In this document: in pieces, positions 1 through 64,000 of the stretch
Numbering within the stretch: position 1 is the stretch's first letter
Layout of the letters: every line of letters starts with the position of its first letter
Assembly: GCA_964187785.1 (NCBI GenBank)
Contig: OZ076413.1
Location: forward strand, 73,036,001-73,100,000
Direction: 5' to 3'
Length of the DNA stretch: 64,000 bases
Source of the DNA: Amphiscolops sp. MND2022
Lineage: Eukaryota
Made by a program: the position numbers and the translations under genes
The notes under the pieces: generated by a model
What the model saw: only the letters and a program-made list of their open reading frames with translations
Databases searched by the model: none
Told to the model about the DNA's origin: nothing

Positions 1-119
1 TCCGCGTTGAGTGTTTCATGAGTGGTTAATAAATGATTGCTGGTGTCGTCAATTCGGGGTGAAGTCTATGTGACAACCGGTTTCCTGTCCGCGTTGAGTG
101 TTTCATGAGTGGTTAATAA
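1..119. repeat. Tail of 87-bp tandem satellite array (continues off the window start)
   Basis: Unit tccgcgttgagtgtttcatgagtggttaataaatgattgctggtgtcgtcaattcgggg... starts at 1 and again at 88. Confidence 0.9.
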
Positions 120-357
120 ATTTGTTGTGGAATCTAAGACAGAAAAATGCCGACAGCTGTCTCGGTTTCCACGGCACGCCTAATGTTTTAAGTATATGTT
201 AGGGATTCCACAGAATTGCGTTGACGGTGTCTCGAATTCCACAAAACTAGTGGAATTCAATCAATGTTGCACGTTTAAAGACATGTCTGTTAAATCTAAC
301 GGGTTGAACGCACAAAATTGTGTTTGTAGAAAATAGGCTTGTCAATGCACTGTAATG
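120..357. mobile_element. Right terminus of an element related to the giant CATTA-terminal transposon (second copy at 1576-1813)
   Basis: Ends in GCACTGTAATG (347-357), identical to the last 11 nt of the 21266-21285 TIR. It is preceded by GTGGAATC, GATTCCAC and GAATTCCAC half-palindromes like the subterminal repeats of the giant element. Confidence 0.55.
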
Positions 358-703
358 TTGAACGGAATTATTGGGACCTTCCCTTTATGTTATCTAGGAG
401 ACCGATTGCGTATTCCTAGGATTGCGTCAACCCTAATGCGTCATGTTTTGGTTTTCTAAAACTTCGAGGTTTGTTTCTTTTGCATTGTTCTTCAGAAAGT
501 CTATTGTAAAGACTTTCTATATTGCAGTAAATTCTATATCCTTAGCTCCTGGTGAAGATGTTTGCGATGAGCAATTGAAATTTGGTTTTAACCCTAAACG
601 AGCCGGGCGTTTTTGCAACTTTTCAAAAAAAATTAAATCATCAATATCTGCACAACTACGCACAACTACCAGAGGAACGAACTATAGCGCGTTTGAAAGG
701 CCT

Positions 704-1575
704 GGTGTCGTCAATTCGGTCTGAAGTCTATGTGACAACCGGTTTCATGTCCGCGTTGAGTGTTTCATGAGTGGTTAGTAAATGATTGCTGGTGTCGTCA
801 ATTCGGGCTGAAGTCTATGTGACAACCGGTTTTATGTCCGCGTTGATTGTTTCATGAGTGGTTAATAAATGATTGCTGGTGTCTTCAATTCGGGCTGAAG
901 TCTATGTGACAACCGGTTTCATGTCCGCGTTGAGTGAAGTCGTGTCCGCGTTGAGTGGTTAATAAATGATTGCTGGTGTCGTCAATTCGGGCTGAAGTCT
1001 ATGTGACAACCGGTTTCATGTCCGCGTTGAGTGTTTCATGAGTGGTTAATAAATGATTGCTGGTGTCGTCAATTCGGGCTGAAGTCTATGTGACAACCGG
1101 TTTCATGTCCGCGTTGAGTGTTTCATGAGTGGTTAAAAAAGGATTGCTGGTGTCGTCAATTCGTGCTGAAGTCTATGTGACAACCGATTTCATGTAAGCG
1201 TTGAGTGTTTCATGTGTGGTTAATAAATGATTGCTGGTGTCGTCAATTCGGGCTGAAGTCTATGTGACAACCCGTTTCATGTCCGCGTTGAGTGTTTCAT
1301 GAGTGGGTTAATAAATGATTGCTGGTGTCGTCAATTCGGGCTGAAGTCTATGTGACAACCGGTTTCATGTCCGCGTTGAGTGTTTCATGAGTGGTTAATA
1401 AATGATTGCTGGTGTCGTCAATTCGGGCTGAAGTCCATGTGACAACCGGTTTCATGTCCGCGTTGAGTGTTTCATGAGTGGTTAATAAATGATTGCTGGT
1501 GTCGTCAATTCGGGGTGAAGTCTATGTGACAGCCGGTTTCCTGTCCGCGTTGAGTGTTTCATGAGTGGTTAATAA
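704..1575. repeat. 87-bp tandem satellite, about 10 copies
   Basis: The tccgcgttga anchor recurs at 750, 837, 924, 1021 (irregular unit), 1108, ~1195, ~1282, 1370, 1457 and 1544. Units are near-identical and have no spacers. Confidence 0.95.
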
Positions 1576-2047
1576 ATTTGTTGTGGAATCTAAGACAGAA
1601 AAATGCCGACAGCTGTCTCGGTTTCCACGGCACGCCTAATGTTTTAAGTATATGTTAGGGATTCCACAGAATTGCGTTGACGGTGTCTCGAATTCCACAA
1701 AACTAGTGGAATTCAATCAATGTTGCACGTTTAAAGACATGTCTGTGGAATCTAACGGGTTGCACGCACAAAATTGTGTTTGTAGAAAATAGGCTTGTCA
1801 ATGCACTGTAATGCTGAACGGAATTATTGGGACCTTCCCTTTATGTTATCTAGGAGACCGATTGCGTATCCCTAGGATTGCGTCAACCCTAATGCGTCAT
1901 GTTTTGGTTTTCTAAACCTTCGAGGTTTGTTTCTTTCGCATTGTTTTTCAGAAAGTCTATTGTAAAGACTTTCTATAATGCAGTAAATTCTACATCCTCA
2001 GCTCCTGGTGAAGATGTTTGCGATGAGCAATTGAAATTTGGTTTTAA

Positions 2048-2560
2048 CCCTAAACGACCCGGGCGTTTTTGCAACTTTTCAAAAAAAATTAAATCGTCAA
2101 TATCTGCACAACTACGCACAACTACCAGAGGAACGAACTATAGCGCGTTTGAAAGGCCTGGTATTGGGCTTTCATTTTGGTCAGGTGAGTCCCTGTTGCC
2201 GCTGGCCCTTCGCGGCAGTTCCGCACTCTCTGGTAATTACAGGTTAGTTTTGGGATTTGTTGCGTAAGAACTTGATATGCAAGTGCCTGGGGTTGGTTTT
2301 TACTATGGAAAAGATTTTTTGAGAAAACTGGATTTCACCAAAAAGTGAATTTTAGAAAAAATAACAATTTGTCGTGCAAAAATCCCATTTTTCTTAATTT
2401 TGGAGATATATTCACTTTTCCTAATGCTTGTGCCATTCAAACCAATCTAGTTACCAAGGAATTGTTGGAAAAAACTGTGCTAGAGAATATGGGCTACTGG
2501 CAAAACGGATTAGAAATTGAAAAAAAATGTGACTTTAAAGTACCGTTGGGTCGTTTAGAG
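2048..2560. mobile_element. Non-autonomous piggyBac-like MITE (~513 bp); truncated left-end copy at 592-708
   Basis: TTAA|CCCTAAACGACCC (2048-2060) and GGGTCGTTTAGAG|TTGA (2548-2560) form a 12/13 inverted repeat with TTAA and degenerate TTGA flanks. Confidence 0.65.
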
Positions 2561-3212
2561 TTGAAGTCATCAAAAATTTCCTTTTTTGACTTATATATAT
2601 CCGAACGTTTTGGGATAATTTCCTGATTGCGATCAAGTTTTCGATTTTTTGTGAAGGTACATCAACATCGACATCGTGATCAATTTGACCAAGCTGGTGC
2701 ATAATAATTGTTGTTGTGACTAGTCTTTTCTATTTGCATGTTCTTTTCTATTCCAAATCTGACGGGACTGTGTTTTTAATGAACAACACCACTGTTCCAG
2801 TCTATTCTGGAACAGTAGTGCTGTTTGAGACGCATAAAAACTTCCTAAAACCTATTAACCCATTATCCCGCTTCGATTCAATTTGCAACAAAGAGCGCTT
2901 ACTAACATGTAGCGCCTCATTGCAGTCAGTTTGAAAACTTCGTCAGGTTGTAGACTTGAAAGTTTCTGTCACTTTTCTAGCAAAAATTGGTCTTTGAACA
3001 AACAATGCCTTTCGTCTGTTTTTTTTGGAAAAACTTTCATCACATTTGGTTGAAGAACTTTCTTCTTCATCCTTTTTAACTACCTTCTTTTAAAAGAGTC
3101 TTGCAGCCTGGAGCAACTTCTGCGAAATGCGGAAAAAACTGTTTTTATCAGTAGACAAGAAAATACTTTTGATATCTCGAAAATTCCTCTGGAAACCTTT
3201 GAATGAACTCAC

Positions 3213-3862
3213 CTAACTCCCGTAGTTTTGGAGTAAAAGTTGTTGTAGTGCACTTCCAAGAGGCCCAGAGTTATTGAGATTGACGTGATTGTAACCAAAG
3301 CAGCCGCTAGCACTTTATGATGACTCGACGTGAGTGAGAGAGAAGGTCGGCACACTAACAGGTATCTCACGAAAGCCGTGGCTGTCAAACAAATCCCAGT
3401 GCTGTATTCATTTAGAAAAGTTCGCAGCTCCAAAAGCACACAACCCAGTAACCCACCAACCCAGTGAAGGTTTTCAAAATCCACAAAATGAACATACGGA
3501 GGACCCATGAGATCATCTCTGGCGAAGTGTTTCTGTTTTGCATAGTATTTGTCCATAAGTTTCCACTCATAGATCCCATTCGCAACTCCAGGGCCACATA
3601 TGTCAATCAAACCTTGCATAATTACTGGAAAAAATGTCCAAGATCGAAAATCATTATGTCTTAGAAGAAACGCAAGAAGCAGCATGTTGAATGCAACAGA
3701 TTGGATACTGAAATAGGTGCACAGACCGAGTTTCAGTTTCATTATGTTTAGGAAAAACTCATCTACGCGAAGTCCGTCTTCATTTTTTATCATGTAGAAC
3801 CATTCATCCTGATAACCAAGGCTGGCAACTGGGGTTGCCGTCGAGCTGTTATTGATGCCCAT
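3213..3862 (-). CDS. First coding exon of a divergent rhodopsin-like (class A) GPCR, TM1-TM4
   Basis: Open 217-codon frame from ATG with an N-terminal NNS sequon and four hydrophobic helices. TM3 ends TAFVRYLLVC (DRY-like), with an extracellular Cys before TM3. A canonical AG|GTGAGT donor lies at 3213/3212. TM5-7 exons were not located. Confidence 0.72.
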
Positions 3863-4159
3863 GATTGCACAAGCGTGAAGGAGCTGGCAAAGAATGAACT
3901 GACCGAGTTGATCGTAACAGAATGCAGTTTAATGCACTCTCAAGACTGATGTTTTCACTTTGTAGGTTTTTGTGGAGGAGCGTTAAATGTTTAACTTTGA
4001 AGGCTTGTGGGTGCTCACAGTTTGTTGGTTCAAACCGTTCAAAGAAGTTTTCAAATGCGGGATTTTTGTCCGTACTGGGTCAACTTGCAATCCTGAAAAA
4101 AACTATAGAACCTGAGAGTCCATTACAGTGCCAAAAGTGGTTATTTTGAATTTTTCTTT

Positions 4160-4350
4160 GCAGTGAATTTCGCTGCAATGCATTGGATTCCACTATCAAA
4201 TACCTTAAACATTCGGATCTTGCAGTGGATTCCACTTAACACGAAACGTGGATTCCACTAAACGCAGCAGTGGACTCCGCCGATGGCCGCAGTGGAATCC
4301 ACCATTGGCTGTAGTGGACCCCACTGCAGTGTTTTAGTGGAATTCACTGA
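4160..4350. repeat. Left subterminal cluster of GTGGAWTCCAC palindromes
   Basis: Exact copies at 4225, 4248 and 4292, plus several variants (gtggactccgc, gtggaccccac, gtggaattcac). Confidence 0.85.
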
Positions 4351-4709
4351 ATTCTTTCAATACCAACCTACAAAAGCTATCAACCATCGAAAAGAACTGG
4401 AGTTAGTGTACTTCAGTGCCTAAAAGTGTTTCCTTCACGTGTTCAGTTTTGAGAATGAGGAACATTTTCAGAATCAGCAAGTGTCACAAAAAGCAGAATT
4501 CATGTTTTCTTCATTTGGTTCAAAATTATTACTACAGAGTTTTTGTCAATCAATTTATTTTGATACTCGCACCGCTTTGCCTCTTTAGTTTGACTTACTT
4601 TTTTCATTCTTTGATTGAATCAAACTTCCCAGCTGACTGCAACGGGTATCTTATCAATTCTACCAATCTACAAGTTCAAATTCAGTCATCTAATAAATTT
4701 TAGAGTAGC

Positions 4710-5170
4710 GTCAAATCACTGTTAGTCAATTTGTTGCATGCTGAATATGATGCTACTTCAGAATTTATTACATCAAAAGAGTGGATATCAAAATTTCACC
4801 CACAGCTTATCCGTATATTTTAGGTATAACAAGTTTTCGTTTTCCAATCACCTCATGGTGGATACCAAAATTTCAAAGTAAATTACAAGCCGAATGATGA
4901 ATGAAAATCAACTTATTGTTCTCAAATTCAAATTAAAATTTCGTCCTCTAATAGACTTTAAAGTAAAGTCATATCACTGTTAGTCAAAATGCATGATGCT
5001 ACTTCAGAATTTATTACATCAAACTAGTAGATATCAAAATTTCACAGACAGCTCTTGCGTGTACTTTAGGTATAACTAGTTTTCATTTTCCAATTATCTC
5101 AAGGTGGATACCAAAATTTCAAATTAAATTACAAGCCGGAAGATGAATGGAAATCAAATTATTGTTCTCT
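4710..5170. repeat. Diverged ~250-bp direct duplication inside the giant element
   Basis: tcactgttagtcaa...gatgctacttcagaatttattacatcaaa...ggtggataccaaaatttcaaa occurs at ~4716 and ~4974. Confidence 0.85.
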
Positions 5171-5269
5171 ATCAATATCTCTACCCCTCATCTAGATTTA
5201 TGCGAAGAAGACGTTGCAAGGATTCACTGAAATTGTTATTCACGGTGTTTTGTTCCGGTGTTACGAAAA

Positions 5270-6365
5270 CAAAAACATTTGTATCTGTAGCAATCAGTGT
5301 TTAAATACAAAATCGCAATTGAAATTAAAACGAAAGTAGTGAACAATTGAATACAAAACAACGAAAAGATAATCGTTTTGAAAACGCAGCCGAGTGTTCT
5401 GACGATTCTATCAGTCAAATATCGGCTGGGAATCTTCACGTTCCTGGAAAAGTTGATTGGCAATAGGGTCATTGCATTCAAAACGGAGCTGCTCAAATGG
5501 TAGAACATCCCGTGTATCTCGGAACACTACAATCTTATTGCCATTTTGAAACAACTATATCAATGTAGGCTTCGTGTTGGCGCCGTTTGATTTCAACTGC
5601 GAGTGGTTGGCAAGGCGTTCAGGGCAGCAAATATTTGGGTGAAGGGGGCAAATCTCTTTCGAGGCATCAATGATTCTTCTAGAAGCGCCACTTTTAACCT
5701 CCAGAACGAACTCCTGTTCCACACCTTCTTTCTCGAGGACTTGGCTCAATGACACGTTCAAATACACCTCGCCATGATTTTTCATTAAAATGTCGTCCTT
5801 TGAAACTTTCTGTGTGGCAATCACACATCTACCAAGTTTTGTCATTTTGGCGAAACCTAAACAGATTCCAGGCTACAGCTGTGTCTCACATTGTTGCGAC
5901 AACATAATTTGTGCTTCATACGGCAAATTATGGGCCAGTCCAGCATACCGAATTCCACTGCTCTCAGGTACCTGCGAGGATTTTCTAATTGACTGGTTGT
6001 TAGAGAGAATCAATAACTGCGCTGTCACTTTTTTCACGTCCTGGTTCTTATCCTCTAGCGAAGTCCAATTTTGTCGCTGGAAAAATGCCGTCACTCTTGA
6101 CTCAAGGCAGTTAGTAGCAACTTTCCCAGAAATGTGTTCAAAGTATAGCAATGTCCTGGCTTACTGGCGGGTGTACCTCTGCTGGTCTTGGCGGGCGCGA
6201 ACAGCGTTTCTCACCCCATTTTTGTCGAAACCTTTGACATTTGATAGAACCAAAGTCGTTGCATGTTTCAGCTTGGCGATTTTGAAGCAGGGGTCATTGG
6301 GAAGTGGCATCAGTTCCGCGACTTTACTTTTCAATGTATTTTGATCTTTCTTTTCTTTTTTTTTG
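5270..6365 (-). pseudogene. Disrupted cargo ORF of unknown function, downstream of and probably part of the 327-aa gene
   Basis: The KKKEKKDQNTLK... segment and ORFs 5873-6151 and 5555-5845 share one frame, separated by single stop codons. A plausible 53-nt GT-AG intron at 6366-6418 would link it to the upstream exon, but it is out of phase by 1 nt at an A9 run. Confidence 0.5.
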
Positions 6366-6392
6366 CTTGAAATGAAAAGATCGAAAACATAT

Positions 6393-7395
6393 TTAACGCA
6401 TATTTAAGTCCGTTTTACCAATTGAATTCACAAAAACTAACTCTGTATTAATTGGACGTTTGTCGTCTTTTTCGTATCGAACAATGGCTAATTTGGTGTC
6501 GTTGGGATCAAAAAATGGCCGAATTTGTGTAAAATATACTTTCAATGCTTCAACAAAATTTCCGGGTACTTTGTGAACTGTTCGTTCCGTTGATCCAATT
6601 GTGTGTTCCACACAGAGATTGAAGGCGTCGCTCAGTAAGTTTTCTTCGTGATCCATCACGATTTGCACAACTGAATGTACCGAGACATTCCTGATGGAAC
6701 TTTCAAGCATAGGTGGTACCGCAAAATAGAACAGGGTTGTAATTATGCATCGAAAGAGTTCCAACTTTGCTTTTTGTACTACTCCCACGTCTTCTTTCGA
6801 TGCCTTCACATGTTTAGTCAACGTGCTTTCGTACACGTTGTTGTCAAAGTAAGTAACTTTCGCGCATTTGGATGGGCTATCACCTAAATTATCCTCACTG
6901 CACTGGGAGTCATATGGACGCTTCTCGGGTAGCTCATTGAGCAGGGATGACACATTGTTCGGGGGCGCATTGCTTTGGGGTGGCCCGTTCTGGTGAGGCA
7001 GTAAATTCCGTGACGGAGGGGCCTGTTGCAAGAAGTTCTGAGGCGGCAAAGGAATCTGAGTCAGATTGTGAGCATTCCGCAGTAAATTTTCTAGAGGTTC
7101 GGTGGGCGTGTGTTCAATCAAGTGCTCGATCCCATCAGAGTTCATCATTCTAGTTGCACTGAACAAACCCTCCTCGTGGGCCGATGGAATTGGCGAGCAA
7201 GCTGGCTGACAATACAGGAGTGCATTATTGAGTAAATCTGGTGGCACGTTCCAGTCGGTAGATCGTTGATGCGAGTATTGCACAGGCGTAGATGTCTGAG
7301 ATGGACACAAGAGTGTCGATTCGAGATTTGAAATTTTGTCAGGCATGCTGGAATTATTCATAACTTTGGAGCACAAATCTTGACAGTGGATTTCG
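6393..7395 (-). CDS. Orphan cargo exon (~330 codons; Pro/Gln-rich middle, predicted helical C-terminus), copy A
   Basis: Stop-free for 327+ codons. It is preceded by a strong acceptor (CTAAC branch point, tttcttttcctt, CAG at 7398-7396). No domain recognised. Confidence 0.65.
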
Positions 7396-8167
7396 CTGAA
7401 GGAAAAGAAAGTTTTGTTAGTTTTTTTGAAAAAGCATCATTTTTCTAATTAGCAGAAGAGTCGATTTTACCTAATAAACTAATAACTTCAACCAGTAAAT
7501 GTTATCAGGTTTAATACGGTGATTGAGTCTTTCCAGGACTCAAATACCTCTTTGAATATATTAATACTCACTAGATAATTTAATTGCTAGTGATAATTCT
7601 TTTATTAAGCTCTCGAAAGGGAATGACACCTCCTTTTAGGTCCATCACCGTGAATTTAGCCTCATATTTTGCGCAAGTTTTGTGTTGGCACCTGGTAGTC
7701 ACTTTGCACAAATTTGAATAGTTTCTCCTCAGAGGAAATTCACGTGTTTCTTCCCGTTGAAGTCAACTTTAAACTCCACTACAATGCTTTTGCATAGTTT
7801 TAAATTATACGAAATTGTTCCAATCCTCGACCCCGAAACTTATATTTGTCGCTGGAAAAATGCCGTCACTCTTGACTCAAGGCAGTTAGTAGCAACTTTC
7901 CCAGAAATGTGTTCAAAGTATAGCAATGTCCTGGCTTACTGGCGGGTGTACCTCTGCTGGTCTTGGCGGGCGCGAACAGCGTTTCTCACCCCATTTTTGT
8001 CGAAACCTTTGACATTTGAAAGAACCAAAGTCGTTGCATGTTTCAGCTTGGCGATTTTGAAGCAGGGGTCATTGGGAAGTGGCATCAGTTCCGCGACTTT
8101 ACTTTTCAATGTATTTTGATCTTTCTTTTCTTTTTTTTTGCTTGAAATGAAAAGATCCAAAACATAT

Positions 8168-9170
8168 TTAACGCATATTTAAGTCCGTTTTACCAATTGA
8201 ATTCACAAAAACTAACTCTGTATTAATTGGACGTTTGTCGTCTTTTTCGTATCGAACAATGGCTAATTTGGTGTCGTTGGGATCAAAAAATGGCCGAATT
8301 TGTGTAAAATATACTTTCAATGCTTCAACAAAATTTCCGGGTACTTTGTGAACTGTTTGTTCCGTTGATCCAATTGTGTGTTCCACACAGAGATTGAAGG
8401 CGTCGCTCAGTAAGTTTTCTTCGTGATCCATCACGATTTGCACAACTGAATGTACCGAGACATTCCTGATGGAACTTTCAAGCATAGGTGGTACCGCAAA
8501 ATAGAACAGGGTTGTAATTATGCATCGAAAGAGTTCCAACTTTGCTTTTTGTACTACTCCCACGTCTTCTTTCGATGCCTTCACATGTTTAGTCAACGTG
8601 CTTTCGTACACGTTGTTGTCAAAGTAAGTAACTTTCGCGCATTTGGATGGGCTATCACCTAAATTATCCTCACTGCACTGGGAGTCATATGGACGCTTCT
8701 CGGGTAGCTCATTGAGCAGGGATGACACATTGTTCGGGGGCGCATTGCTTTGGGGTGGCCCGTTCTGGTGAGGCAGTAAATTCCGTGACGGAGGGGCCTG
8801 TTGCAAGAAGTTCTGAGGCGGCAAAGGAATCTGAGTCAGATTGTGAGCATTCCGCAGTAAATTTTCTAGAGGTTCGGTGGGCGTGTGTTCAATCAAGTGC
8901 TCGATCCCATCAGAGTTCATCATTCTAGTTGCACTGAACAAACCCTCCTCGTGGGCCGATGGAATTGGCGAGCAAGCTGGCTGACAATACAGGAGTGCAT
9001 TATTGAGTAAATCTGGTGGCACGTTCCAGTCGGTAGATCGTTGATGCGAGTATTGCACAGGCGTAGATGTCTGAGATGGACACAAGAGTGTCGATTCGAG
9101 ATTTGAAATTTTGTCAGGCATGCTGGAATTATTCATAACTTTGGAGCACAAATCTTGACAGTGGATTTCG
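8168..9170 (-). CDS. Orphan cargo exon, copy B
   Basis: Identical to copy A except TERTV/TEQTV; offset 1775 bp. Confidence 0.65.
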
Positions 9171-9558
9171 CTGAAGGAAAAGAAAGTTTTGTTAGTTTTT
9201 TTGAAAAAGCATCATTTTTCTAATTAGCAGAAGAGTCGATTTTACCTAATAAACTAATAACTTCAACCAGTAAATGTTATCAGGTTTAATACGGTGATTG
9301 AGTCTTTCCAGGACTCAAATACCTCTTTGAATATATTAATACTCACTAGATAATTTAATTGCTAGTGATAATTCTTTTATTAAGCGCTCGAAAGGGAATG
9401 ACACCTCCTTTTAGGTCCATCACCGTGAATTTAGCCTCATATTTTGCGCAAGTTTTGTGTTGGCACCTGGTAGTCACTTTGCACAAATTTGAATAGTTTC
9501 TCCTCAGAGGAAATTCACGTGTTTCTTCCCGTTGAAGTCAACTTTAAACTCCACTACA

Positions 9559-10769
9559 ATGCTTTTGCATAGTTTTAAATTATACGAAATTGTTCCAATC
9601 CTCGACCCCGAAACTTATATTTGGAAGTCTGCGAAGATAATAGCGTTCACAACTGATTGGTGTCTGAAAATCCCATGGATCGACTGGAGCACTCGTCTGC
9701 AGGCAATAGAAAATCCGCTAGAATTGCGTCCTGGCCGAAATAGGTGGAGCATTAGAAAAGCCCGACATTCGCAACCAGTCATGTCGAAGAAGCGTTCTAA
9801 ACCCCTGTCGTATAACCCAAACCGACTGCAAAATAACGAGCCCGTGCAATTTTGGCTACCCGAATGTGATTTTGTGGGGCATTGTTTTATTGATTCCCAT
9901 GAAAAAATTAAAACGGGATTTATTTCGACGAATGACCCAATTACCCATGAGTGTGTCGTGGAGATGGACGAAATGTTTAGATTTATCCCCTATTGTTACT
10001 TGAAGAACTCAGTGGAAAACACCCATGTCACGATGAGAAAGCAGAAGACGGCGATGAAGCTGAAGATGCGAGGCAGGAACATCGGGAAGAACCAAAACAG
10101 AAATGAACTTGAACACAAACACCGGAAATAGACTTTTCAACATTGATCCCGAAAAGCCCTGTTGATGTCAAATTAAGCTATGTACCATGTGTCAATGGGA
10201 TTTGTCAAAGAGGATCCATCATTACTTTGTCTGGAATGGAATTCAAAGCCGAAGATTTGTACTACAGTGCGCAGAAGTTGAAATCATTTGCAATAATAGT
10301 ATTCGTGGACGATGAAGACTGCGAACTTAGGATGCCGGTCAACAACGGTTCGTTGAAGATCTCGGACTATTTGAAAAACATGGAATAAAGTTTTTTCACT
10401 CTTGATAATGATGTTGATAGAACGTTTGCAGTCTTTTCGACAATCAAGAGATGTGTTGGTTTGTCGTTCAACAAATCATCAAATGTGACAAATATGATCC
10501 CTGCAACTGAGCTCACAAAACGTGTCTGTGGGTTCAAGTCGGACTCAAGCAAAGAAACCGTGAAAATTTCAAAAGAAGTTGAAACAGGAAACTTGGGAAG
10601 CTATAACAGCTTAGATTGTATATTGGGCAAGAACTGTGACATCATTCCAGATATGCTTGAAGATGAGCCTGCCACATTGATCAAGATTTTGAAATTCACG
10701 GCGCAACTTTTTGATGTTCTCAATCAGATGCCACATAACGACAACCGAAAGTTACTACAAAAAACTTGA
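9559..10769 (+). pseudogene. Disrupted ~400-codon cargo ORF, divergent from the 327-aa gene, function unknown
   Basis: ATG at 9559 is open to 10131, followed by a frameshift. 10143-10388 and 10461-10769 share one frame, separated by a single stop. Confidence 0.5.
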
Positions 10770-11179
10770 AGATCATCGACGAAGCTTTAGACAAAACAAC
10801 CAACATGCGCACATTGAATACTTTGTTGCCAATGACCAATAGGGGTAGCATTTTTGGTATCCACCGTGAGTAAGTGTGCGATTAGGTCTCCAAAAAACGT
10901 CTGTTTTGTTACCTTAAATAAACTGAATGGTATTTCTATTGGTATCGTTCAAATAAAGTTCTTTTTTCTTAAATCGATTGTTACAGTAATTTTGTCCTTG
11001 TTACAGTAATTGATGTCGAAAAAGTTTTTTTACTTGTGACTACATTCTTGAGAAAATCGCCAGTAGTTAATTTCAAATAATGCGTTTCCCACTTGCGTAA
11101 TAATGATTTATTACTTAGATTGTGACACTTTCCAAACTTTCGGTACAAACGTTTTTTTAAATATGAAACCAGAAACGGT

Positions 11180-11465
11180 AGGTGGATTTGACTAACATAT
11201 GCAAATACATTGGCAGTGGATTCCACAAACAAATCCTTAAACATTTGCAAACCATTTCAAAAGGGGTACATTCAGTGAATTATTAGTTCTAAATTGACTT
11301 AATTTTCTTTTGCAGTGGATTCCACTATTCTGGAAAATAGTCTTCATCCTGCGAAAAGTGGTTTGTGGAATCGACTAACGTATACCAATACATTGGGAGT
11401 GGATTCCACAAACAAATCTTTACACACTTGCAAACCAGTTCAAAAGGGGGTATATTCGGGGTATG
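11180..11465 (+). repeat. Internal inverted-repeat arm L (~1.5 copies of a ~184-bp monomer)
   Basis: aatacattgg(c/g)agtggattccacaaacaaat occurs at ~11205 and ~11388. The segment is the reverse complement of 15720-16045. Confidence 0.85.
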
Positions 11466-11864
11466 TTTCAGGCTACTGGAAATCAGCCATATTATCAAGA
11501 TAGTCAAGATCACGAATAAGCTTTCAATTCTAAGCTAAAGAGTTTGATCAATATAAAAACTAATAAATTATAAAAGTTTCTTCAAGTAGTTCATCATAGT
11601 GAGGTCTTCTCAAGGCTTTTTTTACAGTGGAGGCTTGTTGCGAAGGCCAGCTTGTAGAGAGCAATTTTCTTGCTCAAAAACTCTTTGAGAGTGTCGCAAC
11701 TTGCAAAGGGAGGCAGCAGTGTGTCTAAACAGATCATAATGATGCGGTTTGCAATTTTTTTCAACAGATTTAATCTTTTTCCGATAGTGTAGTGGTCAAA
11801 TACCTATGTAGAGTTTAAGATCAAGATTTCAAAAATTATGACATCACCAATTGTGGCTCCTATC

Positions 11865-14257
11865 CTATATCCTATCCTTCTCCTTTTGAAGGATGCTGCG
11901 GTCACATGTGCTGGTCTTCTGCATTGTTTCGGGGATTTCGGTCTGGTGCAATGGTCCAATTCGCACTTCCTTGATTGTCCCTGTGAAGGCGTACACTGGC
12001 CCTTTTGGGTCGCGATAGGGCTGCTCTGGATCCCTCAATCCCAGTTGATGCAAATTGAAAGCTGGATACACCTGGTAACAAAAGGCATTGACAATGATGA
12101 ATAGAGCGAATTCAAGAAGAAACGTGCAAAATTACATTTTTATTTGAAGAAACTACAATAAAATTGTTAAACGTTTCGAAACCACAACCAATAAATTCCT
12201 TACTTCAAAACCCAGTGTGTGGAAGAGATGTTTTCTTTTTTCAACATTATCAGTTCCCATTCAATATTAACAAACATTCATTACCATTTTGATGGCGTCG
12301 AGCTCACTGCCGATCTGCTCTTTGAGAAGCGTAAGTTGTTGGCTTGAGAAGAGGGGGCTCCATGATCCTCTCAGGGAATTGAGTTTCCGCTGGATTTGTC
12401 GTATTTTCAACTGTAACACAGCATAAATAAGAACAACTACAGAAAAAACTTCTTCATCATCAATTTCCTGCTGACTGGCAATGAGATGGCTGTCCACAAT
12501 CAGAGGGAGTTGGAGGCAAAAGCAATGGAGTCCCCTTTGTCGCAACTACGTGTGGCCAGCGTGCAGGCAAAACGAGGATGTCGCCTGCTTCCACCACAAG
12601 TTTGTGGACCCCACCTTTCAGCGCTTTCAGGTTCCCGAAAGAAGTTGGTCTAAATAGAGACAAATTTTTATACATATGAACGAAACAACTGGTTCAATGA
12701 TTTTGAATCAAGTGTTTGATTGATAAATTGCTCTTTTCAAAATAATGACTTTGCGTTGAGTATGTTTTAAGTACATGATTTGAGTACTTCTACCTGCAAA
12801 ACGGCACTTGTCGGTTCCACCAGCCAGAAGATATTCTGCACTCGGGCGACAGTATAAAAGGTAGTCCTGCTAGAAAAGTCGACATGCCACGGCGTGACAC
12901 ACTGGTCGTTTGAGACCAGCAAATAATTGGATGTAGCCTCAGTGAAGTGCCCTGCTACATCCACACTCATCTGCTAGGTGGTCATCCGCAGAGTATCGGA
13001 CAAAGTCTGGTACTTGGAAAAACTAAACCAAAACGATAAGACTTCAGCAAACGGTTTCGAAACAAAGGCTCCTTTGAACCTTTCCAAGGTGTGGTAAAAA
13101 ACCTTACATTCCGCTCAAGTGCAATATCAATGATATTGACAGGAAATGTCCCCGTAGGCGCTATAGAGGGCCCCGCTCGCTGCTCGTCCAGGTATTCCCT
13201 CACTGCTAAAGACCTGACCTGAAATTCAAACTGTATATTCCGATCATACTCCTTTGAAACTACTTTACCAATGTTTATATATCTCAAAGTGAAATCCACT
13301 GCCAACGATGTCTTAGTCACTGTCCAGTGGATACGAAATCTCAAAATACTTTGGTTCAACGGAGAGAATAATTTTTGTCACTAATGGTAAAACGCTATAA
13401 TTAAAAAAAGTTTGTGAAATTCGAAAAGTACAAAGAATGGCGGTATATGTTCACCTGTTGGTCAGGTGGTAGTCGTGATGTCTTTGCAGCAAGCTTCGCT
13501 GCAGGATTAGCCACGTGCTGCAGCAAGAACTCGACTTGGTGGAGAAAGTCCTCAGCGGGCAGAACTGGGAGCTTCAAACATCGCGAGTTCATTGCCCCGT
13601 TCTTCCACAGTTTTGGCTGGCCACGAGAAAGTGCTTTCATGACCATGCCGTTTTCATCTTTTTGCCCATTCTCCCACCTGCAGCAGTTCCATGACTCCTC
13701 TGAAAGCAGCATGTCATCTAGGTGCTTTACGAAGAGACTCTTCCCTTCGTACGCCCGTCGACTTGGCTCGCTCGTCATTGCCATGTCGCTTCCTTTGTGT
13801 CAGGTGTCTCTGTAGGGAGTCAGTCCGGGCAAATTCTTCACCACAGGATGTGCAAGGATTTTTCTTGCTGGGGTTGGCTGTTCCTAGGAAATTTTATGTT
13901 TAAACTTCAAACTACTCGTCGAACAGTTCTGCCAAAAACAGTATTTTCCCATCGTGAAAGCTAAACCAAGTAACACAATTGTTTTCGTTTTCTCACAGGC
14001 AAATTGTTGACATAAATGGTCTGCTTACAATAATTTCTATTATTTTGGGGTATGTCTGTCGTGCAGTACCTCGCATTCTCGATGTGCCGCTTGAGGGTTA
14101 CAGGGGTGGCAAAGACCCTCTTGCAACGGGGACAAGCTTTGTTTGGCGGCTGCTTCGAACTGCAAGTTTTTTGGTGCCTCTCAAGTTTCGTGCGGCGGTT
14201 CGACTTGTACGAACAATTGGGGCAGTTGAATTCAGTCTGTTGAAACAAGAACAACAC
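11865..14257 (-). pseudogene. Spliced zinc finger + JmjC (KDM2/KDM7/PHF8-like) histone demethylase gene, frameshifted
   Basis: Two C2H2/C2HC-type fingers (CPNC...HQKTC; CPRC...HIENARYC) at 14060-14230. JmjC motifs: NYLLVSNDQCVTPWHVDFSSRTTFYTV..IFWLVEPT (12810-12930), VVEAGDILVLPARWPHVVAT, and GDSIAFASNSL after a frameshift in a G run. GT donors at ~13456, 12793 and ~12284. A phase-0 junction reads AIKM|VYPAF. Confidence 0.8.
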
Positions 14258-14632
14258 TATAGTTTAACCTCGAAGTCTCGTGCATTTACCTATTTTTTTA
14301 GTTGTCATGTAAACTTATATATGAGTATCAAAGAGAATTGATCTTTGAGATCAGAACCATAAAGTATTGGATTGCTCCCTCTTAAAATGATATAAAAAGA
14401 TCGAATTCGGGTCTTTTCTGTTATCCCCCACCCTACTCATTAAAATTTTACCCCCAATATTTCGTATGTCAGGATAAAAAGAGCAGTACATGACTCACTT
14501 CCTAATGATTCACTTCTTAATGAACATTTCAATTTTTATATGGTAAGAATCGTAGTAAAAGACTAATTTCCTTTGACTCATTTCTTAACGAATTGAGGGG
14601 GAAGAGTAAACATGCTGGGGGCTCTTTATTTC

Positions 14633-14960
14633 TACTCACGGTGGAAACGAAAAATTGCCTCTACAAATGGTGAACAATTTTTCACTCAGGCCTGTTCAAA
14701 GAAGATGGCAGTTCAAACTCAGATTTGTTTTTCTACTCGGGGGAAACGAAACTTTCCCTATGGAAGTTCAAGAGGACTTTTTACTGACAGTGTGTACCAA
14801 ATTTTTACTATACAGACTCAGGTTTTTTCCACTACTTACGGTGGATACAAAAAATTTCTATTCAAATGCAGAACAAAACTTTACTCACGGTGTAAACCAA
14901 AAAACTTTTATTACAACTGAAACTGACTCCTTTTCTGCTCACGGTGGATACACAAAGTTT
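14633..14960. repeat. Degenerate ~50-bp tandem array (~7 units) with core TACTCACGGTGGATAC
   Basis: Core variants at 14633, ~14683, 14733, 14782, 14833, 14882 and 14936, upstream of the ZnF-JmjC gene. Confidence 0.75.
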
Positions 14961-15719
14961 TTCAACTGAAACGAACATTTTCATTTCGTATCCCCAATTT
15001 TAGAGGTAAAACTATAAAAAAAGGAACTAACCATTATGAAATGAGGAAGCAGGCAACGTATAAGGAAATCGACTTTAAAGACTTGTATGACAAAGGTCAG
15101 GCAAAGACCTAAAGAAGGCTTTTTGAATTAAGTTGGTCAAAACTAGCAAGCGGTTGAATTGAAAGATCGAATGACAAAGAATCAATTCCCTGAACTAGAA
15201 AAACATTTCCTACATCCACTTCGGCAGTCAATCAAAATCGAATTATCATTTCCGGTTCCGTAAACTTTTGTAACAGTTCTGTTTTATGACGCTACAACTG
15301 CAAACACGTTTATCAAATTGACACTTTCTTCAGATTCATTCCAATTGTGCTGAGTGAATGCATACATTTGAACAAATGAATGGTAAACAAAATGAAACAT
15401 ATTTAAGCAAAATGAAAAACGGAACGAGAGCAGACTTTTTCTAGAACACAAAATGATTCACTTTTTAACCTACCAAAAAAATTTTGAATGCACTTTAGAT
15501 AATTGAACGTTGCATATGTCTTACGAAAACCTATTTTATTTGACAACTTCTCTGAAGTCACAAATATTTAGGACAAACGTTATCAAAAATTTCTGTTATT
15601 GGAACCCTATGTTGAATTTGATCATTAAATTTGTTCATGATTTCTTCCGTCGTGACTCTGAGTGCGGTAATTTTAATTTTAATTATTGTAGCCTGATGTC
15701 ATTCTTTTTGTTGTACATA

Positions 15720-16045
15720 CCCTCTTTGAATAGGTTTGCAAATGTTCAAGCATTTGTTTGTGGAATTCACTGTCAATGTATTGGTATACGTTAGTCGATT
15801 CCACATATCACTTTTCGCAGGGTGAAGAATACTTTCCAGAATAGTGGAATCCACCGCAAAAAAAATTTAAATCTATTTAGAACTGTAACTCACTGAATAT
15901 ACCCCTTTGGATTATTTTGCTAATGTTTAAGCATTTGATTGTGGAATCCACTGTCAATGTATTTGTATATGTTATTCAATTCCACTAACTGCTTTTTGCA
16001 GGATAAGGAACGTTTTCCAAAAGAGTGGAATTCACTGCAATAAAG
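15720..16045 (-). repeat. Internal inverted-repeat arm R (~1.8 copies of the ~184-bp monomer)
   Basis: Reverse complement matches arm L, e.g. gtggaatcgactaacgtataccaatacattg and gtggattccactattctggaaa. Confidence 0.85.
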
Positions 16046-16387
16046 TTCAAAACTATTCAGGATTTACAATTATTACAAAACTGGTGTTTTTTTACTCCTG
16101 TAACTATCCCACTTGCTGGAACACTACGTGGTTTCAGCGCGCTCCGGACTTCATTTTTCAAACTTCTTTATATACCACCCCAAAGGTGAAAATGACCGCC
16201 AAAGTTTAGACAGTTGCTATAAAAGTCGAAGAATTGCTACTTTTTTGAGAATTACTTTTTTGGTAATCAATAAATGAGTTTCTTCTAAATAACCAGAAAA
16301 AAAATGTTCAAAAGCTTATTTATTACCACAAGCAAAGATAAAAGAATATGTCTTCAAAATCAAGTAATGAACAAGCAGTTGCAAAAA

Positions 16388-19300
16388 TTAGAGTAAAAGA
16401 CGATCATCAGCTGGAGTTTTGTTAGGTTTCACTAGGCCGTTTCGGTATCTTTTCAATGCCAAAATGGCAGACGAATTCTCTATTGATTTGTTATCATCTA
16501 TTTGAACCATTAAGAGTGGTCGCATGTCATTAATTTTCATCCGGTTGATCAAGAGTCCAGGCCCTATCATATCTTTATTAGGGTCTAGAATGAAGGTAGA
16601 TTTCATATTTCGAGTACGTATTCAACAGTGATGAACATGAAACCCCCGACGCAAATAATTTGCAGCCCAAAGCTGCTGGAGACAACTTCTTTTGTTTAAA
16701 ACTTTTCATTTTCTCTGCTTTCAGCGTCTGTTGACAACTCACTCGCGGAACAATGTCTATGAAGCTTCAGTTTTGTTCTCATGGCTTCCAATTGATATTT
16801 ATCACCGGTCGCATTATTAAGGTTCTCTTCATCTTTGACAATAACGTGAAAATTCAAGATATTTGAATGGGATTTCATTAGGTTCTTTGCGTTTTCTTTC
16901 TCATAAACGACACCTCCCATTTCGGAAATTCTATCTTTGAGGAAATCCTGTGTGAGCCCACGCTTGAACCTACCTACAATTGTAAATCTCGATCCTCTTA
17001 GAAGGTCGCAAAATTCTCTCGTTTCGCCAACGGCAAGGCAGGGTACCGCCAGGAGACCTCTACAAATGTCTAGATAAGTTTTGGCACCCTCGAGAGTCTC
17101 TTCAGTCGTGAGTGTTTTTCTCACATGTTCAATGAGATTGGATATATTTTTCGGAAATTGTTTAAGAAATATCCAGGAACCAGCAAAATGAAAACGCAGT
17201 ATCCAGAAATAATGGATCTTGATGGTAAATGGAGCCACCGCCTCTCATGGTTCAGGTTCGACTTTTTCTGTTGGCATTGTGGTTTGATTTTTCCAAGCCT
17301 TCGCAGAGGTGATTCCTTGACCTCTCAATGTACCCGCTTTCAACTAGTTGTGCCATCAATGGAAGCTTGAGTTTGTATGGTGTCGACCCCTTTTGGCCGA
17401 AGAGAAACAAATTGATTCGAAAGTATGTTCCAGCCCATCGTTTGTAAGTGTCGACATCAATGTTTTCTGACTTCTCAACAGAATAACACACTGGTTTAAA
17501 CGTTGTCGTAGAAGCTCACAAGCGTCAAAAGTTGACATATATCTTTCTTCGTTTCTTAGATTTATGGGGTCTCGTTTGTCAAATAAATGTGGATGTAAAG
17601 ACTCCAGTACTTTTGCAGCCTCCAAGTTGTATCCATTCTCACTTCCAAGAAGTATCTCTGTCGTCCAAAAACCGTCATAAAGGTTCTTGATTGTTTCAAG
17701 TTGAGCATTTCTAAGTTCTTCTGTTTCAGCTATAACTGTGAGTGCATTCGACCCCGCTAATGACTGTGGTCCTAATGTTCCTGGGGTTTTACCTACGTTC
17801 TTGTGGGTAATATTGAACTGAAAAGACAGTCTTTTAGCTTCTCGGCTGGTCAGATTTTTTTTCAAAGCGCTGAACGCTTAAAGCTTCCCAGGGATGTTTG
17901 TCGTTAATTACCTTCTGAGCCACTCTTCTAATATCATTCTCACTGCAACGCGTTATCATGTGTGACAATACATCTCTAGGAACATGTTGTCTGAATGGGA
18001 TCTACAAAAATGTTCATCGTCCATCGACATCTGAGCAGCAGGTGGGGAGGAAATTTTTATCGCATACATATATCGGAAGTTGTGAGGGATGAGAACTTGA
18101 ACGTTCAGTTGAAATTCCAATGACCCAACGCTTCAAGAACGGGCTGTCACCGCTGTATGTTATTTCAAAGCCCAACGATTGTAATTCTTTTGTCTGGCGG
18201 TATAGCCATCTAGATTCTTGCTTACCCAGGATAGACGGTCTAAAATTTTGTTCCATTGCATATCGACCATCTTTGCCACGATAGGATGCAAAACAGAGGA
18301 CAGCTTTTGATGATTAGCTGCCAACTGTGGTGTTCAAAATGCTGAATGCTAGACGCGTTACCTCAACCCCCCCCCCATTTCACAACCGTCACCCCAAATA
18401 TAATTTTTAAGGCCTTCAAGATTGGTTTTTTGCAGGAAAATTAATGACGCAAACGTCACTGCTTTCAGTAAATTGACTAGAAATCCAGAAGAGGATCGTT
18501 CAGGCTCGCATCTTGTAACAAACAATTTCATTATGAGGCTAGTGGCTCTTTTGATGTGACGAATTAACGTTACTAGGCTACTGCCTCCTAAGCCAACCGA
18601 AACTACCCGTTGCCGAATTGCATTGAGGATATCTTCCATGTTGCCAGTTTTCATTTTGATTGAAAGTTCGTACCTAAAGCACTCGGAGGAGCTTCTGTCC
18701 TCCAAAAGACCCGTGAACAAGTCTCGAATGTGATTACTGCTTGCGCTCCTTTTCCGCCACGCGCTACGTTTCTGATGCTGTTCTTTGAGAATTGTAGCTA
18801 ATCCTTGATTAGGTATACCATGCATTCTAGCAAAATTCAGGACTTTTGTCCAAAAAATTTTACTATTAGTTCTGTGTCACTTTTTGAGTTGCAACTGCGT
18901 AATATTCATATCTGCTTTTTGCTGGTCTTGTTGAATATCAACTTCTGGTGTCTTCTGTAGCACTGCATCTTCTTGGAATGTTACTTCAAGCGGTGTTTTT
19001 TCAAAAGTCCCATGTTGAGAAGAAAATTTATCATTCGTAAAAATACCGACGTCGGGAAAAAAATTGGTGGTAAATTATTTTGCAACGAATTCTCTTCTCT
19101 TTTCGTACCAAGGTAAGTTTTTATAGCCCCGCAGAATTAAAAGTTTCATTTTTTTCGATGTAACAAAAACATATCCCTGGGAATGCCCTTTGATTGGTAA
19201 TTTCTGAATAAGATCGTCTGTCTTCAGAGTGGTCCCTACGACCATTTCAGCAACGATTGAAGTAAGTTTCCGTTGACAATTTTTTAACGTGTGTCCTGAC

Positions 19301-19650
19301 ATAAAGTCTACAATTTTGGAATCGATAAATTCTTTCCCATCATCTAGTGATAGACTGAACATTTCAAATTCTGACATTTCTAAACTTGTAGACAATGAAA
19401 TTGAGCGTATCAATGGTGTATCATTCCGTTGACAATGATTACGCCGAAAAACTATCAATATACGTTCAATTGTTATTGAGTTTCCCGCTCGTTGCGTCTT
19501 CTGATACTTCTGAATTTGGGCCTCAACTTCAACCTCAATTAAACTAATCTTGCAACATTTTTCTCATGGTATTACTGCTCCGCACGCTGTTTAATTAATT
19601 CTTCAACACCTGTTTTAAAACATTTGATTGCACGTTGAACTAAAAATACA
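16388..19650 (-). pseudogene. Disrupted ~1000+ codon RAG1/Transib/Chapaev-like DDE transposase with C-terminal BRCT-like domain
   Basis: A chain of minus-strand ORF pieces contains HVPRDVLSHMITRCSE (D-x-L-H-like, ~17930-17990) and STPYKLKL...NHLCEGLEKSNH (17290-17385). The latter resembles RAG1 TNYFHKTLAH...SEGNES with its catalytic Glu. LRGSRFTIVGRFKRGLTQDFLKDRISEMGGVV resembles a BRCT N-terminus. Confidence 0.62.
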
Positions 19651-20869
19651 TTGTTATGCGTGCGTTCACTAGTAGGTGATAAAGTTAGGTGTGATTTACC
19701 CCAAAAATCATGTGGAATGATTTTTCAGTGATTTTTTCAGTTAGATTTTTTGTGTCCACCGTGAGTCGGTCGACATTATATGAATGATTTGAGTGTGATT
19801 TTACCCCAAAAATCATGTGGAATACTGCCAGCAAATTCTTCTGTTGTTTTTCGACCGTGAGTTGACCGTGAACTGGAACAAAGTTCAAGCACTACTAAGT
19901 TGCTTTACCTGCTGCTGTGTGTACTCAAGTTGACAAAAAAAATAAATGACGAAGAAATTTTTTTAATTATTGAAACTACACATTATCATGAGCAAAAGAA
20001 AGACGTGAACAAAACTTACAACTAAGTTTTTATAGGGTGTAGAAGAGAGGAACGCATCAGGTGTAAGTTGCAATCATTGATAAAGAGTGATTGTAAATTT
20101 CCCACAAGTCGCCAATTGCGTCACAGAAGTTGTATTCGGCATCCTCAAACAAACAAATTTAAAAAGTGGAACTTTTTCCTTTTTCTCACACTTATCAAGA
20201 TGTTGTTTTTGCGATTACAGTAGACTTCGGATAATCGATTACCGGCGTATCCAAAATTTCAGGTAAACGAATTAAAATCCCCGGCAGAGTAGAACATACT
20301 AACATGTTTTCGTTCAATGAATATTTTGCTGAAACAAATATTTTTCGCCGGTCCTGCCAGTATTCTATTAGCCGAAGTCGACGGTAAGTAACAACAAAAA
20401 GACTTGAAAACACACCAGAATCCTTCAATTTTAAATGTATTTCCAGGGGAACAAATTACAATTGAGATACAAACTTTGTTCACACTCTTTTCCCTACTCT
20501 TTGAAAGGTGTGGGGGACTAAGCAAGAAGAGCCAAAAGTCTTTCAATAACGTGGTTATTCACGTGTTAGTTTGAGAGATACATTAATCTGAACCAACATG
20601 AAAATTTTGAAAGAAGAATTTCCACATTTCATTAATGTTTCAATCTTGTTTCTCAATGAAAAATTGGAAAAAAGAAATTTTGAAAATTCCTTCATGTTTC
20701 ATTGATGTGTTCTTTGAACGTGTTCTTTTATGTGTTCATTTGTGAGATACATTCAAATTAATCAGCTTTCACATAATCAACACAATTTCACAGGATTTGA
20801 GCGTTCAAAACTAGTTTATCATGGATTAAGTGTTACATGATTTGAGTGGATTACGAACTTTTCTTACCC

Positions 20870-21240
20870 GCGCGTGGATTTGAGTGGATTACCGCATTGT
20901 GGTCAATTACCTTACAGTCAATTCCACTCGTTTTGCAGTCAATTCCACAAGTTGAAAAGTGGAATCGACTGCGAGCCAAATTGTAATTGGCTGCGAGCCA
21001 AAGTGGACACGACTGTAAGCCGAAGTGGAATCCACTGTACAATTCAGGGATTTTCGCTGAAAGTTGAAATAAGCTGACGCGATTCGTTCAATTCAGTTGG
21101 CAGTGAAAAGCAGTGTATTTCGGTGATCGCATTTCTGTAATTTAGCAAGATATGTTACTGGAATCCAGAACAGGCTGCAGCAGAATCCACTGAAAATCAG
21201 TGAAATACATGTTTAATAATACGTCAGTGGATTTCAGTGA
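20870..21240. repeat. Right subterminal cluster of GTGGAWTCCAC-type repeats
   Basis: Exact GTGGAATCCAC at 21025, plus gtggaatcgac, aattccac, gaatccac and gtggatttc variants. Confidence 0.8.
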
Positions 21241-21399
21241 CTTAATAGCACAAAAGTGTGCTAACCCACTTTTGGCACTGTAATGTCAATGGTACATCTC
21301 TATGACCATTGCTGCATACCATTTCGAAAGTTGCAAATTTACTTGAAACTCTCGGAACTCAATTTTTGGTGACACAATTATGATGGACGAAAAGCACAG

Positions 21400-22642
21400 G
21401 TACAATATATTAAAAACAAAGATAACAATCTAAGGAAATATGTATTGAAAACGTGCATAGCTTTTGTACATGCTCCGATAGGTTCTGAAGTTTGTATTCA
21501 TCGTTACAAAAAAAATTTGTAAAGATTGATGTTCTCAAGTGCATTCTCAACTGCCCATATTTTGCATATTTTTCAAAGAAATACCCCAGTGAAATGAACA
21601 AACGATAGCAAAGTTTAGTTTTTGCAAACGAAATCTGCAAAATTAGTCAAAGAATGTCGAAAAGGGAAAGCCGACTGTAATAGTAAAGTCCTGGTTGTAT
21701 TACCAGTTATGTTAGTTATGTTCTTCGAGGGTGTCCGGGGTGAGGTGCATTGGGTTGAGTTCCCTCTTCATTTGGGCCCAAACATTTTCTATGCGGTTGA
21801 AATCTGGGCTGTATGGGGGCCAGAACTCTTTCGCAATACCATTGTCATGAAGCCACTGCTTAATTTCCCTCGATCGATGGATGGGACAGTTGTCATCCAT
21901 GAAAAACTGGTCCTCGCCCAACGTGTCGATTCCGGCCGTCTTCAGCAGATCAATATAGTCTGCACTCTTGCATCTTTTTGGAGTCTCCAACAATACTCAA
22001 GACCCATGGCCACCTATGCAGTCCCAAAACATTATTGAAAGTCGCGACGTTGTCTTCTCGATTGTGTTCTCTGGCTTGTACCGAGTGGTCCTCCAGACAT
22101 AAACTCGTCCATCACTCTTCAATTAAAACTTGCATTCGTCGCTAAAAACAATGCGTTTCCACTCCTTAACGGTCCTTTTACGTCTCTGTTTTACCCAGAG
22201 CTGTCGTTAACACGGGTTTCTGCTCTCATTCGATGCTTCTTCGCAGCGGCACGGCCTTCAAGGTCCATTCTGTGCAAATTTCGTCGAATTGTTTTTGTAG
22301 ATACAGTTTTGATGCTGAAACTGTTGAATAGAACACAAAGGTTTTTTGCCGATGCCTTGTTGTTCTCCTCCTTTTTGCGTCGTCTACACTGCCATTTTCC
22401 AGGTAATTTTTATAGATTGTTTGAGCCATTGATTTGTTTAAAAAACGCATCTTCTCTTAAATTTGTTCCCACGAAAAGCCCAAATCTCGAAGAATAACGA
22501 CCTTAAGGCGTTCTTGAGACGTTGTTTTACCAATTTTAAACGTAATATTGTTTTAACAGTGAACGGAAAGAAGTTTGTTTTCACGCTTCCTAAAAAATTT
22601 ATACATTTAACTAGCACGCTGTAAGTTTTTGTTTATGCACTG
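21400..22642 (-). mobile_element. Decayed Tc1 (DD34E) transposon
   Basis: WKRIVFSDECKF (~22130) and FMDDNCPIHRS...WPPYSPDFNRIENVW with 34 residues between D and E (ORF 21712-21993). A TA|CAGTGC end lies at 22644-22637. The other end is not clearly seen. Confidence 0.85.
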
Positions 22643-23229
22643 TATTTCGTTTATGTTAATGTGATTGTGTAACATTAGTGATGTTACTTTCTTTTTCAAA
22701 CTACGATGATGGATATTACTCAGCACTTTAAAGAGACGCTAACAGAGTGGCAAAATTAGGTTTAGTAGGTGATATACTTTCATATTGAGTTTCTACCCAT
22801 AGTTTGAATGTCTAGACTCCATTGCAATGTTCTGAATTTTAATTTATATCTAGTTTGTATTTTTCACGATGTATATGACTGTTAAACTTCTTTGATTTGT
22901 CCCCAACTACAACTGAAGTAAATGTTTTACCATCGAGCTATCACTATACCTAGACGTAAACTACAGCTCTGTTACTGTTAGTGTCTCTTAAGTACTTCGT
23001 CAAATCAGTAATAACATTTCTAGGATTGAACGTCAGTCTAAAATGCACACAAAATAACAAGTGATTTAACCGAAGCAACCATCATCCAATTCTTTCCTTT
23101 GATCCTTCACGTCACTTTCCTGTACTAAACCATTCTGGTTCGATGATTCATATCGGTACACAAGCCTTCTTTTCTGTACTAATCAGAAGAGTGTTTCGAC
23201 ATCTCGTCGAAACACGGCTTTCTGTACTA

Positions 23230-24695
23230 CACCATTTGCAATTCAAGAGAGAGAAAAGACTGATTTGAGTGAGTGAAAAAGCACATTCAAGTGAGAACAC
23301 GCCGTAAGTGACAAGTGACATTCAAGTGAGAAATCAAACGTTCAAGTGAGAGAAAACGGAAATTCAAGTGAGAGTGTTCATACCTTGTTCAAAGCCTCTT
23401 CGAATTTTTTCATTCTGAACAACTACTCGTCCAAATCAGGCCGTCCAAAGTCCCAGTTGTTGACAAAGGAAGAACTATCGCTGCATTTTTGAGCGGAGAT
23501 TAAGTTTTTCTCGAAGTTGCCAAAATATTGAACGTGAATTCGAGCACAGCCTACACCTTAGTAGCACGCCGTGACCAAGCTGTTCAGATACATGAGGGCG
23601 AATGTTATCAAAACTTTGATGGAGAAATGAAATAAAAAGCAGTCGATATACTCAGCAAAAAACCCCCCTCATTACACTCAAATGTACGAAAAAACAACTG
23701 CCTTAGGAGCTCCCAGAAAAAAATCACGTACATACAAAAACATGAGCAAATGCCCTGGACGGACTTGCGTATATCCTCAAGCAACAGTGTGACGTACCTG
23801 GAGACAGAAACAGGGCTGATGTCATAAACGAGAGATATGAATATGCGAGGTGGCTAACTAGTCCAAATCTGGTCAACGCCTGCAAAATTTACGTTGACGA
23901 ATTCGGAATAAACATTCACACAAAGAGAAACCAAGCATTCAGTATTAGAAGAACTAGGGAATACCGCAACGTATCAGGACAGAAGTCATAGAACGTGACA
24001 GTATGTTTTGGCATCGTTGCAGAATATGGGATTGTGTATTATGGGATATACAGAGGTGCATGATCATATCCAGGTACCAAGAATTTGTTAGCTTATGTTT
24101 TGGAAATCTGATAGCGGAAATGTGTGAGGATACCTCATTTTGGATAACGCACTAGCCCATCGTGACATTGAATTGCTGAATATGGATCAACTGAGCTTCA
24201 GACTTTTGCCAAAGTACAGCCCATTTTTGAAAATTCCATTTCGTGGAAAACGCCATTTCATGCTGGAAAAATGTGTTCAAGTGTCAGCCCTCATCAAGGC
24301 AAAACGAGTTCACTGAGATGGCTCCTAATGGAGGAACGCTGGCCGATCAGATATTCATTTTACATTCAGAGATATTAGAATCTACCAAACACGTAATAAC
24401 TCTTGAAAAATGCAGAGCATGGGAACAGTTCGTACTTTCATACCAAACTTCTTGCCTGGCAAACAAAAAAATCGACAGCTGAAGCTATCTTTCGAAACAA
24501 TACATGTTAATTTAAAAATTCTTTCACTTAAATTACTCTCTATTCGTTAATTAACGAACACTCTCATTGACTTCCTGTTCTTTCTCAGCTGAATGTTCGA
24601 TTTCTCACTTGAATCTCACTTTCAACATGTTCTCACTTGAATGTGCTTTTTTTCACTCGAATGGGCCTTTTCTTTCACTTGAATTGCAACTGGTG
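23230..24695 (+). mobile_element. Complete but decayed IS630-Tc1-mariner element (1466 bp)
   Basis: TA|CACCATTTGCAATTCAAGAGAGAGAAAAG ... CTTTTCTTTCACTTGAATTGCAACTGGTG|TA is a 29-bp TIR with 3 mismatches. Subterminal TTCAAGTGAG repeats. Peptides IYVDE, ILDNALAH, LPKYSPFL and ENAISCWK. Confidence 0.9.
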
Positions 24696-26264
24696 TAATC
24701 ACCGAGAGTGATAGAGCGCAAAGTAATACAAATACATTTCTTCGGTGCTAACCATTCTTCAAAAATTGCTCGGCCTCGTAGTCGGTACCATTTCAATCCT
24801 TCTTTACTAATCAATCTTGGTTCCATTTTACCGTCGGTACGATTCTACAGTACTAACCAACATTCACTTGACTTTCTTGGTACATCCTTCTTTTGTACTA
24901 ACAAAATACTTTGGTTCAATATTTGTCTGGTACAAACTAAAACAAAAAACTTAATTTTTGGTCATCCTTTATTCTACACTTTTATTGCCTTCTTTATATG
25001 ATTCTGACTGTATCTTTTCGATATTGTTGTACATTTTTGGCGTTTTTGCGATCGTTGCTCCCGTGGTTGACAAACTCATGCTTGATTGGCTTCCTTGATA
25101 ATTTAACAGATCACAAAATCAATGTTTTTAACTGAAACCCTTGCTACCATCATGCTTTTTGTCACTTATGTTTTTGCAGTGCTTGTTTTCTTGAAGCTTC
25201 TCGGTAAAAATTATCATTTCCCTTTTCCAATAACGCTATAACTCAATCCTCTTTTTAAAAACTTCTTCCTAATTATTCAAACATTCTCTCTAACAATTTG
25301 TTCACGCTCCCTTCCTTATTCTTTTCCTCCCCTGTTCATTTCAATCAACACTTTCATTTCTATCACCTCATAAACATTATCAATATCCCCAACAGTTTTA
25401 TGCTTCCCTTTCTTCTCAACGCAAATCCCCTCATTGCACTCACAGAATTTTCAATCATAACACTCCTCTTACTCTTTTCAATAGCCTATTTTCATCCTCA
25501 CCTCCTATTTCATTGCCGATTTATCCTCTACAATATCCATCATTGCTTTTACCCCCCCTATTACATCATCAATTTACCCGATATTCTTTTAAATAGACTG
25601 TGGATAATTGATTTATCCTCACCGCAACTCCTAATGACTGCCACGTTCTCCTTTGATTCCCCTCCCTGTTTCCTTTGATTTTACTCATCATTGTCGTTCA
25701 AAAGACACCACTCAAACCCTTAAAAAGTTCTTCACGGTGAAGCTTCTTTTTCATATCCTCTCGACTATGTTATACACACAGCAAAAATATAACCGCAACT
25801 AAAACTCAAGTTCCAATTGCTCAAGTTTTTACTACTTTCCTCAATTTTAAAAAAACAATTCTTCTACCTCATTATGCCTTACAACATGCTACACAAGCCC
25901 TCCTTCAAAAAAAGACAGTTTTTGTCTCCCCAATATTGAAAACCTTTGAACACTATCCTCGTCCATTGAAAGCAATCCTGGTCATTGGCTCCACCTTGAC
26001 AATCTTCAACTTCATCATTTTCAATATGATTTTTTTTCAAAACCTCACCTTAGAGTCCCAAACTAGTTTACTCTCGTTTCTTCAGAAAACATTTTTGATA
26101 TAACTACCAACTCATTTGAAAAACAAAATTCCACAATGCTAGTTTTCTTTTTCCTTCAAAGTTTTCCTCCGATGTACTAATGCTTTTAATTTACTGCAAA
26201 CAGTAAACTTGCCACCCTCATTTTTGAAATCTCCTTGACTTTCGACTGGCTCTTTTCACCTACC

Positions 26265-27051
26265 TTAAGTTTGATTACATAAGTAAGCATCAAAAAAAGT
26301 CTTGAACGTCCTGTTTTTGTTAGATCTAATGCAATCATAATTCATCAAACTCCATACATATGGATTCCACAGATCTTTGCAGCGAGCAATTATCTTTCCT
26401 GCACGCTTTTCAAACAAAAAACAGTCATCGACCGCGCTCAAATTTTGTTCTAAAGTGAGGCGCGTGGTTGATTGGTTTTCAGTTATCACGAGTATATGTT
26501 TGTCATCATCAAATTTGAACTTTTTCCCTGCTGTATTTTTCAACATATCTGCAATGTAAAAAATAAAAAGCAGAGGGGACAGTACATTGCCCTGCGGTAC
26601 GCCGTGCTCTGGTTGAAAAAAAAGGCTGGTCAAATCATTGAGATTTGTTTTCACAACGCGGTAAATGAGAAACTTAATGAGTAGTTGGAAGTCCTTTGAT
26701 TTTGCTGTCCAAAGTTTGAGCAACCAAATATTGTGCCAAACACTATCAAATGCTTTTTCAAGATCAAGGTTGATCAGAGCAGATTTCTTTTTGTCTCTAG
26801 TGAGTAATTCGTATTCACTTTTGAGTAGGTACTGTGAACGCGTAGTGCTCTTTTTATGCAGGAAACCTTCTTGTGCATGGTCAATTAAGTTGTTTTGATC
26901 AGAAAGTTTTTTTTCTGTTGTTAAGTGTCCTCTCAACACTTTACCAAAGTGGCTGATCATGCAGAGGGGTCGGTGTTGTCTGGTTTGGAAGGTTTCCTAA
27001 TGAAAGGAACACGAGGTTCAGTCCACTGCTATCGACTATTTGTTAGGCAGG
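26265..27051 (-). mobile_element. Non-LTR retrotransposon (LINE) reverse transcriptase fragment
   Basis: QEGF, DLEKAFDSVWH, GVPQGNVLSPLLF and KFDDD motifs. Upstream FIRKPSRPDNTDPSA. The 5' part is duplicated at 28037-28382. Confidence 0.92.
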
Positions 27052-29363
27052 TGTCACGACACGCACCTGGTCGATGCCTCGCTTGTCATGAAGGCATACA
27101 CAGATTTGCAAGAGGTCTTTGCCATTTGAAAAACTTATGGGACGTGAGTTATATTGTCCCTACTTACAGTAAAGCTGAATAAGTCAGAAGAATTTTCCAA
27201 CGGGCAAGTGCTAACGTAAAGGAAACGAAAAATTTCAAGAAATGATTTTTTGTCTAGCCTAAACTTGCAGTCATAACATTTTTTGCGAGAACATTTGCTT
27301 CCGGTTTGGTCGACTGAAATAAATTTCCATACTAATCATATTTTCAAAACAGACAAAGATTCCAAAAGGAATTGGTTTTTCCTTACTCACCTTGAAAAAA
27401 AGCATTGGAAATATTTTTTACTCCGTGTTTCCAACGGAATTCATACAAACTAAAAATGAAACTAACATACAGAAAAGCAGAGTGGATTGGTTTTCTAGTA
27501 TTGAAGAAGTTAACAAAACTCACTTAAATCACCGTCAATTAAATTAAGCAAAGAAATACAAGGTCATGGCCGCGTGACTCAGTGAGATTAGCAACTGGTA
27601 TTTTTAGTTTTACGGAACAATAGCGTCGGCTCTTGGATAAGTTATTTGCGCTCCAATCATACAAGTATGATTTTTAGTTACGTCACTAGCTAAAAAGAAT
27701 AAGAACGGAGACCCACACGCTCCGCAACATCTCCGTCAATTGCTTGTCAGCTATAAACAATCTTATTACATTCGGAGATGCTACGGAAACGATTGTAAAA
27801 CTGTACTACCAAATGATGCTTTAAACTGTTCTAAACGGAATGTCGCTAGGAAATGAAACTTCGTGATGATTTCACCTAACAAAAGATGTACTGTAAGGAA
27901 CCATGGAGAAAGTGTGCTTACAATCTTACTGATATTTTGAGTTTTGGATTAAGCTTTCAATCACGAGATCACGTTTATTTTATGGCACAATGTGATTTTT
28001 CTTGAATGGTTAAAGTCGAATAGTCAACTCAGAATAGTCCAAAGTTTGAGCAACCAAATATTGTGCCAAACAATATCAAATGCTTTATCAAGATCAAGGT
28101 TGATCAGAGCAGATTTCTTTTTTGTATCTAGTGAGTAATTCGTATTCACTTTTGAGTAGGTACTGTGAACGCGTAGTGCTCTTTTTATGCAGGAAGCCTT
28201 CTTGTGCATGGTCAATTAAGTTGTTTTGATCAGAAAGTTTTTTTTATAATGTTAAGTGTCCTCTCAACACATTACCAAAGTGGCTGATCATGCAGAGGGG
28301 TCGGTGTTGTCTGGTTTGGAAGGTTTCCTAATGAAAGGAACACGAGGTTCAGTCCACTGCTATCGACTATTTGTTAGGCAGGTGTCACGACACGCACCTG
28401 GTCGATGCCTCGCTTGTCATGAAGGCATACACAGATTTGCAAGAGGTCTTTGCCATTAGAAAAACTTATGGGACGTGAGTTATATTGTCCCTACTTACAG
28501 TAAAGCTGAATAAGTCAGAAGAATTTTCCAACGGGCAAGTGCTAACGTAAAGGAAACGAAAAATTTCAAAAAATCATTTTTTGTCTAGCCTAAACTTGCA
28601 GTCATAACATTTTTTGCGAGAACATTTGCTTCCGGTTTGGTCGACTGAAATAAATTTCCATACTAATCATATTTTCAAAACAGACAAAGATTCCAAAAGG
28701 AATTGGTTTTTCCTTACTCACCCTGAGAAAAAGCATTGGAAATATTTTTTACTCCGTGTTTCCAACGGAATTCATACAAACTAAAAATGAAACTAACATA
28801 CAGAAAAGCAGAGTGGATTGGTTTTCTAGTACTGAAGAAGTTAACAAAACTCACTTAAATCACCGTCAATTAAATTAAGCAAAGAAATACAAGGTCATGG
28901 CCGCGTGACTCAGTGAGATTAGCAACTGGTATTTTTAGTTTTACGGAACAATAGCGTCGGCTCTTGGATAAGTTATTTGCGCTCCAATCATACAAGTATG
29001 ATTTTTAGTGACGTCACTAGCTAAAAAGAATAAGAACGGAGACCCACACGCTCCGCAACATCTCCGTCAATTGCTTGTCAGCTATAAACAATCTTATTAC
29101 ATTCGGAGATGCTACGGAAACGATTGTAAAACTGTACTACCAAATGATGCTTTAAACTGTTCTAAACGGAATGTCGCTAGGAAATGAAACTTCGTGATGA
29201 TTTCACCTAACAAAAGATGTACTGTAAGGAACCATGGAGAAAGTGTGCTTACAATCTTACTGATATTTTGAGTTTTGGATTAAGCTTTCAATCACGAGAT
29301 CACGTTTATTTTATGGCACAATGTGATTTTTCTTGAATGGTTAAAGTCGAATAGTCAACTCAG
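26707..29363. repeat. ~1330-bp near-identical tandem duplication spanning the LINE/LTR junction
   Basis: 26707-28033 is repeated at 28037-29363 (paralogous ORFs at 26925 and 28256). Confidence 0.95.
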
Positions 29364-30134
29364 CTATGAATTATAACTTGATGAATAAGACACAGTGCAA
29401 CATAAGGTCAACGTCACCTTTTCTAGCCAGCACTGTTATATGAATTTTTCCACGAGAACGAAACATTTGTTGGGATAATGTCGTACTTGTTGTTGCGATG
29501 AATTATTATGAATCGTCGGAATAAGTTGTCGTCTTAGTTGATGTATTATGTTAATCGAAGAAGTTCATACCTATTTTTTGTTTTGTTGCTAAAATGACGC
29601 GAATCAACTAAATTTTTTAGTGAACCAATCTAATTTTTACGATACCTAGGAATCATTAGGTGAGGAACGAAGTATGCTGGAATGGTGTAATTATGTAAAA
29701 CAAATATGTAAAGTTTAGTCGATATGTTTGTTTTTTTCAAATTTATACTCTCCGCTAACTCAAAGTTAGAACGAAAATTTCTTTTTTGATATCACCAAGT
29801 CCAAGAATCCCTTCCTTTCAACTACAATGACAACTCGTAGTAAGAAGAAAGCTGTAGTTGAACTAGTAGCAGGAGATTTCGAAGCTTCTGTAGTCGAAAC
29901 CAGTCAACCTGAGACTTTTGTAGCAGGTCCAAAGTTCAATTTAAAACTATTATTGAGACTCTTGGCAGAAAAGGAATAAGAAATGTTGAAACTTATAGAA
30001 CAACCTGTTGAGAAACCTACGATTCCACAACACCTAGAAGGCTCCGATGCGGATTACCCTCCCTGCATCAACTTCGACACCTATAAAATCAAAAGCGACT
30101 ACCTGTAAAATTACTCCAGTGAATAGTCGTAACA
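27052..30134 (+). mobile_element. Solo LTR (~1.75 kb net of the internal duplication) inserted in the LINE
   Basis: Begins TGTCACGAC and ends GTCGTAACA (TG..CA, 8/9 inverted). Degenerate 5-bp TSD gcagg/tcggg. Removing the LTR restores the LINE frame NLFNSCLTN. Homologous to 38848-40955. Confidence 0.75.
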
Positions 30135-30390
30135 TCGGGAATTGAAAAGATTGAATTGACATGTAAACCATTCCGGTCCTGATCTGACAATAATCTTGGC
30201 GTGGAAGGTTTTTTCGTCAAATTAGCATGCTGTGTTGTGAAATAATGACATTATCAAGTTCATCTAGCTGAATGTCTTCATTATACCATACATTATACCG
30301 TTACGGTTTTTGCTACAGCTGGTGAATGACTTCAATTTGATGATTCGACATTTGCTGAAAATCCTTCTCATTCAAATTTTTTCCGCTGAA
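30135..30390 (-). mobile_element. LINE ORF2 fragment (pre-RT linker)
   Basis: WYNEDIQLDELDNVI and SGPEWFTCQFNLF; paralogous to 40956-41190. Confidence 0.7.
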
Positions 30391-33300
30391 CGGAACCAGA
30401 CATCTACAATAGAAATTCCCTCCCGTCCAAACTTCATGTACAGAACCCCCGAAACCAGAAGACGAAAAACAAAGCTACCCGTACCACCATGGCCGTCACA
30501 AACCGCGCCCGTCACGCAAGTTCTCGCCAGACACGATGACAAAACGGGTTGTCCGATCCTCAACCCAAGACCTAGATGCCAATAAAGAATTCAACCAACA
30601 TGAGAACAAAAACGATTGCATTACGTTGATATTGACAATCACCCTCAAAAAAGAAAAATGCTCCTCTTACGCCTGATCTTCAACAAACTCAAAATCAAAA
30701 CGTTAGTCGACTCAGGTACGTATGTGAATGTTTTTAGCGGAAAAGAGGCAGAAGAAATAAGGCAGAAAGCAAACCAGTGCATCATCCAAAAACGCCACCC
30801 CTTTCAAAATTCAATATGTCAATGCTGAACTCGAACAAGAGCGCGCTAAATACACGGTGCGATCCGAAGTAGAAGACTACGCCTGATTCATGATTACAAT
30901 GTACTACAGAATCATCGGCTTGACGTTCCTACGAAACCCTTCCGCAATACTGGACAACGCCCAAGAAAAATAGATTTCCCAAAGATGCAAATCTCGATGG
31001 CTCTCAGGAATGAAATGCAGAAATGCAATCCAAAGTCTATCACCATCAAAACAGAGAGCAAACACATCATACCTGCACAGTCATGATTCACGCGTCAATA
31101 TCTGCGAGCAACGAACACCCAATAATACTGTACAACCTCTGTTGCAATTTGACGCGTGTGCAAACTCATTGCAGATCCGGCGATGACAAGAACCAGAGAC
31201 AAGCGAGTAGCTATCAAGATTGCGAACGCTACAAACTTCTCTTATACAGTCACACCCAACACCAAACTAACCGAATTGCAGATTTTGAAACCCGTAGAAA
31301 CGAAATCAATCCGTCCAGTTGACATCGCAGCGCTGAATCTACTAACAGATCACGACGACGTGGTCACGTATATAAATTCCCTAAGGCAAGTCGAACGCCC
31401 TTACGACAGCGACAAAAATTCTGGTTCCTCACTCCAGAAAATCCAGGCAATATATCCTAGAACTCCCCGATACAACAGCAAATCCTCAAACAATTACGTG
31501 AACAAGCCGAGTTCGAAAACCTTCACCCATAAAAAGTGAAGTTTCTGTAAAATCCTATCCACGTTTAATTGGACCGACTCACTAACCACGGGAGAAGACC
31601 GCGAAAACATAGATCATATTCATTGTCGAAGTCAACGATGTCTTCGCACGTCGTAAACTCGAACTTTGTATGAACCAACAATTCGAAGTTAGCTCAACAC
31701 GAAAAGATGACAACTTTGTCTACACCCTTAGTCTTCCAGTGCCAATCAGCCTGAAAGAAGACCTGACGGTAAAGCTAGCACTCATGTATCGCTACGGCAT
31801 TATCACGACGCTACCCTTCTCAAATTATACGAGTCCCATTTTCGCACAACGGAAATCCAAGGGAAAGCTGAGACTGCTGGTCTCAGACGACTACATCAAC
31901 AACAACCACCCCATCAGCACTCTCAGATGCCGCTCAACACATAGTCGGAAAAAAACTGTTCTGCAAACTTGACGGTTCCTAAGCCTACAATTGCCTACAA
32001 ATGGCAAACCAAAGGTCCGTTTAAATCAATTTTTAAAATTTTGCTACCAGAATGTTTGCCTACCCCAGAGTGGCCCTAGGACTTAGCAGGGCTTTGTCGG
32101 CATTCTAAAGTTTTATGCAAGAGTACCTGGACACAGTCATCAAAGCAGATCATGGTGCCTAAAATGTAGACGATTTTGGGATAGCTGCAAACACTACGCA
32201 ACACTAGTGATCAAGAACATCAGAGCAGTTTTCAAATGCATCAGAAAAGCACGTTTGAAATTGAAAATCGAGGTGTATTTCTTTGAGATAACCCAAACTG
32301 AATTCCTTGGTGGAACCATCACCCCTGACAGAGTTGTGACACATCACAAAATTACAACTTTCCTGTCCAAAGTTCAATTCTCGAAATCCAAGAAACAAGT
32401 CCAAAAACACATCGGTTTTGTCATTTCTTACCGCAACTACATACCTTGACTCTCGGAAAAATCAATCGGGTTCTACGAACTTTTAAAAGCTGATGCAAAT
32501 TCACAACCTCTGAAGAACTAGTCAAAAAAGTAAAAAAAAATACGCTAGCATAGCGGAAGCCAGTGAACTGGCCCTACGACAGCCGGTAGCAGGAAAACAA
32601 TACTGATGATAGAAGAGAACGTCCAACCAAAAACGCTTTCAAAACGAAAAACATTCGCCCCAGTAGTGTTCGGATCACTTGTGTTCTCACCGGCTCAGCT
32701 GACAATGTCAATTTAATGCAAAGAATTCTTGACCATATATCACAGATTCCTTGAATATAGTCATATTCTATGGGAAACAACTACCCTGACTCTAGTTCTA
32801 ACAGACCACAGATTATTTTAAACAAACACTACACCACCTGCCTTGTGGAATGCATGTTACTATGTCCTACAGTTCAAGCTCCGTATCCACCAGGTATCAG
32901 GCTCCCAAAACACGGCAGCAGATTTTTATCGCGACTAGAAATAACTCCCAAAAGAAGTCCAACTGAAATTACGAGCCGAAATACTAACGACACCAGTAGA
33001 AGCCAACCTACAATCAACAGTCTTCACAGACAAAGAAAAACATTTCTTTCTATCAGACGGCGAAGAAGAATCCGAACAGGAGATGTTCGCCAGAAAAACA
33101 CTCTGCAAACAGCATGCCATCGACGAAAAAAAAACAAGAAATGTCCACTAAAGTACCCTTTGACAAATACCCTTCAACTCCGCAGTAAGCACGTTTGCAG
33201 CGAGTCAAAAAAACGCCCGTATCAGAAACGAGCATGACGCAGACCCTCTACTCAAAACGCTGAAACTGCGATTACTTCACAAAAAATACCACAAACATCT

Positions 33301-36300
33301 TCTCAAAACTGAACCAAGGGCAAGAAGTCTACTGCGCCATGAAAAAAGCCCCTTCATGAAAGACGGAGTATTCATGCAAATAATATACGTAGAAGACGAA
33401 ACGGTCACAAATCACTATGTAAAAGTACCAAAACATATAGTCCCAGAAATACTGCCTACCCTGCATGGGAAAACGAACAAACACCCCGGAATCGCAAAAA
33501 AGATACAAGAATGCAAAACAATGTACTACTACCCGAAACAAGCGCGGAGTATCGGAGCACGTGTAAACAACTGGCCAAAATGCATTGTGAACAAAAGAAT
33601 TGACCTGATTGCTTGAAAGTAGATATGCTACCAAATCTACCCTCATCAAACGGAAACAAACACATCAAAAAATGATGGAAGTTTTTTCCGTTACCTTTCC
33701 GCCTACCCCACACAGGAAATGACTGCTTGAACAGTCGGACGTTGCATCATCGACGTAATGGCAAGACACTGCTATCTACCGACAGTTTTACTAACAGACA
33801 AAGGATCACAATTCAGATCAGGGGTGCTCAACCAGATAACACAAACGCTTGACATATGAATAGACTATGCATCGAAAAAAGATGCCGAAACAACCGGCAT
33901 CATAGAAAGAAGTAATGCATATCTAAAGACATCGTTGAACATATGAGAAAGACTGTCGATGTGACACAAATTTGTACAAATATTAGTCTTGGATTACAAC
34001 ACAAGCTACCACGAGAGCTTATGCTACGACACGACAACCGTATTTGACGGACACTTTTCGTAGAACAATGTGGACATGAACCTGGGACTTGAATCAGAAT
34101 AGGGAAGAAGCACTGACGATCATTAGCGGATACTTTAAAGAAACAGATAGCAGAAAAACATCAGTCTGCCAAAAACAACCTGATGCAATCTTACTTTAGG
34201 TAAAAAAAGATACTACGACAAGAAAGCGACCTCAACTCCTCTGAAGCTAATTGACTCTTGTTACGTCATTAACACGGAGGCAGATGACCAGTCAAAGAAA
34301 CTCGCTTTTAAAGATTTTGAAAGTACAGTCAAACAACACCTACGTCGTAAGAAGAACGTGTACAAGAAACACGCAAACCCTCCAGAGAGTTCGCCTGAGG
34401 CTAGATGCGCCCAATCAGCGAGTACCTGACGTAACAGTCAGAGGGGAAGATTATCTTTTAGATCCTGAAGTTGAAATAACTCAGAACGATTGGTACGCAG
34501 AAGCTTCGGAAACCGAAATCGGGGAAGTTCTATTTGGAACGCCAACAAAAGACCAACCAGAAGAAGCCACAGTCACAGAAGTCACCAAAACAGCATGAAA
34601 CGACGGAGCCAAAACGGAAAAAGAGGCAGTTAAAACAACTTCAGTTGAAGAAGGTAAAACATCCTCTGAAAATACCACGTCATTCAACCTAAACGATTGT
34701 GGCAACCCTTTCATGATGTCTCTGCATCTTGTTGAAAATTTGCATATAACACCTACTTTGTCGCCTACCGTAGTCGCGTATACCCTAAAAAAGTAAGCAG
34801 ATGCAACTCAGGACCTAATTTCAAACGGATTGCAAACACTGACTTCAGAATGTCGATACACTTTTTTGGAAAAACCTACGTCAAACCCAAGACTGAATAA
34901 AAACGAGTAGTAGTCAACCAAACCGAACCGGAAACGCAACTGCACTCGCGGTACTACTGCCGGAGGGACCAGTCTCAATATCTTGTTTGATGTGGAAAAC
35001 GGTTAATCCGATTGCATTCCGAACAATGATCATCGAACGTCCGCCGCCGTTCTGCTAGAAAGCCATACGACAATAGAAATCAGTGTATTCATCCACGTCA
35101 GGGTCACATAAATCCTTCCAGAGACTGAATCCAGCCGTAACGACAAAGACACCAGCATCAGCAATAGCAGAACGAATTACCTCCAGAGTTTGCTCTGTAA
35201 AGAAAGCTGGACGCGGATAGCCCGAAGACAACACATATGACTGCACCAACTGCAATTGGACACACCCACCATCTAAACCACAACCACTCATGTCTCTATG
35301 AAAAACGGAGGGTAAAAGCGACTCGGCACCCCCACAAAGATATAACACAGTTTGAAAACACAGAACGAGTGCTGTCACAATAAGCAAGAAAGTCGTTCAG
35401 TGGGGCAATGGGAATCGTAGCGGTCTTTTCAACGTCCATATACTCCTCTCAGAAGTGGATCACTGGAAGGCTTGAAAGCACCATCCTCTTCAACAGGAGG
35501 CAGTACACAAATTTACATAACTCCCTGCAACTGTGAAATGCATTATCTGTGCGATTCTGCATCAACTTTGGCAAATGGGCATTGACTAAAAACACAACGT
35601 AATCCCAACTTCATACTGTTTCCCCACTGAAACAAGAATACGCCCAACAAAAACCACAAAGCAACCTCCTACCAAAACTGCCAAACCCAATAAACAAAAC
35701 TCAGACAACCAGACAAAACATACTATTGGGACAACACCAGCCAAACAGCTATACGCACACGTGTCTAACATCAGACGCAACAACTCGAACCGGTACGAAA
35801 TGAGCCCGCCAGATATCTTAGTACAGTCCATCTCCTTCAATTGAAACACCAATAACAAACGTCAACACATTGGAGACAAAAACCAGGGAAACCAACCAGC
35901 AGATGACGAACAAAGGAAGAAACAAAAAAAATTAGCGACAAAGTGTAACTAACACCAATGGCTTGGTCTTTAACTAAGGCTAACCCAGTACACCGAATAT
36001 ATGGGCGGATAGAGGGCCATAACTCTATCAAATCTGTCAACACGCCACGCAAGTCCTTGAAGGCAACGGAGCCCTGACGGGTACACTTGCGCAACAAAGC
36101 TCTGCTCTCCGTCCAGTTCTCGTATAGTGCACCCTTCAATTTGATGATGACAAACTCAACCAAGCAATTCACCTCGACCATACCAAAGATGACTTTATGA
36201 GCCTGTCCAAAGCATTGAATAAAAACATCCTCGTTAAAAAAACGATGAGCAATGAACAGCTTCCCATCGATGCGGTTGTCCTCCAGTACACGAACAACCG

Positions 36301-38847
36301 ATGCACTCGCACCAGAGATGCAGAGAGGTAACTGTTTGGCTCGTAAACAAACAATGCCAAGGTAACCAGTTCAGATTTAGCCATGACTTGGTCTAGTGTT
36401 TCTTGACAGACACATACTTTCTTCAGAGATCCGTTTTCCAGCAAAGCACGAAACAACGTTCAAATGCCTCATTTTTCCCAAGGCGCACTCCATGTTTTTG
36501 ACCTGAGCCTATTGCGTCCAGAACAAGACGTAACACCCCCGCGACAAACTCTTGACACAGCAACGACTGAAGCAAATCGATAAACAGGAAAGAGGTCTAT
36601 AACTAACACGATCAGACAATTCCACATAACTACACATTAGAAATACAAGTAAAAAATACACACAATGAACGGAGAACCAACAAAAGCACACACAAGTTTC
36701 GGATCTGCTCAATCTCAAGCGGAATTCTGATGTGTTTTCTCCCAGGGAAACGCAAAAGTGCCCCCACAAGCGACACAGAAAAGTAATATCGCCGCCACTC
36801 TTTCGCATATGCATCAGACTCATGAAGAGAACTTTCGACTCCACACAGGAATGCTTCGGCAAGAACTCTTCCGGGAAGGGGCATCCCTCAGCCAAGTCTA
36901 TGAAGAGACGAAAACGATACTCGGCTATCTGATTGGTTGATACCACCAGGGGCTCCAAAAGTCTGTTGTACCCATGTGTATTCTATACCGAACGTCACGA
37001 AACCAATGTCCATCCAAAAAAATGCCGCTTAAGTTCGACTGGCTCATGCGCCTTCATCGACACATCTCGAAGGCAAACCCGGCAAAAGACGAAAGTTGAT
37101 TTGCCACATTTGGAACCACTGACAATTCCAGAGTAAAGGTGCTCTAATGCCAACATACCCTTGTGTAAGAGATGCCAGATACTGTACTTGCGCACCCACC
37201 GATGACAGTGATCTCCAACTTTCTCCGTGAGCTTGCTATGTCATGTAAACAACACACAAGATCTGTACATCAAAATCAAAGAACAGCACAGACAGAAAAC
37301 AGAACCATAATACAAAACAGTTCCCAACACAAGGAAGGTCAAACAGCTAACACACAAACCAAAACCAACTGCTCTAGTACTCTGGACAGACATCTTTCCA
37401 TCTCTTCAGCTAGATAGCGACCAAACTAAGCAAGCTCACGTGTATTCACCGGCGTCCCGTTGGGAGTGCCCGCGATTTTTTCCCAGCAGGCGTTACAAAG
37501 AATCCACCATAAGACCACCTATTTCTATTAATCAGATAAAACTCGGAAGAAAAAAGAAAAAACAACAACGTCAGAGTTAATTAGGCGTATGACCGAGAAA
37601 CAAGGAAAGGAAAAGAAAAAAATGAAAAAAGACACACTAACGGCAAAAACCGTCGTCCAAGCTCGCGTAAAGTAGGCGACAGGCTGCCTACACGTACTCA
37701 ACTTCAGCACTTTCTGTTTCATCTTGTGGGGTCAACCCCATCTCCACGAGGCTCAATAACTCTCTTATCACGAGGCAGGGAAACGGCCATTTCCCAGAGT
37801 TCTCAGAATCTTCAGGAACAGCATTAGTCACTGACAAGACAGCAACGGAACGAGGCAGCGGGGTAGGAGACAAAGGTTCAAGCACGGATAACCCGGAAAA
37901 AACAGAAGTCAATGCAGCGTTGACGGAACCAACGTCGACAACGTGGACAACTTCCGATTGGACTAAGTCTTCACCAGTGTAGTTGTACGTAGTTTTGTTT
38001 CCAGTGGCAGCGTTAGTGGGAGGAACACCTTCTTCGTCTTCCATTTTTGAAGAGAGCAAATGAGAATCTTCAAAACGAAAAGGGAAAGATCAACTAGAAA
38101 GAAAAACTGAAAAGAAACTTTCAAAACAGTTACGTCGCTTGGGCGTAATCCATTCGGGAAGAATTGATGGCGTCATAACGACGTAGCTGACGAAGGAAAC
38201 GAATATCAACATAGAAGGTTTTCCTTCATGTTTCATCCAAGCAGACGGAAGAAAATTGCTTTCAAATTGACAAGCTAAAATAGAAAAAAATTCCTTTCAC
38301 AAATCGAAAAGGAAAACACAACAATAGTACTTTAACCCCTTTCCATCAATTCATGTTGACATAATGTCAGATGAAGAAAATTTTGTGCAAAGCACTGCAG
38401 TTAGAAAATGTGCAAATATTACATTAAACCATAGAGAAGCATCTACGGGGTTGACACTTTCTCCCAACCGATGAACGATAAAGGATAATTTCTATCTCAG
38501 AGAAATCTACTTTCGAAGCGGAAAATAGCTTCTACGAAGAGCCGAATTCGCTACAACTACCTCCTTTACAAGCAGCACCTATTCTAAAGGGCATTACAAA
38601 CATGTCACCCGCGACTAGAAACAACCAACGGAAATGGAGAAGCTGAATGATCTTGACGAACCATCAGTCGCAGATTTCGAAGAAACCTATGGAAACGTGA
38701 AAGAAAAATCACAATTCTACTGGAATGCTGGACGAGGAGGAAATTACACCTCCCGCAAAACACAAAAAGGAAGAAAACAACCAGTGCGTGTTTTTCACGA
38801 AGTTCCTGACTGTTCCGAATTACCCGCTCTCAGAAGCAGAGGAGCCC
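30391..38847 (+). mobile_element. Decayed Gypsy/Ty3 internal region (protease-RT-RNaseH-integrase), 5' truncated
   Basis: Protease LVDSGT (~30710). RT motifs PIFAQRKSKGKLRLLV and VDDFGIAAN (31840-32190). Integrase region HG..KHPGI..., TDKGSQF and IIERS (33460-33920). Many stops and frameshifts. Confidence 0.9.
35055..38046 (-). pseudogene. Antisense ORF chain between integrase and the 3' LTR, unknown protein with possible P-loop remnant
   Basis: ATG at 38046 (MEDEEGVPP...), then consecutive minus-strand ORF pieces down to 35055. GIVSGSKCGKST at 37094-37129 and FRLFID ~70 codons downstream. Confidence 0.45.
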
Positions 38848-40955
38848 GGTCACGACCCGCTCCCAGTAGGTGCATTTATTGCCATGAAGGCATACACAGA
38901 TTTGCTAGAGGTCTTGGCCATGGGAAAGATTTTAGGACGTGAGGAAATGAAATACTTCAAGAATTTTTTTTACTTCAGCTAAAACTTCCGTTCTGAACAT
39001 TTTTATACAAGATCATGTTTTCCCTTCCAATTTTGTCGTCTGAAATTTCCGTACTACATCCAAAATTTCCATTCTACATTCGACTAATTATCAAATCGAT
39101 AGATTTCAAAAGAAATTGGTTCTTCTTTTCCCATCCTGAGGAAAATTTTTGAAAAAAAAAGATTATTCCCTGCTCCCAACGGAGTTCACACAATCTAAAA
39201 AGAAACAAACATACAGTAAAGCACCGTTTATTGGTTCACTAGTACGGAACTAGTTAACAAAACTCACTTAAAGCAGAGTCAAGTTATTTAAGCAAACATT
39301 TACAATGTTATGGCAGCGTTACTCAGTTAGACTAGCAACCGGTATTTCTAATTTTACGGACCAATAGCGTCGCATCTTGGATAAGTTATTTGCGCGCCAA
39401 CCAAATAAGAATGATTTTTGTGACGTCGTTAGTTAAAAAGTATAAGAATGAAGACCCACGCGCTACACAACCTCTCCGTCAACTGCTGGTCATCTACAGC
39501 TAATTATAATACGTACGGAGATGCTATGGAGCGATTGTATAATTGTAACAACGAAATGATGCTTTAAAATAGTTTTGAATGGATTTTTGCTAGAAAATGA
39601 AATTTTGTGATGATTCTGTTTAACACAAATTGTACTGTAAGGAAGGATTGAGAACGTGTGCTAACAATCCTAATGATGTTTTGAGTTTTGTGCTATGGTT
39701 CCAATCACGATGTCACAATTACCTTACGTCACAATGGGATTTTTCTTAAAGGATTAGAGTCGAATAGTCTATCTCAGCTGTGAATTGCAACTTGACGAAT
39801 AATACAAAGTGCAACAAAAGGTCATCGTCATCTTTTGTAGCCAGCACTGTAAAATGAATTTGCTCACAAAAACAATACATTTAATAGGATTATGTCGTAT
39901 TGGTTTTCGCGATGAACTATTATGAATCGTCGGAATAAGTTGTCGTATTAGTTGATGTATTATGATAATCAAAGAAGTTCACACCTAATTTGTGCTTTTT
40001 TGCTGAATTGATGATGTGTTATATGAACCCCATCGGACAAATTTGTGATATTCTTGAAATGAAAAATCTTAGCATGCTTTGTTTCAATACTATTCCAGCA
40101 TTTTCCGCCTCCTAACGGTTTTCCTTCTTTTTTATCGCGTCACTTTTTTTGCCCGTCAAACTTTTGTCTCGATCTTCAAATCTTTCAACTTGCGAGTTGA
40201 CTAGTTGTTCAAGTCAGCTTCTTTTTCCGAGAGAAATCTAAGCAGGCTCCTATTTTACCGCCATGTTGACAGTTAAACAGCAAGTGAAATTGCTTGAACA
40301 AAACCTAAATCAAGAAAAATGCCGAATAAACGACGTCACTAGGATTTTGATGATTTTTATGATACCTGAGTTTTGGACATTGGACTGAAATGATATGAAT
40401 AAACTAGGTTTTTCACGATACCTATGAATTTTAAGGTGAGGAACAAATGATGCTGGAAAGATATAAATATGTAACACGTAAGTGTAAAAATTAGTCAATC
40501 TGTTAGTTCTTTCAAGTTTTGTACTCTCCGTTAATTCAACGTTAGAGCGAAAGTTTCTTTGACGAATTCAATATTTACAAAGATCCTGTTCCTTTCAACT
40601 AAAATGACATCTCATAGCCAGAAAAGAAAAGCTGTAGTCGAACTAGTATCAGGCAATTGCGAAGCTTCAGTACTCAAAAATATTCAACATGAGAAGTCAG
40701 TAGCAGGTTACAAGTAATAATACTGAAAATTTAGACGAAATCAAAAAGTCACTGAGAAAAGAGATAAGGTCTGATCTTACAAGATCTTGACAGAAAATCC
40801 GAAGAAAAGGTTGGAACTTGTTAAGAAACCTACGATTCCGCAAAGCCTAGAAGGCTCCGATTCGGAATCAGAGAATACCCTTCCTACATCAACGTCGACC
40901 CTATTAAAACCAAAAGCGACTACCTCTAAAATCACTCTGGTGAATAGTCGTAACA
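38848..40955 (+). mobile_element. 3' LTR of the Gypsy element (~2.1 kb)
   Basis: Starts ggtcacgac after a purine-rich tract and ends GTCGTAACA. Colinear with 27052-30134, with an extra ~350 bp near 40000-40380. Confidence 0.72.
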
Positions 40956-41730
40956 TAGAAATTGAAAAGATTCACTAGCCATGTGAACAACTTCGGGCCT
41001 GATTTGACATGCTCAAATGAGCATGCTGTGTTGTGAAGTATGACATTATCAATTTCATGCAGCTGGATATCTTCATTATACCAAAAATTATACCGTTATG
41101 TTTTTTGCTCGAGGTGGTGAATGAGTTCAATTTGTTGATTCGGCATGTGCTGAAAATCCTTCTCATTGAATTTTTTTCCGCTGAAAAAGGTGTCCATGAG
41201 TACATCAGTACATCGGTTTTTCTGTGGCTGTGAAGCAAAGTCCATTTCTACATTTTAGGGGAGCAACCATTCTGTCTCTTTCATTGAAGAAGATCTTTTT
41301 GATTTTTTTCCGGATTTTATTCCCGTAATGTGCATTGTTGAAACCTTGCAGTGTCGTTTTAGTCCAGTTACATGCTGCTGCGAGTCAAATCGGTTTCTGA
41401 ATTTTTCGCGAGCATCTTTCAAAGCTGCATGATTTTTTAGAGTTGAACAACATTTGAACTGTTTTTGAAGCTCAGTTAAGCTGTTGCTTATGTCCGTAAG
41501 AAGTTTGTACCAAAAGGGCTTACTATATACTGTGCAGATTTTGATTGGAATGCCAAACTTGTCTACATCTTCCAATGTTTGTCTAATCGTCAACCATGCT
41601 TCATCAGGATTATTGTATATCGGGATAGCAGGCTCCATTTACTGACTTCTTTTTCCAATGTTTCACGCCATCTGTTCGAGCCCGATCAGCGCTTTCCATC
41701 GATTGACACTGTCTCGGATGTTTCTTTACA
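40956..41730 (-). mobile_element. LINE ORF2 fragment (between endonuclease and RT)
   Basis: ORF 41255-41638 (EAWLTIRQTL...SKPFWYKLL) and SGPKLFTWLVNLF adjacent to the LTR end. Confidence 0.72.
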
Positions 41731-42999
41731 AACAATCTCCTAATCGTCATGTTATTTTAATCGTCAAATATTTTAATACCAACTCATGCTATTGGTATTC
41801 CTCCTCCAAATTTACATCCACCACCTCTACAACGACGCTCAACTCAACCCATAACTACACAACCTTCTACTTCAAATTCACCCCAATCATAAAATTCTCC
41901 TTCTGCTTCCCCTACTCCTACTTCGATTCCATAAATTCTTTTGTTAGGCAATCTTCCGTTTCTCTCAAAATGTTTCAACCACTCCCTCCTATTCCGCTTT
42001 CTTTTCATCCCACTATCACCACTCAACCTCAATCCCACCATTCTCTACCTTCCTTTCATCTAGCACTTTCATCATCCACTCACTACCCTCAACCTTCTCT
42101 TTGAACTTCACAAAATCGTTCTTCAGTCCCTCCTCCTGGACATTTTACTTCTGAAACCAACTCTTACGACATTTATGCATCGCTCCACCCAGGTTTTCAT
42201 ACCTATCCTCATTCTTTCCATCCTCGTTTACCTCCTAACCCTCTTCCACATCTAGTTCTATCTATCCATTTTTTCAAAACCCTTGTCAACCATTTCCGTC
42301 TGTATTTCAAACGACTCCTTCTGTTCCTTTCGCCGCTCTTTGTGATCCCAATAATTTTTTCGATGTCTTATATTGTACATACACTCCTGAAAAGGTTTTG
42401 GCTCATTTTAGTGACTGTGAAACGTTTCAACTTGGACCTCAACATTTTGATATAAAACCATATTCACCATGGCACTCGAGACCTATGTGACTCCATTACT
42501 TTCTCTCAAAGGGAATGCCTCAAACTGGTAATATCATGTACATCAAGTCTATAGATCACTGATTTTCTTTCGTACAATTTTTCATAAAAACAATTCTACT
42601 CTCAAAACATGCATACCATGCCCAACTTGAAGCACTCTCAGTTGTTAAAATTGATAATAAAACGTACGACCTTATGCCTTGAAAGTTGAATCCTTGGATG
42701 AACAAGGCTGGTATAATGAAAACCCCTCTACTTTAAATCTCAAACGCAGTGAAATTTCCACTCGTGGTCTTCTGAACAATAAAAAAAATTGCAAACAAAC
42801 GCAAGTTGAACTAATTCAAGTTACCTTTAACCTTCTTTGCTGCTTAAACTTGTTGCGTTCTTGTTATAAAGTCTAAAATGTACTTGAGAAATTGTTCAGT
42901 TTTGAGCGAAACCGTTATCGTTCATAGATTCATCTTTCTTGCGGATATTTAGGTAAGATTTCCAAAGATGGAACTTAGATTTTCTTTTCAGCGTTCTGT

Positions 43000-45900
43000 C
43001 GAGAGAAAACCAATCGATTAAACGATCTCAGTTAACCCTGATTATATAGTTATAGGGAATACAACAATAAAGAACATATTTGACTGAATAATATTATAAG
43101 AATAATATTTGAATGAATAATATAATAGTTACAATTTGACTGAATAATTATCAAGATATTACGAATTCAGATTGCTTGTGGAAAATAGATGGATTAGTGG
43201 ATTACACACTATTGAGACATCAACTTCTTGAATTAGATGGTGTCAGGTGACACTTTAGATAAATGTCAAATCTGTTGAAATGATTGAAGTCGTGTATCAT
43301 GGAATCAAAATTATCCGGGTTTGTTTGAAAACTTAATATATTCACATATGAAAATTTGTAATTGGCAATACATTGGTAATACATTTGTCATATTTACATA
43401 ATGAAAATAGGATTTTTGATCTAAAATGGTTTTGAATTATGGTTTACAGTGTTATGAAAAAATTTTGTTCTAGAATGCGCGCTCAGTTCTAAGAAGTGCA
43501 CTATACGTAAGGAATGAGAACAACTTAAAACGGTTGAGTTACCTTCTTATGTTCGATTCACCTTGATGGAACGTCGAAAAGTCAGTTTGAAATAGGACTA
43601 ACAATTTGGTTCTAGTTCTTGTTTGACGACATATTTCATTTGATTCGTTTAAATGTTGATCTCTATGAAGTGTGCATTCATCGGCCTTGACTTGCAAAAT
43701 ATTCAAAGTCATTCAGCATGAGTTATTATAAATGAAAAACTTTCAAGGGCTGAAGACATATGATCAATTTAGGTTGTCATTAAATTATGAGCCAACATTG
43801 GCGGGTAGTGAACGATAGTGAAAATAAGTCCTTTGTTCTTTAGAAAGACATGTTTTAGAAGTATATGGTATGGTACTGTGAAATGAAAAAACGGGAAAGA
43901 CTGTGTTAATTTGTTATAGAAGGAACTTTGTACTATGCACTAGAATATACATTCTGCACATTGAGAGATATTATTAAAACAAGATTGCAAGATAACACAA
44001 TCAAATACTATGGTTGCAGTAGAACACTAGTATAAAATGTTTGGATACAAAATTATACAATGAAGAAAGAATTAGGGATGTTTGAAATAATGTTTATGGT
44101 TTTGAAAAGTCTATGTTGACATTCAAGAAGAGCAATGATGAAGGAGTAAGCTGGGGTTGCAGAAGTGAAGTCAGCAGGCGGTGAATTGAAGACAGTAAGT
44201 GAACGTCATTGTGAGCGGCAGAAGTGAAGTCAACAGAGTTGTCTGAACTGGAAGTCATCATGTCAGCATATCCATCGTAGGTTCTTTTGAGGAGAATGGA
44301 TGGGTTTGAAGAGCTTGCGCTTGATATTTCGCAGGATCGTACTTCTCGAGAACTTGGGTAATTCAACGTTGTTGAAAGCATCTAAAACTTCGTGTTTAGC
44401 CTGAAGGAAATGAAAAGTTTTTTGTTAAAGGAAGTGTTATCACGATCAGAGACAATGCTGAAAGTGGTCTCACAGATTGCAATACGAATACCAGCAGAAT
44501 GGAGGCGATAATATCGTTGAAATGAAATCTTCTTTTGCAAAAGTAAGAAAAAATTCTGTATTTTTTTGAAGAAGACTTTGCGTGTCGAGACTGAACTTGA
44601 CCACGATTAATTTCGACGCAATTGTTTTGAAGATAGCAACTTTAGGACAGTTAGCATTGAAAGTAGAGATTGTTTTCGTAGTTTGGCTGGATGTAGAAAC
44701 TGTGGTCGTCTCCGATTGAGAATTCACCTCAAAAACGAACCGACGAAATTGCCGGAAAAGGTGGCCTTGGCCGTGATGAAACGTGTTTGCAAAAAACTGG
44801 AAGGTGGAGTGGCAATCAAAGATTTAGGATTGGTGGAGATCTGTGAATGAGTGCTCCATGAAAAAGAAAGAGAATGGAAGGATGAATAGAAGACTGATTC
44901 TGAGTTAAAATAAAAATGAGTATCAATGAAACAAATGTAATACACTTGAATGTGCTAACTAGTTCCAGAACTTTGAATGTTGCTTTGTTTTGTATAGTGT
45001 GATTTATATCAAGTATTAATCAGACGAAGGTGGCAGTATTCAAAGTGCCAACATAGGATAAAAAAAGGAAGAATTTTGTTCAATAAAATTGAAAAACCCT
45101 TTCCTGTAGAATGGGTAAAATTGTACTGAACGAAAGTGATTTTCTTGTGTATTTTAACGAGAATTAGAAGAAAAGAAGAGTGTATGTAGGGTATCTAATG
45201 TTGCTTGATTTGCTTTTGACATGTGGATGATTCTTTGAGAGTGATGAAGTAGAGGTAAGAGAATTTTATAAGGACGATAAGAGTGTTGTAGGATATTTAT
45301 GAGAAAAAGTTTGGGAGAATCAGATGGATTCTTTTTGTATGGTTCAAGTTTCTGTGTATTGTCAAGACGGATACGTGAATCAGGAATAAATGTCATTTTG
45401 TCAGTGGTGGTGAGTGGTGTTGAAAAATGTTGTTGCGTGTTGTAATGTTCGAAAGGTGGTGATTTGGTGTGGTCAGGAGGGAGTTTTCATTCCTTCTTCG
45501 GACCTCACCATGGAAGAAATAAATGCAAGAGGAAATGAAAAGGAGTATCGCTATACAAATGGGCGTGTAATGACAGAGCTCTGTAATATGCTATTCCTTA
45601 TATATTACAGAGCATTCTTTATTTATGCTATTTTTGGTAAGCAGTGGTGTCGAATGTGATTGATCTTTGGTAATATGTTCAGGAGGTGTATCATCACACA
45701 TTTCTGAAGAGCCGGTGACTGTATTAGTAGATTCCAGTTTTCATTCGAAGGTTTAATAAAAAATGTTCATGAAAGATAATTGGAGAATCATTTCTAAATG
45801 GTGTGGCTGTAAGGTCTTCGATGTAAGAAAAAGTTTTGAAGATGCGCTTGAGTCATATTGAAAGTTAATAGCGAGTAGCTTTATCGTGCTCAGGAGGAGA

Positions 45901-48900
45901 AAGTAGTGTCACTTTCGAATTTTTAATGGGCTGTTCTGGATGGAGACTTCGAGCTGGGACTCAGTTTTTACCAAGATTGGTAGATTCAGGTTAAATGTCA
46001 CACGTTAAGAGAGTTTTTCTTTGGTTGGAGAAGGAAGCAACTGTGGATGTTTAAGGAAAGTTTGGAATGTCTTATGGTAAAAAAATGGCGGTGGCTCTGC
46101 TCGAGTATACTTCGTTTTGGTAAAAACTTCGACAGGATACTTGAATATTGAGGTAATGATGTTGGTGGTATAGTTGATGGTAAGGGTTGAGTTTTGCTAA
46201 AAGTTAAATGTATAATTAGAAAAGAATTTACGCTTAGGAAAGAATTTGTAACGTGACATTTTTCTCATAATTCTCTAATGGGGCGCTTAAAGTAGAAATT
46301 TGGTGGAGAAGTACCAACAGTTGAACCTCGTGGGAATGATTATTGATCATGAGAAGATTTTTGATTTTCTGATTGGTCATCAGAAACAATAGAGCATTCA
46401 TCTGATGGGATTTCAGTGATGGTTCATGAAAGAATTTGGTTGAAAACAGTGTTCAGGATATTGTTCGTTTTTTTAAGAAATAGAGTTTTTTAGGTCAATG
46501 ACCATTCCGGCTGTCTGAATGATCATTAAACTAGGTGCAATGAAAATAAATACTGTGATGTTTCGTTTTAGATTATATTTAATAGTGCTTTTGTTTATTT
46601 GTTTTGACGGGAAGTGCTAGAATTGCCTGTACAAATGGAAATGTAAAAAAAACATATTCCACATTTGAAAACGACTTAACACCGGTAACTAGAGAGTGTA
46701 TTAAAAAGATCAGCAAACCATGATGGTGTAAAAAGTGAAGTAAGGTTGAGAGTATCATGTAGTCCAGTTCGAAGTGTTTTATATGGGTTATGTTGAGTCT
46801 TTGTATCAAAATCAGGAGTATCAGTAGAATTGAAAGAATAACAAGGAGCTTTTCTTTGTAATTGAAGTGTAGAGTCTGAATGCTTTGGAAAAATTATCTT
46901 TCAAACTTCGTCAAGTTCTGCATTTGAATGAATAGCAGCATCATGAGTTTTGATTGTATAAGGTCGGGTTGTAGTTTTCATTTGAGAACATGCGAGCATT
47001 ACGAGAAACATCCCGGTGAAGAGGATTTCAGTCATGCGGCGTAATCTGTTTATTTCGTAAAATGGTCATTCAGCCTAAGTCAGTCAAGACGGCCTTTGCA
47101 TGGACGGTGTAGCTCTGTCAGCGCGCGTAATGGAAAATGGTATAATTTAGTCAAGGAGGGTAGTTAGTGAAAAGTAGAAGTTAGTCCAAAAATAGACTTT
47201 TCCGAAATTCGGTCAACCTTTGATTAATTTCAACTTATTGCAAGAACAGCGAGCTGTAATTTGCAAAAAGTGGAATGTGGCCAAAGTTTGAATAACTTAC
47301 ACCATGGTTGTATGCATTCAATTTTTGGTGTTCACGTTAATTCCAATTCATACAACCACATCGTAAAACAGTCAAATTATTCAATGATTCATTGAATAAC
47401 TATTTGTTAGCAGCAAGCACTACAGTACACGGTACGAAAGAGCCGCAGTGCGCACGTGTACACGTGTTTTTCATTCACGTGTTTCACGTGCAGATAATTA
47501 TTATAAACATACATAGATTTACCTTGGGGCTACCTTTCAGTACCACTACCTTGTAGCACTAATTATATCAAAGCAGCGCTAATCATATGCCTTATTTGGC
47601 TCCTCGAAAAACATTGTGTCTTATCCACCAGAAACACCGCCATTTATGTCCAAATGAATGAATGTAGGTAAATAATTAAAACAAAACAACCTAACAAACC
47701 AAAAAAAAATATGAGTTTTAAAACAGAATCATATTTATTCTAAATCATGAACTAAACTTTGGTCCCTGTCGTGAGCACTTTCAAAAGCACTGTCTGATTA
47801 CGAATTACTAGTACAACACTGTAGTAAGAGTGCTTCACATTTATGTAATTCTTATGTATTGAAATTGACTGAAGCAAAATGTGTATGCGAATGAAGCAGT
47901 GGAGTTATGGACCAACCAGTGGAATTATAAATCTACTTGTGTGATTACCAGAACCACGTGTAATTGTGAGATGCACATTGTAGGTAGTCCATTTCCGTAG
48001 AATCGAGGTTTGGTGTAAACTACCCAATTACTAAAATTTTTGATGGTTTAAACTTGTCAATTTACGAAGCTGTGTCAACTAGTGTAACGTCCTATCGATG
48101 CGTGTAATGTCTGACAAGTATTAGGCTTCCAGAAATCATTCGCGCTCTGATTGGAGAAAATCAAACTAGCAGGATCCTGCTAGTTCGTTACCGGGATGTG
48201 TCTCGTAATGAGGTTCTCGCTTTGTAGGTTCTAGGCAAAGGATATAAAAATCATGACTGTCAGAATCGCGGTCAAGTCCTACAAAGTTTCTAGGTTTAAC
48301 ATCACTTGGTATAGGAGAAGCAAAAAAGTAAGATTGTCTTGTTATAGTTTCTACTAACATAGAAGTGTCCTTGTAATGTTTGGGATTCAGTTAAAGCAAC
48401 GATTGGTTTTGTGTATATTAGTGAAAAACAACGAGGACAGTCTTATACCCAGGCTGTAGAAACTTCAACGTACAGAAAGTTCCGTATGTTTCCTGCTAAA
48501 AGGAATCCAATAAATTGAGGGATGTGTTCAGACATCGCAAGTATCGAAATCAGTTGATTGGGTTCTAATTCGCACGGTATGAAGAGAAATGTCATGGAAC
48601 GATATACATGATTGATAATATAGTTTTTTTGTAATTATACGCGCATCGTAATCAAGGGTAGCAAATTTGTTTTAAAAATTCAGAGCCGGAGAAAAAGTTA
48701 TTTTTTTTGATGAAATGTCTAACACTGGATTGTATGGTACCAAGAGATCGGAATATTGGGTTGCAGAAAGATGGTCAAGCTTGCCACAAAAGGTTTGGGA
48801 AGGAGTAAAAAGTACAAAACGTAATAAACTTGATTTATTCGGGTTTTGGCTATGAGGGGCTTTAATGTAAGGATAGGAAAATCTTTTCATTCCTGAAGTA

Positions 48901-49820
48901 GTGTCAGTTTTGTTAGGAAGTCCAGAACGTATGAAAGAGTCAGCTTCTATCCAATAACGATCTTCAATTTCGGTCATTCCTCCAATTAAGTCTTGTAGAG
49001 TAAAGATTAAACAGAAGTCATGGCTGAACCATACAATAGAAAAAACTGTTCTAGTTGTGGGTTCAGAAACCTGCTGCAAAACAACAGGGTAATGTATGGC
49101 TGTCAAATGTCCTAACATTTTCTGTATCATCATACGTTAGTTCTATTTCAGAGACAATAAGTCTGCGACTCAGTAAACTTACCTCGATTTGGGATGTGCG
49201 AGACTTTTATGGAGAGTGTTCTTTATTGGATCGTAAAGCAATTTTTTGTCTTCTGGCATGTATGCAAATGTACTAGGATAACATATGCAAATGTTAAAAA
49301 TTTAGCCCGTAAAGTGTGCATGAAATTGTTCAAGTATCTCTTGAAAATAGTGGTCCTCTTGAAGTGTAAATGTCCTATTGTAATTAAAGTTATCAAATGT
49401 TTTGCTCTTTAATTTCTTAGGATATCAAAACAATTTTTACATTCTAACAAGCAATACAGTAAAGTGTAAAGTATTGGACCGATCCTTGAAAGCATATTTT
49501 TGTCCCTTTTTCACGTAAGCTTCATAATTGAAAACTTTGACACGAATAGTTTTCAACTCAAACATAGACTCAGGTTTTAACTATACCAAGATGTATGTTT
49601 GAAGGAGCTTCAGTACATTGTTTGACGTTCAAAAGATTGAATTGTCTCAAACTATAATGTTTTTCACAATTTTGGTGGGAAAAATTACGTTCAAAATTTT
49701 TGGGTCATCTGATGAAGATAGTGTTCTGCTCAGTATCGTGTGTAAGCGCATAAGACATTATTCAGTCTATTATCTAGTATTAGATGAGATCGATCTTCGT
49801 TTAGTTGTTTAGCTGGATTT
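43000..49820 (-). mobile_element. Decayed env-like glycoprotein unit, copy 1 (with ~1.1-kb insertion at ~47000-48150)
   Basis: RQFNLLNVKQCTEAPSNI (~49600-49660) and FCGKLDHLSATQYSDLLV (~48790) match copy 2. The 43.0-46.9 kb region is colinear with 49.9-54.6 kb. Confidence 0.6.
47453..47490. promoter_or_regulatory. Cluster of four CACGTG E-boxes
   Basis: CACGTG at 47453, 47461, 47476 and 47485. Function untested. Confidence 0.4.
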
Positions 49821-49859
49821 CTGATCTAGACTTAGTCTTTTTTTCTTCGTTCTATATTG

Positions 49860-52800
49860 AATGAAAACCAATCGATTGGGAGATATCAGTCAACTCTGAT
49901 TATATACTTATAGATAATATAACACAAAATATAACTGTCATTACTTAGAATAATATGAAAGCTATTATTCAGATTAAACAGTTATCTGGGTATATACTTC
50001 AGAATATCTGGAAAGTAGATTAGTTTAGACTACATGGATATTAGAAACATCACTAAATAGATTAGTACATTTCAAACTAAAAGAAGCATCGTTGAATAGA
50101 TAATTAGATTAGTCCAGATATCATAATAAATGAGTGTCAAGTTGATGAAGATAATTGAGGTCTTGTATCATGGCATCACAACCGATCGGGGTTTTGAGAA
50201 AAAAATCTGTACAATAAAGAAGTGTGTTTTTGTTTTGAATTTTTTGGATCATGTTGTTTTCTGAAGGTATGAAGGGATGAACTGTACTTTGTTATTGAGA
50301 GGCGTTCTATACATAAAGAGTGAGAACAACCTGAAACGGTTCAGTTAACTTCTTATGTTTGGTTCGGTTCACTTTGGTGCAACGTTTGAAAAGTCAAAAT
50401 AACATTTGACGATTTGATTCTAGTTATTATTTGACAGCAAGCACTATTTGTTCCCTTTGAGAGTTAATTATCCATTCATCGAACGAAAAGATTACCGAAT
50501 AATGCATGAAAAGCCTTTGGACTGTGAAAGACTTGTGATTAAATGCAGTTGCCAATGAGTTATGGACCAACATGTGAACGGAAGTCATTTCTTCCAAAGA
50601 TACTATTTCAAATGACACGAAGAAGGAGGTTGAAAACATTTTTCATACTCGAAACGTCAGAGACAATCATGGTGTTCTAGTAACATAAGTCGTGTATTGT
50701 AAAAGATGGGTAATACTGAAATTGTACGATATAAGTATAATTGCGCACTAAGCACTAAAATTGTATTCTGTACGAAAGTAAAGCATCATGAAAAGTTCAG
50801 TAGAAGATTACACAAGTAAATAGTACATTTACAAAAGAATACTAGAACCATATGATAAGATAGAAGATTAAATCTTCATAAAATAGGAATTATAAGAGTA
50901 TACGAATATACAATTATACATCTATTTTTAGAGTAACAAGATTAACTTAAGTTCCAGTTCAGTTTGAAATGATAGGTTTATCTGTTTGAAACAAGGAACG
51001 AGTGAAGACCAGTAATCAGTGACCGGAGTGACCAAAAGGGAAAAAAGTTAGCCGTGACGAAATTGAAGTGAGCGTTGGCAGCAGTGAAGTCAGCGACATG
51101 AATGGCGACTGACAGGAAGTCATCTGAAGCTGTGGCGGCAGAAGGGAAGTCATCTGAAGGAGTGGTGGCTGAAGTGAAGTCAACTGGAAGCATTGGAAGG
51201 TGTTTTGTTTGAGTGAAATGGATGATGGAAAACAACAAGTTATGCAAGGTGTTTTGTGAGCTCATAATGTTCTAGGACTTGGGAAAACTCAAAGGTTTGT
51301 AGGAGGTTAATAAAAGCATCGAGAGCTTCGTGGAGAGCGTGGAGAAATAAAAATGATTTGTTCAAAGAAGGATTTATCAAGAACAAAGACATAATTGGAC
51401 GTGATCCCACAGATTGCTATTCAAGCACGATGAAGACAGTAGTGTTGCTCGAATGGATGTTTTTGCGAAAGTGATAAAGTGATGTACATAGTTTTGAAAA
51501 CTTATTTGCGAGGACAAACTGTGAGTTGGCCATGATTAGGTTCATTGCCAATTTTCAGGACTTCTCTTTTGATGATTGCTGCTTTGGGAGTTCTGACATT
51601 GAAAATAGAAATCATTTTTGAATTTGACTTGATGTAGGAAGTTTTGGTTTAGTATTCGTCAATTTAGTCAATTCGTCAGAATTCAACGTTAAAGAGGAAA
51701 TGACGAAAGTGGAGAAAAAGGCGGCTGTGACGAAGGGAACTTCAATATGGATGTGGAAGGTCGAGTCTGCATGACAGAAGGAGGCGGTGTGGAAATCTGA
51801 GAAGATGGATTCCACAAAAAAAAATTGAATTAGAGTAAAAAAACATAAGTTTTCGAAACAACCTAAAATAAGTATCAATGGGTCAAAGACGTGAGTTTAT
51901 GGAGTTAGCTCCAAAACAAGTATAATAGTTTTTGTGCTAATTTGTTTGTATTCTGGAGTGTTTAAAGCAAAGATTCTTCGAAGAAAGTGGCAAAAGTTAA
52001 AAAACCAATGTATAAAAAAATTTGTACCAAAGTGTTAGAAGAGGAACAGTCCCAAATGAAAGCGAAAATGTTATCTGTGAAACGTGTAGAATTGTACCAG
52101 AAGGAAGCGTAAGAAAATTGGTTTAGGTGAAGAGTTCTGAAGAGATTGACAAAAACTAAAAAGTGTGCTCATATTTTCGAGTGTTGCTCGAACTGCTTTT
52201 GATGATCGTCTGATTCGTTGATAGTCATTATCTAAACTTTTATGTGTCCGATAATGGCACTCACCTTTGTGTGTGAGAGTTGTGAGTGAAGAAGCTGTAG
52301 GATTCTTTTTGTATGGGTCATGTTTGTAAGTAATATCACAAAAATTTCGTGAATTGAGAGCACTGGTGAGTTGGTCAGTTGTGGCGATTGGTGTTTGAAG
52401 GTTGTCCTCTGTAGTGTAAGGTTCAGAATGTTGTGCTCGTTGATGATTAGAAGTTTTTAATTTTTGTTTTGTTTTGGTTTCTTCTGATTTGACCGTAAAG
52501 GAAATGACTTTTGCAGAATTAAATTACAATTCATTGCATGAATAAGTTTGCTTCAACAAAGCTGTTTAATATGACTTTCCTTTATCATCAAGAGGAATGG
52601 ACACAAGTTGTTTGATGACACTGGGGGCTTTACGATGGTTGTAGGTACATTACAATGTAGGAGAAAATCATCAAAGTGTACCAGTTGTTCTTGTGAAACA
52701 ATGAGTGTTCGAGATGTATGATTGTACGGTAGAAGACAGAAGTATTGTCTTATAGGGTCATAGTTTCGAACGTATATGAACTGGTCATGGTATATGGTGA

Positions 52801-55800
52801 TGTGAATATTTAGTTGATGGAAATGTAATTTCGAGGTTTTAGGTTTTTTGTCTTTGAGAAATGTTGTTTGCGTTGAATGATGATACGCCTCTTGACAAGT
52901 ACTTAGAAAAGAAGAATGATTCTCATCAGTTTTGAGATCAAATAGGGATGGTCTGAGAAAACTGAACTGCAAAATTTTAACATTGTTGTCAAGCCAGTAA
53001 AGATATGGGGTCATTATTTTGGAGGCGAAATATGCAGAAATAGTCTTCATTTTAGTCTTAGAGTCTGTATGTGTATTCAATGGGATTCATGCACAATGAA
53101 AGAGTTGTGATTTGGAAGTAAAGTCATGTTGTGAGAGGATTGGTATGAGATGGTTGTCCCTTTGAGTTGAGCGTATTTTGGAGAAAATATTGGTGGATAG
53201 ATTGGAGAAGTTAGAAAAGCTGGGTCTGTCGTGACATCATGTTTTTTGGAAGGTGCATGTTATTGGACAATGGTGAAAGGTTTGGGAGGTGGATCATCAG
53301 TTTTGTCAGGAGATTCAGTGATCAGTAATGGTGATTGTAGTTTCCATTTGTTCAATTCTTGTGTGATTTACAGTATCACGTGGACCAAGAAAGTGGATTG
53401 GCAAAGCCTTACACAATGATGTAGTAGAAGAAAGTGAGATATTTGGAAGGTTTTGGGAATCAAGTTGTGGTTGAAGATCAAGGTGGGTTTAGTCTAATAA
53501 AATACTAGCGTGTAGCTCTATCGTGATTTTGTGGGGAAGGTTGTGTAAAAACACAAATTCCGATGGTAGATTGTTTAGACGAAAAATAAAGATTTTTAGC
53601 TTTAGCTCAGTTTTGAATGATAGTTTCACAAGTTTCAAGAGTAGACGAAAGTTTGACATTTTGAGTTGTGAAAAAAATGAGTGTTTTTACAAGAGTTATG
53701 AAGAGAAGCAACTGTTGTTTAGTATAAGAAGGTGCTGATTGCCCGATGATAAAAAGATGGTGGAAAGCAGTAATTGGTTTTAGAGTATATTTTGACAGGA
53801 CAGTCAGTTTCATTATGATCAAGTGTAGTTTAACGGATAGTTGTCAGGTTTTGAATTGACACTCGAATAGTGACGTAATTATGGGGGTGATTTAGGTGAT
53901 GGATATGGTTGTGGGTTGTCGATACTTCTAGTTTTATAAGATTTGCGTTTGGGGAAAATTTAAGACGTGATGTTTGTTACAATTTTCGTATAGGTTGTTT
54001 GGTGTAGAACGGTGGTAGAGATATAATCCTACTTGAATTGTGAGAATAGGATCTTTATACTGATTTTGAGATGAATTTTGACTGTCTAATGGGTCATTGG
54101 AATTAATGGAAGATTGATCTAAACGGGTTTTCAGTGATGGTTGACAAAGGAAAACTGGGAGAAGTTGGTGAGAGAATAATGCTTCTTTTTGGAGGTGTAT
54201 CTTTCAGGTCATTGACCAACTCAGTTGTGAGAGCGCTGAAAACAACATGTGCGATAGAGTTATATGTTGTATTGCTTTGTTTAAGATTATAAATAATAGA
54301 ACTTGTTTTGTATACCTTGATAAGGAGGGTTAGAAGTGGTTGTATAGAAAGGAATGTAGAATATTATATCCCACATTGTGTTAATGAAAAACATGGTTAC
54401 CCAAAGAGTGTAATAAAAACATCGTCGAACCATGTTGGTTTAAAAAATGGGTTAAGATTCAGAAGTTCATCATGTAGTCCGATAAGAAGTTTAGTATATG
54501 GACTGTTGTGAGAAACATATGCATCAAAGTAACCTGGAGATTTAGCACAAAGGAAAAAATAACTAAGGGCTTTTCCAAGTAATTGAAGTGTAGTATATGA
54601 ATATTTTGAAAAAAAGATTCTCTTCCGAAATTGGGCAAGTTCAGCATTAAAGTGTATACCAACATTTTGAGCCGTATTTGTATTAGGACGGTTTGTATTT
54701 TTTATTTGAGAAAGAGTAAATATAGGAGGAGGTTTTCGCTATATAGTTTCAGGACGAAGAATATAGAAGTCTTTGTAATCTGAATCAGGATCAAGTTCTA
54801 TTATATTTATAGCATATGTTTATAATATTTATAGCTATAATATTTATAGCAATATTATTGTCACAGGGAATAGGAGTAGTAAATCATAGGTTTTGTCTTG
54901 TAATAATATCTACATACTTGAGAGTATCTTTGTAATGTATAGGTCAAAGCAGCGATCAGTTACAAGAAATCCAGCAAGTTGAGGATTTGGGACAGACAGC
55001 AAGTACTGTGAGTCTTTGGTTGCGTTTTAATTCCCATATGGTGCAACGGAATACACAGTTAATTGTATGGTCTATTTTGATATTAATATGTTCATCACAA
55101 TCATCGATAGCCAAACTGTTTGATACGTTTAATGCTGGGAAAGCATATTGTTTTCTTGAGTTGTCTAGTACTGTTTTTCCTGAATTATACTGATTTATTA
55201 TAGATTGAAAAATTGGTTGGCCTGTATGCATTTTGAAACTTTTTTGAGATATAACAAAAATATCTGAATCTTGTGTAGAATAGAGAGGTTCAGGTTTGCC
55301 ACACAATGTCTGAGTGTGGGGAAAAAGTTCGAATTATGAGTGTGGTGCATAGATATATGGATAAATAGTGGAGTCAGATTTATTTGTAAATGAAGTGTGT
55401 TTAAAAGAAAGGGTCTGCAAAAAGATAAAGTATGTCCATCTACTACCATAATGTATTCGGTATCATCATAGGTCAGTTCTACATCATAGACGAAAAGTCT
55501 CCAAATGAGTAGATGTATTTCAAATTGGTGATGTGGGCAAATAGGTAGGGGTTTTTTGGACGATCATAAACCGAGTTTTTATCTTTGAGCATGTAGGTAA
55601 AAGTACCAGTATGTATTGTATTAAATTTGTAAACCGTAAAAAGGATTTGAAATTAATTTTGTTTTCTTGAAAGTAATGATCTTCTCGAAGTGTGTAAGTG
55701 CGATTGTAATTGAAGTTGTTCAATATTTTATTGTTTGTCCCATTGAGATGTCAAATTAAGTTTGACACTCAAATGTGTCAAGAGTTTTAGGAAGAGTAAA

Positions 55801-56250
55801 GTTTTATGAATCCAAACTGTTCTATATTTGACCGGGTCTTGAAAACAGACAGATTTTTTGTTCTTTCTTTGAGTAAGCTTCACATATGAAAGCTTTAACG
55901 CATTCGGTTTTAGCTCGAGCACAGACTCTGGCTTTAACTTTCTCGTTTTGTACGTTGAAGCAGCGTCAGTGCCTTGCTCCACGTTTAGTAAATTGAACTG
56001 TCTCAAACAAAGTTGTTTTTCACAATCATATTGGGAAACCATGAGAATCGTAATGTTAAGGTCATCTGGAGGAAGATAATCGTCTGTATCGGTTAGTTCA
56101 ATAGATATAAATTTTGAGAATAGGAAACTGTTGCAAAGGAGAGTGTAAAATAAAAGTTGTACATAAGACGTTAAAATCTGTATTTGAGAAAACTGTACTA
56201 TATTCGAGGCCTGAGTATTGATTGTAAAACATAATTTTGCCAAATATTAG
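49860..56250 (-). mobile_element. Decayed env-like glycoprotein unit, copy 2
   Basis: Hydrophobic signal-like N-terminus, then SQYDCEKQLCLRQFNLLNVEQ (ORF 55728-56243) and CGKPEPLYSTQDSDIFV (ORF 54956-55306). Further ORF pieces run to ~52550. The start aaaaccaatcgatt matches ~43005. Confidence 0.6.
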
Positions 56251-59200
56251 GTCTGGAAGGGTAGGATCTCTGTTAAAGTCTATGTTTGTAACTATAAAAG
56301 GAGCAGGTATTGTTTTTTGTTTTAGTTTCTCAAAATTGACGTCAAAGACAAACGCTTAGGTTGACATGACAACTAAGAATCTTCATCTGTCCCTTGCTTC
56401 ATGTTTGTCGATACGGTAGCGTTACCTGATTTTTTCACCTCTACTTTTTTTCTCATGTTGTTAACGGTCACTCAAGATGACTTGTTCGCTGTCAATCACT
56501 GTTCGTTAGTGATTAGTAGTGCTACTTCCTTTTCTTTTTTCAAAAAAATGCTCGATATAAAAAGATATTCACTATCAACACACAATGATTCAATAACTCA
56601 GCAAAACATCCCAAATTTTGAATTTTTCGAATTTTATTAAAAACCCAAGTCTATTCAAACCCTTACACGTTCCTAACTTGACTCTAACTAGAATCTAAGT
56701 TAATCTTACCTCATCTTTTTGAACTTCTATCAAGATAGAAACTGCATATTGCCCGAACCTCACGTAACGAAAAAGAATAACAAGATATAGTTAGAACTCA
56801 AAATTATAAAAACAAAGATATAGTTACAACTCTAGTTTGTAAAAACATTTTAAACCTTTCTTTACTTTCTATGAAATTGAACTCACCTCTCCAATTTTAG
56901 TAAAACAACACACGAACATTTTTTATCCGAACTTCGATACATCAATTAAAACTCTCATAAATGTTCAAAACCCGGTCGGATGATATACCTGTGATGTAAT
57001 ACTTTTTAAACCATCCCACCACTTGTCTGAATATCTAGACTTATATTTACTTCACTTCCTTGAACTTTAATGTACACTTCTTTTGTATTCGTCATATACT
57101 TTTTTGTCTGTAACTGCACTTTTGATTTATGACCACACACAATAAAAATGAAAGTTTTACTAACCAGTTGGTACATATATCTAGACCTTTTACTGCAGCT
57201 TTGTTAGCGTCCCCTTAAAGTACTTGTACAACTTCAACTAATCTTCATAAAATCATCTCAATCTGCAATCAAATACGTACCAACAAAGAAGTACTTTAAA
57301 GAATAAATAGCATTGCGTCAGATGACGTTTTTCTATTGAGAGATTACTAAATTCTAGCTGCAAGACTTCATAAAAACACTTCAAACAAAAACATGTCTTT
57401 CCAGGGAAAACAAGCAGTTTTGCGTTCGGCAGTTTTACGTGGAAACGTAAATTAACTAATATATGATACTGTATAACTGAAAAACGCATTTCACGAAGAA
57501 TGCATGAGGTAGTGTAATTACCGCGCAAAACCCATACTAAAGTATATTCACATCGCAATGGCGTATCCATATCCCTTATGGTTTAAAGAAGTTCAACATA
57601 GTAGCACAAATGAAGTTCGTACAAACTGCATGATCAACTTTCATGACTCGGAGTGACGTTGGTATCGAGCGATGAATGGAGCCTATGCATCTGATTCTTT
57701 TAATGTACAACGATGTAAAACTACATCATGTTTGAAACAACGTTGTCAAAAAAATAACAGGAATGAATTAAAAGCGTGGGGGTTACTTTAAAGCCCTTTT
57801 GACTTTTATATGTACTTCATATGTACTCTATCTTTGCGTTCTACTTGGAATAGAATCTGGCAGTTACTGGGATTTTTTAGATTCACCCCATGGTACCAGC
57901 ACATCTGTGAAGATGTAGCAGTATAAGAACATGAAAAACAGTTTTGAGCTTTGTTTTGGGAATAAATTCTTTTTGAGGTTCAATCATTTTTACAACTGTT
58001 AATGGTTTGAATTGTTTTTCATTGGAAAAGCGAAGTTAACCAAAGGAGCCAACAAACGATAGTAAGTTGTATTGCAAATTACTTTTTCAAGAAGATCTGA
58101 TGAACGTCAAAAAAAGGAGTACTGTGATAGACAAGAGGAAATTTATGTTTTCATTCAATTAATTATCTCTGAGAGTAAATATGGCTTCAGAAACAACAAG
58201 AAAAATTTCATTTGAAGGAGCGGTCAATTGAGTTACTGAATACCGTTAGGCAAGAGAAACAAACAACAAAAATACCGTTGGGTAACTGATGGCGCGGCCT
58301 ATCAAAAATGTTATATTATGTTATATTGAATACCGTCAAGTAAGAGAAACAAACAGCACAACCAAAAACAACGTCTCATCATTAATTAGAAACTCAGTTT
58401 TCCAGACTGAGAAACGTTTTTCATATACCATATATTTTCTATGCAGTCATTTTATTTTTCAAAAAATTCTTAATTACCTTGAATGAAGATTAATTTGAAA
58501 GATAAAATGACTTGAAAGATAAAAGAAAAAATTAGGCGACTTCTTGATAACAAAAGACAATAAACCGCAGAGTTGAAAAAATAAACAAACAGCGTATGTC
58601 ACTATAGCTCCTTGTTGCGCCAACCTAACTCATGAGAACCTAACTTGCAAGCAATGAGTATTAAACGGGAAGATGCACTGCTTCTTTTATTTTTTTCTGT
58701 AAGTTTAAGGTTTGAACTACAAATGTTGATTCGAGTTACGCAGATGTCAATTTTGTGGGGCTTTAAGAAACTGAAAAGAGTGGTAAAAATTTTTGACGTG
58801 GAGAATCACAAGAGACAAGGAAGGAGAATTGAAAAAAGAATAAACTAACTGGGAAATGTAGTTTTGTAATTTCTACTGCGTCTGGATTTGTTTATCGAAA
58901 AAAAATGATGGTTACGAGTTCAAACTGTTTGAAAATGAAAGCAAAAAAGCAAAGACGTAATTGCGAGAAACGCAGCAGGCAACCGTTCTCAGCTCTTTCT
59001 TCACGACACGCTCTGAAGATAACGACAACGTCTTTTCTTTTAGGGGGAATTTTGTCGAGCGTTCGGTCAAAATTTGTGGTTTTGTGGGTTTCTTGGGGGC
59101 GCATGGTTTGTTATTGGGTTTTTAAGCTAGTTTTTACTACGATCTTCAACGTACTGAGTAAATCTGCGATGCTCAAAGACTACCATACATTTGCAGTCCA

Positions 59201-59767
59201 AAAACTGCACCAATGGAAAAGATTCCCTGAAAGTTTTTGCTGTCGCCCAATCATCATGGATGAAAAGAACAGGTTAATAACAGGGATAAAAGTTGCCCGT
59301 ATTTTGCATGTTTTCCAACGTAAAACTCAGTTGAACCAACAAACGATGGAGCAAGTTGAATGTTTTGCTAATGAGATCTGAAGAACGTCAGAAAAGGAAG
59401 ACTGTGATGGAGAAGAGCAAAATATGTTGTGCTTAGCAACCTGTTTGCCGAAGGTCTAATTGGCTCCAAAAACAAATAGCAGAAACTGTTCATTTCGTGA
59501 AACACACATTCAACTGTTGTTCTAATTGTCAGAGAAAGAAGGAAAATCTGGAGGTTTCACATACCAACCGTGGTGAAGAATTTAATTATTTTTCGAACAA
59601 AATTTCATTGATTGCTATGCAAAACTAAACTTCCTTTGAAAATGTTTGTATTCAAAAACACGTATATAAACCGGTGGTTTTCGAGGCGGTGGAATGTGAT
59701 ATGAACTTACGAATCCCATCAAACCATCGCACATTTGAACGGAAGTTTGATTAACAAAACTTAATTA

Positions 59768-60541
59768 CCCTGGTTGGAAAAAATGCATTCCTTACAATGA
59801 TCTTGCAAGTTAATGCATTTTTCTGCAAGACATCTTGCAAGTATCTTGCAAGGACATTTTTCTCTCAAGGAAGAAAATTTTGTGAGAGGTTCTTCATATA
59901 AAACTTTTTATTTATTATATTCTTTGTTCATGACATCAAGTTGACTACTGCATCGTGACTATCAGATTGCTTTCGTAAACTGCGTTTATTTACTGGAGGA
60001 TTCGAATACCAAAAAGATGCAAACTCTAGAAAATATCTATAAAAGTGTGATCATAGTGAAGTTATTGAAATAGTATTAAGACATTTCAGTGACGGAACAT
60101 TTAAAATACAGTTTCAAAGTACTTTCAACATTTTTTCAGATCGATAGTGTTATATGCCGGTTAATGATTTAAAATTAGGCTGTGCATAACTTATTGATTG
60201 AAGTTATATTTCAATTTGTTAAAATGCCCTATTGAAATATTTGTTATTACCGTTTCTGACATCATACTCAAATCACGACTAAGTTAACATAATTTCTTAG
60301 GATGAAGTACATTGAATTCAAGAATCTTGCAACGAAAACATTTACTTGCAAGATCTTTCAAGGAAAACATTTCCTTGCAAGATCTTTCAAGAAAAAGACT
60401 GCCTTGTAAGATCATTCAAAGAAAACATCTTTTTGCAAGGTCTTTCAAGGAAATATTTCCTTACAAGATCTTGTAAGTAGTGTGTTTTTTGCAAGGATCT
60501 TGCAAGATCCTTGCAAGGTGTGCATTTATTCCCAACCAGGG
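59768..60541. mobile_element. Non-autonomous TIR element (774 bp) with CTTGCAAG subterminal repeats
   Basis: TA|CCCTGGTTGGAAAAAATGCA ... TGCATTTATTCCCAACCAGGG|TA. Many (at)cttgcaag palindromes lie inside both ends. No ORF. CCC termini with TA flanks are seen in animal CMC/EnSpm-type elements (tentative). Confidence 0.85.
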
Positions 60542-60999
60542 TAATGAAGAGTAAAAATCTCATATGAGAGAAAAAGCAAAACTTATAAAGACAGTTTGCA
60601 CAAAACAAACGGAAAGTGTAACCAAGAAAAGCCGATGTGAATTTGGAGAAGGTGGAACCGAGGATTTGAGGAAAGTTCCAATTCAGATTTTTCAAAGTTC
60701 GGCTGGTAGTTTGGTCAATTGACTGTTAACGTAATCTCTTTTCTGTAATGCGTTCCTGCAGTTGGAAAGAAGTTAGTTGGATGTTACTGTCCGAGGCGGC
60801 CGCCTGTGAAGGCAATACATATTCAATCAGTCACAACTACCAGTGGGCCCTACCCAACACTCTGGCTATCCAAAACAATTTTCCATTAAATAATAAACTG
60901 ACCTATACAACAGTGTTTTATTAACATGTAAATTGTTTATTTGGGCATGACGTCCTTATGGTTATTTAGTACGGTAATTGGACACCGAATGCACAAGCG

Positions 61000-63900
61000 A
61001 GAAAGAAACGTGTTCAAATGTTCTCAAAAGAAAATGACTTGAGGCCCAAGAAAGGACTCAATGATGTCCATGATGTTTTCCCAAATTAACAGAGCAATAA
61101 GCTCCGCAATATCTGAGAGAGCCATTCCAGAGATCCAGAATATTGAGAGTTCAATGTCCTCAAAACAAGCCGCAATGACGATTCGACCAGTTACCACAAA
61201 CTCGACAAAGTTTGACGAAAAACGCGAGAAATTCGAACTACTCGAAAACCTGTTCCACACAATGATCAAAATGCAACCAGCTATGAAGGAGCAAAAGAAA
61301 ACCAATCTTTTCCACTCACTGTTAACAATTGGAGCATTGTAGACATTTAGGAACATAAACTCAATTAACCGTCAATCCTTGGAGGACGTGTTGGTCATAT
61401 TCCGGAGTGAATGCGTAACACCGGACTCACAAGCCGCGGCAAAACACAATTGGCATAGGCTCATTTTTGACCCTTATACAATTAAATTGCCGGTCTTCTA
61501 GACGAACTCAACCAAGAAGCTGAAAAAGCCTTTGGTGAAAATGCAAAAAGCATGATTGACAGCTTGTTATACGCTAATCTGCCTCCCAAGCTGAAAAGAT
61601 TTGTAAAAATGGCCCGTATGGAAAATGGGACATAAAAGAGATCGTAGCGCATTTCGAGAGAGATCTAGAGCTCAACGCATTGGAGGCATCGGACAATATG
61701 CCGATGGCCACAATTGCTGCGTTGTCCACAAGTAGCCGCAACTTGCTGTCTAACAAAATTGACATAAACAAAGGTGCTCAATGCTTTTATTGTAAGGCAA
61801 ATGCTTTTTCTGGAAAAAATGACCGAAATTGAAAAAGAAAAAGGAAATGGAGGACAAAAATAGCAAACCGCCACGTAGTCAAACATATCCTGAGTGCCCA
61901 ACCTGCGGGAAAAAGAATCACCCTGCAGAAAAATGCTGGACCTCTGGTGATGAAGGAACATCCAAAAAAGTCAAGAAGCCGACAGGTCAACTTCACGCCA
62001 ATCGATGTCAAGGAAGCCTAAATTAAAGAATTATATTTGCCACGACTCCAAATACATGACCAAATGTCGGTACGACAAAATGTCATATCCGACCCTGCAA
62101 CCATTGTATATAGCCATTTTAACAAGTATACAAACGAAATACACTCTGTCGTCTGGCGAAAGTTTGCATTAGAAACTATAAAATAGTACACAATGATCGC
62201 CCAGAACCTTATTACGCCATTGATTACCCTGCAGACTTTGAGACACAATTTCCACAATGACAAAGTGTCGAAGATTATAACCCTCAAAACTTTGATCCCG
62301 AATATTGTACGGAACCCTACTGGTACGAATCATTATATGATCAGCAGAAATTACAAACCCGATGTGACGCTAAACCTCCAACTGACGCGGACGACTCTGA
62401 GTTGGATGTCAATAACCTGTCGCGAGCCCTCATTGAACTTTGACAGCCGAATTCAGAAATTAACGCAATTGAAGAAACCCAGGAGGAGAACAGGCGCATC
62501 GGCCCACAAACGAAACGGCATTTTTCAACGTGTTAGTCGCCAAAGATGGTGACCCAGCATAAATTTCTATTCCGCGAAACCTTGATTTAAATACAAAAGG
62601 CGAAAGCTATAATTCCAATGGAATTTGGAGAACTGACCATTGATGGACTAATTGACAATGGGACCCTACAGAGGCTAACCTGCAAAAAAACCGCCTTCTA
62701 GCCCCACAATCAATTTTCAAAGAAAGTCCTGCCCCCACTTTTCAAATCTTAGTGGGACACCGTCATATGGAAACTCCAAAAAGACTGTTGAATTTAACTT
62801 TCAGGTTGCGGGCATTGACTTTGATGAAATATTTATAGTAATGGAAAAACTGTCTGGCCCGATTATAGGGATGGCGTTTCTACAAATGAACTGCACAGTC
62901 TTAGATATGCGACAAGGAATCCTCAACTTCCCTATTTTTCCATGCAACTCAAAACTGCTGACCACAAATATTACAATGTCATGGAGCCTTTCCTTGACCC
63001 TGAGGATCTAATGATCCCACCGAATGACCAGGCATTAGTGGCCGTGCAATCCTAAATCTACCCAGAAAATGCATCACGAAATACAACAACCCAGTGCCGT
63101 ACTACACGAAGAAGGCAATGTAACCTTTTGCGCCGTCATCATTACTCTGTCAGAAGGGACGGCGAAGGTACATCTCATTAATTTTACCGATCAACTGTAC
63201 AGACTCGAAAATAGGCTACATATAGCTAATTTTCGTTAGGACACCGGAACAAATGAAGCATGTCAAACCAGTGGACCCAGTGTCCACGTGGCAATTATTA
63301 AACGAAAGTGAAGGACATGCGACTTACTATATTAGTAGCCTCCTTATCGCGAATCGAAACAACGACCAATATGAACAATACTGGTGTCCAACACCCAAAA
63401 GTCCATACGCCAATCCAAAAACGGATCCTTCAAGAATTGTGGAGTTTGCAAGAAGCTGAAAAGGTTAACACGCAAGACGATGCGGATTCACGTCACAAGT
63501 TCCTTAGTAACTTTGACTGGAAGGGACTCAACGTTGGAGCACCATGAGTTAAAACGAATTGAATCACTCCTAGTGGAATTGTAAGACATTTTTGCACTTT
63601 ACCATTTTGACCTCGAAATGAACGAGCAGTTCACGTTCAAATTAACCCCAAATGACGATTCACCTGCCTACAACCAAATCCTTCCTACCGGTCAACTTGG
63701 AGGAAGATATACTGGCACAACTCCAGAATAATGGCACAATAACAACTTTGCCATTCTCGAAAATTGCTAGTCCAATTTTTGCACGGAATGAGCCCAATGG
63801 GAAATTCAGACTACTGGTGGACCTGAAGAAATTTAACAATTTCATCTCAGATGATTATATATGTAACAACCACCCAGTTAGCACTCTCACTGATGCTGCG

Positions 63901-64000
63901 CAACATATGTCCGGAAAGAAATGCTTTTGCAAACTCGAATGCTCATAGGCCTCCCATTGTCTCCTACAGGCTGACCAACGGTCCATTGAAATGAGAGCGT
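61000..64000 (+). mobile_element. Second decayed Gypsy/Ty3 element (gag-protease-start of RT), runs off the window
   Basis: Gag-like KFELLENLFHTMIKMQP. Zinc knuckle CPTCGKKNHPAEKCW (~61890-61940). Protease-like GLIDNGT (~62645). RT PIFARNEPNGKFRLLVDLKK...HPVSTLTDAAQH (63770-63950). Confidence 0.92.

Follow-up and report, generated by a model that had tools for sequence, protein, structure and literature searches.

A probable decayed copy of a giant four-gene DNA transposon with CATTA termini and a RAG1/Transib-like predicted transposase

The window, a stretch of 64 kb of DNA that was analysed as a whole, contains an element that spans positions 4121 to 21285, with 17,165 bp between the outer edges of its terminal inverted repeats (TIRs). 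Between these ends we found the remains of four genes, (i) a SET-domain gene, (ii) a gene here called gene B, (iii) a gene combining C2H2 zinc fingers with a JmjC domain and (iv) a transposase gene, together with two subterminal regions and two internal repeat arrays (Table 1). All four genes are broken in this copy. The first-pass annotation of this DNA had described an exact 20-bp inverted repeat flanked by TC on both outer sides, palindromic subterminal repeats inside both ends and a transposase remnant (around 16.6-19.4 kb, minus strand), and each of these features was found again. The terminal 20-mer has just two matches in the 64-kb window when three mismatches are allowed, compared to 0.01 in shuffled sequences. 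A tandem duplication of 1775 bp, which repeats two thirds of the SET gene from its N-terminal side together with the beginning of gene B, is private to the window copy and is not present in other copies.

Table 1. Coordinates of the features of the element in the 64-kb window.
Feature	Position	Strand	Remarks
Left target-site duplication (TSD) copy, TC	4119..4120	.	2-bp rule common to 7 of 8 copies, with differing sequence
Left TIR, CATTACAGTGCCAAAAGTGG	4121..4140	+	Similarity to every other copy begins exactly here
Left subterminal region	4141..4360	.	5 GTGGAWTCCAC copies (6-9 in other copies)
SET-domain gene, degenerate	5414..7436	-	tblastn with intact 565-aa protein P0003; stops and frame change
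Tandem duplication, 1775 bp, window-specific	6070..9619	.	Units ~6070-7844 and 7845-9619
Gene B, degenerate	9532..10755	+	Frame change near 10029, 3 stops
Left internal array	11179..11457	+	~1.5 units of a 183-bp repeat with GTGGAWTCCAC; inverted relative to right array
C2H2 zinc-finger and JmjC gene	12270..14263	-	Several exons or frames
Right internal array	15717..16057	-	183-bp repeat, ~1.9 units (expanded to ~6 in copy c2)
Transposase gene remnant	16608..19377	-	Many stops and frame changes
BRCT region of the remnant	16608-17315	-	After the DDE core
Predicted RAG1/Transib-like DDE core of the remnant	17147-19377	-	
Right subterminal region	20911..21265	.	~88% conserved among copies; 2 palindromes (3-6 in other copies)
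Right TIR	21266..21285	-	Exact 20-bp inverted match to left TIR
Right TSD copy, TC	21286..21287	.	Same 2-bp rule, 7 of 8 copies

Seven further full copies of 11.6-17.5 kb, lying on different contigs, were identified in the public assembly ENA ERZ25074608. All eight copies are colinear from terminus to terminus with the same internal genes, their similarity ends exactly at the CATTAC termini, and the seven other loci have unrelated flanks; the proposal of the earlier annotation, that the two ends delimit one giant unit and not separate MITEs, was in this way borne out. The younger copies are mutually 91-98% identical. At the protein level, one cluster at 90% identity comprises 92 variants of the SET gene and another 76 variants of gene B, with each listed member on its own contig, suggesting that the family counts from dozens to about 100 copies. 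The family carries four genes, and the interval 4121-21285 is very probably a decayed member of a family of giant cut-and-paste DNA transposons that measure about 16-17.5 kb and are present in high copy number. With all its genes broken, the window copy would be mobile only with a transposase supplied in trans.

The SET domain is encoded toward the low-coordinate end of its gene, and the intact protein matched the Pfam SET model PF00856 with 34.3 bits (cut-off 22.4). The product of gene B, of about 410 aa in intact copies, has no Pfam match; it is possibly a tandem Tudor/Agenet-like protein, a hint that comes from a low-confidence model built from 10 sequences (pLDDT 49.1) and from weak Foldseek matches to tandem Agenet/Tudor domains (E 3.5e-3 or weaker). 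The JmjC domain is of the KDM2/PHF8/KDM7 type (E 5e-11 to KDM2A), and in the window its HVD iron-binding motif is retained in a broken frame. Between copies, the dN/dS ratio, a rough value as it was computed on tblastn segments, was below 1 in 21 of 22 comparisons covering the four genes, with most values at 0.2-0.7; comparisons with the divergent window copy gave 0.2-0.55 for every gene, and some pairs of young copies gave values near 1.

The same genome harbors a second family, L007, with all four genes in a different order and with protein identities to the first family of 46% for SET, 42% for gene B, 54% for the transposase and 38-42% for the JmjC exons. Its JmjC gene is also flanked by inverted arrays, carrying the related motif CGTGGAAACC, and this module lies on the opposite side of the transposase compared to the first family; the termini of L007 were not found within the 21 kb examined. 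In another sample, a relative of the transposase with 32% identity (P0056) has a SET gene 3.8 kb upstream. Because the SET, JmjC and B genes recur at 38-54% identity in the rearranged second family, and SET also stands beside the 32%-identical relative, we infer that the three are resident genes and would form a conserved gene set of the transposon lineage. The earlier annotation had counted at least three unrelated cargo genes; three further gene remnants are indeed there, but they are not unrelated cargo, as they recur with the transposase in L007 and, for SET, in the relative.

It could still be that the transposon is real and that SET, JmjC and gene B are host genes or fragments captured passively and devoid of any role. 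Gene capture is common among large DNA transposons (PMC6431247), the three genes are broken in the window copy, some of the young-copy dN/dS values approach 1, and copy c5 lacks most of the JmjC gene (its deletion corresponds to window positions 11992-15608) and yet has a perfect TSD. We regard such a passive capture as unlikely, given the joint recurrence of the three genes and the transposase in a family of rearranged order, the SET gene neighboring a transposase of 32% identity in a different sample, the low dN/dS of every gene against the window copy and the arrays of the subterminal motif that flank the JmjC gene.

These arrays share their motif with the ends of the element. The palindrome GTGGAWTCCAC (AGTGGAWTCCACT, up to one mismatch) was found at 14 sites in the window, where 0.09 would be expected, and all 14 are inside the element: five at 4182-4348, two at 20958-21036 and the remainder in or between the two internal arrays. 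It is present in every copy, with 5-9 occurrences within 400 bp of the left end and 2-6 within 400 bp of the right end. The two inverted arrays that flank the JmjC gene occur in all copies, and they are not associated with a CATTAC terminus. Their arrangement would also fit a composite unit, in which the JmjC gene with its arrays (11.18-16.06 kb) is a separate self-relocating cassette inside a smaller element made of SET, gene B and transposase: the module is bounded by inverted arrays of about 280-340 bp with 86% identity, it changes side of the transposase in the second family, most of it is missing from c5, and accessory genes of red-algal transposons have been reported to move between transposon families (bioRxiv 10.1101/2025.02.11.637652). 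However, the outer edges of the arrays show neither a terminus nor a duplication, the boundaries of the c5 deletion do not coincide with the arrays, the position of the module is identical in all seven full-length copies of the first family, and recombination between the inverted arrays accounts equally well for the order seen in the second. We consider a separate cassette improbable.

The transposase is encoded by an intact 764-aa ORF in copies c2 and c8, and a search of 1.84 billion representative proteins identified 370 homologues. For the transposase, Pfam analysis of the window ORFs, of the intact ORF and of 54 homologues matched only BRCT, and none of the 54 family members matched a Pfam transposase model at E up to 1, including those for hAT, MULE and P. 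BRCT was detected in up to 23 of the 54 (BRCT_2 in 17, BRCT in 6; the two sets may overlap), the long homologues carrying it as an additional C-terminal domain. Searching the PDB with the transposase, by phmmer and with a profile, gave no match, RAG1 and Transib chains included. With the predicted structure (pLDDT 86.9, pTM 0.72) in a Foldseek search of the PDB, the top 45 matches were all RAG1, HzTransib or BbRAGL (E from 1.7e-6 to 1e-3), over alignments of about 560-770 columns, and Hermes ranked next (E 1.3e-3 and weaker). The target-normalised TM-scores are modest, 0.26-0.54 for RAG1/Transib/ProtoRAG and 0.25-0.28 for Hermes. The secondary structure of the model has RNase-H topology, and the conserved acidic residues are located on beta-1, downstream of beta-4 and on a late helix. 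In a MAFFT alignment of the 54 sequences, part of them fragmentary, D482-x-x-H485, H702, E705, E708 and H712 are conserved, and neither C-x-x-C nor H-x(3-4)-H is. A relationship of the transposase to RAG1/Transib is supported by the predicted structure, which is the only source of this link.

The same features leave some room for a transposase from one of the other DDE superfamilies that have a [C/D]-x-x-H motif, for example hAT, P, Kolobok or MULE, for which the structural match would reflect a shared RNase-H core with an insertion domain. D482-x-x-H485 takes the place of C-x-x-C after beta-5, a conserved H(3-4)H is missing, Hermes, a hAT transposase, was matched as well, and no link to RAG1/Transib was found at the sequence level. 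Against this, the first 45 structural matches have better E-values than Hermes and TM-scores about twice as high, the 2-bp TSD and the CA..TG ends fit the CMC/Transib clade, and Pfam gave no hAT, MULE or P match. In the Repbase classification, TSDs measure 8 bp for hAT, 7-8 bp for P and 9-10 bp for MULE, and are TTAA for Kolobok. Membership in one of these superfamilies appears quite improbable to us, and a RAG1/Transib-like transposase remains the preferred reading.

Across the eight full copies the termini read CATTAC...GTAATG, with the sole exception of one end of c3, mutated to TATTAC. A perfect 2-bp TSD was observed in seven of the eight copies (TC, AA, TA, TG, AA, AT and CT) and a matching one is absent in the eighth; by our own arithmetic, the chance probability of seven perfect 2-bp TSDs in eight copies is about 3e-8, and a reading with 3 bp fails. 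The family inserts with a 2-bp TSD and no obvious sequence preference, in agreement with the differing TSDs anticipated for other copies by the first-pass annotation. In the sequences compared, no repeat or inverted-repeat copy spans the insertion point, and neither flank is repeated there. Both the 22-mer of the predicted empty site GAGAGTCAATGG and the 20-bp TIR gave 0 matches in the JGI metagenome contigs.

Two other readings of these boundaries are in practice already refuted. The subterminal regions are dissimilar beyond about 24 terminal bases and a short motif, which also forms two internal clusters that could pass for further element ends, so that two short elements (MITEs or neighboring transposons) with 17 kb of host DNA between them might be imagined; but at seven other loci with unrelated flanks the complete interval is found, colinear and enclosed by identical termini, and the internal arrays recur in all copies without the terminal CATTAC. 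Virtually no weight is left either for a Tc1/mariner-type element with a CAGTGCC... terminus, a TA duplication and a palindromic CATTAATG target, for which CATTA would be flank plus TSD: the ends can be read as ...CAT TA|CAGTGCCAAAAGTGG ... CCACTTTTGGCACTG|TA ATG... and a Tc1-type DDE_3 remnant adjoins the element at 21.7-22.5 kb, but CATTAC (once TATTAC) precedes the GTGCC core in 8 of 8 copies while the bases outside vary, the TSDs vary, the encoded transposase is predicted to be RAG1/Transib-like and not a DD(34)E/D enzyme of the Tc1/mariner kind, and the DDE_3 remnant lies outside the inverted repeat.

As a giant transposon with CATTA..TAATG termini, the element can be compared with described groups. 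The CMC superfamily (CACTA/EnSpm, Mirage and Chapaev) is characterized by CA..TG termini, TSDs of 2-4 bp, subterminal repeats and more than one gene (PMC4079192, PMC6004678), and enlarged En/Spm families of 16-20 kb with 4-5 ORFs have been reported from Chondrus crispus (PMC6431247). The element resembles them in its CA..TG ends, short TSD, subterminal repeat clusters at both ends and multiple genes, and its 2-bp TSD is that of Mirage; it departs from classical CACTA in its terminus (CATTA and not CAC(TA)), in the length of its TSD (2 and not 3 bp) and in having no Pfam transposase match. [quoted passage not shown] The CA..TG termini, a TSD within this range and the RAG1/Transib-like predicted structure of the element agree with this clade, whereas the transposase shows no conservation of its C(2)C and H(3-4)H motifs. 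Transib, RAG1 and ProtoRAG match the transposase model best in structure, along most of its length, and have in common with it a DDE carried by an RNase-H fold that includes a large insertion domain. Transib and RAG produce a TSD of 5 bp. They are short elements that have one or two genes and a zinc site made up of C(2)C and H(3-4)H; the present element, in contrast, produces a TSD of 2 bp, is 17 kb long with four genes and lacks that motif, and no sequence similarity between the two was detectable by phmmer or profile search. The CMC/Transib affinity proposed earlier is thus upheld as far as the top matches of a predicted structure go, but the motifs of that group are not conserved.

Of the groups described in the literature, Plavaka, a member of the CMCT clade, comes closest, and not classical CACTA, of whose terminus the earlier annotation had taken CATTA to be a variant. 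PlavakaB has 5'-CATCA..TGATG-3' termini and a TSD of 2 or 3 bp (PMC12730594); the element matches these termini at four of five positions at each end, and its 2-bp TSD falls within that range. Giant Plavaka of the red algae Bostrychia and Chondrus, 17.4-19.1 kb long, carry a transposase gene and three accessory genes, among them one for a protein with a SET domain and one for a 2OG-dependent oxygenase that also has a DNA-binding part; tandem inverted-repeat arrays adjoin the latter gene (bioRxiv 10.1101/2025.02.11.637652). The element likewise has a SET gene, an array-flanked gene for a JmjC (2OG oxygenase) domain with C2H2 fingers and one gene without assigned function. Among the red-algal accessory genes PAG1-3, PAG1 is without assigned function, PAG2 combines an N6-adenine methylase with SET, and PAG3 a ParB-like part with an oxygenase seen only by HHpred (bioRxiv 10.1101/2025.02.11.637652); the element, in contrast, lacks a methylase domain, has C2H2 fingers where PAG3 has the ParB-like part, and encodes a JmjC domain that is plainly KDM2/PHF8-like. 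Plavaka transposases are also reported to retain both C(2)C and H(3-4)H (PMC12730594), whereas the element family has D-x-x-H, a single conserved H before E and a C-terminal BRCT. As neither C(2)C nor H(3-4)H is conserved in the element, its membership in the CMCT clade is unproven.

Carriage of epigenetic enzymes is known from fungal TET/JBP transposons, from HarbingerS and oomycete MuDR elements with SET and from plant VANDAL with VANC, and an anti-silencing role has been proposed for red-algal Plavaka, the fungal TET/JBP carriers and VANDAL (PMC12730594; bioRxiv 10.1101/2025.02.11.637652). By analogy, the most likely purpose of the accessory genes would be to counter silencing by the host: like TET/JBP transposons, HarbingerS, MuDR and VANDAL, the element stably encodes chromatin- or DNA-modification enzymes proposed to act against its own silencing. 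Those carriers, however, belong to other transposase superfamilies and usually have a single accessory enzyme, whereas the element combines a predicted methyltransferase, a predicted demethylase and a possible methyl-lysine reader with shared arrays of a palindromic site.

A mechanism can be proposed. The transposase, about 1000 aa long, would be an enzyme of the DDE type that has a RAG1/Transib-like fold and ends in a BRCT domain. Catalysis would probably depend on D326 or D330 (strand beta-1), on D410 (directly behind beta-4) and on E705 or E708 (a later helix); an insertion domain would lie between the catalytic residues, with the conserved D482-x-x-H485 following beta-5. The enzyme would bind to the two ends of the element, cleave at the CA/TG termini and integrate the excised DNA with a stagger of 2 bp. 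The predicted SET-domain methyltransferase, the C2H2-finger KDM2/PHF8-type JmjC demethylase and the possibly Tudor/Agenet-like protein would act on chromatin at the element's own copies, to which a DNA-binding protein recognising GTGGAWTCCAC would guide them; this site is clustered in the subterminal regions at both ends and in the two inverted arrays on either side of the JmjC gene.

More tentatively, the family could be an undescribed deep RAG1/Transib-like lineage, distinct from Plavaka and CACTA, marked by D-x-x-H for C-x-x-C, by the BRCT fusion and by an ancestral three-gene chromatin set, in which a SET writer, a KDM2/PHF8-type JmjC eraser and a Tudor/Agenet-like reader would be aimed at its own palindromic arrays. 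Its host may in addition be an animal, given the weak match to a rhodopsin-type receptor exon beside the element. We hold this joint reading, in all its parts, to be possible but doubtful. If it were true, the element would be a self-contained mobile unit that edits its own chromatin. The element itself shows that stable carriage of chromatin enzymes by giant DNA transposons is not confined to fungal TET/JBP elements and red-algal Plavaka: a predicted histone methyltransferase, a predicted histone demethylase and a possible methyl-lysine reader travel together with a predicted RAG1/Transib-like transposase, which adds a BRCT-fused branch to the relatives of RAG1. The transposase family has hundreds of public homologues and yet no Pfam model and no name among the records looked up. 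The intact copies c2 and c8, the 20-bp end, the 11-bp palindrome and the two diverged families make the proposed chromatin self-editing as an escape from silencing directly testable.

Some minor observations were made beside these. A 128-bp TIR-like segment considered as a MITE was rejected, as it has neither clean ends nor a TSD, and an Rfam search of 147 kb gave no match. In the left flank of the element, there is a weak match to an exon of a rhodopsin-type receptor.

Using the 347-aa ORF at window positions 6396-7436 (-) as a query, we retrieved paralogues from one ENA assembly, ERZ25074608, and their loci, together with later ones reached through an ORF of the JmjC region, yielded seven further complete copies of the 17-kb element. 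Each of these aligns colinearly with the window copy end to end; on either side the similarity breaks off precisely at CATTAC, and the sequences beyond it are unrelated between copies. The copies measure 17,165, 17,523, 17,462, 16,949, 16,878, 16,401 and 16,019 bp, and the eighth is an 11,615-bp deletion derivative lacking the part equivalent to window 11992-15608. The flanking dinucleotides, in window orientation, are TC/TC, AA/AA, TG/AG, TA/TA, TG/TG, AA/AA, AT/AT and CT/CT, that is, a perfect 2-bp target-site duplication (TSD) in seven of eight copies, for which we calculate a chance of about 3e-8 at 1/16 each; the sole mismatch is in c3, a copy whose terminus is also mutated (TATTAC), and a 3-bp reading of the flanks fails.

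Taken together, the colinear full copies, their exact ends at CATTAC, the unrelated flanks and the differing TSDs rule out both a segmental duplication and two separate MITEs. A Tc1-type element (TA + CAGTG), an early idea of ours, was discarded because CATTA lies within the element in every copy. The first-pass annotation had proposed one giant unit and named paired ends at similar spacing with different 2-bp TSDs as its confirmation; the eight full copies, colinear end to end and carrying the same internal genes, display such ends. The SET-protein variants fall in one 90%-identity cluster (n = 92) and those of gene B, the third accessory gene, in another (n = 76); the listed members all lie on separate contigs, which points to a family size of dozens to roughly 100. 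At about 86% identity to the other copies, that in the window is the outlier; the others are 91-98% identical among themselves.

The window sequence contains no N, and its empty site would be predicted to read CCTGAGAGTCAATGGTAC. The 20-mer CATTACAGTGCCAAAAGTGG, allowing up to three mismatches, matches only the two element ends, where shuffles expect 0.01 matches, and delimits a unit of 17,165 bp with TC on both outer flanks. The palindrome AGTGGAWTCCACT (up to one mismatch) occurs 14 times in the window against 0.09 expected, always inside the unit. The exact inverted repeat, its span, the TC flanks and the palindromic subterminal repeats inside both ends had all been described from the sequence alone, and each was recovered here. 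Beyond about 24 terminal bases and the AGTGGAWTCCACT motif, the left and right ends show no likeness.

Features of the element copy in the window (window coordinates)
Feature	Position	Strand	Remark
Left terminal inverted repeat (TIR) and subterminal region	4121-4360		motif-rich
20-bp repeat, left	4121-4140	+	exact
Palindrome cluster	4182-4348
Repeat of about 250 bp	4671-5169		two copies, between left subterminal region and SET gene
SET-domain gene	5414-7436	-
Gene B	9532-10755	+
Internal array	11179-11457		183-bp repeat
Palindrome cluster	11215-11410
C2H2 + JmjC gene	12270-14263	-
Palindrome, single site	13288
Internal array, inverted	15717-16057		same 183-bp repeat
Palindrome cluster	15843-16036
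Transposase	16608-19377	-	core 17147-19377, BRCT region 16608-17315
Right subterminal region and TIR	20911-21285
Palindrome cluster	20958-21036
20-bp repeat, right	21266-21285	-	exact

The window copy is dead, a fossil in which all four genes are interrupted by stops and frame changes. A tandem duplication of 1775 bp (about 6070-7844 / 7845-9619) is private to it and accounts for two near-identical 327-aa ORFs (6393-7376 and 8168-9151), and the right internal array is expanded to about six units in other copies. A 128-bp segment present in all seven other copies (L001:5654-5783 in one fetched locus) is missing from the window copy between 13074 and 13075; it contains the element-terminus-like sequence CTTTACAGTGCCAAAAGTCA and has neither clean ends nor a duplication, so that insertion and deletion are both possible.

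The transposase remnant noticed earlier inside the unit is confirmed, and copies c2 and c8 hold an intact transposase ORF of 764 aa, whose core spans residues 290-730 approximately. This protein matched no sequence in Pfam or PDB, even as a 54-sequence profile; a search of 1.84 billion representative proteins returned 370 homologues (E up to 1e-3), with no informative name among those looked up. The long homologues (about 850-1300 aa) carry a BRCT domain at their C-terminal end, and BRCT was the sole recurrent Pfam match among the 54 members (BRCT_2 in 17/54, BRCT in 6/54, sets that may overlap). The AlphaFold model built from the 54-sequence alignment was confident (pLDDT 86.9, pTM 0.72) and, as a Foldseek query against PDB, gave 45 first matches that were all RAG1, Helicoverpa Transib or amphioxus RAG-like transposase (E 1.7e-6 to 1e-3, probability 1.0, 558-769 columns, target-normalised TM 0.26-0.54), followed by Hermes (hAT; TM 0.25-0.28). 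The secondary structure of the model has the RNase-H strand order, with near-invariant acidic residues where a DDE triad would be expected: D326 and D330 in beta-1 (D-x-W-G-D-G), D410 directly after beta-4, and E705 and E708 in a helix after an insertion domain of about 200 residues (H-x-x-E-x-x-E-x-S-N-H). An invariant P-D482-x-x-H485 follows beta-5. In the homologue alignment, neither the C(2)C nor the H(3-4)H motif that defines CMC/Transib (CMCT) transposases is conserved. Since fold, terminus type and TSD length agree but the clade motifs are not conserved, the modelled protein is supported as RAG1/Transib-like on those three features only, similarity not being demonstrable at the sequence level; the CMC/Transib relationship first suggested for the element stands to this extent.

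At the junction between core and BRCT region all copies contain a poly-A run of variable length (L003:9486-9493 in a fetched locus; about 17210 in the window). Its length is A9 in copy c9 and A8 in c2 and c8, and the window copy and four others have the equivalent of A7. With A9 the reading frame continues into BRCT; with A8, the length in both copies that have the intact ORF, BRCT is shifted to frame -1 at the site A_AAA_AAA. These differences could be mutational decay, assembly error or a programmed slip.

Concerning the accessory genes, the intact 565-aa SET protein (P0003) matched Pfam SET with 34.3 bits (cut-off 22.4) and, as best PDB match, the SET-domain protein 4ldg (E 5.8e-5); the approximately 400 residues preceding the domain had no match. 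In copy c2, exons of the JmjC gene encode C2H2 fingers, the exon with TPWHVDF matches KDM2A, PHF8, PHF2 and KDM7 (E 5e-11 to 2.6e-8), and the following exon matches the following segment of the same proteins, indicating that the predicted product is a KDM2/KDM7-type histone lysine demethylase fold with fused zinc fingers. Gene B (about 410 aa), whose conservation extends along the whole protein even at 42% identity, had no Pfam match and gave a poor model (pLDDT 49.1), whose best Foldseek matches, the tandem Agenet/Tudor readers AGDP3, FMRP, 53BP1 and SETDB1 (E 3.5e-3 or weaker), are only a hint of an Agenet/Tudor-like fold.

All four proteins are encoded by a second family in the same genome (L007:6800-20210, ctg184756 of ERZ25074608), which has no DNA similarity to the window family (family 1) and whose proteins are 54% (transposase), 46% (SET), 42% (gene B) and 38-42% (JmjC exons) identical to it. 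The order is SET(-), B(+), [array] JmjC(-) [array], transposase(-) in family 1 and SET(-), B(+), transposase(+), [array] JmjC(-) [array] in family 2, where the JmjC gene also lies between inverted arrays, 92.5% identical, with the related motif CGTGGAAACC; the termini of family 2 were not found within the 21 kb fetched. In another sample (ERZ21818094), a divergently oriented SET-domain gene lies 3.8 kb upstream of a transposase of just 32% identity. By a rough Nei-Gojobori estimate on tblastn segments, 21 of the 22 dN/dS values were under 1, most of them 0.2-0.7, and every gene gave 0.2-0.55 against the divergent window copy. The second family, the SET neighbour of the distant relative and the dN/dS values indicate that the four-gene set is ancestral to the lineage and has evolved under purifying selection. 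The three further genes reported as unrelated cargo are indeed present; however, the recurrence of the set and the dN/dS values argue against recently captured host DNA as their origin, and they belong to a conserved lineage set.

We have established the ends, the 2-bp duplication, colinearity across multiple copies, a RAG1-like transposase gene of DDE type, the conservation of the accessory genes, and a palindromic site common to the subterminal regions and the JmjC-flanking arrays. The element would move by cut-and-paste transposition, the transposase pairing both 20-bp ends, cleaving at the CA/TG termini and integrating with a 2-bp stagger; because of the general role of BRCT domains, we speculate that this domain may link the reaction to host double-strand-break repair. 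One protein of the element would bind GTGGAWTCCAC, the candidates being the JmjC protein, through its C2H2 fingers, and the transposase, through its N-terminal domain. Such binding could recruit the demethylase, the methyltransferase and the putative reader to copies of the element itself, so that silencing would be averted. Proposals along the same lines exist for VANDAL VANC, for TET/JBP carried by fungal transposons, and for PAG3 of red-algal Plavaka, next to which repeat arrays lie (PMC12730594; bioRxiv 10.1101/2025.02.11.637652).

Published descriptions give the CMCT clade CA..TG termini with TSDs of 2-5 bp (PMC12730594); Chapaev and CACTA end in CAC..GTG and make TSDs of 2-4 bp (PMC4079192, PMC6004678), and PlavakaB ends in CATCA..TGATG, with TSDs of 2-3 bp (PMC12730594). 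The red alga Bostrychia has three families of giant Plavaka elements, 17.4-19.1 kb long, in which the transposase is accompanied by three accessory genes, PAG1 (unknown function), PAG2 (N6-adenine methylase + SET) and PAG3 (ParB-like + 2OG oxygenase), the last adjoined by tandem inverted-repeat arrays (bioRxiv 10.1101/2025.02.11.637652); earlier work on Chondrus had noted En/Spm families enlarged to 16-20 kb and carrying 4-5 ORFs (PMC6431247), and there are further reports of Plavaka-type elements in green algae, in a moss and in Amoebidium, a relative of animals (bioRxiv 10.1101/2025.10.09.681428; 10.1101/2024.01.08.574619). Compared by description, Plavaka is closest to the window family: size class and TSD length are the same, the terminal pentamer is near-identical, and the architecture runs strikingly in parallel. 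Unlike Plavaka, the window family has D-x-x-H in place of C(2)C, lacks H(3-4)H and has a BRCT fusion; unlike in red-algal Plavaka, its accessory genes have no methylase domain, C2H2 fingers replace ParB and the oxygenase is clearly of KDM2/PHF8 type. That the family is a separate deep lineage seems to us the less likely reading, and the element is best classed with giant DNA transposons of CMCT/Plavaka-like type that carry accessory genes for chromatin proteins. The earlier interpretation was largely right and the finding is real, given the colinear copies, the TSDs and the RAG1-like transposase; its interest lies in the family and not in the dead window copy, as near-intact members are present elsewhere in the same genome.

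A Tc1/mariner-type transposase remnant (window 21600-22500, -) adjoins the element on its right, beyond the inverted repeat; within this remnant the ORF 21715-21996 matches Pfam DDE_3 (E 5e-16). On the left flank, a 239-aa open frame (3212-3928, -) has weak rhodopsin-family receptor matches (Pfam 7tm_1 25.9 bits, under the cut-off; apelin receptor E 2e-3), the sole indication of a possible animal host. An 87-bp tandem repeat occupies 702-1577 (9.9 copies, 93% matches). Much of the remaining window is occupied by retroelement remnants; a reverse-transcriptase ORF lies at 26268-26996 (-; RVT_1 E 1.5e-16) and an integrase zinc-binding ORF at 33164-33613 (+). Strand asymmetry is strong at 30-38 kb (AT skew +0.2 to +0.3) and at 44-56 kb (GC skew +0.15 to +0.43). 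Beside c10, another full copy, the stretch L006:17388-20627 of its fetched locus holds two ORFs, one of 173 aa with a faint trace of Pox_A32 (packaging ATPase) and one of 1175 aa that extends past the locus edge; this neighbour may be virus-like or Polinton-like.

Follow-up and report, generated by a model that had tools for sequence, protein, structure and literature searches.

A family-specific word in a giant transposon as a probable docking site for the element's own three-finger JmjC protein

In Arabidopsis, VANDAL transposons encode VANC, a factor that counters silencing with sequence specificity (PMC5735166), and this plant system is the case of sequence-specific transposon anti-silencing that we found in print. 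In that 2017 report, VANC acts on plant MuDR elements with loss of DNA methylation and demonstrated binding to DNA; which regions of the protein set its target specificity is left open (PMC5735166). Also in Arabidopsis, the host gene REF6/JMJ12 encodes a JmjC demethylase whose own C2H2 fingers guide it to a DNA motif; its described mark is H3K27me3, and it reaches thousands of genes by way of CTCTGYTY (PMC7105484, PMC6497721). Chromatin-modifying cargo is likewise known across unrelated transposon lineages, including fungal DNA transposons bearing TET/JBP, HarbingerS, and oomycete MuDR elements with SET; the accessible part of that report describes no matching target motif for these enzymes, whereas the cargo presented here includes a predicted reader, with which a site largely co-varies (PMC12730594). 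A search of titles and the first parts of abstracts, outside subscription journals and Repbase Reports, returned no transposon-encoded zinc-finger JmjC protein with a cognate motif.

The locus described here resembles VANC in layout and REF6 in predicted chemistry, and is a member of neither group. The window, the whole stretch of 64,000 nucleotides that was analysed, contains a 17-kb transposon (4121 to 21285) bounded by 20-bp inverted repeats, with the following parts.

4121 to 4140, plus strand: left terminal inverted repeat, starting CATTACAGTG; TC target-site duplication at 4119 to 4120
4183 to 4347, no strand: subterminal GTGGAWTCCAC palindromes, a second, separate motif class
5555 to 9211, minus strand: SET-domain gene, SETD8-like, broken in the window copy, with a 1775-bp internal duplication
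9570 to 10873, plus strand: ORF2, broken in the window copy; its N-terminus gives a weak Tudor-like lead
11173 to 11457, no strand: internal block of GTGGAWTCCAC repeats, with its inverted partner at 15715 to 16042
11640 to 15034, minus strand: zinc-finger (ZnF, three fingers)-JmjC gene, KDM2/KDM7-like, with four frameshifts in the window copy
15715 to 16042, no strand: internal GTGGAWTCCAC repeat block, inverted partner of 11173 to 11457
16430 to 19377, minus strand: transposase with a C-terminal BRCT domain and a predicted RAG1/Transib-like fold, broken in the window copy
20917 to 21190, no strand: right subterminal GTGGAWTCCAC repeats
21266 to 21285, minus strand: right terminal inverted repeat; TC duplication at 21286 to 21287

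None of the four genes is intact in the window's copy. The SET gene was recognized by Pfam on a sister copy (SET, E 4.8e-8) and by its match to SETD8 (E 4e-4); ORF2 matched no Pfam family, and its Tudor-like assignment (Atlas scores < 0.8) is a lead only. The GTGGAWTCCAC class marks the element ends and the internal repeat blocks, and its subterminal palindromes are likely to be transposase-related. For the transposase, Pfam, a PDB sequence search, and a shallow model returned BRCT alone or nothing. A fold model built on a sister-family transposase (pLDDT 85.5) was nearest to RAG1 (Z 16.7, rmsd 7.6, 462 aligned), BbRAGL, and HzTransib, with Foldseek values of E 1e-7 to RAG1 and 2.7e-5 to HzTransib, so that a RAG1/Transib-type fold would be common to Transib and this element. 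Transib elements have 5-bp target duplications and CAC-type ends; by contrast, this element has CATTAC ends and a 2-bp direct duplication in all 15 copies that retain both outer ends, among 21 family loci. The element resembles RAG1 and the CMCT group (CACTA/EnSpm, Mirage, Chapaev, Transib, Plavaka) in predicted fold and CA...TG ends, and differs in its 2-bp duplication, unlike the 5 bp of Transib, its C-terminal BRCT domain, its three cargo genes, and its lack of a Pfam transposase match. Within this group, PlavakaB is described as having CATCA..TGATG ends and 2-3-bp duplications (PMC12730594).

As the initial annotation had proposed, a 16-bp motif recurs within the giant element. The window holds eight matches with three or fewer mismatches (mean 0.20 and maximum 1 in 100 shuffles), which start at 4850, 5096, 10857 (minus strand, exact), 14633, 14833, 14882, 14936, and 19752 (minus strand). 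A family profile adds sites at 14782 and 19848 to 19863, giving 10 profile matches, a count that is circular within the element since the profile was derived from family sites. Every one lies within 4121 to 21285, and there are none across the remaining 46.8 kb of the window, which bears out the earlier impression of absence outside the element; shuffled windows gave 0 to 2 matches each (20 shuffles).

4850 to 4865, plus strand: motif copy lying 3' of the SET gene; position occupied in 24 of 26 copies
5096 to 5111, plus strand: motif copy sharing a 246-bp local duplication with that at 4850
10857 to 10872, minus strand: exact motif copy over the last codons and stop of ORF2; 26 of 26 copies
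14633 to 14951, plus strand: motif cluster (14633, 14782, 14833, 14882, 14936, and degenerate copies) in predicted intron 1 (15031 to 14237) of the ZnF-JmjC gene
19752 to 19767, minus strand: motif copy upstream of the transposase; position occupied in 26 of 26 copies
19848 to 19863, minus strand: weaker motif copy upstream of the transposase

The exact reverse-complement copy and the reverse variants upstream of the transposase, given earlier as about 19750 to 19870, were both recovered, and the variants placed at 4852 and 5098 begin at 4850 and 5096. Of about seven variants reported at roughly 50-bp spacing, five are clear copies and two more are degenerate, recognizable by eye near 14684 and 14733. 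This cluster had been placed upstream of the ZnF-JmjC gene; it probably lies instead in intron 1, as it falls between a conserved ATG|GTTAGT (15034 to 15026) and an in-frame acceptor at 14237, ahead of the first finger exon. The description of the motif as non-coding holds for most sites, but the copy at 10857 overlaps the ORF2 stop and so is not non-coding.

Conservation of position and genome-wide enrichment had been named as checks on the motif, and both came out in its favour. Among 26 copies picked by transposase match, the four conserved positions are occupied in 24 to 26, with a cluster of at least three sites in 25; three more decayed loci, excluded from this count, carry 1, 3, and 6 sites. 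In the 1.07-Gb genome the motif core has 184 exact matches, compared with 11 for a reversed control pattern. Of the 100 exact matches listed, 98 are grouped in 28 clusters and have a family end or transposase no more than 16 kb away; the remaining 2 fall in a cluster already counted. The motif is enriched in its cognate family and rare in other families, as for a VANC-type target, and its layout, non-coding and clustered by tandem duplication with one of four positions over a stop codon, is also of this type. VANC targets are described as short, family-specific motifs in introns, intergenic, and terminal non-coding regions, with clusters that arise by tandem duplication and sequences that differ by family (PMC5735166). 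The differences are equally clear: an animal-type genome, a predicted C2H2-JmjC reader, a word of 16-21 bp, two unrelated recombinase classes, and a weak CpG decay. An animal host is suggested by a rhodopsin-family receptor ORF and spliceosomal introns. Unlike VANDAL/MuDR elements, whose reader is a VANC protein, the element carries C2H2-JmjC, SET, and ORF2 genes beside a transposase modelled as RAG1-like.

The most plausible reader is encoded by the ZnF-JmjC gene, whose predicted exons are as follows.

15034 to 15032, 14236 to 14031, and 13883 to 13455, minus strand: first three predicted exons, the first being the ATG
13218 to 13108, 13022 to 12808 (aligned part), and 12649 to 12280, minus strand: next three predicted exons, with further 3' exons beyond the model

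Predicted exons 2-6 form an open frame of 473 codons, intact in 7 of 18 copies, that encodes HVD, K, and WPH and three fingers, where two had been claimed; the third is preceded by a 21-residue linker. As in REF6, a JmjC domain and tandem C2H2 fingers thus share one predicted reading frame. REF6 orthology was not found: at E<=0.01 the catalytic exon matches KDM2/PHF8/PHF2/KDM7 entries only (KDM2A, E 5e-11; PHF8, E 3.6e-10), and the motif differs. The gene also differs from REF6 in being transposon cargo, in its KDM2/7-like catalytic part, in its N-terminal fingers, and in a predicted target confined to its own family. Likeness to KDM2A, PHF8, and KDM7 extends to the catalytic pattern H-x-D...K...H, which includes the Fe(II) triad H-x-D...H, and H-x-D is present in 18 of 19 JmjC rows. 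Those enzymes carry CXXC or PHD targeting domains, in place of which this gene has C2H2 fingers. Judged from homology only, the protein would be a histone demethylase.

Searches with the transposase and JmjC exons led to sister families in the same genome, where JmjC-exon candidates number over a thousand. Nine JmjC-carrying family groups each have their own homologous word, and two of the nine are tyrosine-recombinase-type elements. The words are given below as base 1, bases 2-4, 5-7, 8-10, and the rest, with finger helices from -1 to +6.

W (the window's family): A CTC ACG GTG GATAC; finger 1 RRTNFER; finger 3 RSDSLQR
F: G CTC ACG GTT TAGAA; finger 1 RKYNFER; finger 3 HKYSYER
D/G: G CTC CTG GAG TCGTTAC; finger 1 K/RLFNF/YNR; finger 3 SRSNLLR
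A/C: A CCC ACG ATT GGAAC; finger 1 RxWHLTR; finger 3 YGYSLRN
H: A CTC ACG ATT GGGAC; finger 1 RLFNLQR; finger 3 YQYVLRN
J: G CTC ACG ACA GGGAC; finger 1 KLSNIIR; finger 3 YPYDLRV
I: G CTC NCR RCY GATGAC; finger 1 KASNFKR; finger 3 YRFDLKN
E: G CTC RCG ACC GATGGC; finger 1 KASNLAR; finger 3 YRSNLRE
K: T GTG GTC ATA GGGAC; finger 1 KSSN/DIKR; finger 3 FSL/YDLKT

Each group keeps its word throughout the whole element. A cross-scan of 32 loci was nearly diagonal, with one decayed W locus at zero at the stringency used. The only cross-matches joined A/C to H, whose words differ by one base, and E to I, apart from three matches of D/G type in one J locus. Exact genome matches number 552 for the A/C word and 110 for the E word, and 0 for controls. 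The gene contents of several families are informative about the reader. Family E, which is fully covered, spans 11.8 kb, is inserted in a TAA microsatellite, and has tyrosine-recombinase-like (Atlas 0.93), SET, and JmjC genes; it carries a homologous word and has no match to the W transposase or ORF2. Family I, partly covered, resembles it. A 6.4-kb G element has the JmjC gene and the word, and no matches to transposase, ORF2, or SET. Conversely, family B has transposase, ORF2, SET, and a JmjC gene that has a single canonical finger, and a scan of its loci for all nine words found none. Together, these contents indicate that the word travels with the three-finger JmjC gene.

Comparison of the words with the finger helices suggests which bases are read. 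By the zinc-finger code, finger 1 of W would read bases 2-4 (GAG, lower strand), the CTC/GAG triplet at the left end and not the CACGGTGG core favoured earlier; finger 3 would read bases 8-10 (GTG) from the opposite, upper strand; and finger 2, for which no register fits, would contribute little specificity. The pairs RSDNLTR-GAG and RSDSLTR-GTG and the His3-to-G contact have been published (PMC1920264). Finger 1 fits in eight of the nine groups and finger 3, on the opposite strand, in seven, with few independent changes; family K fails for both, its finger 1 matching the middle base alone in register, and family E fails for finger 3.

With seeds drawn from the right-hand part of the word alone, Asn at finger 1 position +3 goes with a left triplet of CTC (distinct sites: W 21/27, D/G 57/75, F 20/22, E 7/7) and His with one of CCC (A 24/34, C 26/32), the lower-strand predictions being GAG and GGG, respectively. 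Family H has the A/C right half and a similar finger 3, yet its finger 1 carries Asn and its triplet is CTC. All 15 finger 1 contacts agree in the first five groups, a score reached by 100 of 20000 column shuffles, and 25 of 27 agree over all nine. A label shuffle was not significant (24/120; 2272/20000) because the signal rests on one residue change. Of four held-out families, H, I, and J bore out the finger 1 prediction fixed beforehand, and K did not.

For finger 3, the strict code gives nine contacts in the first five groups, with 2 of 120 label permutations equally good. Over nine groups, 14 of 17 scorable contacts agree at one register and 18 of 20000 label shuffles do as well, with the code entries Asp3-C and Val3-T (PMC1920264, PMC5260015) added after the held-out families were seen. 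Under the code fixed before those data, Asn+6-to-A alone was scorable; it was found in H and at 6 of 11 sites in I. The strand switch was recognized after the fact and is non-canonical; fingers 2 and 3 read canonically on the same strand gave no fit. A C2H2 pair of BCL11B has been reported to bind in two orientations (PMC13752505), a loose precedent only. The families are related: the JmjC tree groups W, F, and D/G in a clade (91/89) and unites A, C, and H in a second one (89/93), so that the code scores come down to about four concordant changes.

That the motif is a binding site for an element-encoded protein, as first proposed, is well supported by its restriction to the family, its conserved positions, and its co-variation with the fingers; it was the details of finger number, core, and transposase that had to be revised. 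Since words largely co-vary with fingers among sister families, we consider it quite probable that the motif is a docking site for the element's own three-finger protein, in whichever direction the effect runs. With less assurance, we also favour the narrower reading that these are docking sites for a KDM2/7-like demethylase serving anti-silencing. The three-finger protein would dock on the family word at four fixed places, and the docked JmjC enzyme would remove histone methyl marks there. By analogy with VANC, this removal probably keeps the element from silencing, and the protein may act in trans, reaching copies like the window's broken one. We give even chances to a broader proposal, in which two unrelated recombinase classes share a mobile "self-addressed eraser" cassette with a private word co-evolving residue by base, an anti-silencing role, and a strand-switching finger.

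The wider significance lies in the type of reader. It is predicted to be a C2H2 array with contacts readable from sequence, fused to a predicted effector enzyme; at least nine such putative reader-site pairs exist in one genome. If binding is true, reader-target co-evolution in a transposon-host arms race could be tested by single-residue swaps. Zinc fingers are known mainly as host weapons against transposons; here, on the same condition, they would serve a transposon. If the cassette proposal is true, it would provide sequence-specific anti-silencing in an animal together with a natural series for the zinc-finger code.

The same protein could also bind the motif but dampen or tune the element, by self-repression or feedback via its own intron 1. 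The densest cluster lies in that predicted intron, the JmjC exon has KDM2A as its best match, and the SETD8-like writer also aboard suggests a designed chromatin state over simple erasure. KDM2A is an H3K36 demethylase and, among the closest enzymes, need not be activating. Self-repression is nevertheless unlikely, in that PHF8/KDM7 score nearly equal to KDM2A and sites also occur upstream of the transposase and at ORF2 and SET, in a layout like that described for VANC targets (PMC5735166).

Binding by the transposase or ORF2, as a TnpA-like regulator acting through a half-site related to GTGGAWTCCAC, is more doubtful. The right half of the motif, GTGGATAC, is similar to the end-repeat half-site, an ACCAAAA-like tail is common to several families of W's transposase type, and transposases are reported to activate cognate copies (bioRxiv 10.64898/2026.08.24.746577). 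Against it, family E has a homologous word without either gene, which makes the transposase, suggested earlier, an unlikely reader; family B carries transposase and ORF2 but not one of the nine words; and base changes track finger residues. Motif bases 11-21 are conserved beyond what three fingers explain and resemble the GTGGAWWC end-repeat half-site, and the site may be a composite of the fingers and a partner on the right half.

A host transcription factor site exploited by the elements is, in our view, improbable. The left part RCTCACG is common to most families, and the motif may loosely resemble paired-domain sites, but the exact matches listed are confined to element copies, and each family has a different version at all its sites, which a single factor would not require. 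Least probable of these readings is a functionless, passive relic of local tandem duplication: the cluster does expand and contract by duplication (1-14 sites per copy), and motif bases are not significantly better kept than flanks in any of 9 alignable W-family pairs (p 0.07-0.9; 4 further loci had no alignable region), but motif identity inside an array is 0.76-0.84 against 0.33-0.43 for flanks (biased, as the motif itself selected the matches), isolated sites in different gene modules have the same family version, and the word persists among families whose non-coding DNA barely aligns.

Several other candidates were rejected. A splice donor (GTGAGT on one strand) conflicts with homologous words that lie in both orientations to genes and mostly have no donor sequence. 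A palindromic dimer site (TACTCAC-N-GTRRGTA) occurs in the W family only, sister words being non-palindromic and the relaxed dyad turning up 0-1 times in the loci of A, B, and C. An RSS-like arrangement (CACGGTG with ACCAAAA), prompted by the RAG1-like fold, has a 3-base spacing and a heptamer that other families have lost. DNA methylation was set aside as the countered mark because the CpG decay signal is weak (observed/expected 0.86; CpG transitions 121/15118 vs 435/76264 elsewhere), which fits a histone mark better without showing one. Young copies of the W family are 96-99% identical.

In the sister families A and C (loci of the L124 and L126 type), the address word, the predicted docking site of each element's own zinc-finger-JmjC protein, keeps almost without exception to a single strand of the element, whatever the direction of the genes (131 of 135 sites in one count, 103 of 115 in the other). 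The same families carry a second clustered word, CAGCGKCGCGTATCA, close to the start of the JmjC gene. For family B (L111-L112), a candidate address word is TCTCTGGGATTA, which is repeated close to the element end and begins with the CTC triplet of the main family's word; the single finger of its JmjC protein has Asn+3/Arg+6. Within the main element, the predicted intron 1 that holds the motif cluster also contains repeated TGACTCA/TGATTCA adjoining CTTCCT/CTTCTT (window 14490-14590), which we take to be AP-1/ETS-like.

The order and orientation of gene modules vary from family to family, and blocks of the end-type repeat GTGGAWTCCAC stand between modules within the element (window 11173-11457 and 15715-16042). 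One of the JmjC introns holds a terminal-repeat-like site in most copies (window 13272-13305). Zinc-finger-JmjC genes also travel in other carriers:

L185:2740-L186:4556 (G000 C6:26.65 Mb), tyrosine-recombinase-type element, site a TAA microsatellite

Its cargo is a zinc-finger-JmjC gene and a different SET gene, Suv4-20-like as judged by eye. The 6.4-kb element (L193-L194, L195-L196) has its own ends and carries a zinc-finger-JmjC gene with its motif; no transposase was detected in it, and it is possibly a stand-alone helper.

Pfam searches gave no transposase match for the transposase family (window 16430-19377; L102:2885-5995), which has 568 relatives in a representative library. The predicted fold is RAG1/Transib-like, but target duplications are 2 bp, element ends read CATTA...TAATG and a BRCT domain lies at the C-terminus. 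The family is possibly an undescribed lineage of the CMCT group.

Several features flank the main element:

3209-3928, minus strand, partial rhodopsin-family receptor ORF (Pfam 7tm_1, E 8e-6), immediately left of the element
21700-22460, minus strand, decayed Tc1/mariner transposase (DDE_3)
23228-24697 and 26265-41200 (listed jointly), inverted-repeat element, fragment of a reverse-transcriptase-like ORF, long direct repeats

These direct repeats are ~10.4 kb apart and suggest an old LTR element. At the left edge (window 1-2160), an 87-bp tandem array of ~10 copies lies within a 1456-bp duplication, and this region contains GTGGAATC-like words that resemble the ends of families A and C.

Follow-up and report, generated by a model that had tools for sequence, protein, structure and literature searches.

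In the DNA analysed here (64,000 nucleotides, the window), a minus-strand gene that joins zinc fingers to a JmjC domain (the ZnF-JmjC gene) sits within a 17,165-bp element at 4121-21285. This element belongs to a family of 17-19-kb units that are cut-and-paste DNA transposons, and the gene is one of their long-standing components. We consider it highly probable that the gene is transposon-borne and was once functional; the copy in the window is dead, like the rest of its element copy. The fuller account, in which this decayed gene encoded an enzyme that demethylated the element's own chromatin, stands in our judgement at about even. The first-pass annotation had placed the gene inside a transposon with terminal inverted repeats, which holds; the inverted repeats adjoining the gene are internal arrays and not the ends of the element. 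The features of the element are listed by window position:

4119-4120, target-site duplication TC, low-coordinate flank
4121-4140, plus strand, terminal inverted repeat CATTACAGTGCCAAAAGTGG, the element's 3' end when read in gene orientation
4185-4302, subterminal GTGGAWTCCAC cluster, exact at 4225, 4248 and 4292, with a degenerate copy at 4185
5414-7304, minus strand, remnant of a SET-domain gene (tblastn of the 626-aa ORF of L005, 75-82% identity)
6070-9623, tandem duplication, two units of ~1.78 kb that are 99.8% identical, duplicating the 5' part of the SET gene
9559-10764, plus strand, remnant of orf408 (~408 aa; tblastn 80-83% identity in three frames), broken in the window
11182-11453, inverted-repeat arm A, downstream of the JmjC gene, tandem units of ~182 nt with GTGGATTCCAC; motifs at 11216, 11315 and 11399
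11865-14257, minus strand, ZnF-JmjC gene
15717-16046, inverted-repeat arm B, on the upstream side of the JmjC gene; motif of arm A at 15844 and 15941
16427-19377, minus strand, transposase remnant (tblastn of P0013 and P0016) in several frames, broken in the window
21025-21035, subterminal motif GTGGAATCCAC, transposase-side end
21266-21285, minus strand, terminal inverted repeat, exact match to CATTACAGTGCCAAAAGTGG, 5' end of the element in gene orientation
21286-21287, target-site duplication TC, high-coordinate flank

The boundaries of the element are defined by several observations. Its 20-nt terminal inverted repeat has two exact matches in the window, on opposite strands (0.01 expected by chance), and the termini read 5'-CA...TG-3' (CATTACAG...CTGTAATG). 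Six other loci are collinear with the window from ~4150 to 21286; the low-coordinate repeat marks the exact stop of homology to all other copies, and the high-coordinate repeat forms a sharp homology boundary in five of the six copies first fetched. Element copies are 85-99% identical and their flanking sequences differ from site to site, with a 2-bp target-site duplication at all five insertions where both flanks are readable (TC in the window, CA in L001, CT in L005, TA in L006 and TT in the L008-type element). Arm A shows 86.5% complementarity to 15985-15717 and occurs in all family copies; homology nevertheless passes through both local inverted repeats to 4121 and 21285, and the terminal 20-mer is absent from them, so they were rejected as element ends.

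The coding sequence of the ZnF-JmjC gene occupies 11865-14257 exactly, where a spliced minus-strand gene had been proposed, and comprises six exons, all bounded by canonical AG/GT sites in the window, for a product of ~548 aa. Splicing was modelled from conserved sites and homology. The exons, with the deletions that the window copy has suffered, are as follows:

14257-14029, minus strand, exon 1: start codon, zinc fingers 1 and 2
13883-13455, minus strand, exon 2: zinc finger 3 and the linker toward the JmjC domain; a 14-nt deletion at 13800/13799, after finger 3, breaks the frame
13218-13108, minus strand, exon 3: 37 codons, in which the JmjC fold region begins
13022-12794, minus strand, exon 4: JmjC core with HxD (WHVDF); deletions of 2 nt at 12967/12966 and of 35 nt at about 12795, the end of the exon
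12649-12285, minus strand, exon 5: second half of the JmjC domain (WPH, second Fe ligand) and a helical region; deletions of 1 nt at 12533/12532, directly past WPH, and of 19 nt at 12504/12503
12071-11865, minus strand, exon 6: ELM2-like motif VRIGPLHQTEIPE in the C-terminal tail; stop codon (TAG, 11867-11865)

Besides these deletions, which bear out the earlier description of the copy as frameshifted, the start codon at 14257-14255 has mutated from ATG to GTG (ATG in all related copies), and the codon split over the junction of exons 1 and 2 reads T/GA, a stop. An additional upstream coding exon was considered and is not needed, given the ATG that other copies have where the window has GTG. 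A 39-nt mini-intron at 12449-12411 was likewise rejected, since these nucleotides keep the reading frame and correspond to coding sequence in L008. The sites of exon 3 are canonical in all seven aligned full-length copies (window copy counted), and homologous segments are present in L008 and L009.

The protein has three zinc fingers of C2H2/C2HC type, one more than the two originally reported. Exon 1 encodes the patterns C-x2-C-x12-H-x4-C and C-x2-C-x12-H-x6-C (Pfam zf-C2H2 at 32.2 bits, cut-off 25.2), while the third finger, C-x2-C-x12-H-x6-H, opens exon 2 and shares that exon with the linker to the JmjC domain. This finger and the linker lie in one open frame in P0002, P0003 and all ENA copies, in line with the proposed connection of fingers and JmjC exons. 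In a deep HMMER search, the 127-aa linker ORF gave five matches at E <= 1e-3 with no annotated full-length spliced protein among them: two close-copy fragments, one fragment of a distant relative and two weak, repeat-rich proteins. No PHD or CXXC module was matched upstream of the JmjC domain in Pfam, in either the window copy or a relative, and only C2H2-type fingers were found, in agreement with the suggestion that tandem fingers replace such a reader.

Exon by exon, the JmjC domain scores 15-21.5 bits in Pfam in the window and its relatives, below the cut-off of 24, because it is split over exons; phmmer searches of the PDB were used for its assignment instead of single-exon Pfam matches. 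Exon 4 of the window copy matches KDM2A (E 9.5e-5) and PHF8 (6e-4), as well as KDM7 and PHF2, and the corresponding exon of better-preserved relatives matches PHF8 at 1.2e-11, KDM7 at 1.6e-10, PHF2 at 1.3e-9 and KDM2A at 1.1e-6. The second-half exon of a relative finds the Caenorhabditis elegans KDM7 (ceKDM7A; 1.2e-7) and PHF8 (1.3e-5). The KDM2/KDM7/PHF8-type assignment made by the first-pass annotation is thus retained, as are the Fe(II) ligands that it had read: HxD...H is complete in the window (WHVDF...WPH), and the residues align with the HID and H positions of PHF8 and ceKDM7. At the putative 2-oxoglutarate lysine, a sequence-level comparison places GQK or GEK in the relatives where PHF8 has GEK; the window copy has VQN, which is a decay change. 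The ELM2-like tail is a conserved short motif and not a domain, as the Pfam match to ELM2 stays below the cut-off of 21.7 bits (17.4 in the window, 19.6 in the L008 relative) and covers only the first ~20 profile positions, the short motif being conserved between lineages.

We then asked how consistently the gene accompanies the element. The related copies come from a single public assembly, ERZ25074608, plus one short Logan contig. In all nine family copies, the window's included (L001-L006 and L011 among them), the ZnF-JmjC gene occupies the same position, and this also applies to L011, which was retrieved via its transposase alone; no second copy was found within the 64-kb window. More distant elements carry it as well: both the L008/L010 lineage (transposase 34% identical) and the L009 lineage (47% identical) contain the ZnF-JmjC, SET and orf408 genes, and P0003 represents a fourth lineage, from another dataset. 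The L008-type element measures 18.9 kb and has a 26-nt perfect terminal inverted repeat that is homologous to that of the window element and runs three bases (GGC) past the homologous CATTAC.... Across the divergent lineages, the exon order of the ZnF-JmjC gene is the same, and the Fe ligands are kept in all three lineages compared, as WHVDF/WPH in the window, WHIDF/WIH in L008 and WHQDY/FLH in L009.

No fully intact ZnF-JmjC copy was found among the nine in the window's family. The best preserved, L004b and L011, show one stop and one splice-site change, and the catalytic residues singled out in the first reading are kept in near-intact copies. In the L008-type gene every exon is open; enumeration of its splice sites gave many frame-compatible GT/AG pairs and singled out no unique splice model. 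Exons are 0.88-0.90 identical compared with 0.76-0.80 for introns, variable sites fall on the three codon positions at 0.20/0.185/0.27 compared with 0.35 in introns (p = 0.0015), and dN/dS, with the window copy compared against the others, is 0.28-0.31. By these sequence measures, the ZnF-JmjC gene evolved under purifying selection during the diversification of the element family.

The element appears to carry its own chromatin-editing kit, made up of ZnF-JmjC, SET and Tudor-like reader genes. As the element carries SET and Tudor-like genes and a transposase in addition to the candidate eraser, the picture is one of a chromatin module with several genes, in place of an eraser on its own. The transposase has at least 830 aa when open, and its cluster at >=90% identity holds 77 members on many contigs. 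At the sequence level it gave nothing meaningful in Pfam or a PDB profile search, and a weak match to 9k9w, a repeat protein, was taken as spurious. Its AlphaFold2 model (pLDDT 58) has RAG1, HzTransib and BbRAGL as top Foldseek matches (E 4e-6 to 1e-3, TM 0.3-0.5), and the best 49 matches are all RAG1, Transib or RAGL. The model shows a beta1-3/alpha/beta4 order, which we take to be RNase-H-like, and the conserved residues D326/D330 and D410 map onto it. Further conserved residues are C480-x-D482-x2-H485 and H702...E705/E708...H712, whose spacing differs from the published C(2)C/H(3-4)H pattern. The model thus suggests kinship to RAG1/Transib at the level of the fold, with a tentative superfamily assignment. 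A BRCT domain at the C-terminus is possible, its matches remaining sub-threshold.

The SET ORF, intact over about 626 aa in L005, matches the full Pfam SET profile at 35.3 bits (cut-off 22.4) and contains the motifs GRLANHS and FDY. Its nearest solved structures are 4ldg (1.6e-7) and KMT5A/SETD8 (3e-4), so that by sequence comparison the domain is nearest, if weakly, to KMT5A. Within the tandem duplication, self-BLAST pairs 6070-7848 with 7845-9623 and a second SET match lies at 9079-7846; alignments over this region are also doubled in L003 and L006. The orf408 cluster has 76 members, and Foldseek matches of its AlphaFold2 model are the AGDP3 Agenet domain, the SETDB1 triple Tudor domain, 53BP1 and ADCP1. 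Judging from this model, the product is probably a tandem Tudor/Agenet protein.

The palindromic motif GTGGAWTCCAC occurs in nine exact copies in the window (0.03 expected), all inside the element. It forms four clusters, one near each end of the element and one on either side of the JmjC gene, and all four are seen again in each family copy; at the transposase-side end, ENA copies have two to three motifs at the corresponding place. The motif is absent from the other element lineages, and the L008-type element has a dispersed motif of its own, TTTCTAAACCGTGAGCA. GTGGAWTCCAC is a candidate address of the ZnF-JmjC protein and could equally be bound by the transposase or another element protein.

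A mechanism can be proposed from these parts. In an active element, the ZnF-JmjC protein would be recruited to the chromatin of the element that encodes it, through its fingers or through other element proteins, with the GTGGAWTCCAC clusters as its candidate address. There it would strip repressive methyl marks from lysines, such as those on which KDM7/PHF8 enzymes act (H3K9me2/H3K27me2/H4K20me1), and removal of the marks would leave the element transcribed and accessible for transposition. KDM7/PHF8 enzymes are aimed by a PHD finger, which is absent from the protein described here. Self-targeted anti-silencing would be a reasonable reading, and we put the specific claim that a histone demethylase acts on the element's own chromatin and opposes silencing somewhat short of even. 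A wider proposal would see in this family an animal transposon lineage with a self-contained module, in which a JmjC eraser guided by zinc fingers, a writer of SET type and a reader resembling tandem Tudor proteins are addressed to family-specific palindrome arrays; this would amount to sequence-specific editing of histone marks, with a specificity that co-diversifies between sub-families. We offer this proposal as speculative and rather doubtful.

The main competitor to silencing escape comes from the composition of the module itself. KMT5A writes H4K20me1 and PHF8 erases it. Because the co-carried SET domain is nearest, although weakly, to the writer of a mark that PHF8 erases, a simple account in which an eraser keeps the element active is incomplete, and the pairing with a PHF8-type eraser of the same mark points to a regulated cycle instead of erasure in one direction. 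The JmjC, SET and Tudor-like genes may accordingly serve transposition or self-regulation: they might mark or read chromatin in the choice of donor or target sites, coordinate excision repair or limit copy number, and what the JmjC enzyme hydroxylates or demethylates could even be a protein other than a histone, for instance the transposase. Such a role is favoured by the joint carriage of eraser, writer and probable reader and by their conservation from lineage to lineage, and the weak BRCT-like match at the transposase C-terminus would point to a link with repair. However, every one of the closest enzymes of known structure is a histone lysine demethylase, and the motif clusters flank genes and not the ends alone, which fits transcriptional control at least equally well. 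We regard a role in transposition or self-regulation as a possibility to be taken seriously, albeit a minority one.

Other explanations deny the gene a function in the element, or deny the element its mobility. Host-gene capture by DNA transposons does occur, and the lesions borne by each of the nine family copies (at least one per copy) could be those of a passively captured Pack-type cargo that decays along with its carrier. Such a cargo would hardly show the same gene, exon order and Fe ligands in lineages with transposases only 34-47% identical, a dN/dS of about 0.3 with exons better conserved than introns, or an L008-type copy open in every exon, and we consider this origin improbable. 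It is more improbable still that the 17-kb unit is immobile and represents a cluster of host genes spread by segmental duplication, or a multi-copy locus that has been domesticated. Its large size, its several chromatin genes and the high identity of its copies would suit that idea, whereas the exact inverted 20-mer ends, the different flanks with a different 2-bp duplication per site, the clusters of 77 and 76 members on many contigs, the homologous terminal repeats in a divergent family and an encoded protein with a predicted RAG1/Transib-like DDE fold all run against it. Finally, the presence of a single copy in 64 kb would by itself be compatible with a single-copy host KDM2/7 gene or pseudogene between two unrelated repeats. 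This is already refuted by the copies found elsewhere, which number at least nine, lie on different contigs and are in each case inside the same element, and we give it practically no credence. The first-pass annotation had named a single-copy host KDM outside any element as a refuting outcome; neither this nor the other refuting outcomes that it listed were observed, and both in the nine family copies and in the divergent lineages the gene lies within an element.

With the transposon-borne, demethylase-like reading as our preferred one, we compared the element with known systems. Both JmjC halves find their best sequence matches in KDM7/PHF8/PHF2 and KDM2, with HxD...H present and the GEK/GQK lysine kept in relatives. 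In contrast to these enzymes, the ZnF-JmjC protein lacks PHD, CXXC, F-box and LRR modules, has three N-terminal fingers and a short ELM2-like tail in ~548 aa, and is encoded by a multi-copy transposon gene. En/Spm (CACTA) elements and the wider CMCT clade share with the present element a large size with terminal inverted repeats, 5'-CA...TG-3' ends, a 2-bp target-site duplication, subterminal repeat clusters, more than one protein and, as predicted here, a RAG1/Transib-like transposase fold. Unlike in En/Spm, the accessory genes encode chromatin enzymes in place of a TnpA homologue, and the transposase has no Pfam match. In En/Spm, it is TnpA that binds to the subterminal repeats and helps silenced Spm to become active again. 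The CMCT clade (CACTA/Mirage/Chapaev/Transib) is characterized by CA..TG termini and target-site duplications of 2-5 bp (PMC12730594), and as far as sequence goes the ends and duplication of our element fit this definition.

The VANC proteins of Arabidopsis VANDAL (MuDR) transposons are anti-silencing proteins that belong to no known enzyme class and act on DNA methylation (PMC5735166). Like VANC, the ZnF-JmjC protein is an accessory protein encoded by a DNA transposon with terminal inverted repeats, accompanied by short noncoding motifs that are family-specific and differ per sub-family. There is no sequence relationship between the two, and the candidate described here has a predicted histone-demethylase fold. 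Fungal elements of KDZ/Plavaka/EnSpm-like type carry TET/JBP dioxygenases, and oomycete HarbingerS/MuDR elements carry SET genes (PMC12730594 and references therein). Our element resembles the former as a DNA transposon whose stable cargo is an Fe(II)/2-oxoglutarate dioxygenase predicted to remove a methyl mark, and the latter in its SET gene. They differ from it in that our element encodes a JmjC lysine demethylase, predicted to act on a histone or protein mark and not a DNA mark, resides in an apparently animal host, and combines eraser, writer and probable reader in one element. Full-text literature searches found neither a transposon with a JmjC histone demethylase nor one combining eraser, writer and probable reader.

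A direct test of the hypothesis is feasible, because near-intact natural copies, a defined 11-mer as candidate address and sister families with a different motif as specificity controls are at hand. The family further indicates that a transposase lineage of predicted RAG1/Transib fold can sustain elements of 17-19 kb with four conserved genes. Element-encoded anti-silencing is known from VANC and TnpA in plants, from TET/JBP in fungal elements and from SET genes in oomycete elements. If the chromatin of the element itself is the target of the module described here, this would be the first case in which a DNA transposon of an apparently animal genome counters silencing enzymatically at the histone level.

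A full HMMER scan with a 127-aa linker ORF as query returned two clusters of close ORFs and one distant relative, and exact look-ups of these ORFs yielded many long contigs of a single public assembly (ERZ25074608), the source of all related copies but one. Six loci were collinear with the window between about 21286 and about 4150, far past the gene. Homology ended identically in five of six loci on the transposase side and in all three loci with a readable far flank on the other side, and at both ends unrelated flanks abut CATTACAGTGCCAAAAGTGG or its reverse complement. This 20-mer has exactly two matches in the window (4121-4140, plus strand; 21266-21285, minus strand; 0.01 expected by chance), directly outside of which lies a duplicated dinucleotide (TC in the window; CA, CT and TA in three other copies; TT in a sister family). 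The paired inverted 20-mers and the flanking duplication therefore delimit an element of 17,165 bp (4121-21285) that has 20-nt TIRs, terminates in 5'-CA...TG-3' and is flanked by a 2-bp TSD.

Genes of the element and exons of the zinc finger-JmjC gene (window coordinates)
7304-5414, minus strand: gene for a ~626-aa SET-domain protein, with a partial tandem duplicate
9559-10764, plus strand, opposite to the other genes: ~408-aa ORF, broken in the window, with tandem Agenet/Tudor structure matches
14257-14029, minus strand: exon 1, two fingers (C-x2-C-x12-H-x4-C and C-x2-C-x12-H-x6-C)
13883-13455, minus strand: exon 2, third finger (C-x2-C-x12-H-x6-H) at its start, then a ~110-aa linker
13218-13108, minus strand: exon 3, part of the JmjC domain
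13022-12794, minus strand: exon 4, part of the JmjC domain (core)
12649-12285, minus strand: exon 5, part of the JmjC domain
12071-11865, minus strand: exon 6, short ELM2-like motif at its end, then TAG
19377-16427, minus strand: transposase-like gene, broken; a long ORF in other copies

The first-pass annotation had described a spliced minus-strand gene with two zinc fingers ahead of a KDM2/KDM7/PHF8-type JmjC domain. The predicted splicing and the domain type hold: 14257-11865 comprises six exons, all with canonical AG/GT borders, and phmmer matched the window's core exon to the solved structures of KDM2A (9.5e-5), PHF8, KDM7 and PHF2. Better-preserved relatives matched PHF8 (1.2e-11), KDM7 (1.6e-10), PHF2 (1.3e-9), C. 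elegans KDM7 (1.2e-7) and KDM2A (1.1e-6). Pfam JmjC stayed below threshold for the exons of both window and relatives because the domain is split over exons. Fingers do precede the JmjC domain (exon 1 scored 32.2 bits against Pfam zf-C2H2; cut-off 25.2), their number being three, not two. The iron ligands said to be kept are present (WHVD...WPH). Two divergent lineages share an ELM2-like motif, G-x2-[HY]-Q-[AT]-x-IPE, at the protein's C-terminus (window 11925-11965; L008:18706-18927, minus strand, in a fetched divergent locus); full ELM2 domains recruit HDAC1/2, and the match here covers the first ~20 profile positions only.

Comparison with eight related copies bore out the reported frameshift and showed that the window copy of this gene is dead. 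It has GTG instead of ATG at the start, T|GA at the exon 1/2 junction codon, a 14-nt deletion after finger 3, deletions of 2 nt and 35 nt in exon 4 and of 1 nt and 19 nt in exon 5, and VQN in a lysine stretch that reads GQK or GEK in relatives. The present copies in the window's family are decayed, the best ones having one stop and one splice-site change. In one ENA copy (L004:5600-11400) the 5' half of the gene is tandemly duplicated, with exons 1-4 twice. Intron 3 of the ENA copies holds a ~100-nt insertion, absent in the window, with the TIR-like sequence TTTACAGTGCCAAAAGTCAG (L001:10738-10757, L002:10775-10794, L004:6992-7011 and 9908-9927, L005:10727-10746), perhaps a solitary end of the element or a miniature relative of it. 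A tRNA-derived SINE-like insertion (GATTCGAACCCACGATC...), likewise absent in the window copy, lies upstream of exon 1 at L001:~9000-9080 and its L002 equivalent.

That the gene is transposon-borne was upheld: it occupies the same place in each of the nine family copies, the window's included, and one of these was retrieved via the transposase alone. This speaks against a single-copy host gene, as the exact inverted ends, unrelated flanks and differing TSDs speak against segmental duplication; both explanations are disfavoured or refuted. Two of three divergent lineages retrieved via the transposase, L008/L010 (34% identity) and L009 (47%), carry it with exon order and Fe ligands unchanged, together with SET and Tudor-like genes. 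The third, L007 (50% identity), has SET and Tudor-like genes and no JmjC within the fetched stretch. The L008-type element measures 18.9 kb, its perfect 26-nt TIRs are visibly homologous to the window's, and its JmjC exons are all open. A short contig from another dataset represents a fourth zinc finger-JmjC lineage. Within the window's family, exons are 0.88-0.90 identical vs 0.76-0.80 for introns, the third codon position is the most variable (p = 0.0015), and dN/dS is 0.28-0.31. Because of its constant place, its presence in divergent lineages, exon conservation and dN/dS, we infer that the gene was kept by selection during element diversification, and the same evidence leaves passive capture disfavoured or refuted. 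The alignments show a KDM7/PHF8-like enzyme with DNA-type fingers, predicted to be catalytically complete, as conserved transposon cargo.

The transposase ORF is 764 aa long in L001 and as long as 834 aa elsewhere in the family; its cluster at 90% identity has 77 members, and its many sub-families lack names or Pfam domains. In an AlphaFold2 model (pLDDT 58, core confident) the strand/helix order reads as RNase-H-like, with conserved acidic residues D326/D330 and D410, and RAG1, Transib and RAG-like transposases account for all of the best 49 PDB matches by Foldseek. Fold, ends and TSD fit the definition that PMC12730594 gives of the CMCT clade, a superfamily assignment that is tentative because there is no sequence-level match. 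The C-terminus (window 16427-17238; residues ~666-730 of the transposase sequence P0025) gives a weak, sub-cut-off BRCT match (Pfam 18.6 bits; a profile search gave PARP1 BRCT at E 0.25), which, if real, would be unusual on a DDE transposase. Structural assignments here rest on medium-confidence models. The ~408-aa protein is a probable methyl-lysine reader, its model matching AGDP3, SETDB1, 53BP1, ADCP1 and FMRP (E 1e-4 to 1e-2). The SET protein scores 35.3 bits against Pfam SET, with 4ldg and KMT5A/SETD8 as nearest solved structures. A 1.78-kb tandem duplication (6070-9623, 99.8% identical) duplicates the 5' part of its gene; alignments of L003 and L006 are duplicated over the same region, so this duplication may be older than these insertions, or recurrent.

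Inverted arms beside the JmjC gene (11182-11453 and 15717-16046) consist of a tandemly repeated ~182-nt unit and carry the palindrome GTGGAWTCCAC; they lie inside the element, and no copy lacks them. All nine exact occurrences in the window (0.03 expected) lie within the element, in four clusters, one beside each TIR and one to either side of the JmjC gene. Other family copies show these four clusters too; the palindrome is missing from the other lineages examined, of which the L008 type bears a dispersed motif of its own. Such a layout would be expected for candidate binding sites of an element-encoded protein.

The neighbourhood points to an animal host, as it contains BEL/Pao retroelements and a GPCR of the rhodopsin type. 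The gap between the GPCR ORF (3209-3862, minus strand) and the transposon end is about 260 bp, and the ORF closely follows a satellite-like tandem array (1-2162; period about 87 nt, copies 92-98% identical). Reverse-transcriptase fragments (26265-29363 and 38849-41185; Pfam RVT_1 58.9 bits) occur in a tandem duplicate measuring 1.3 kb (98.8% identical), and a 77-80% identical relative stands 11 kb off, a pattern indicating nested retroelement debris. Long, strong strand asymmetries span 30000-38000 (AT skew +0.2 to +0.3) and 44000-56000 (GC skew +0.15 to +0.43). At L011:5237-7668, upstream of that locus's transposon copy and beside LTR-retroelement pol genes, ORFs matching Pfam Monjiviricetes_fusion (glycoprotein-like fold) could be an env-like gene or endogenous viral fragment.

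Spm TnpA is a transposon counter-silencing system to which the element may be likened, as it may to VANC (PMC5735166) and to the known enzyme-carrying transposons with TET/JBP or SET genes (PMC12730594). Unlike all of these, it carries a JmjC enzyme, predicted to act on protein lysines, has an apparently animal host and would combine three predicted chromatin functions in one element. We found no transposon-borne JmjC in the open-access full texts searched, where absence is not proof of novelty.

The main rival to self-targeted anti-silencing is that the eraser/writer/reader module serves transposition control or target choice. A KMT5A-like SET protein paired with a PHF8-like eraser hints at a cycle instead of erasure in one direction only, a hint resting on the enzyme specificities of KMT5A and PHF8. 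Under the anti-silencing mechanism, the zinc finger-JmjC enzyme would be drawn to the chromatin of the element itself, where it would remove repressive lysine methylation, and removal of these marks would keep the element active.
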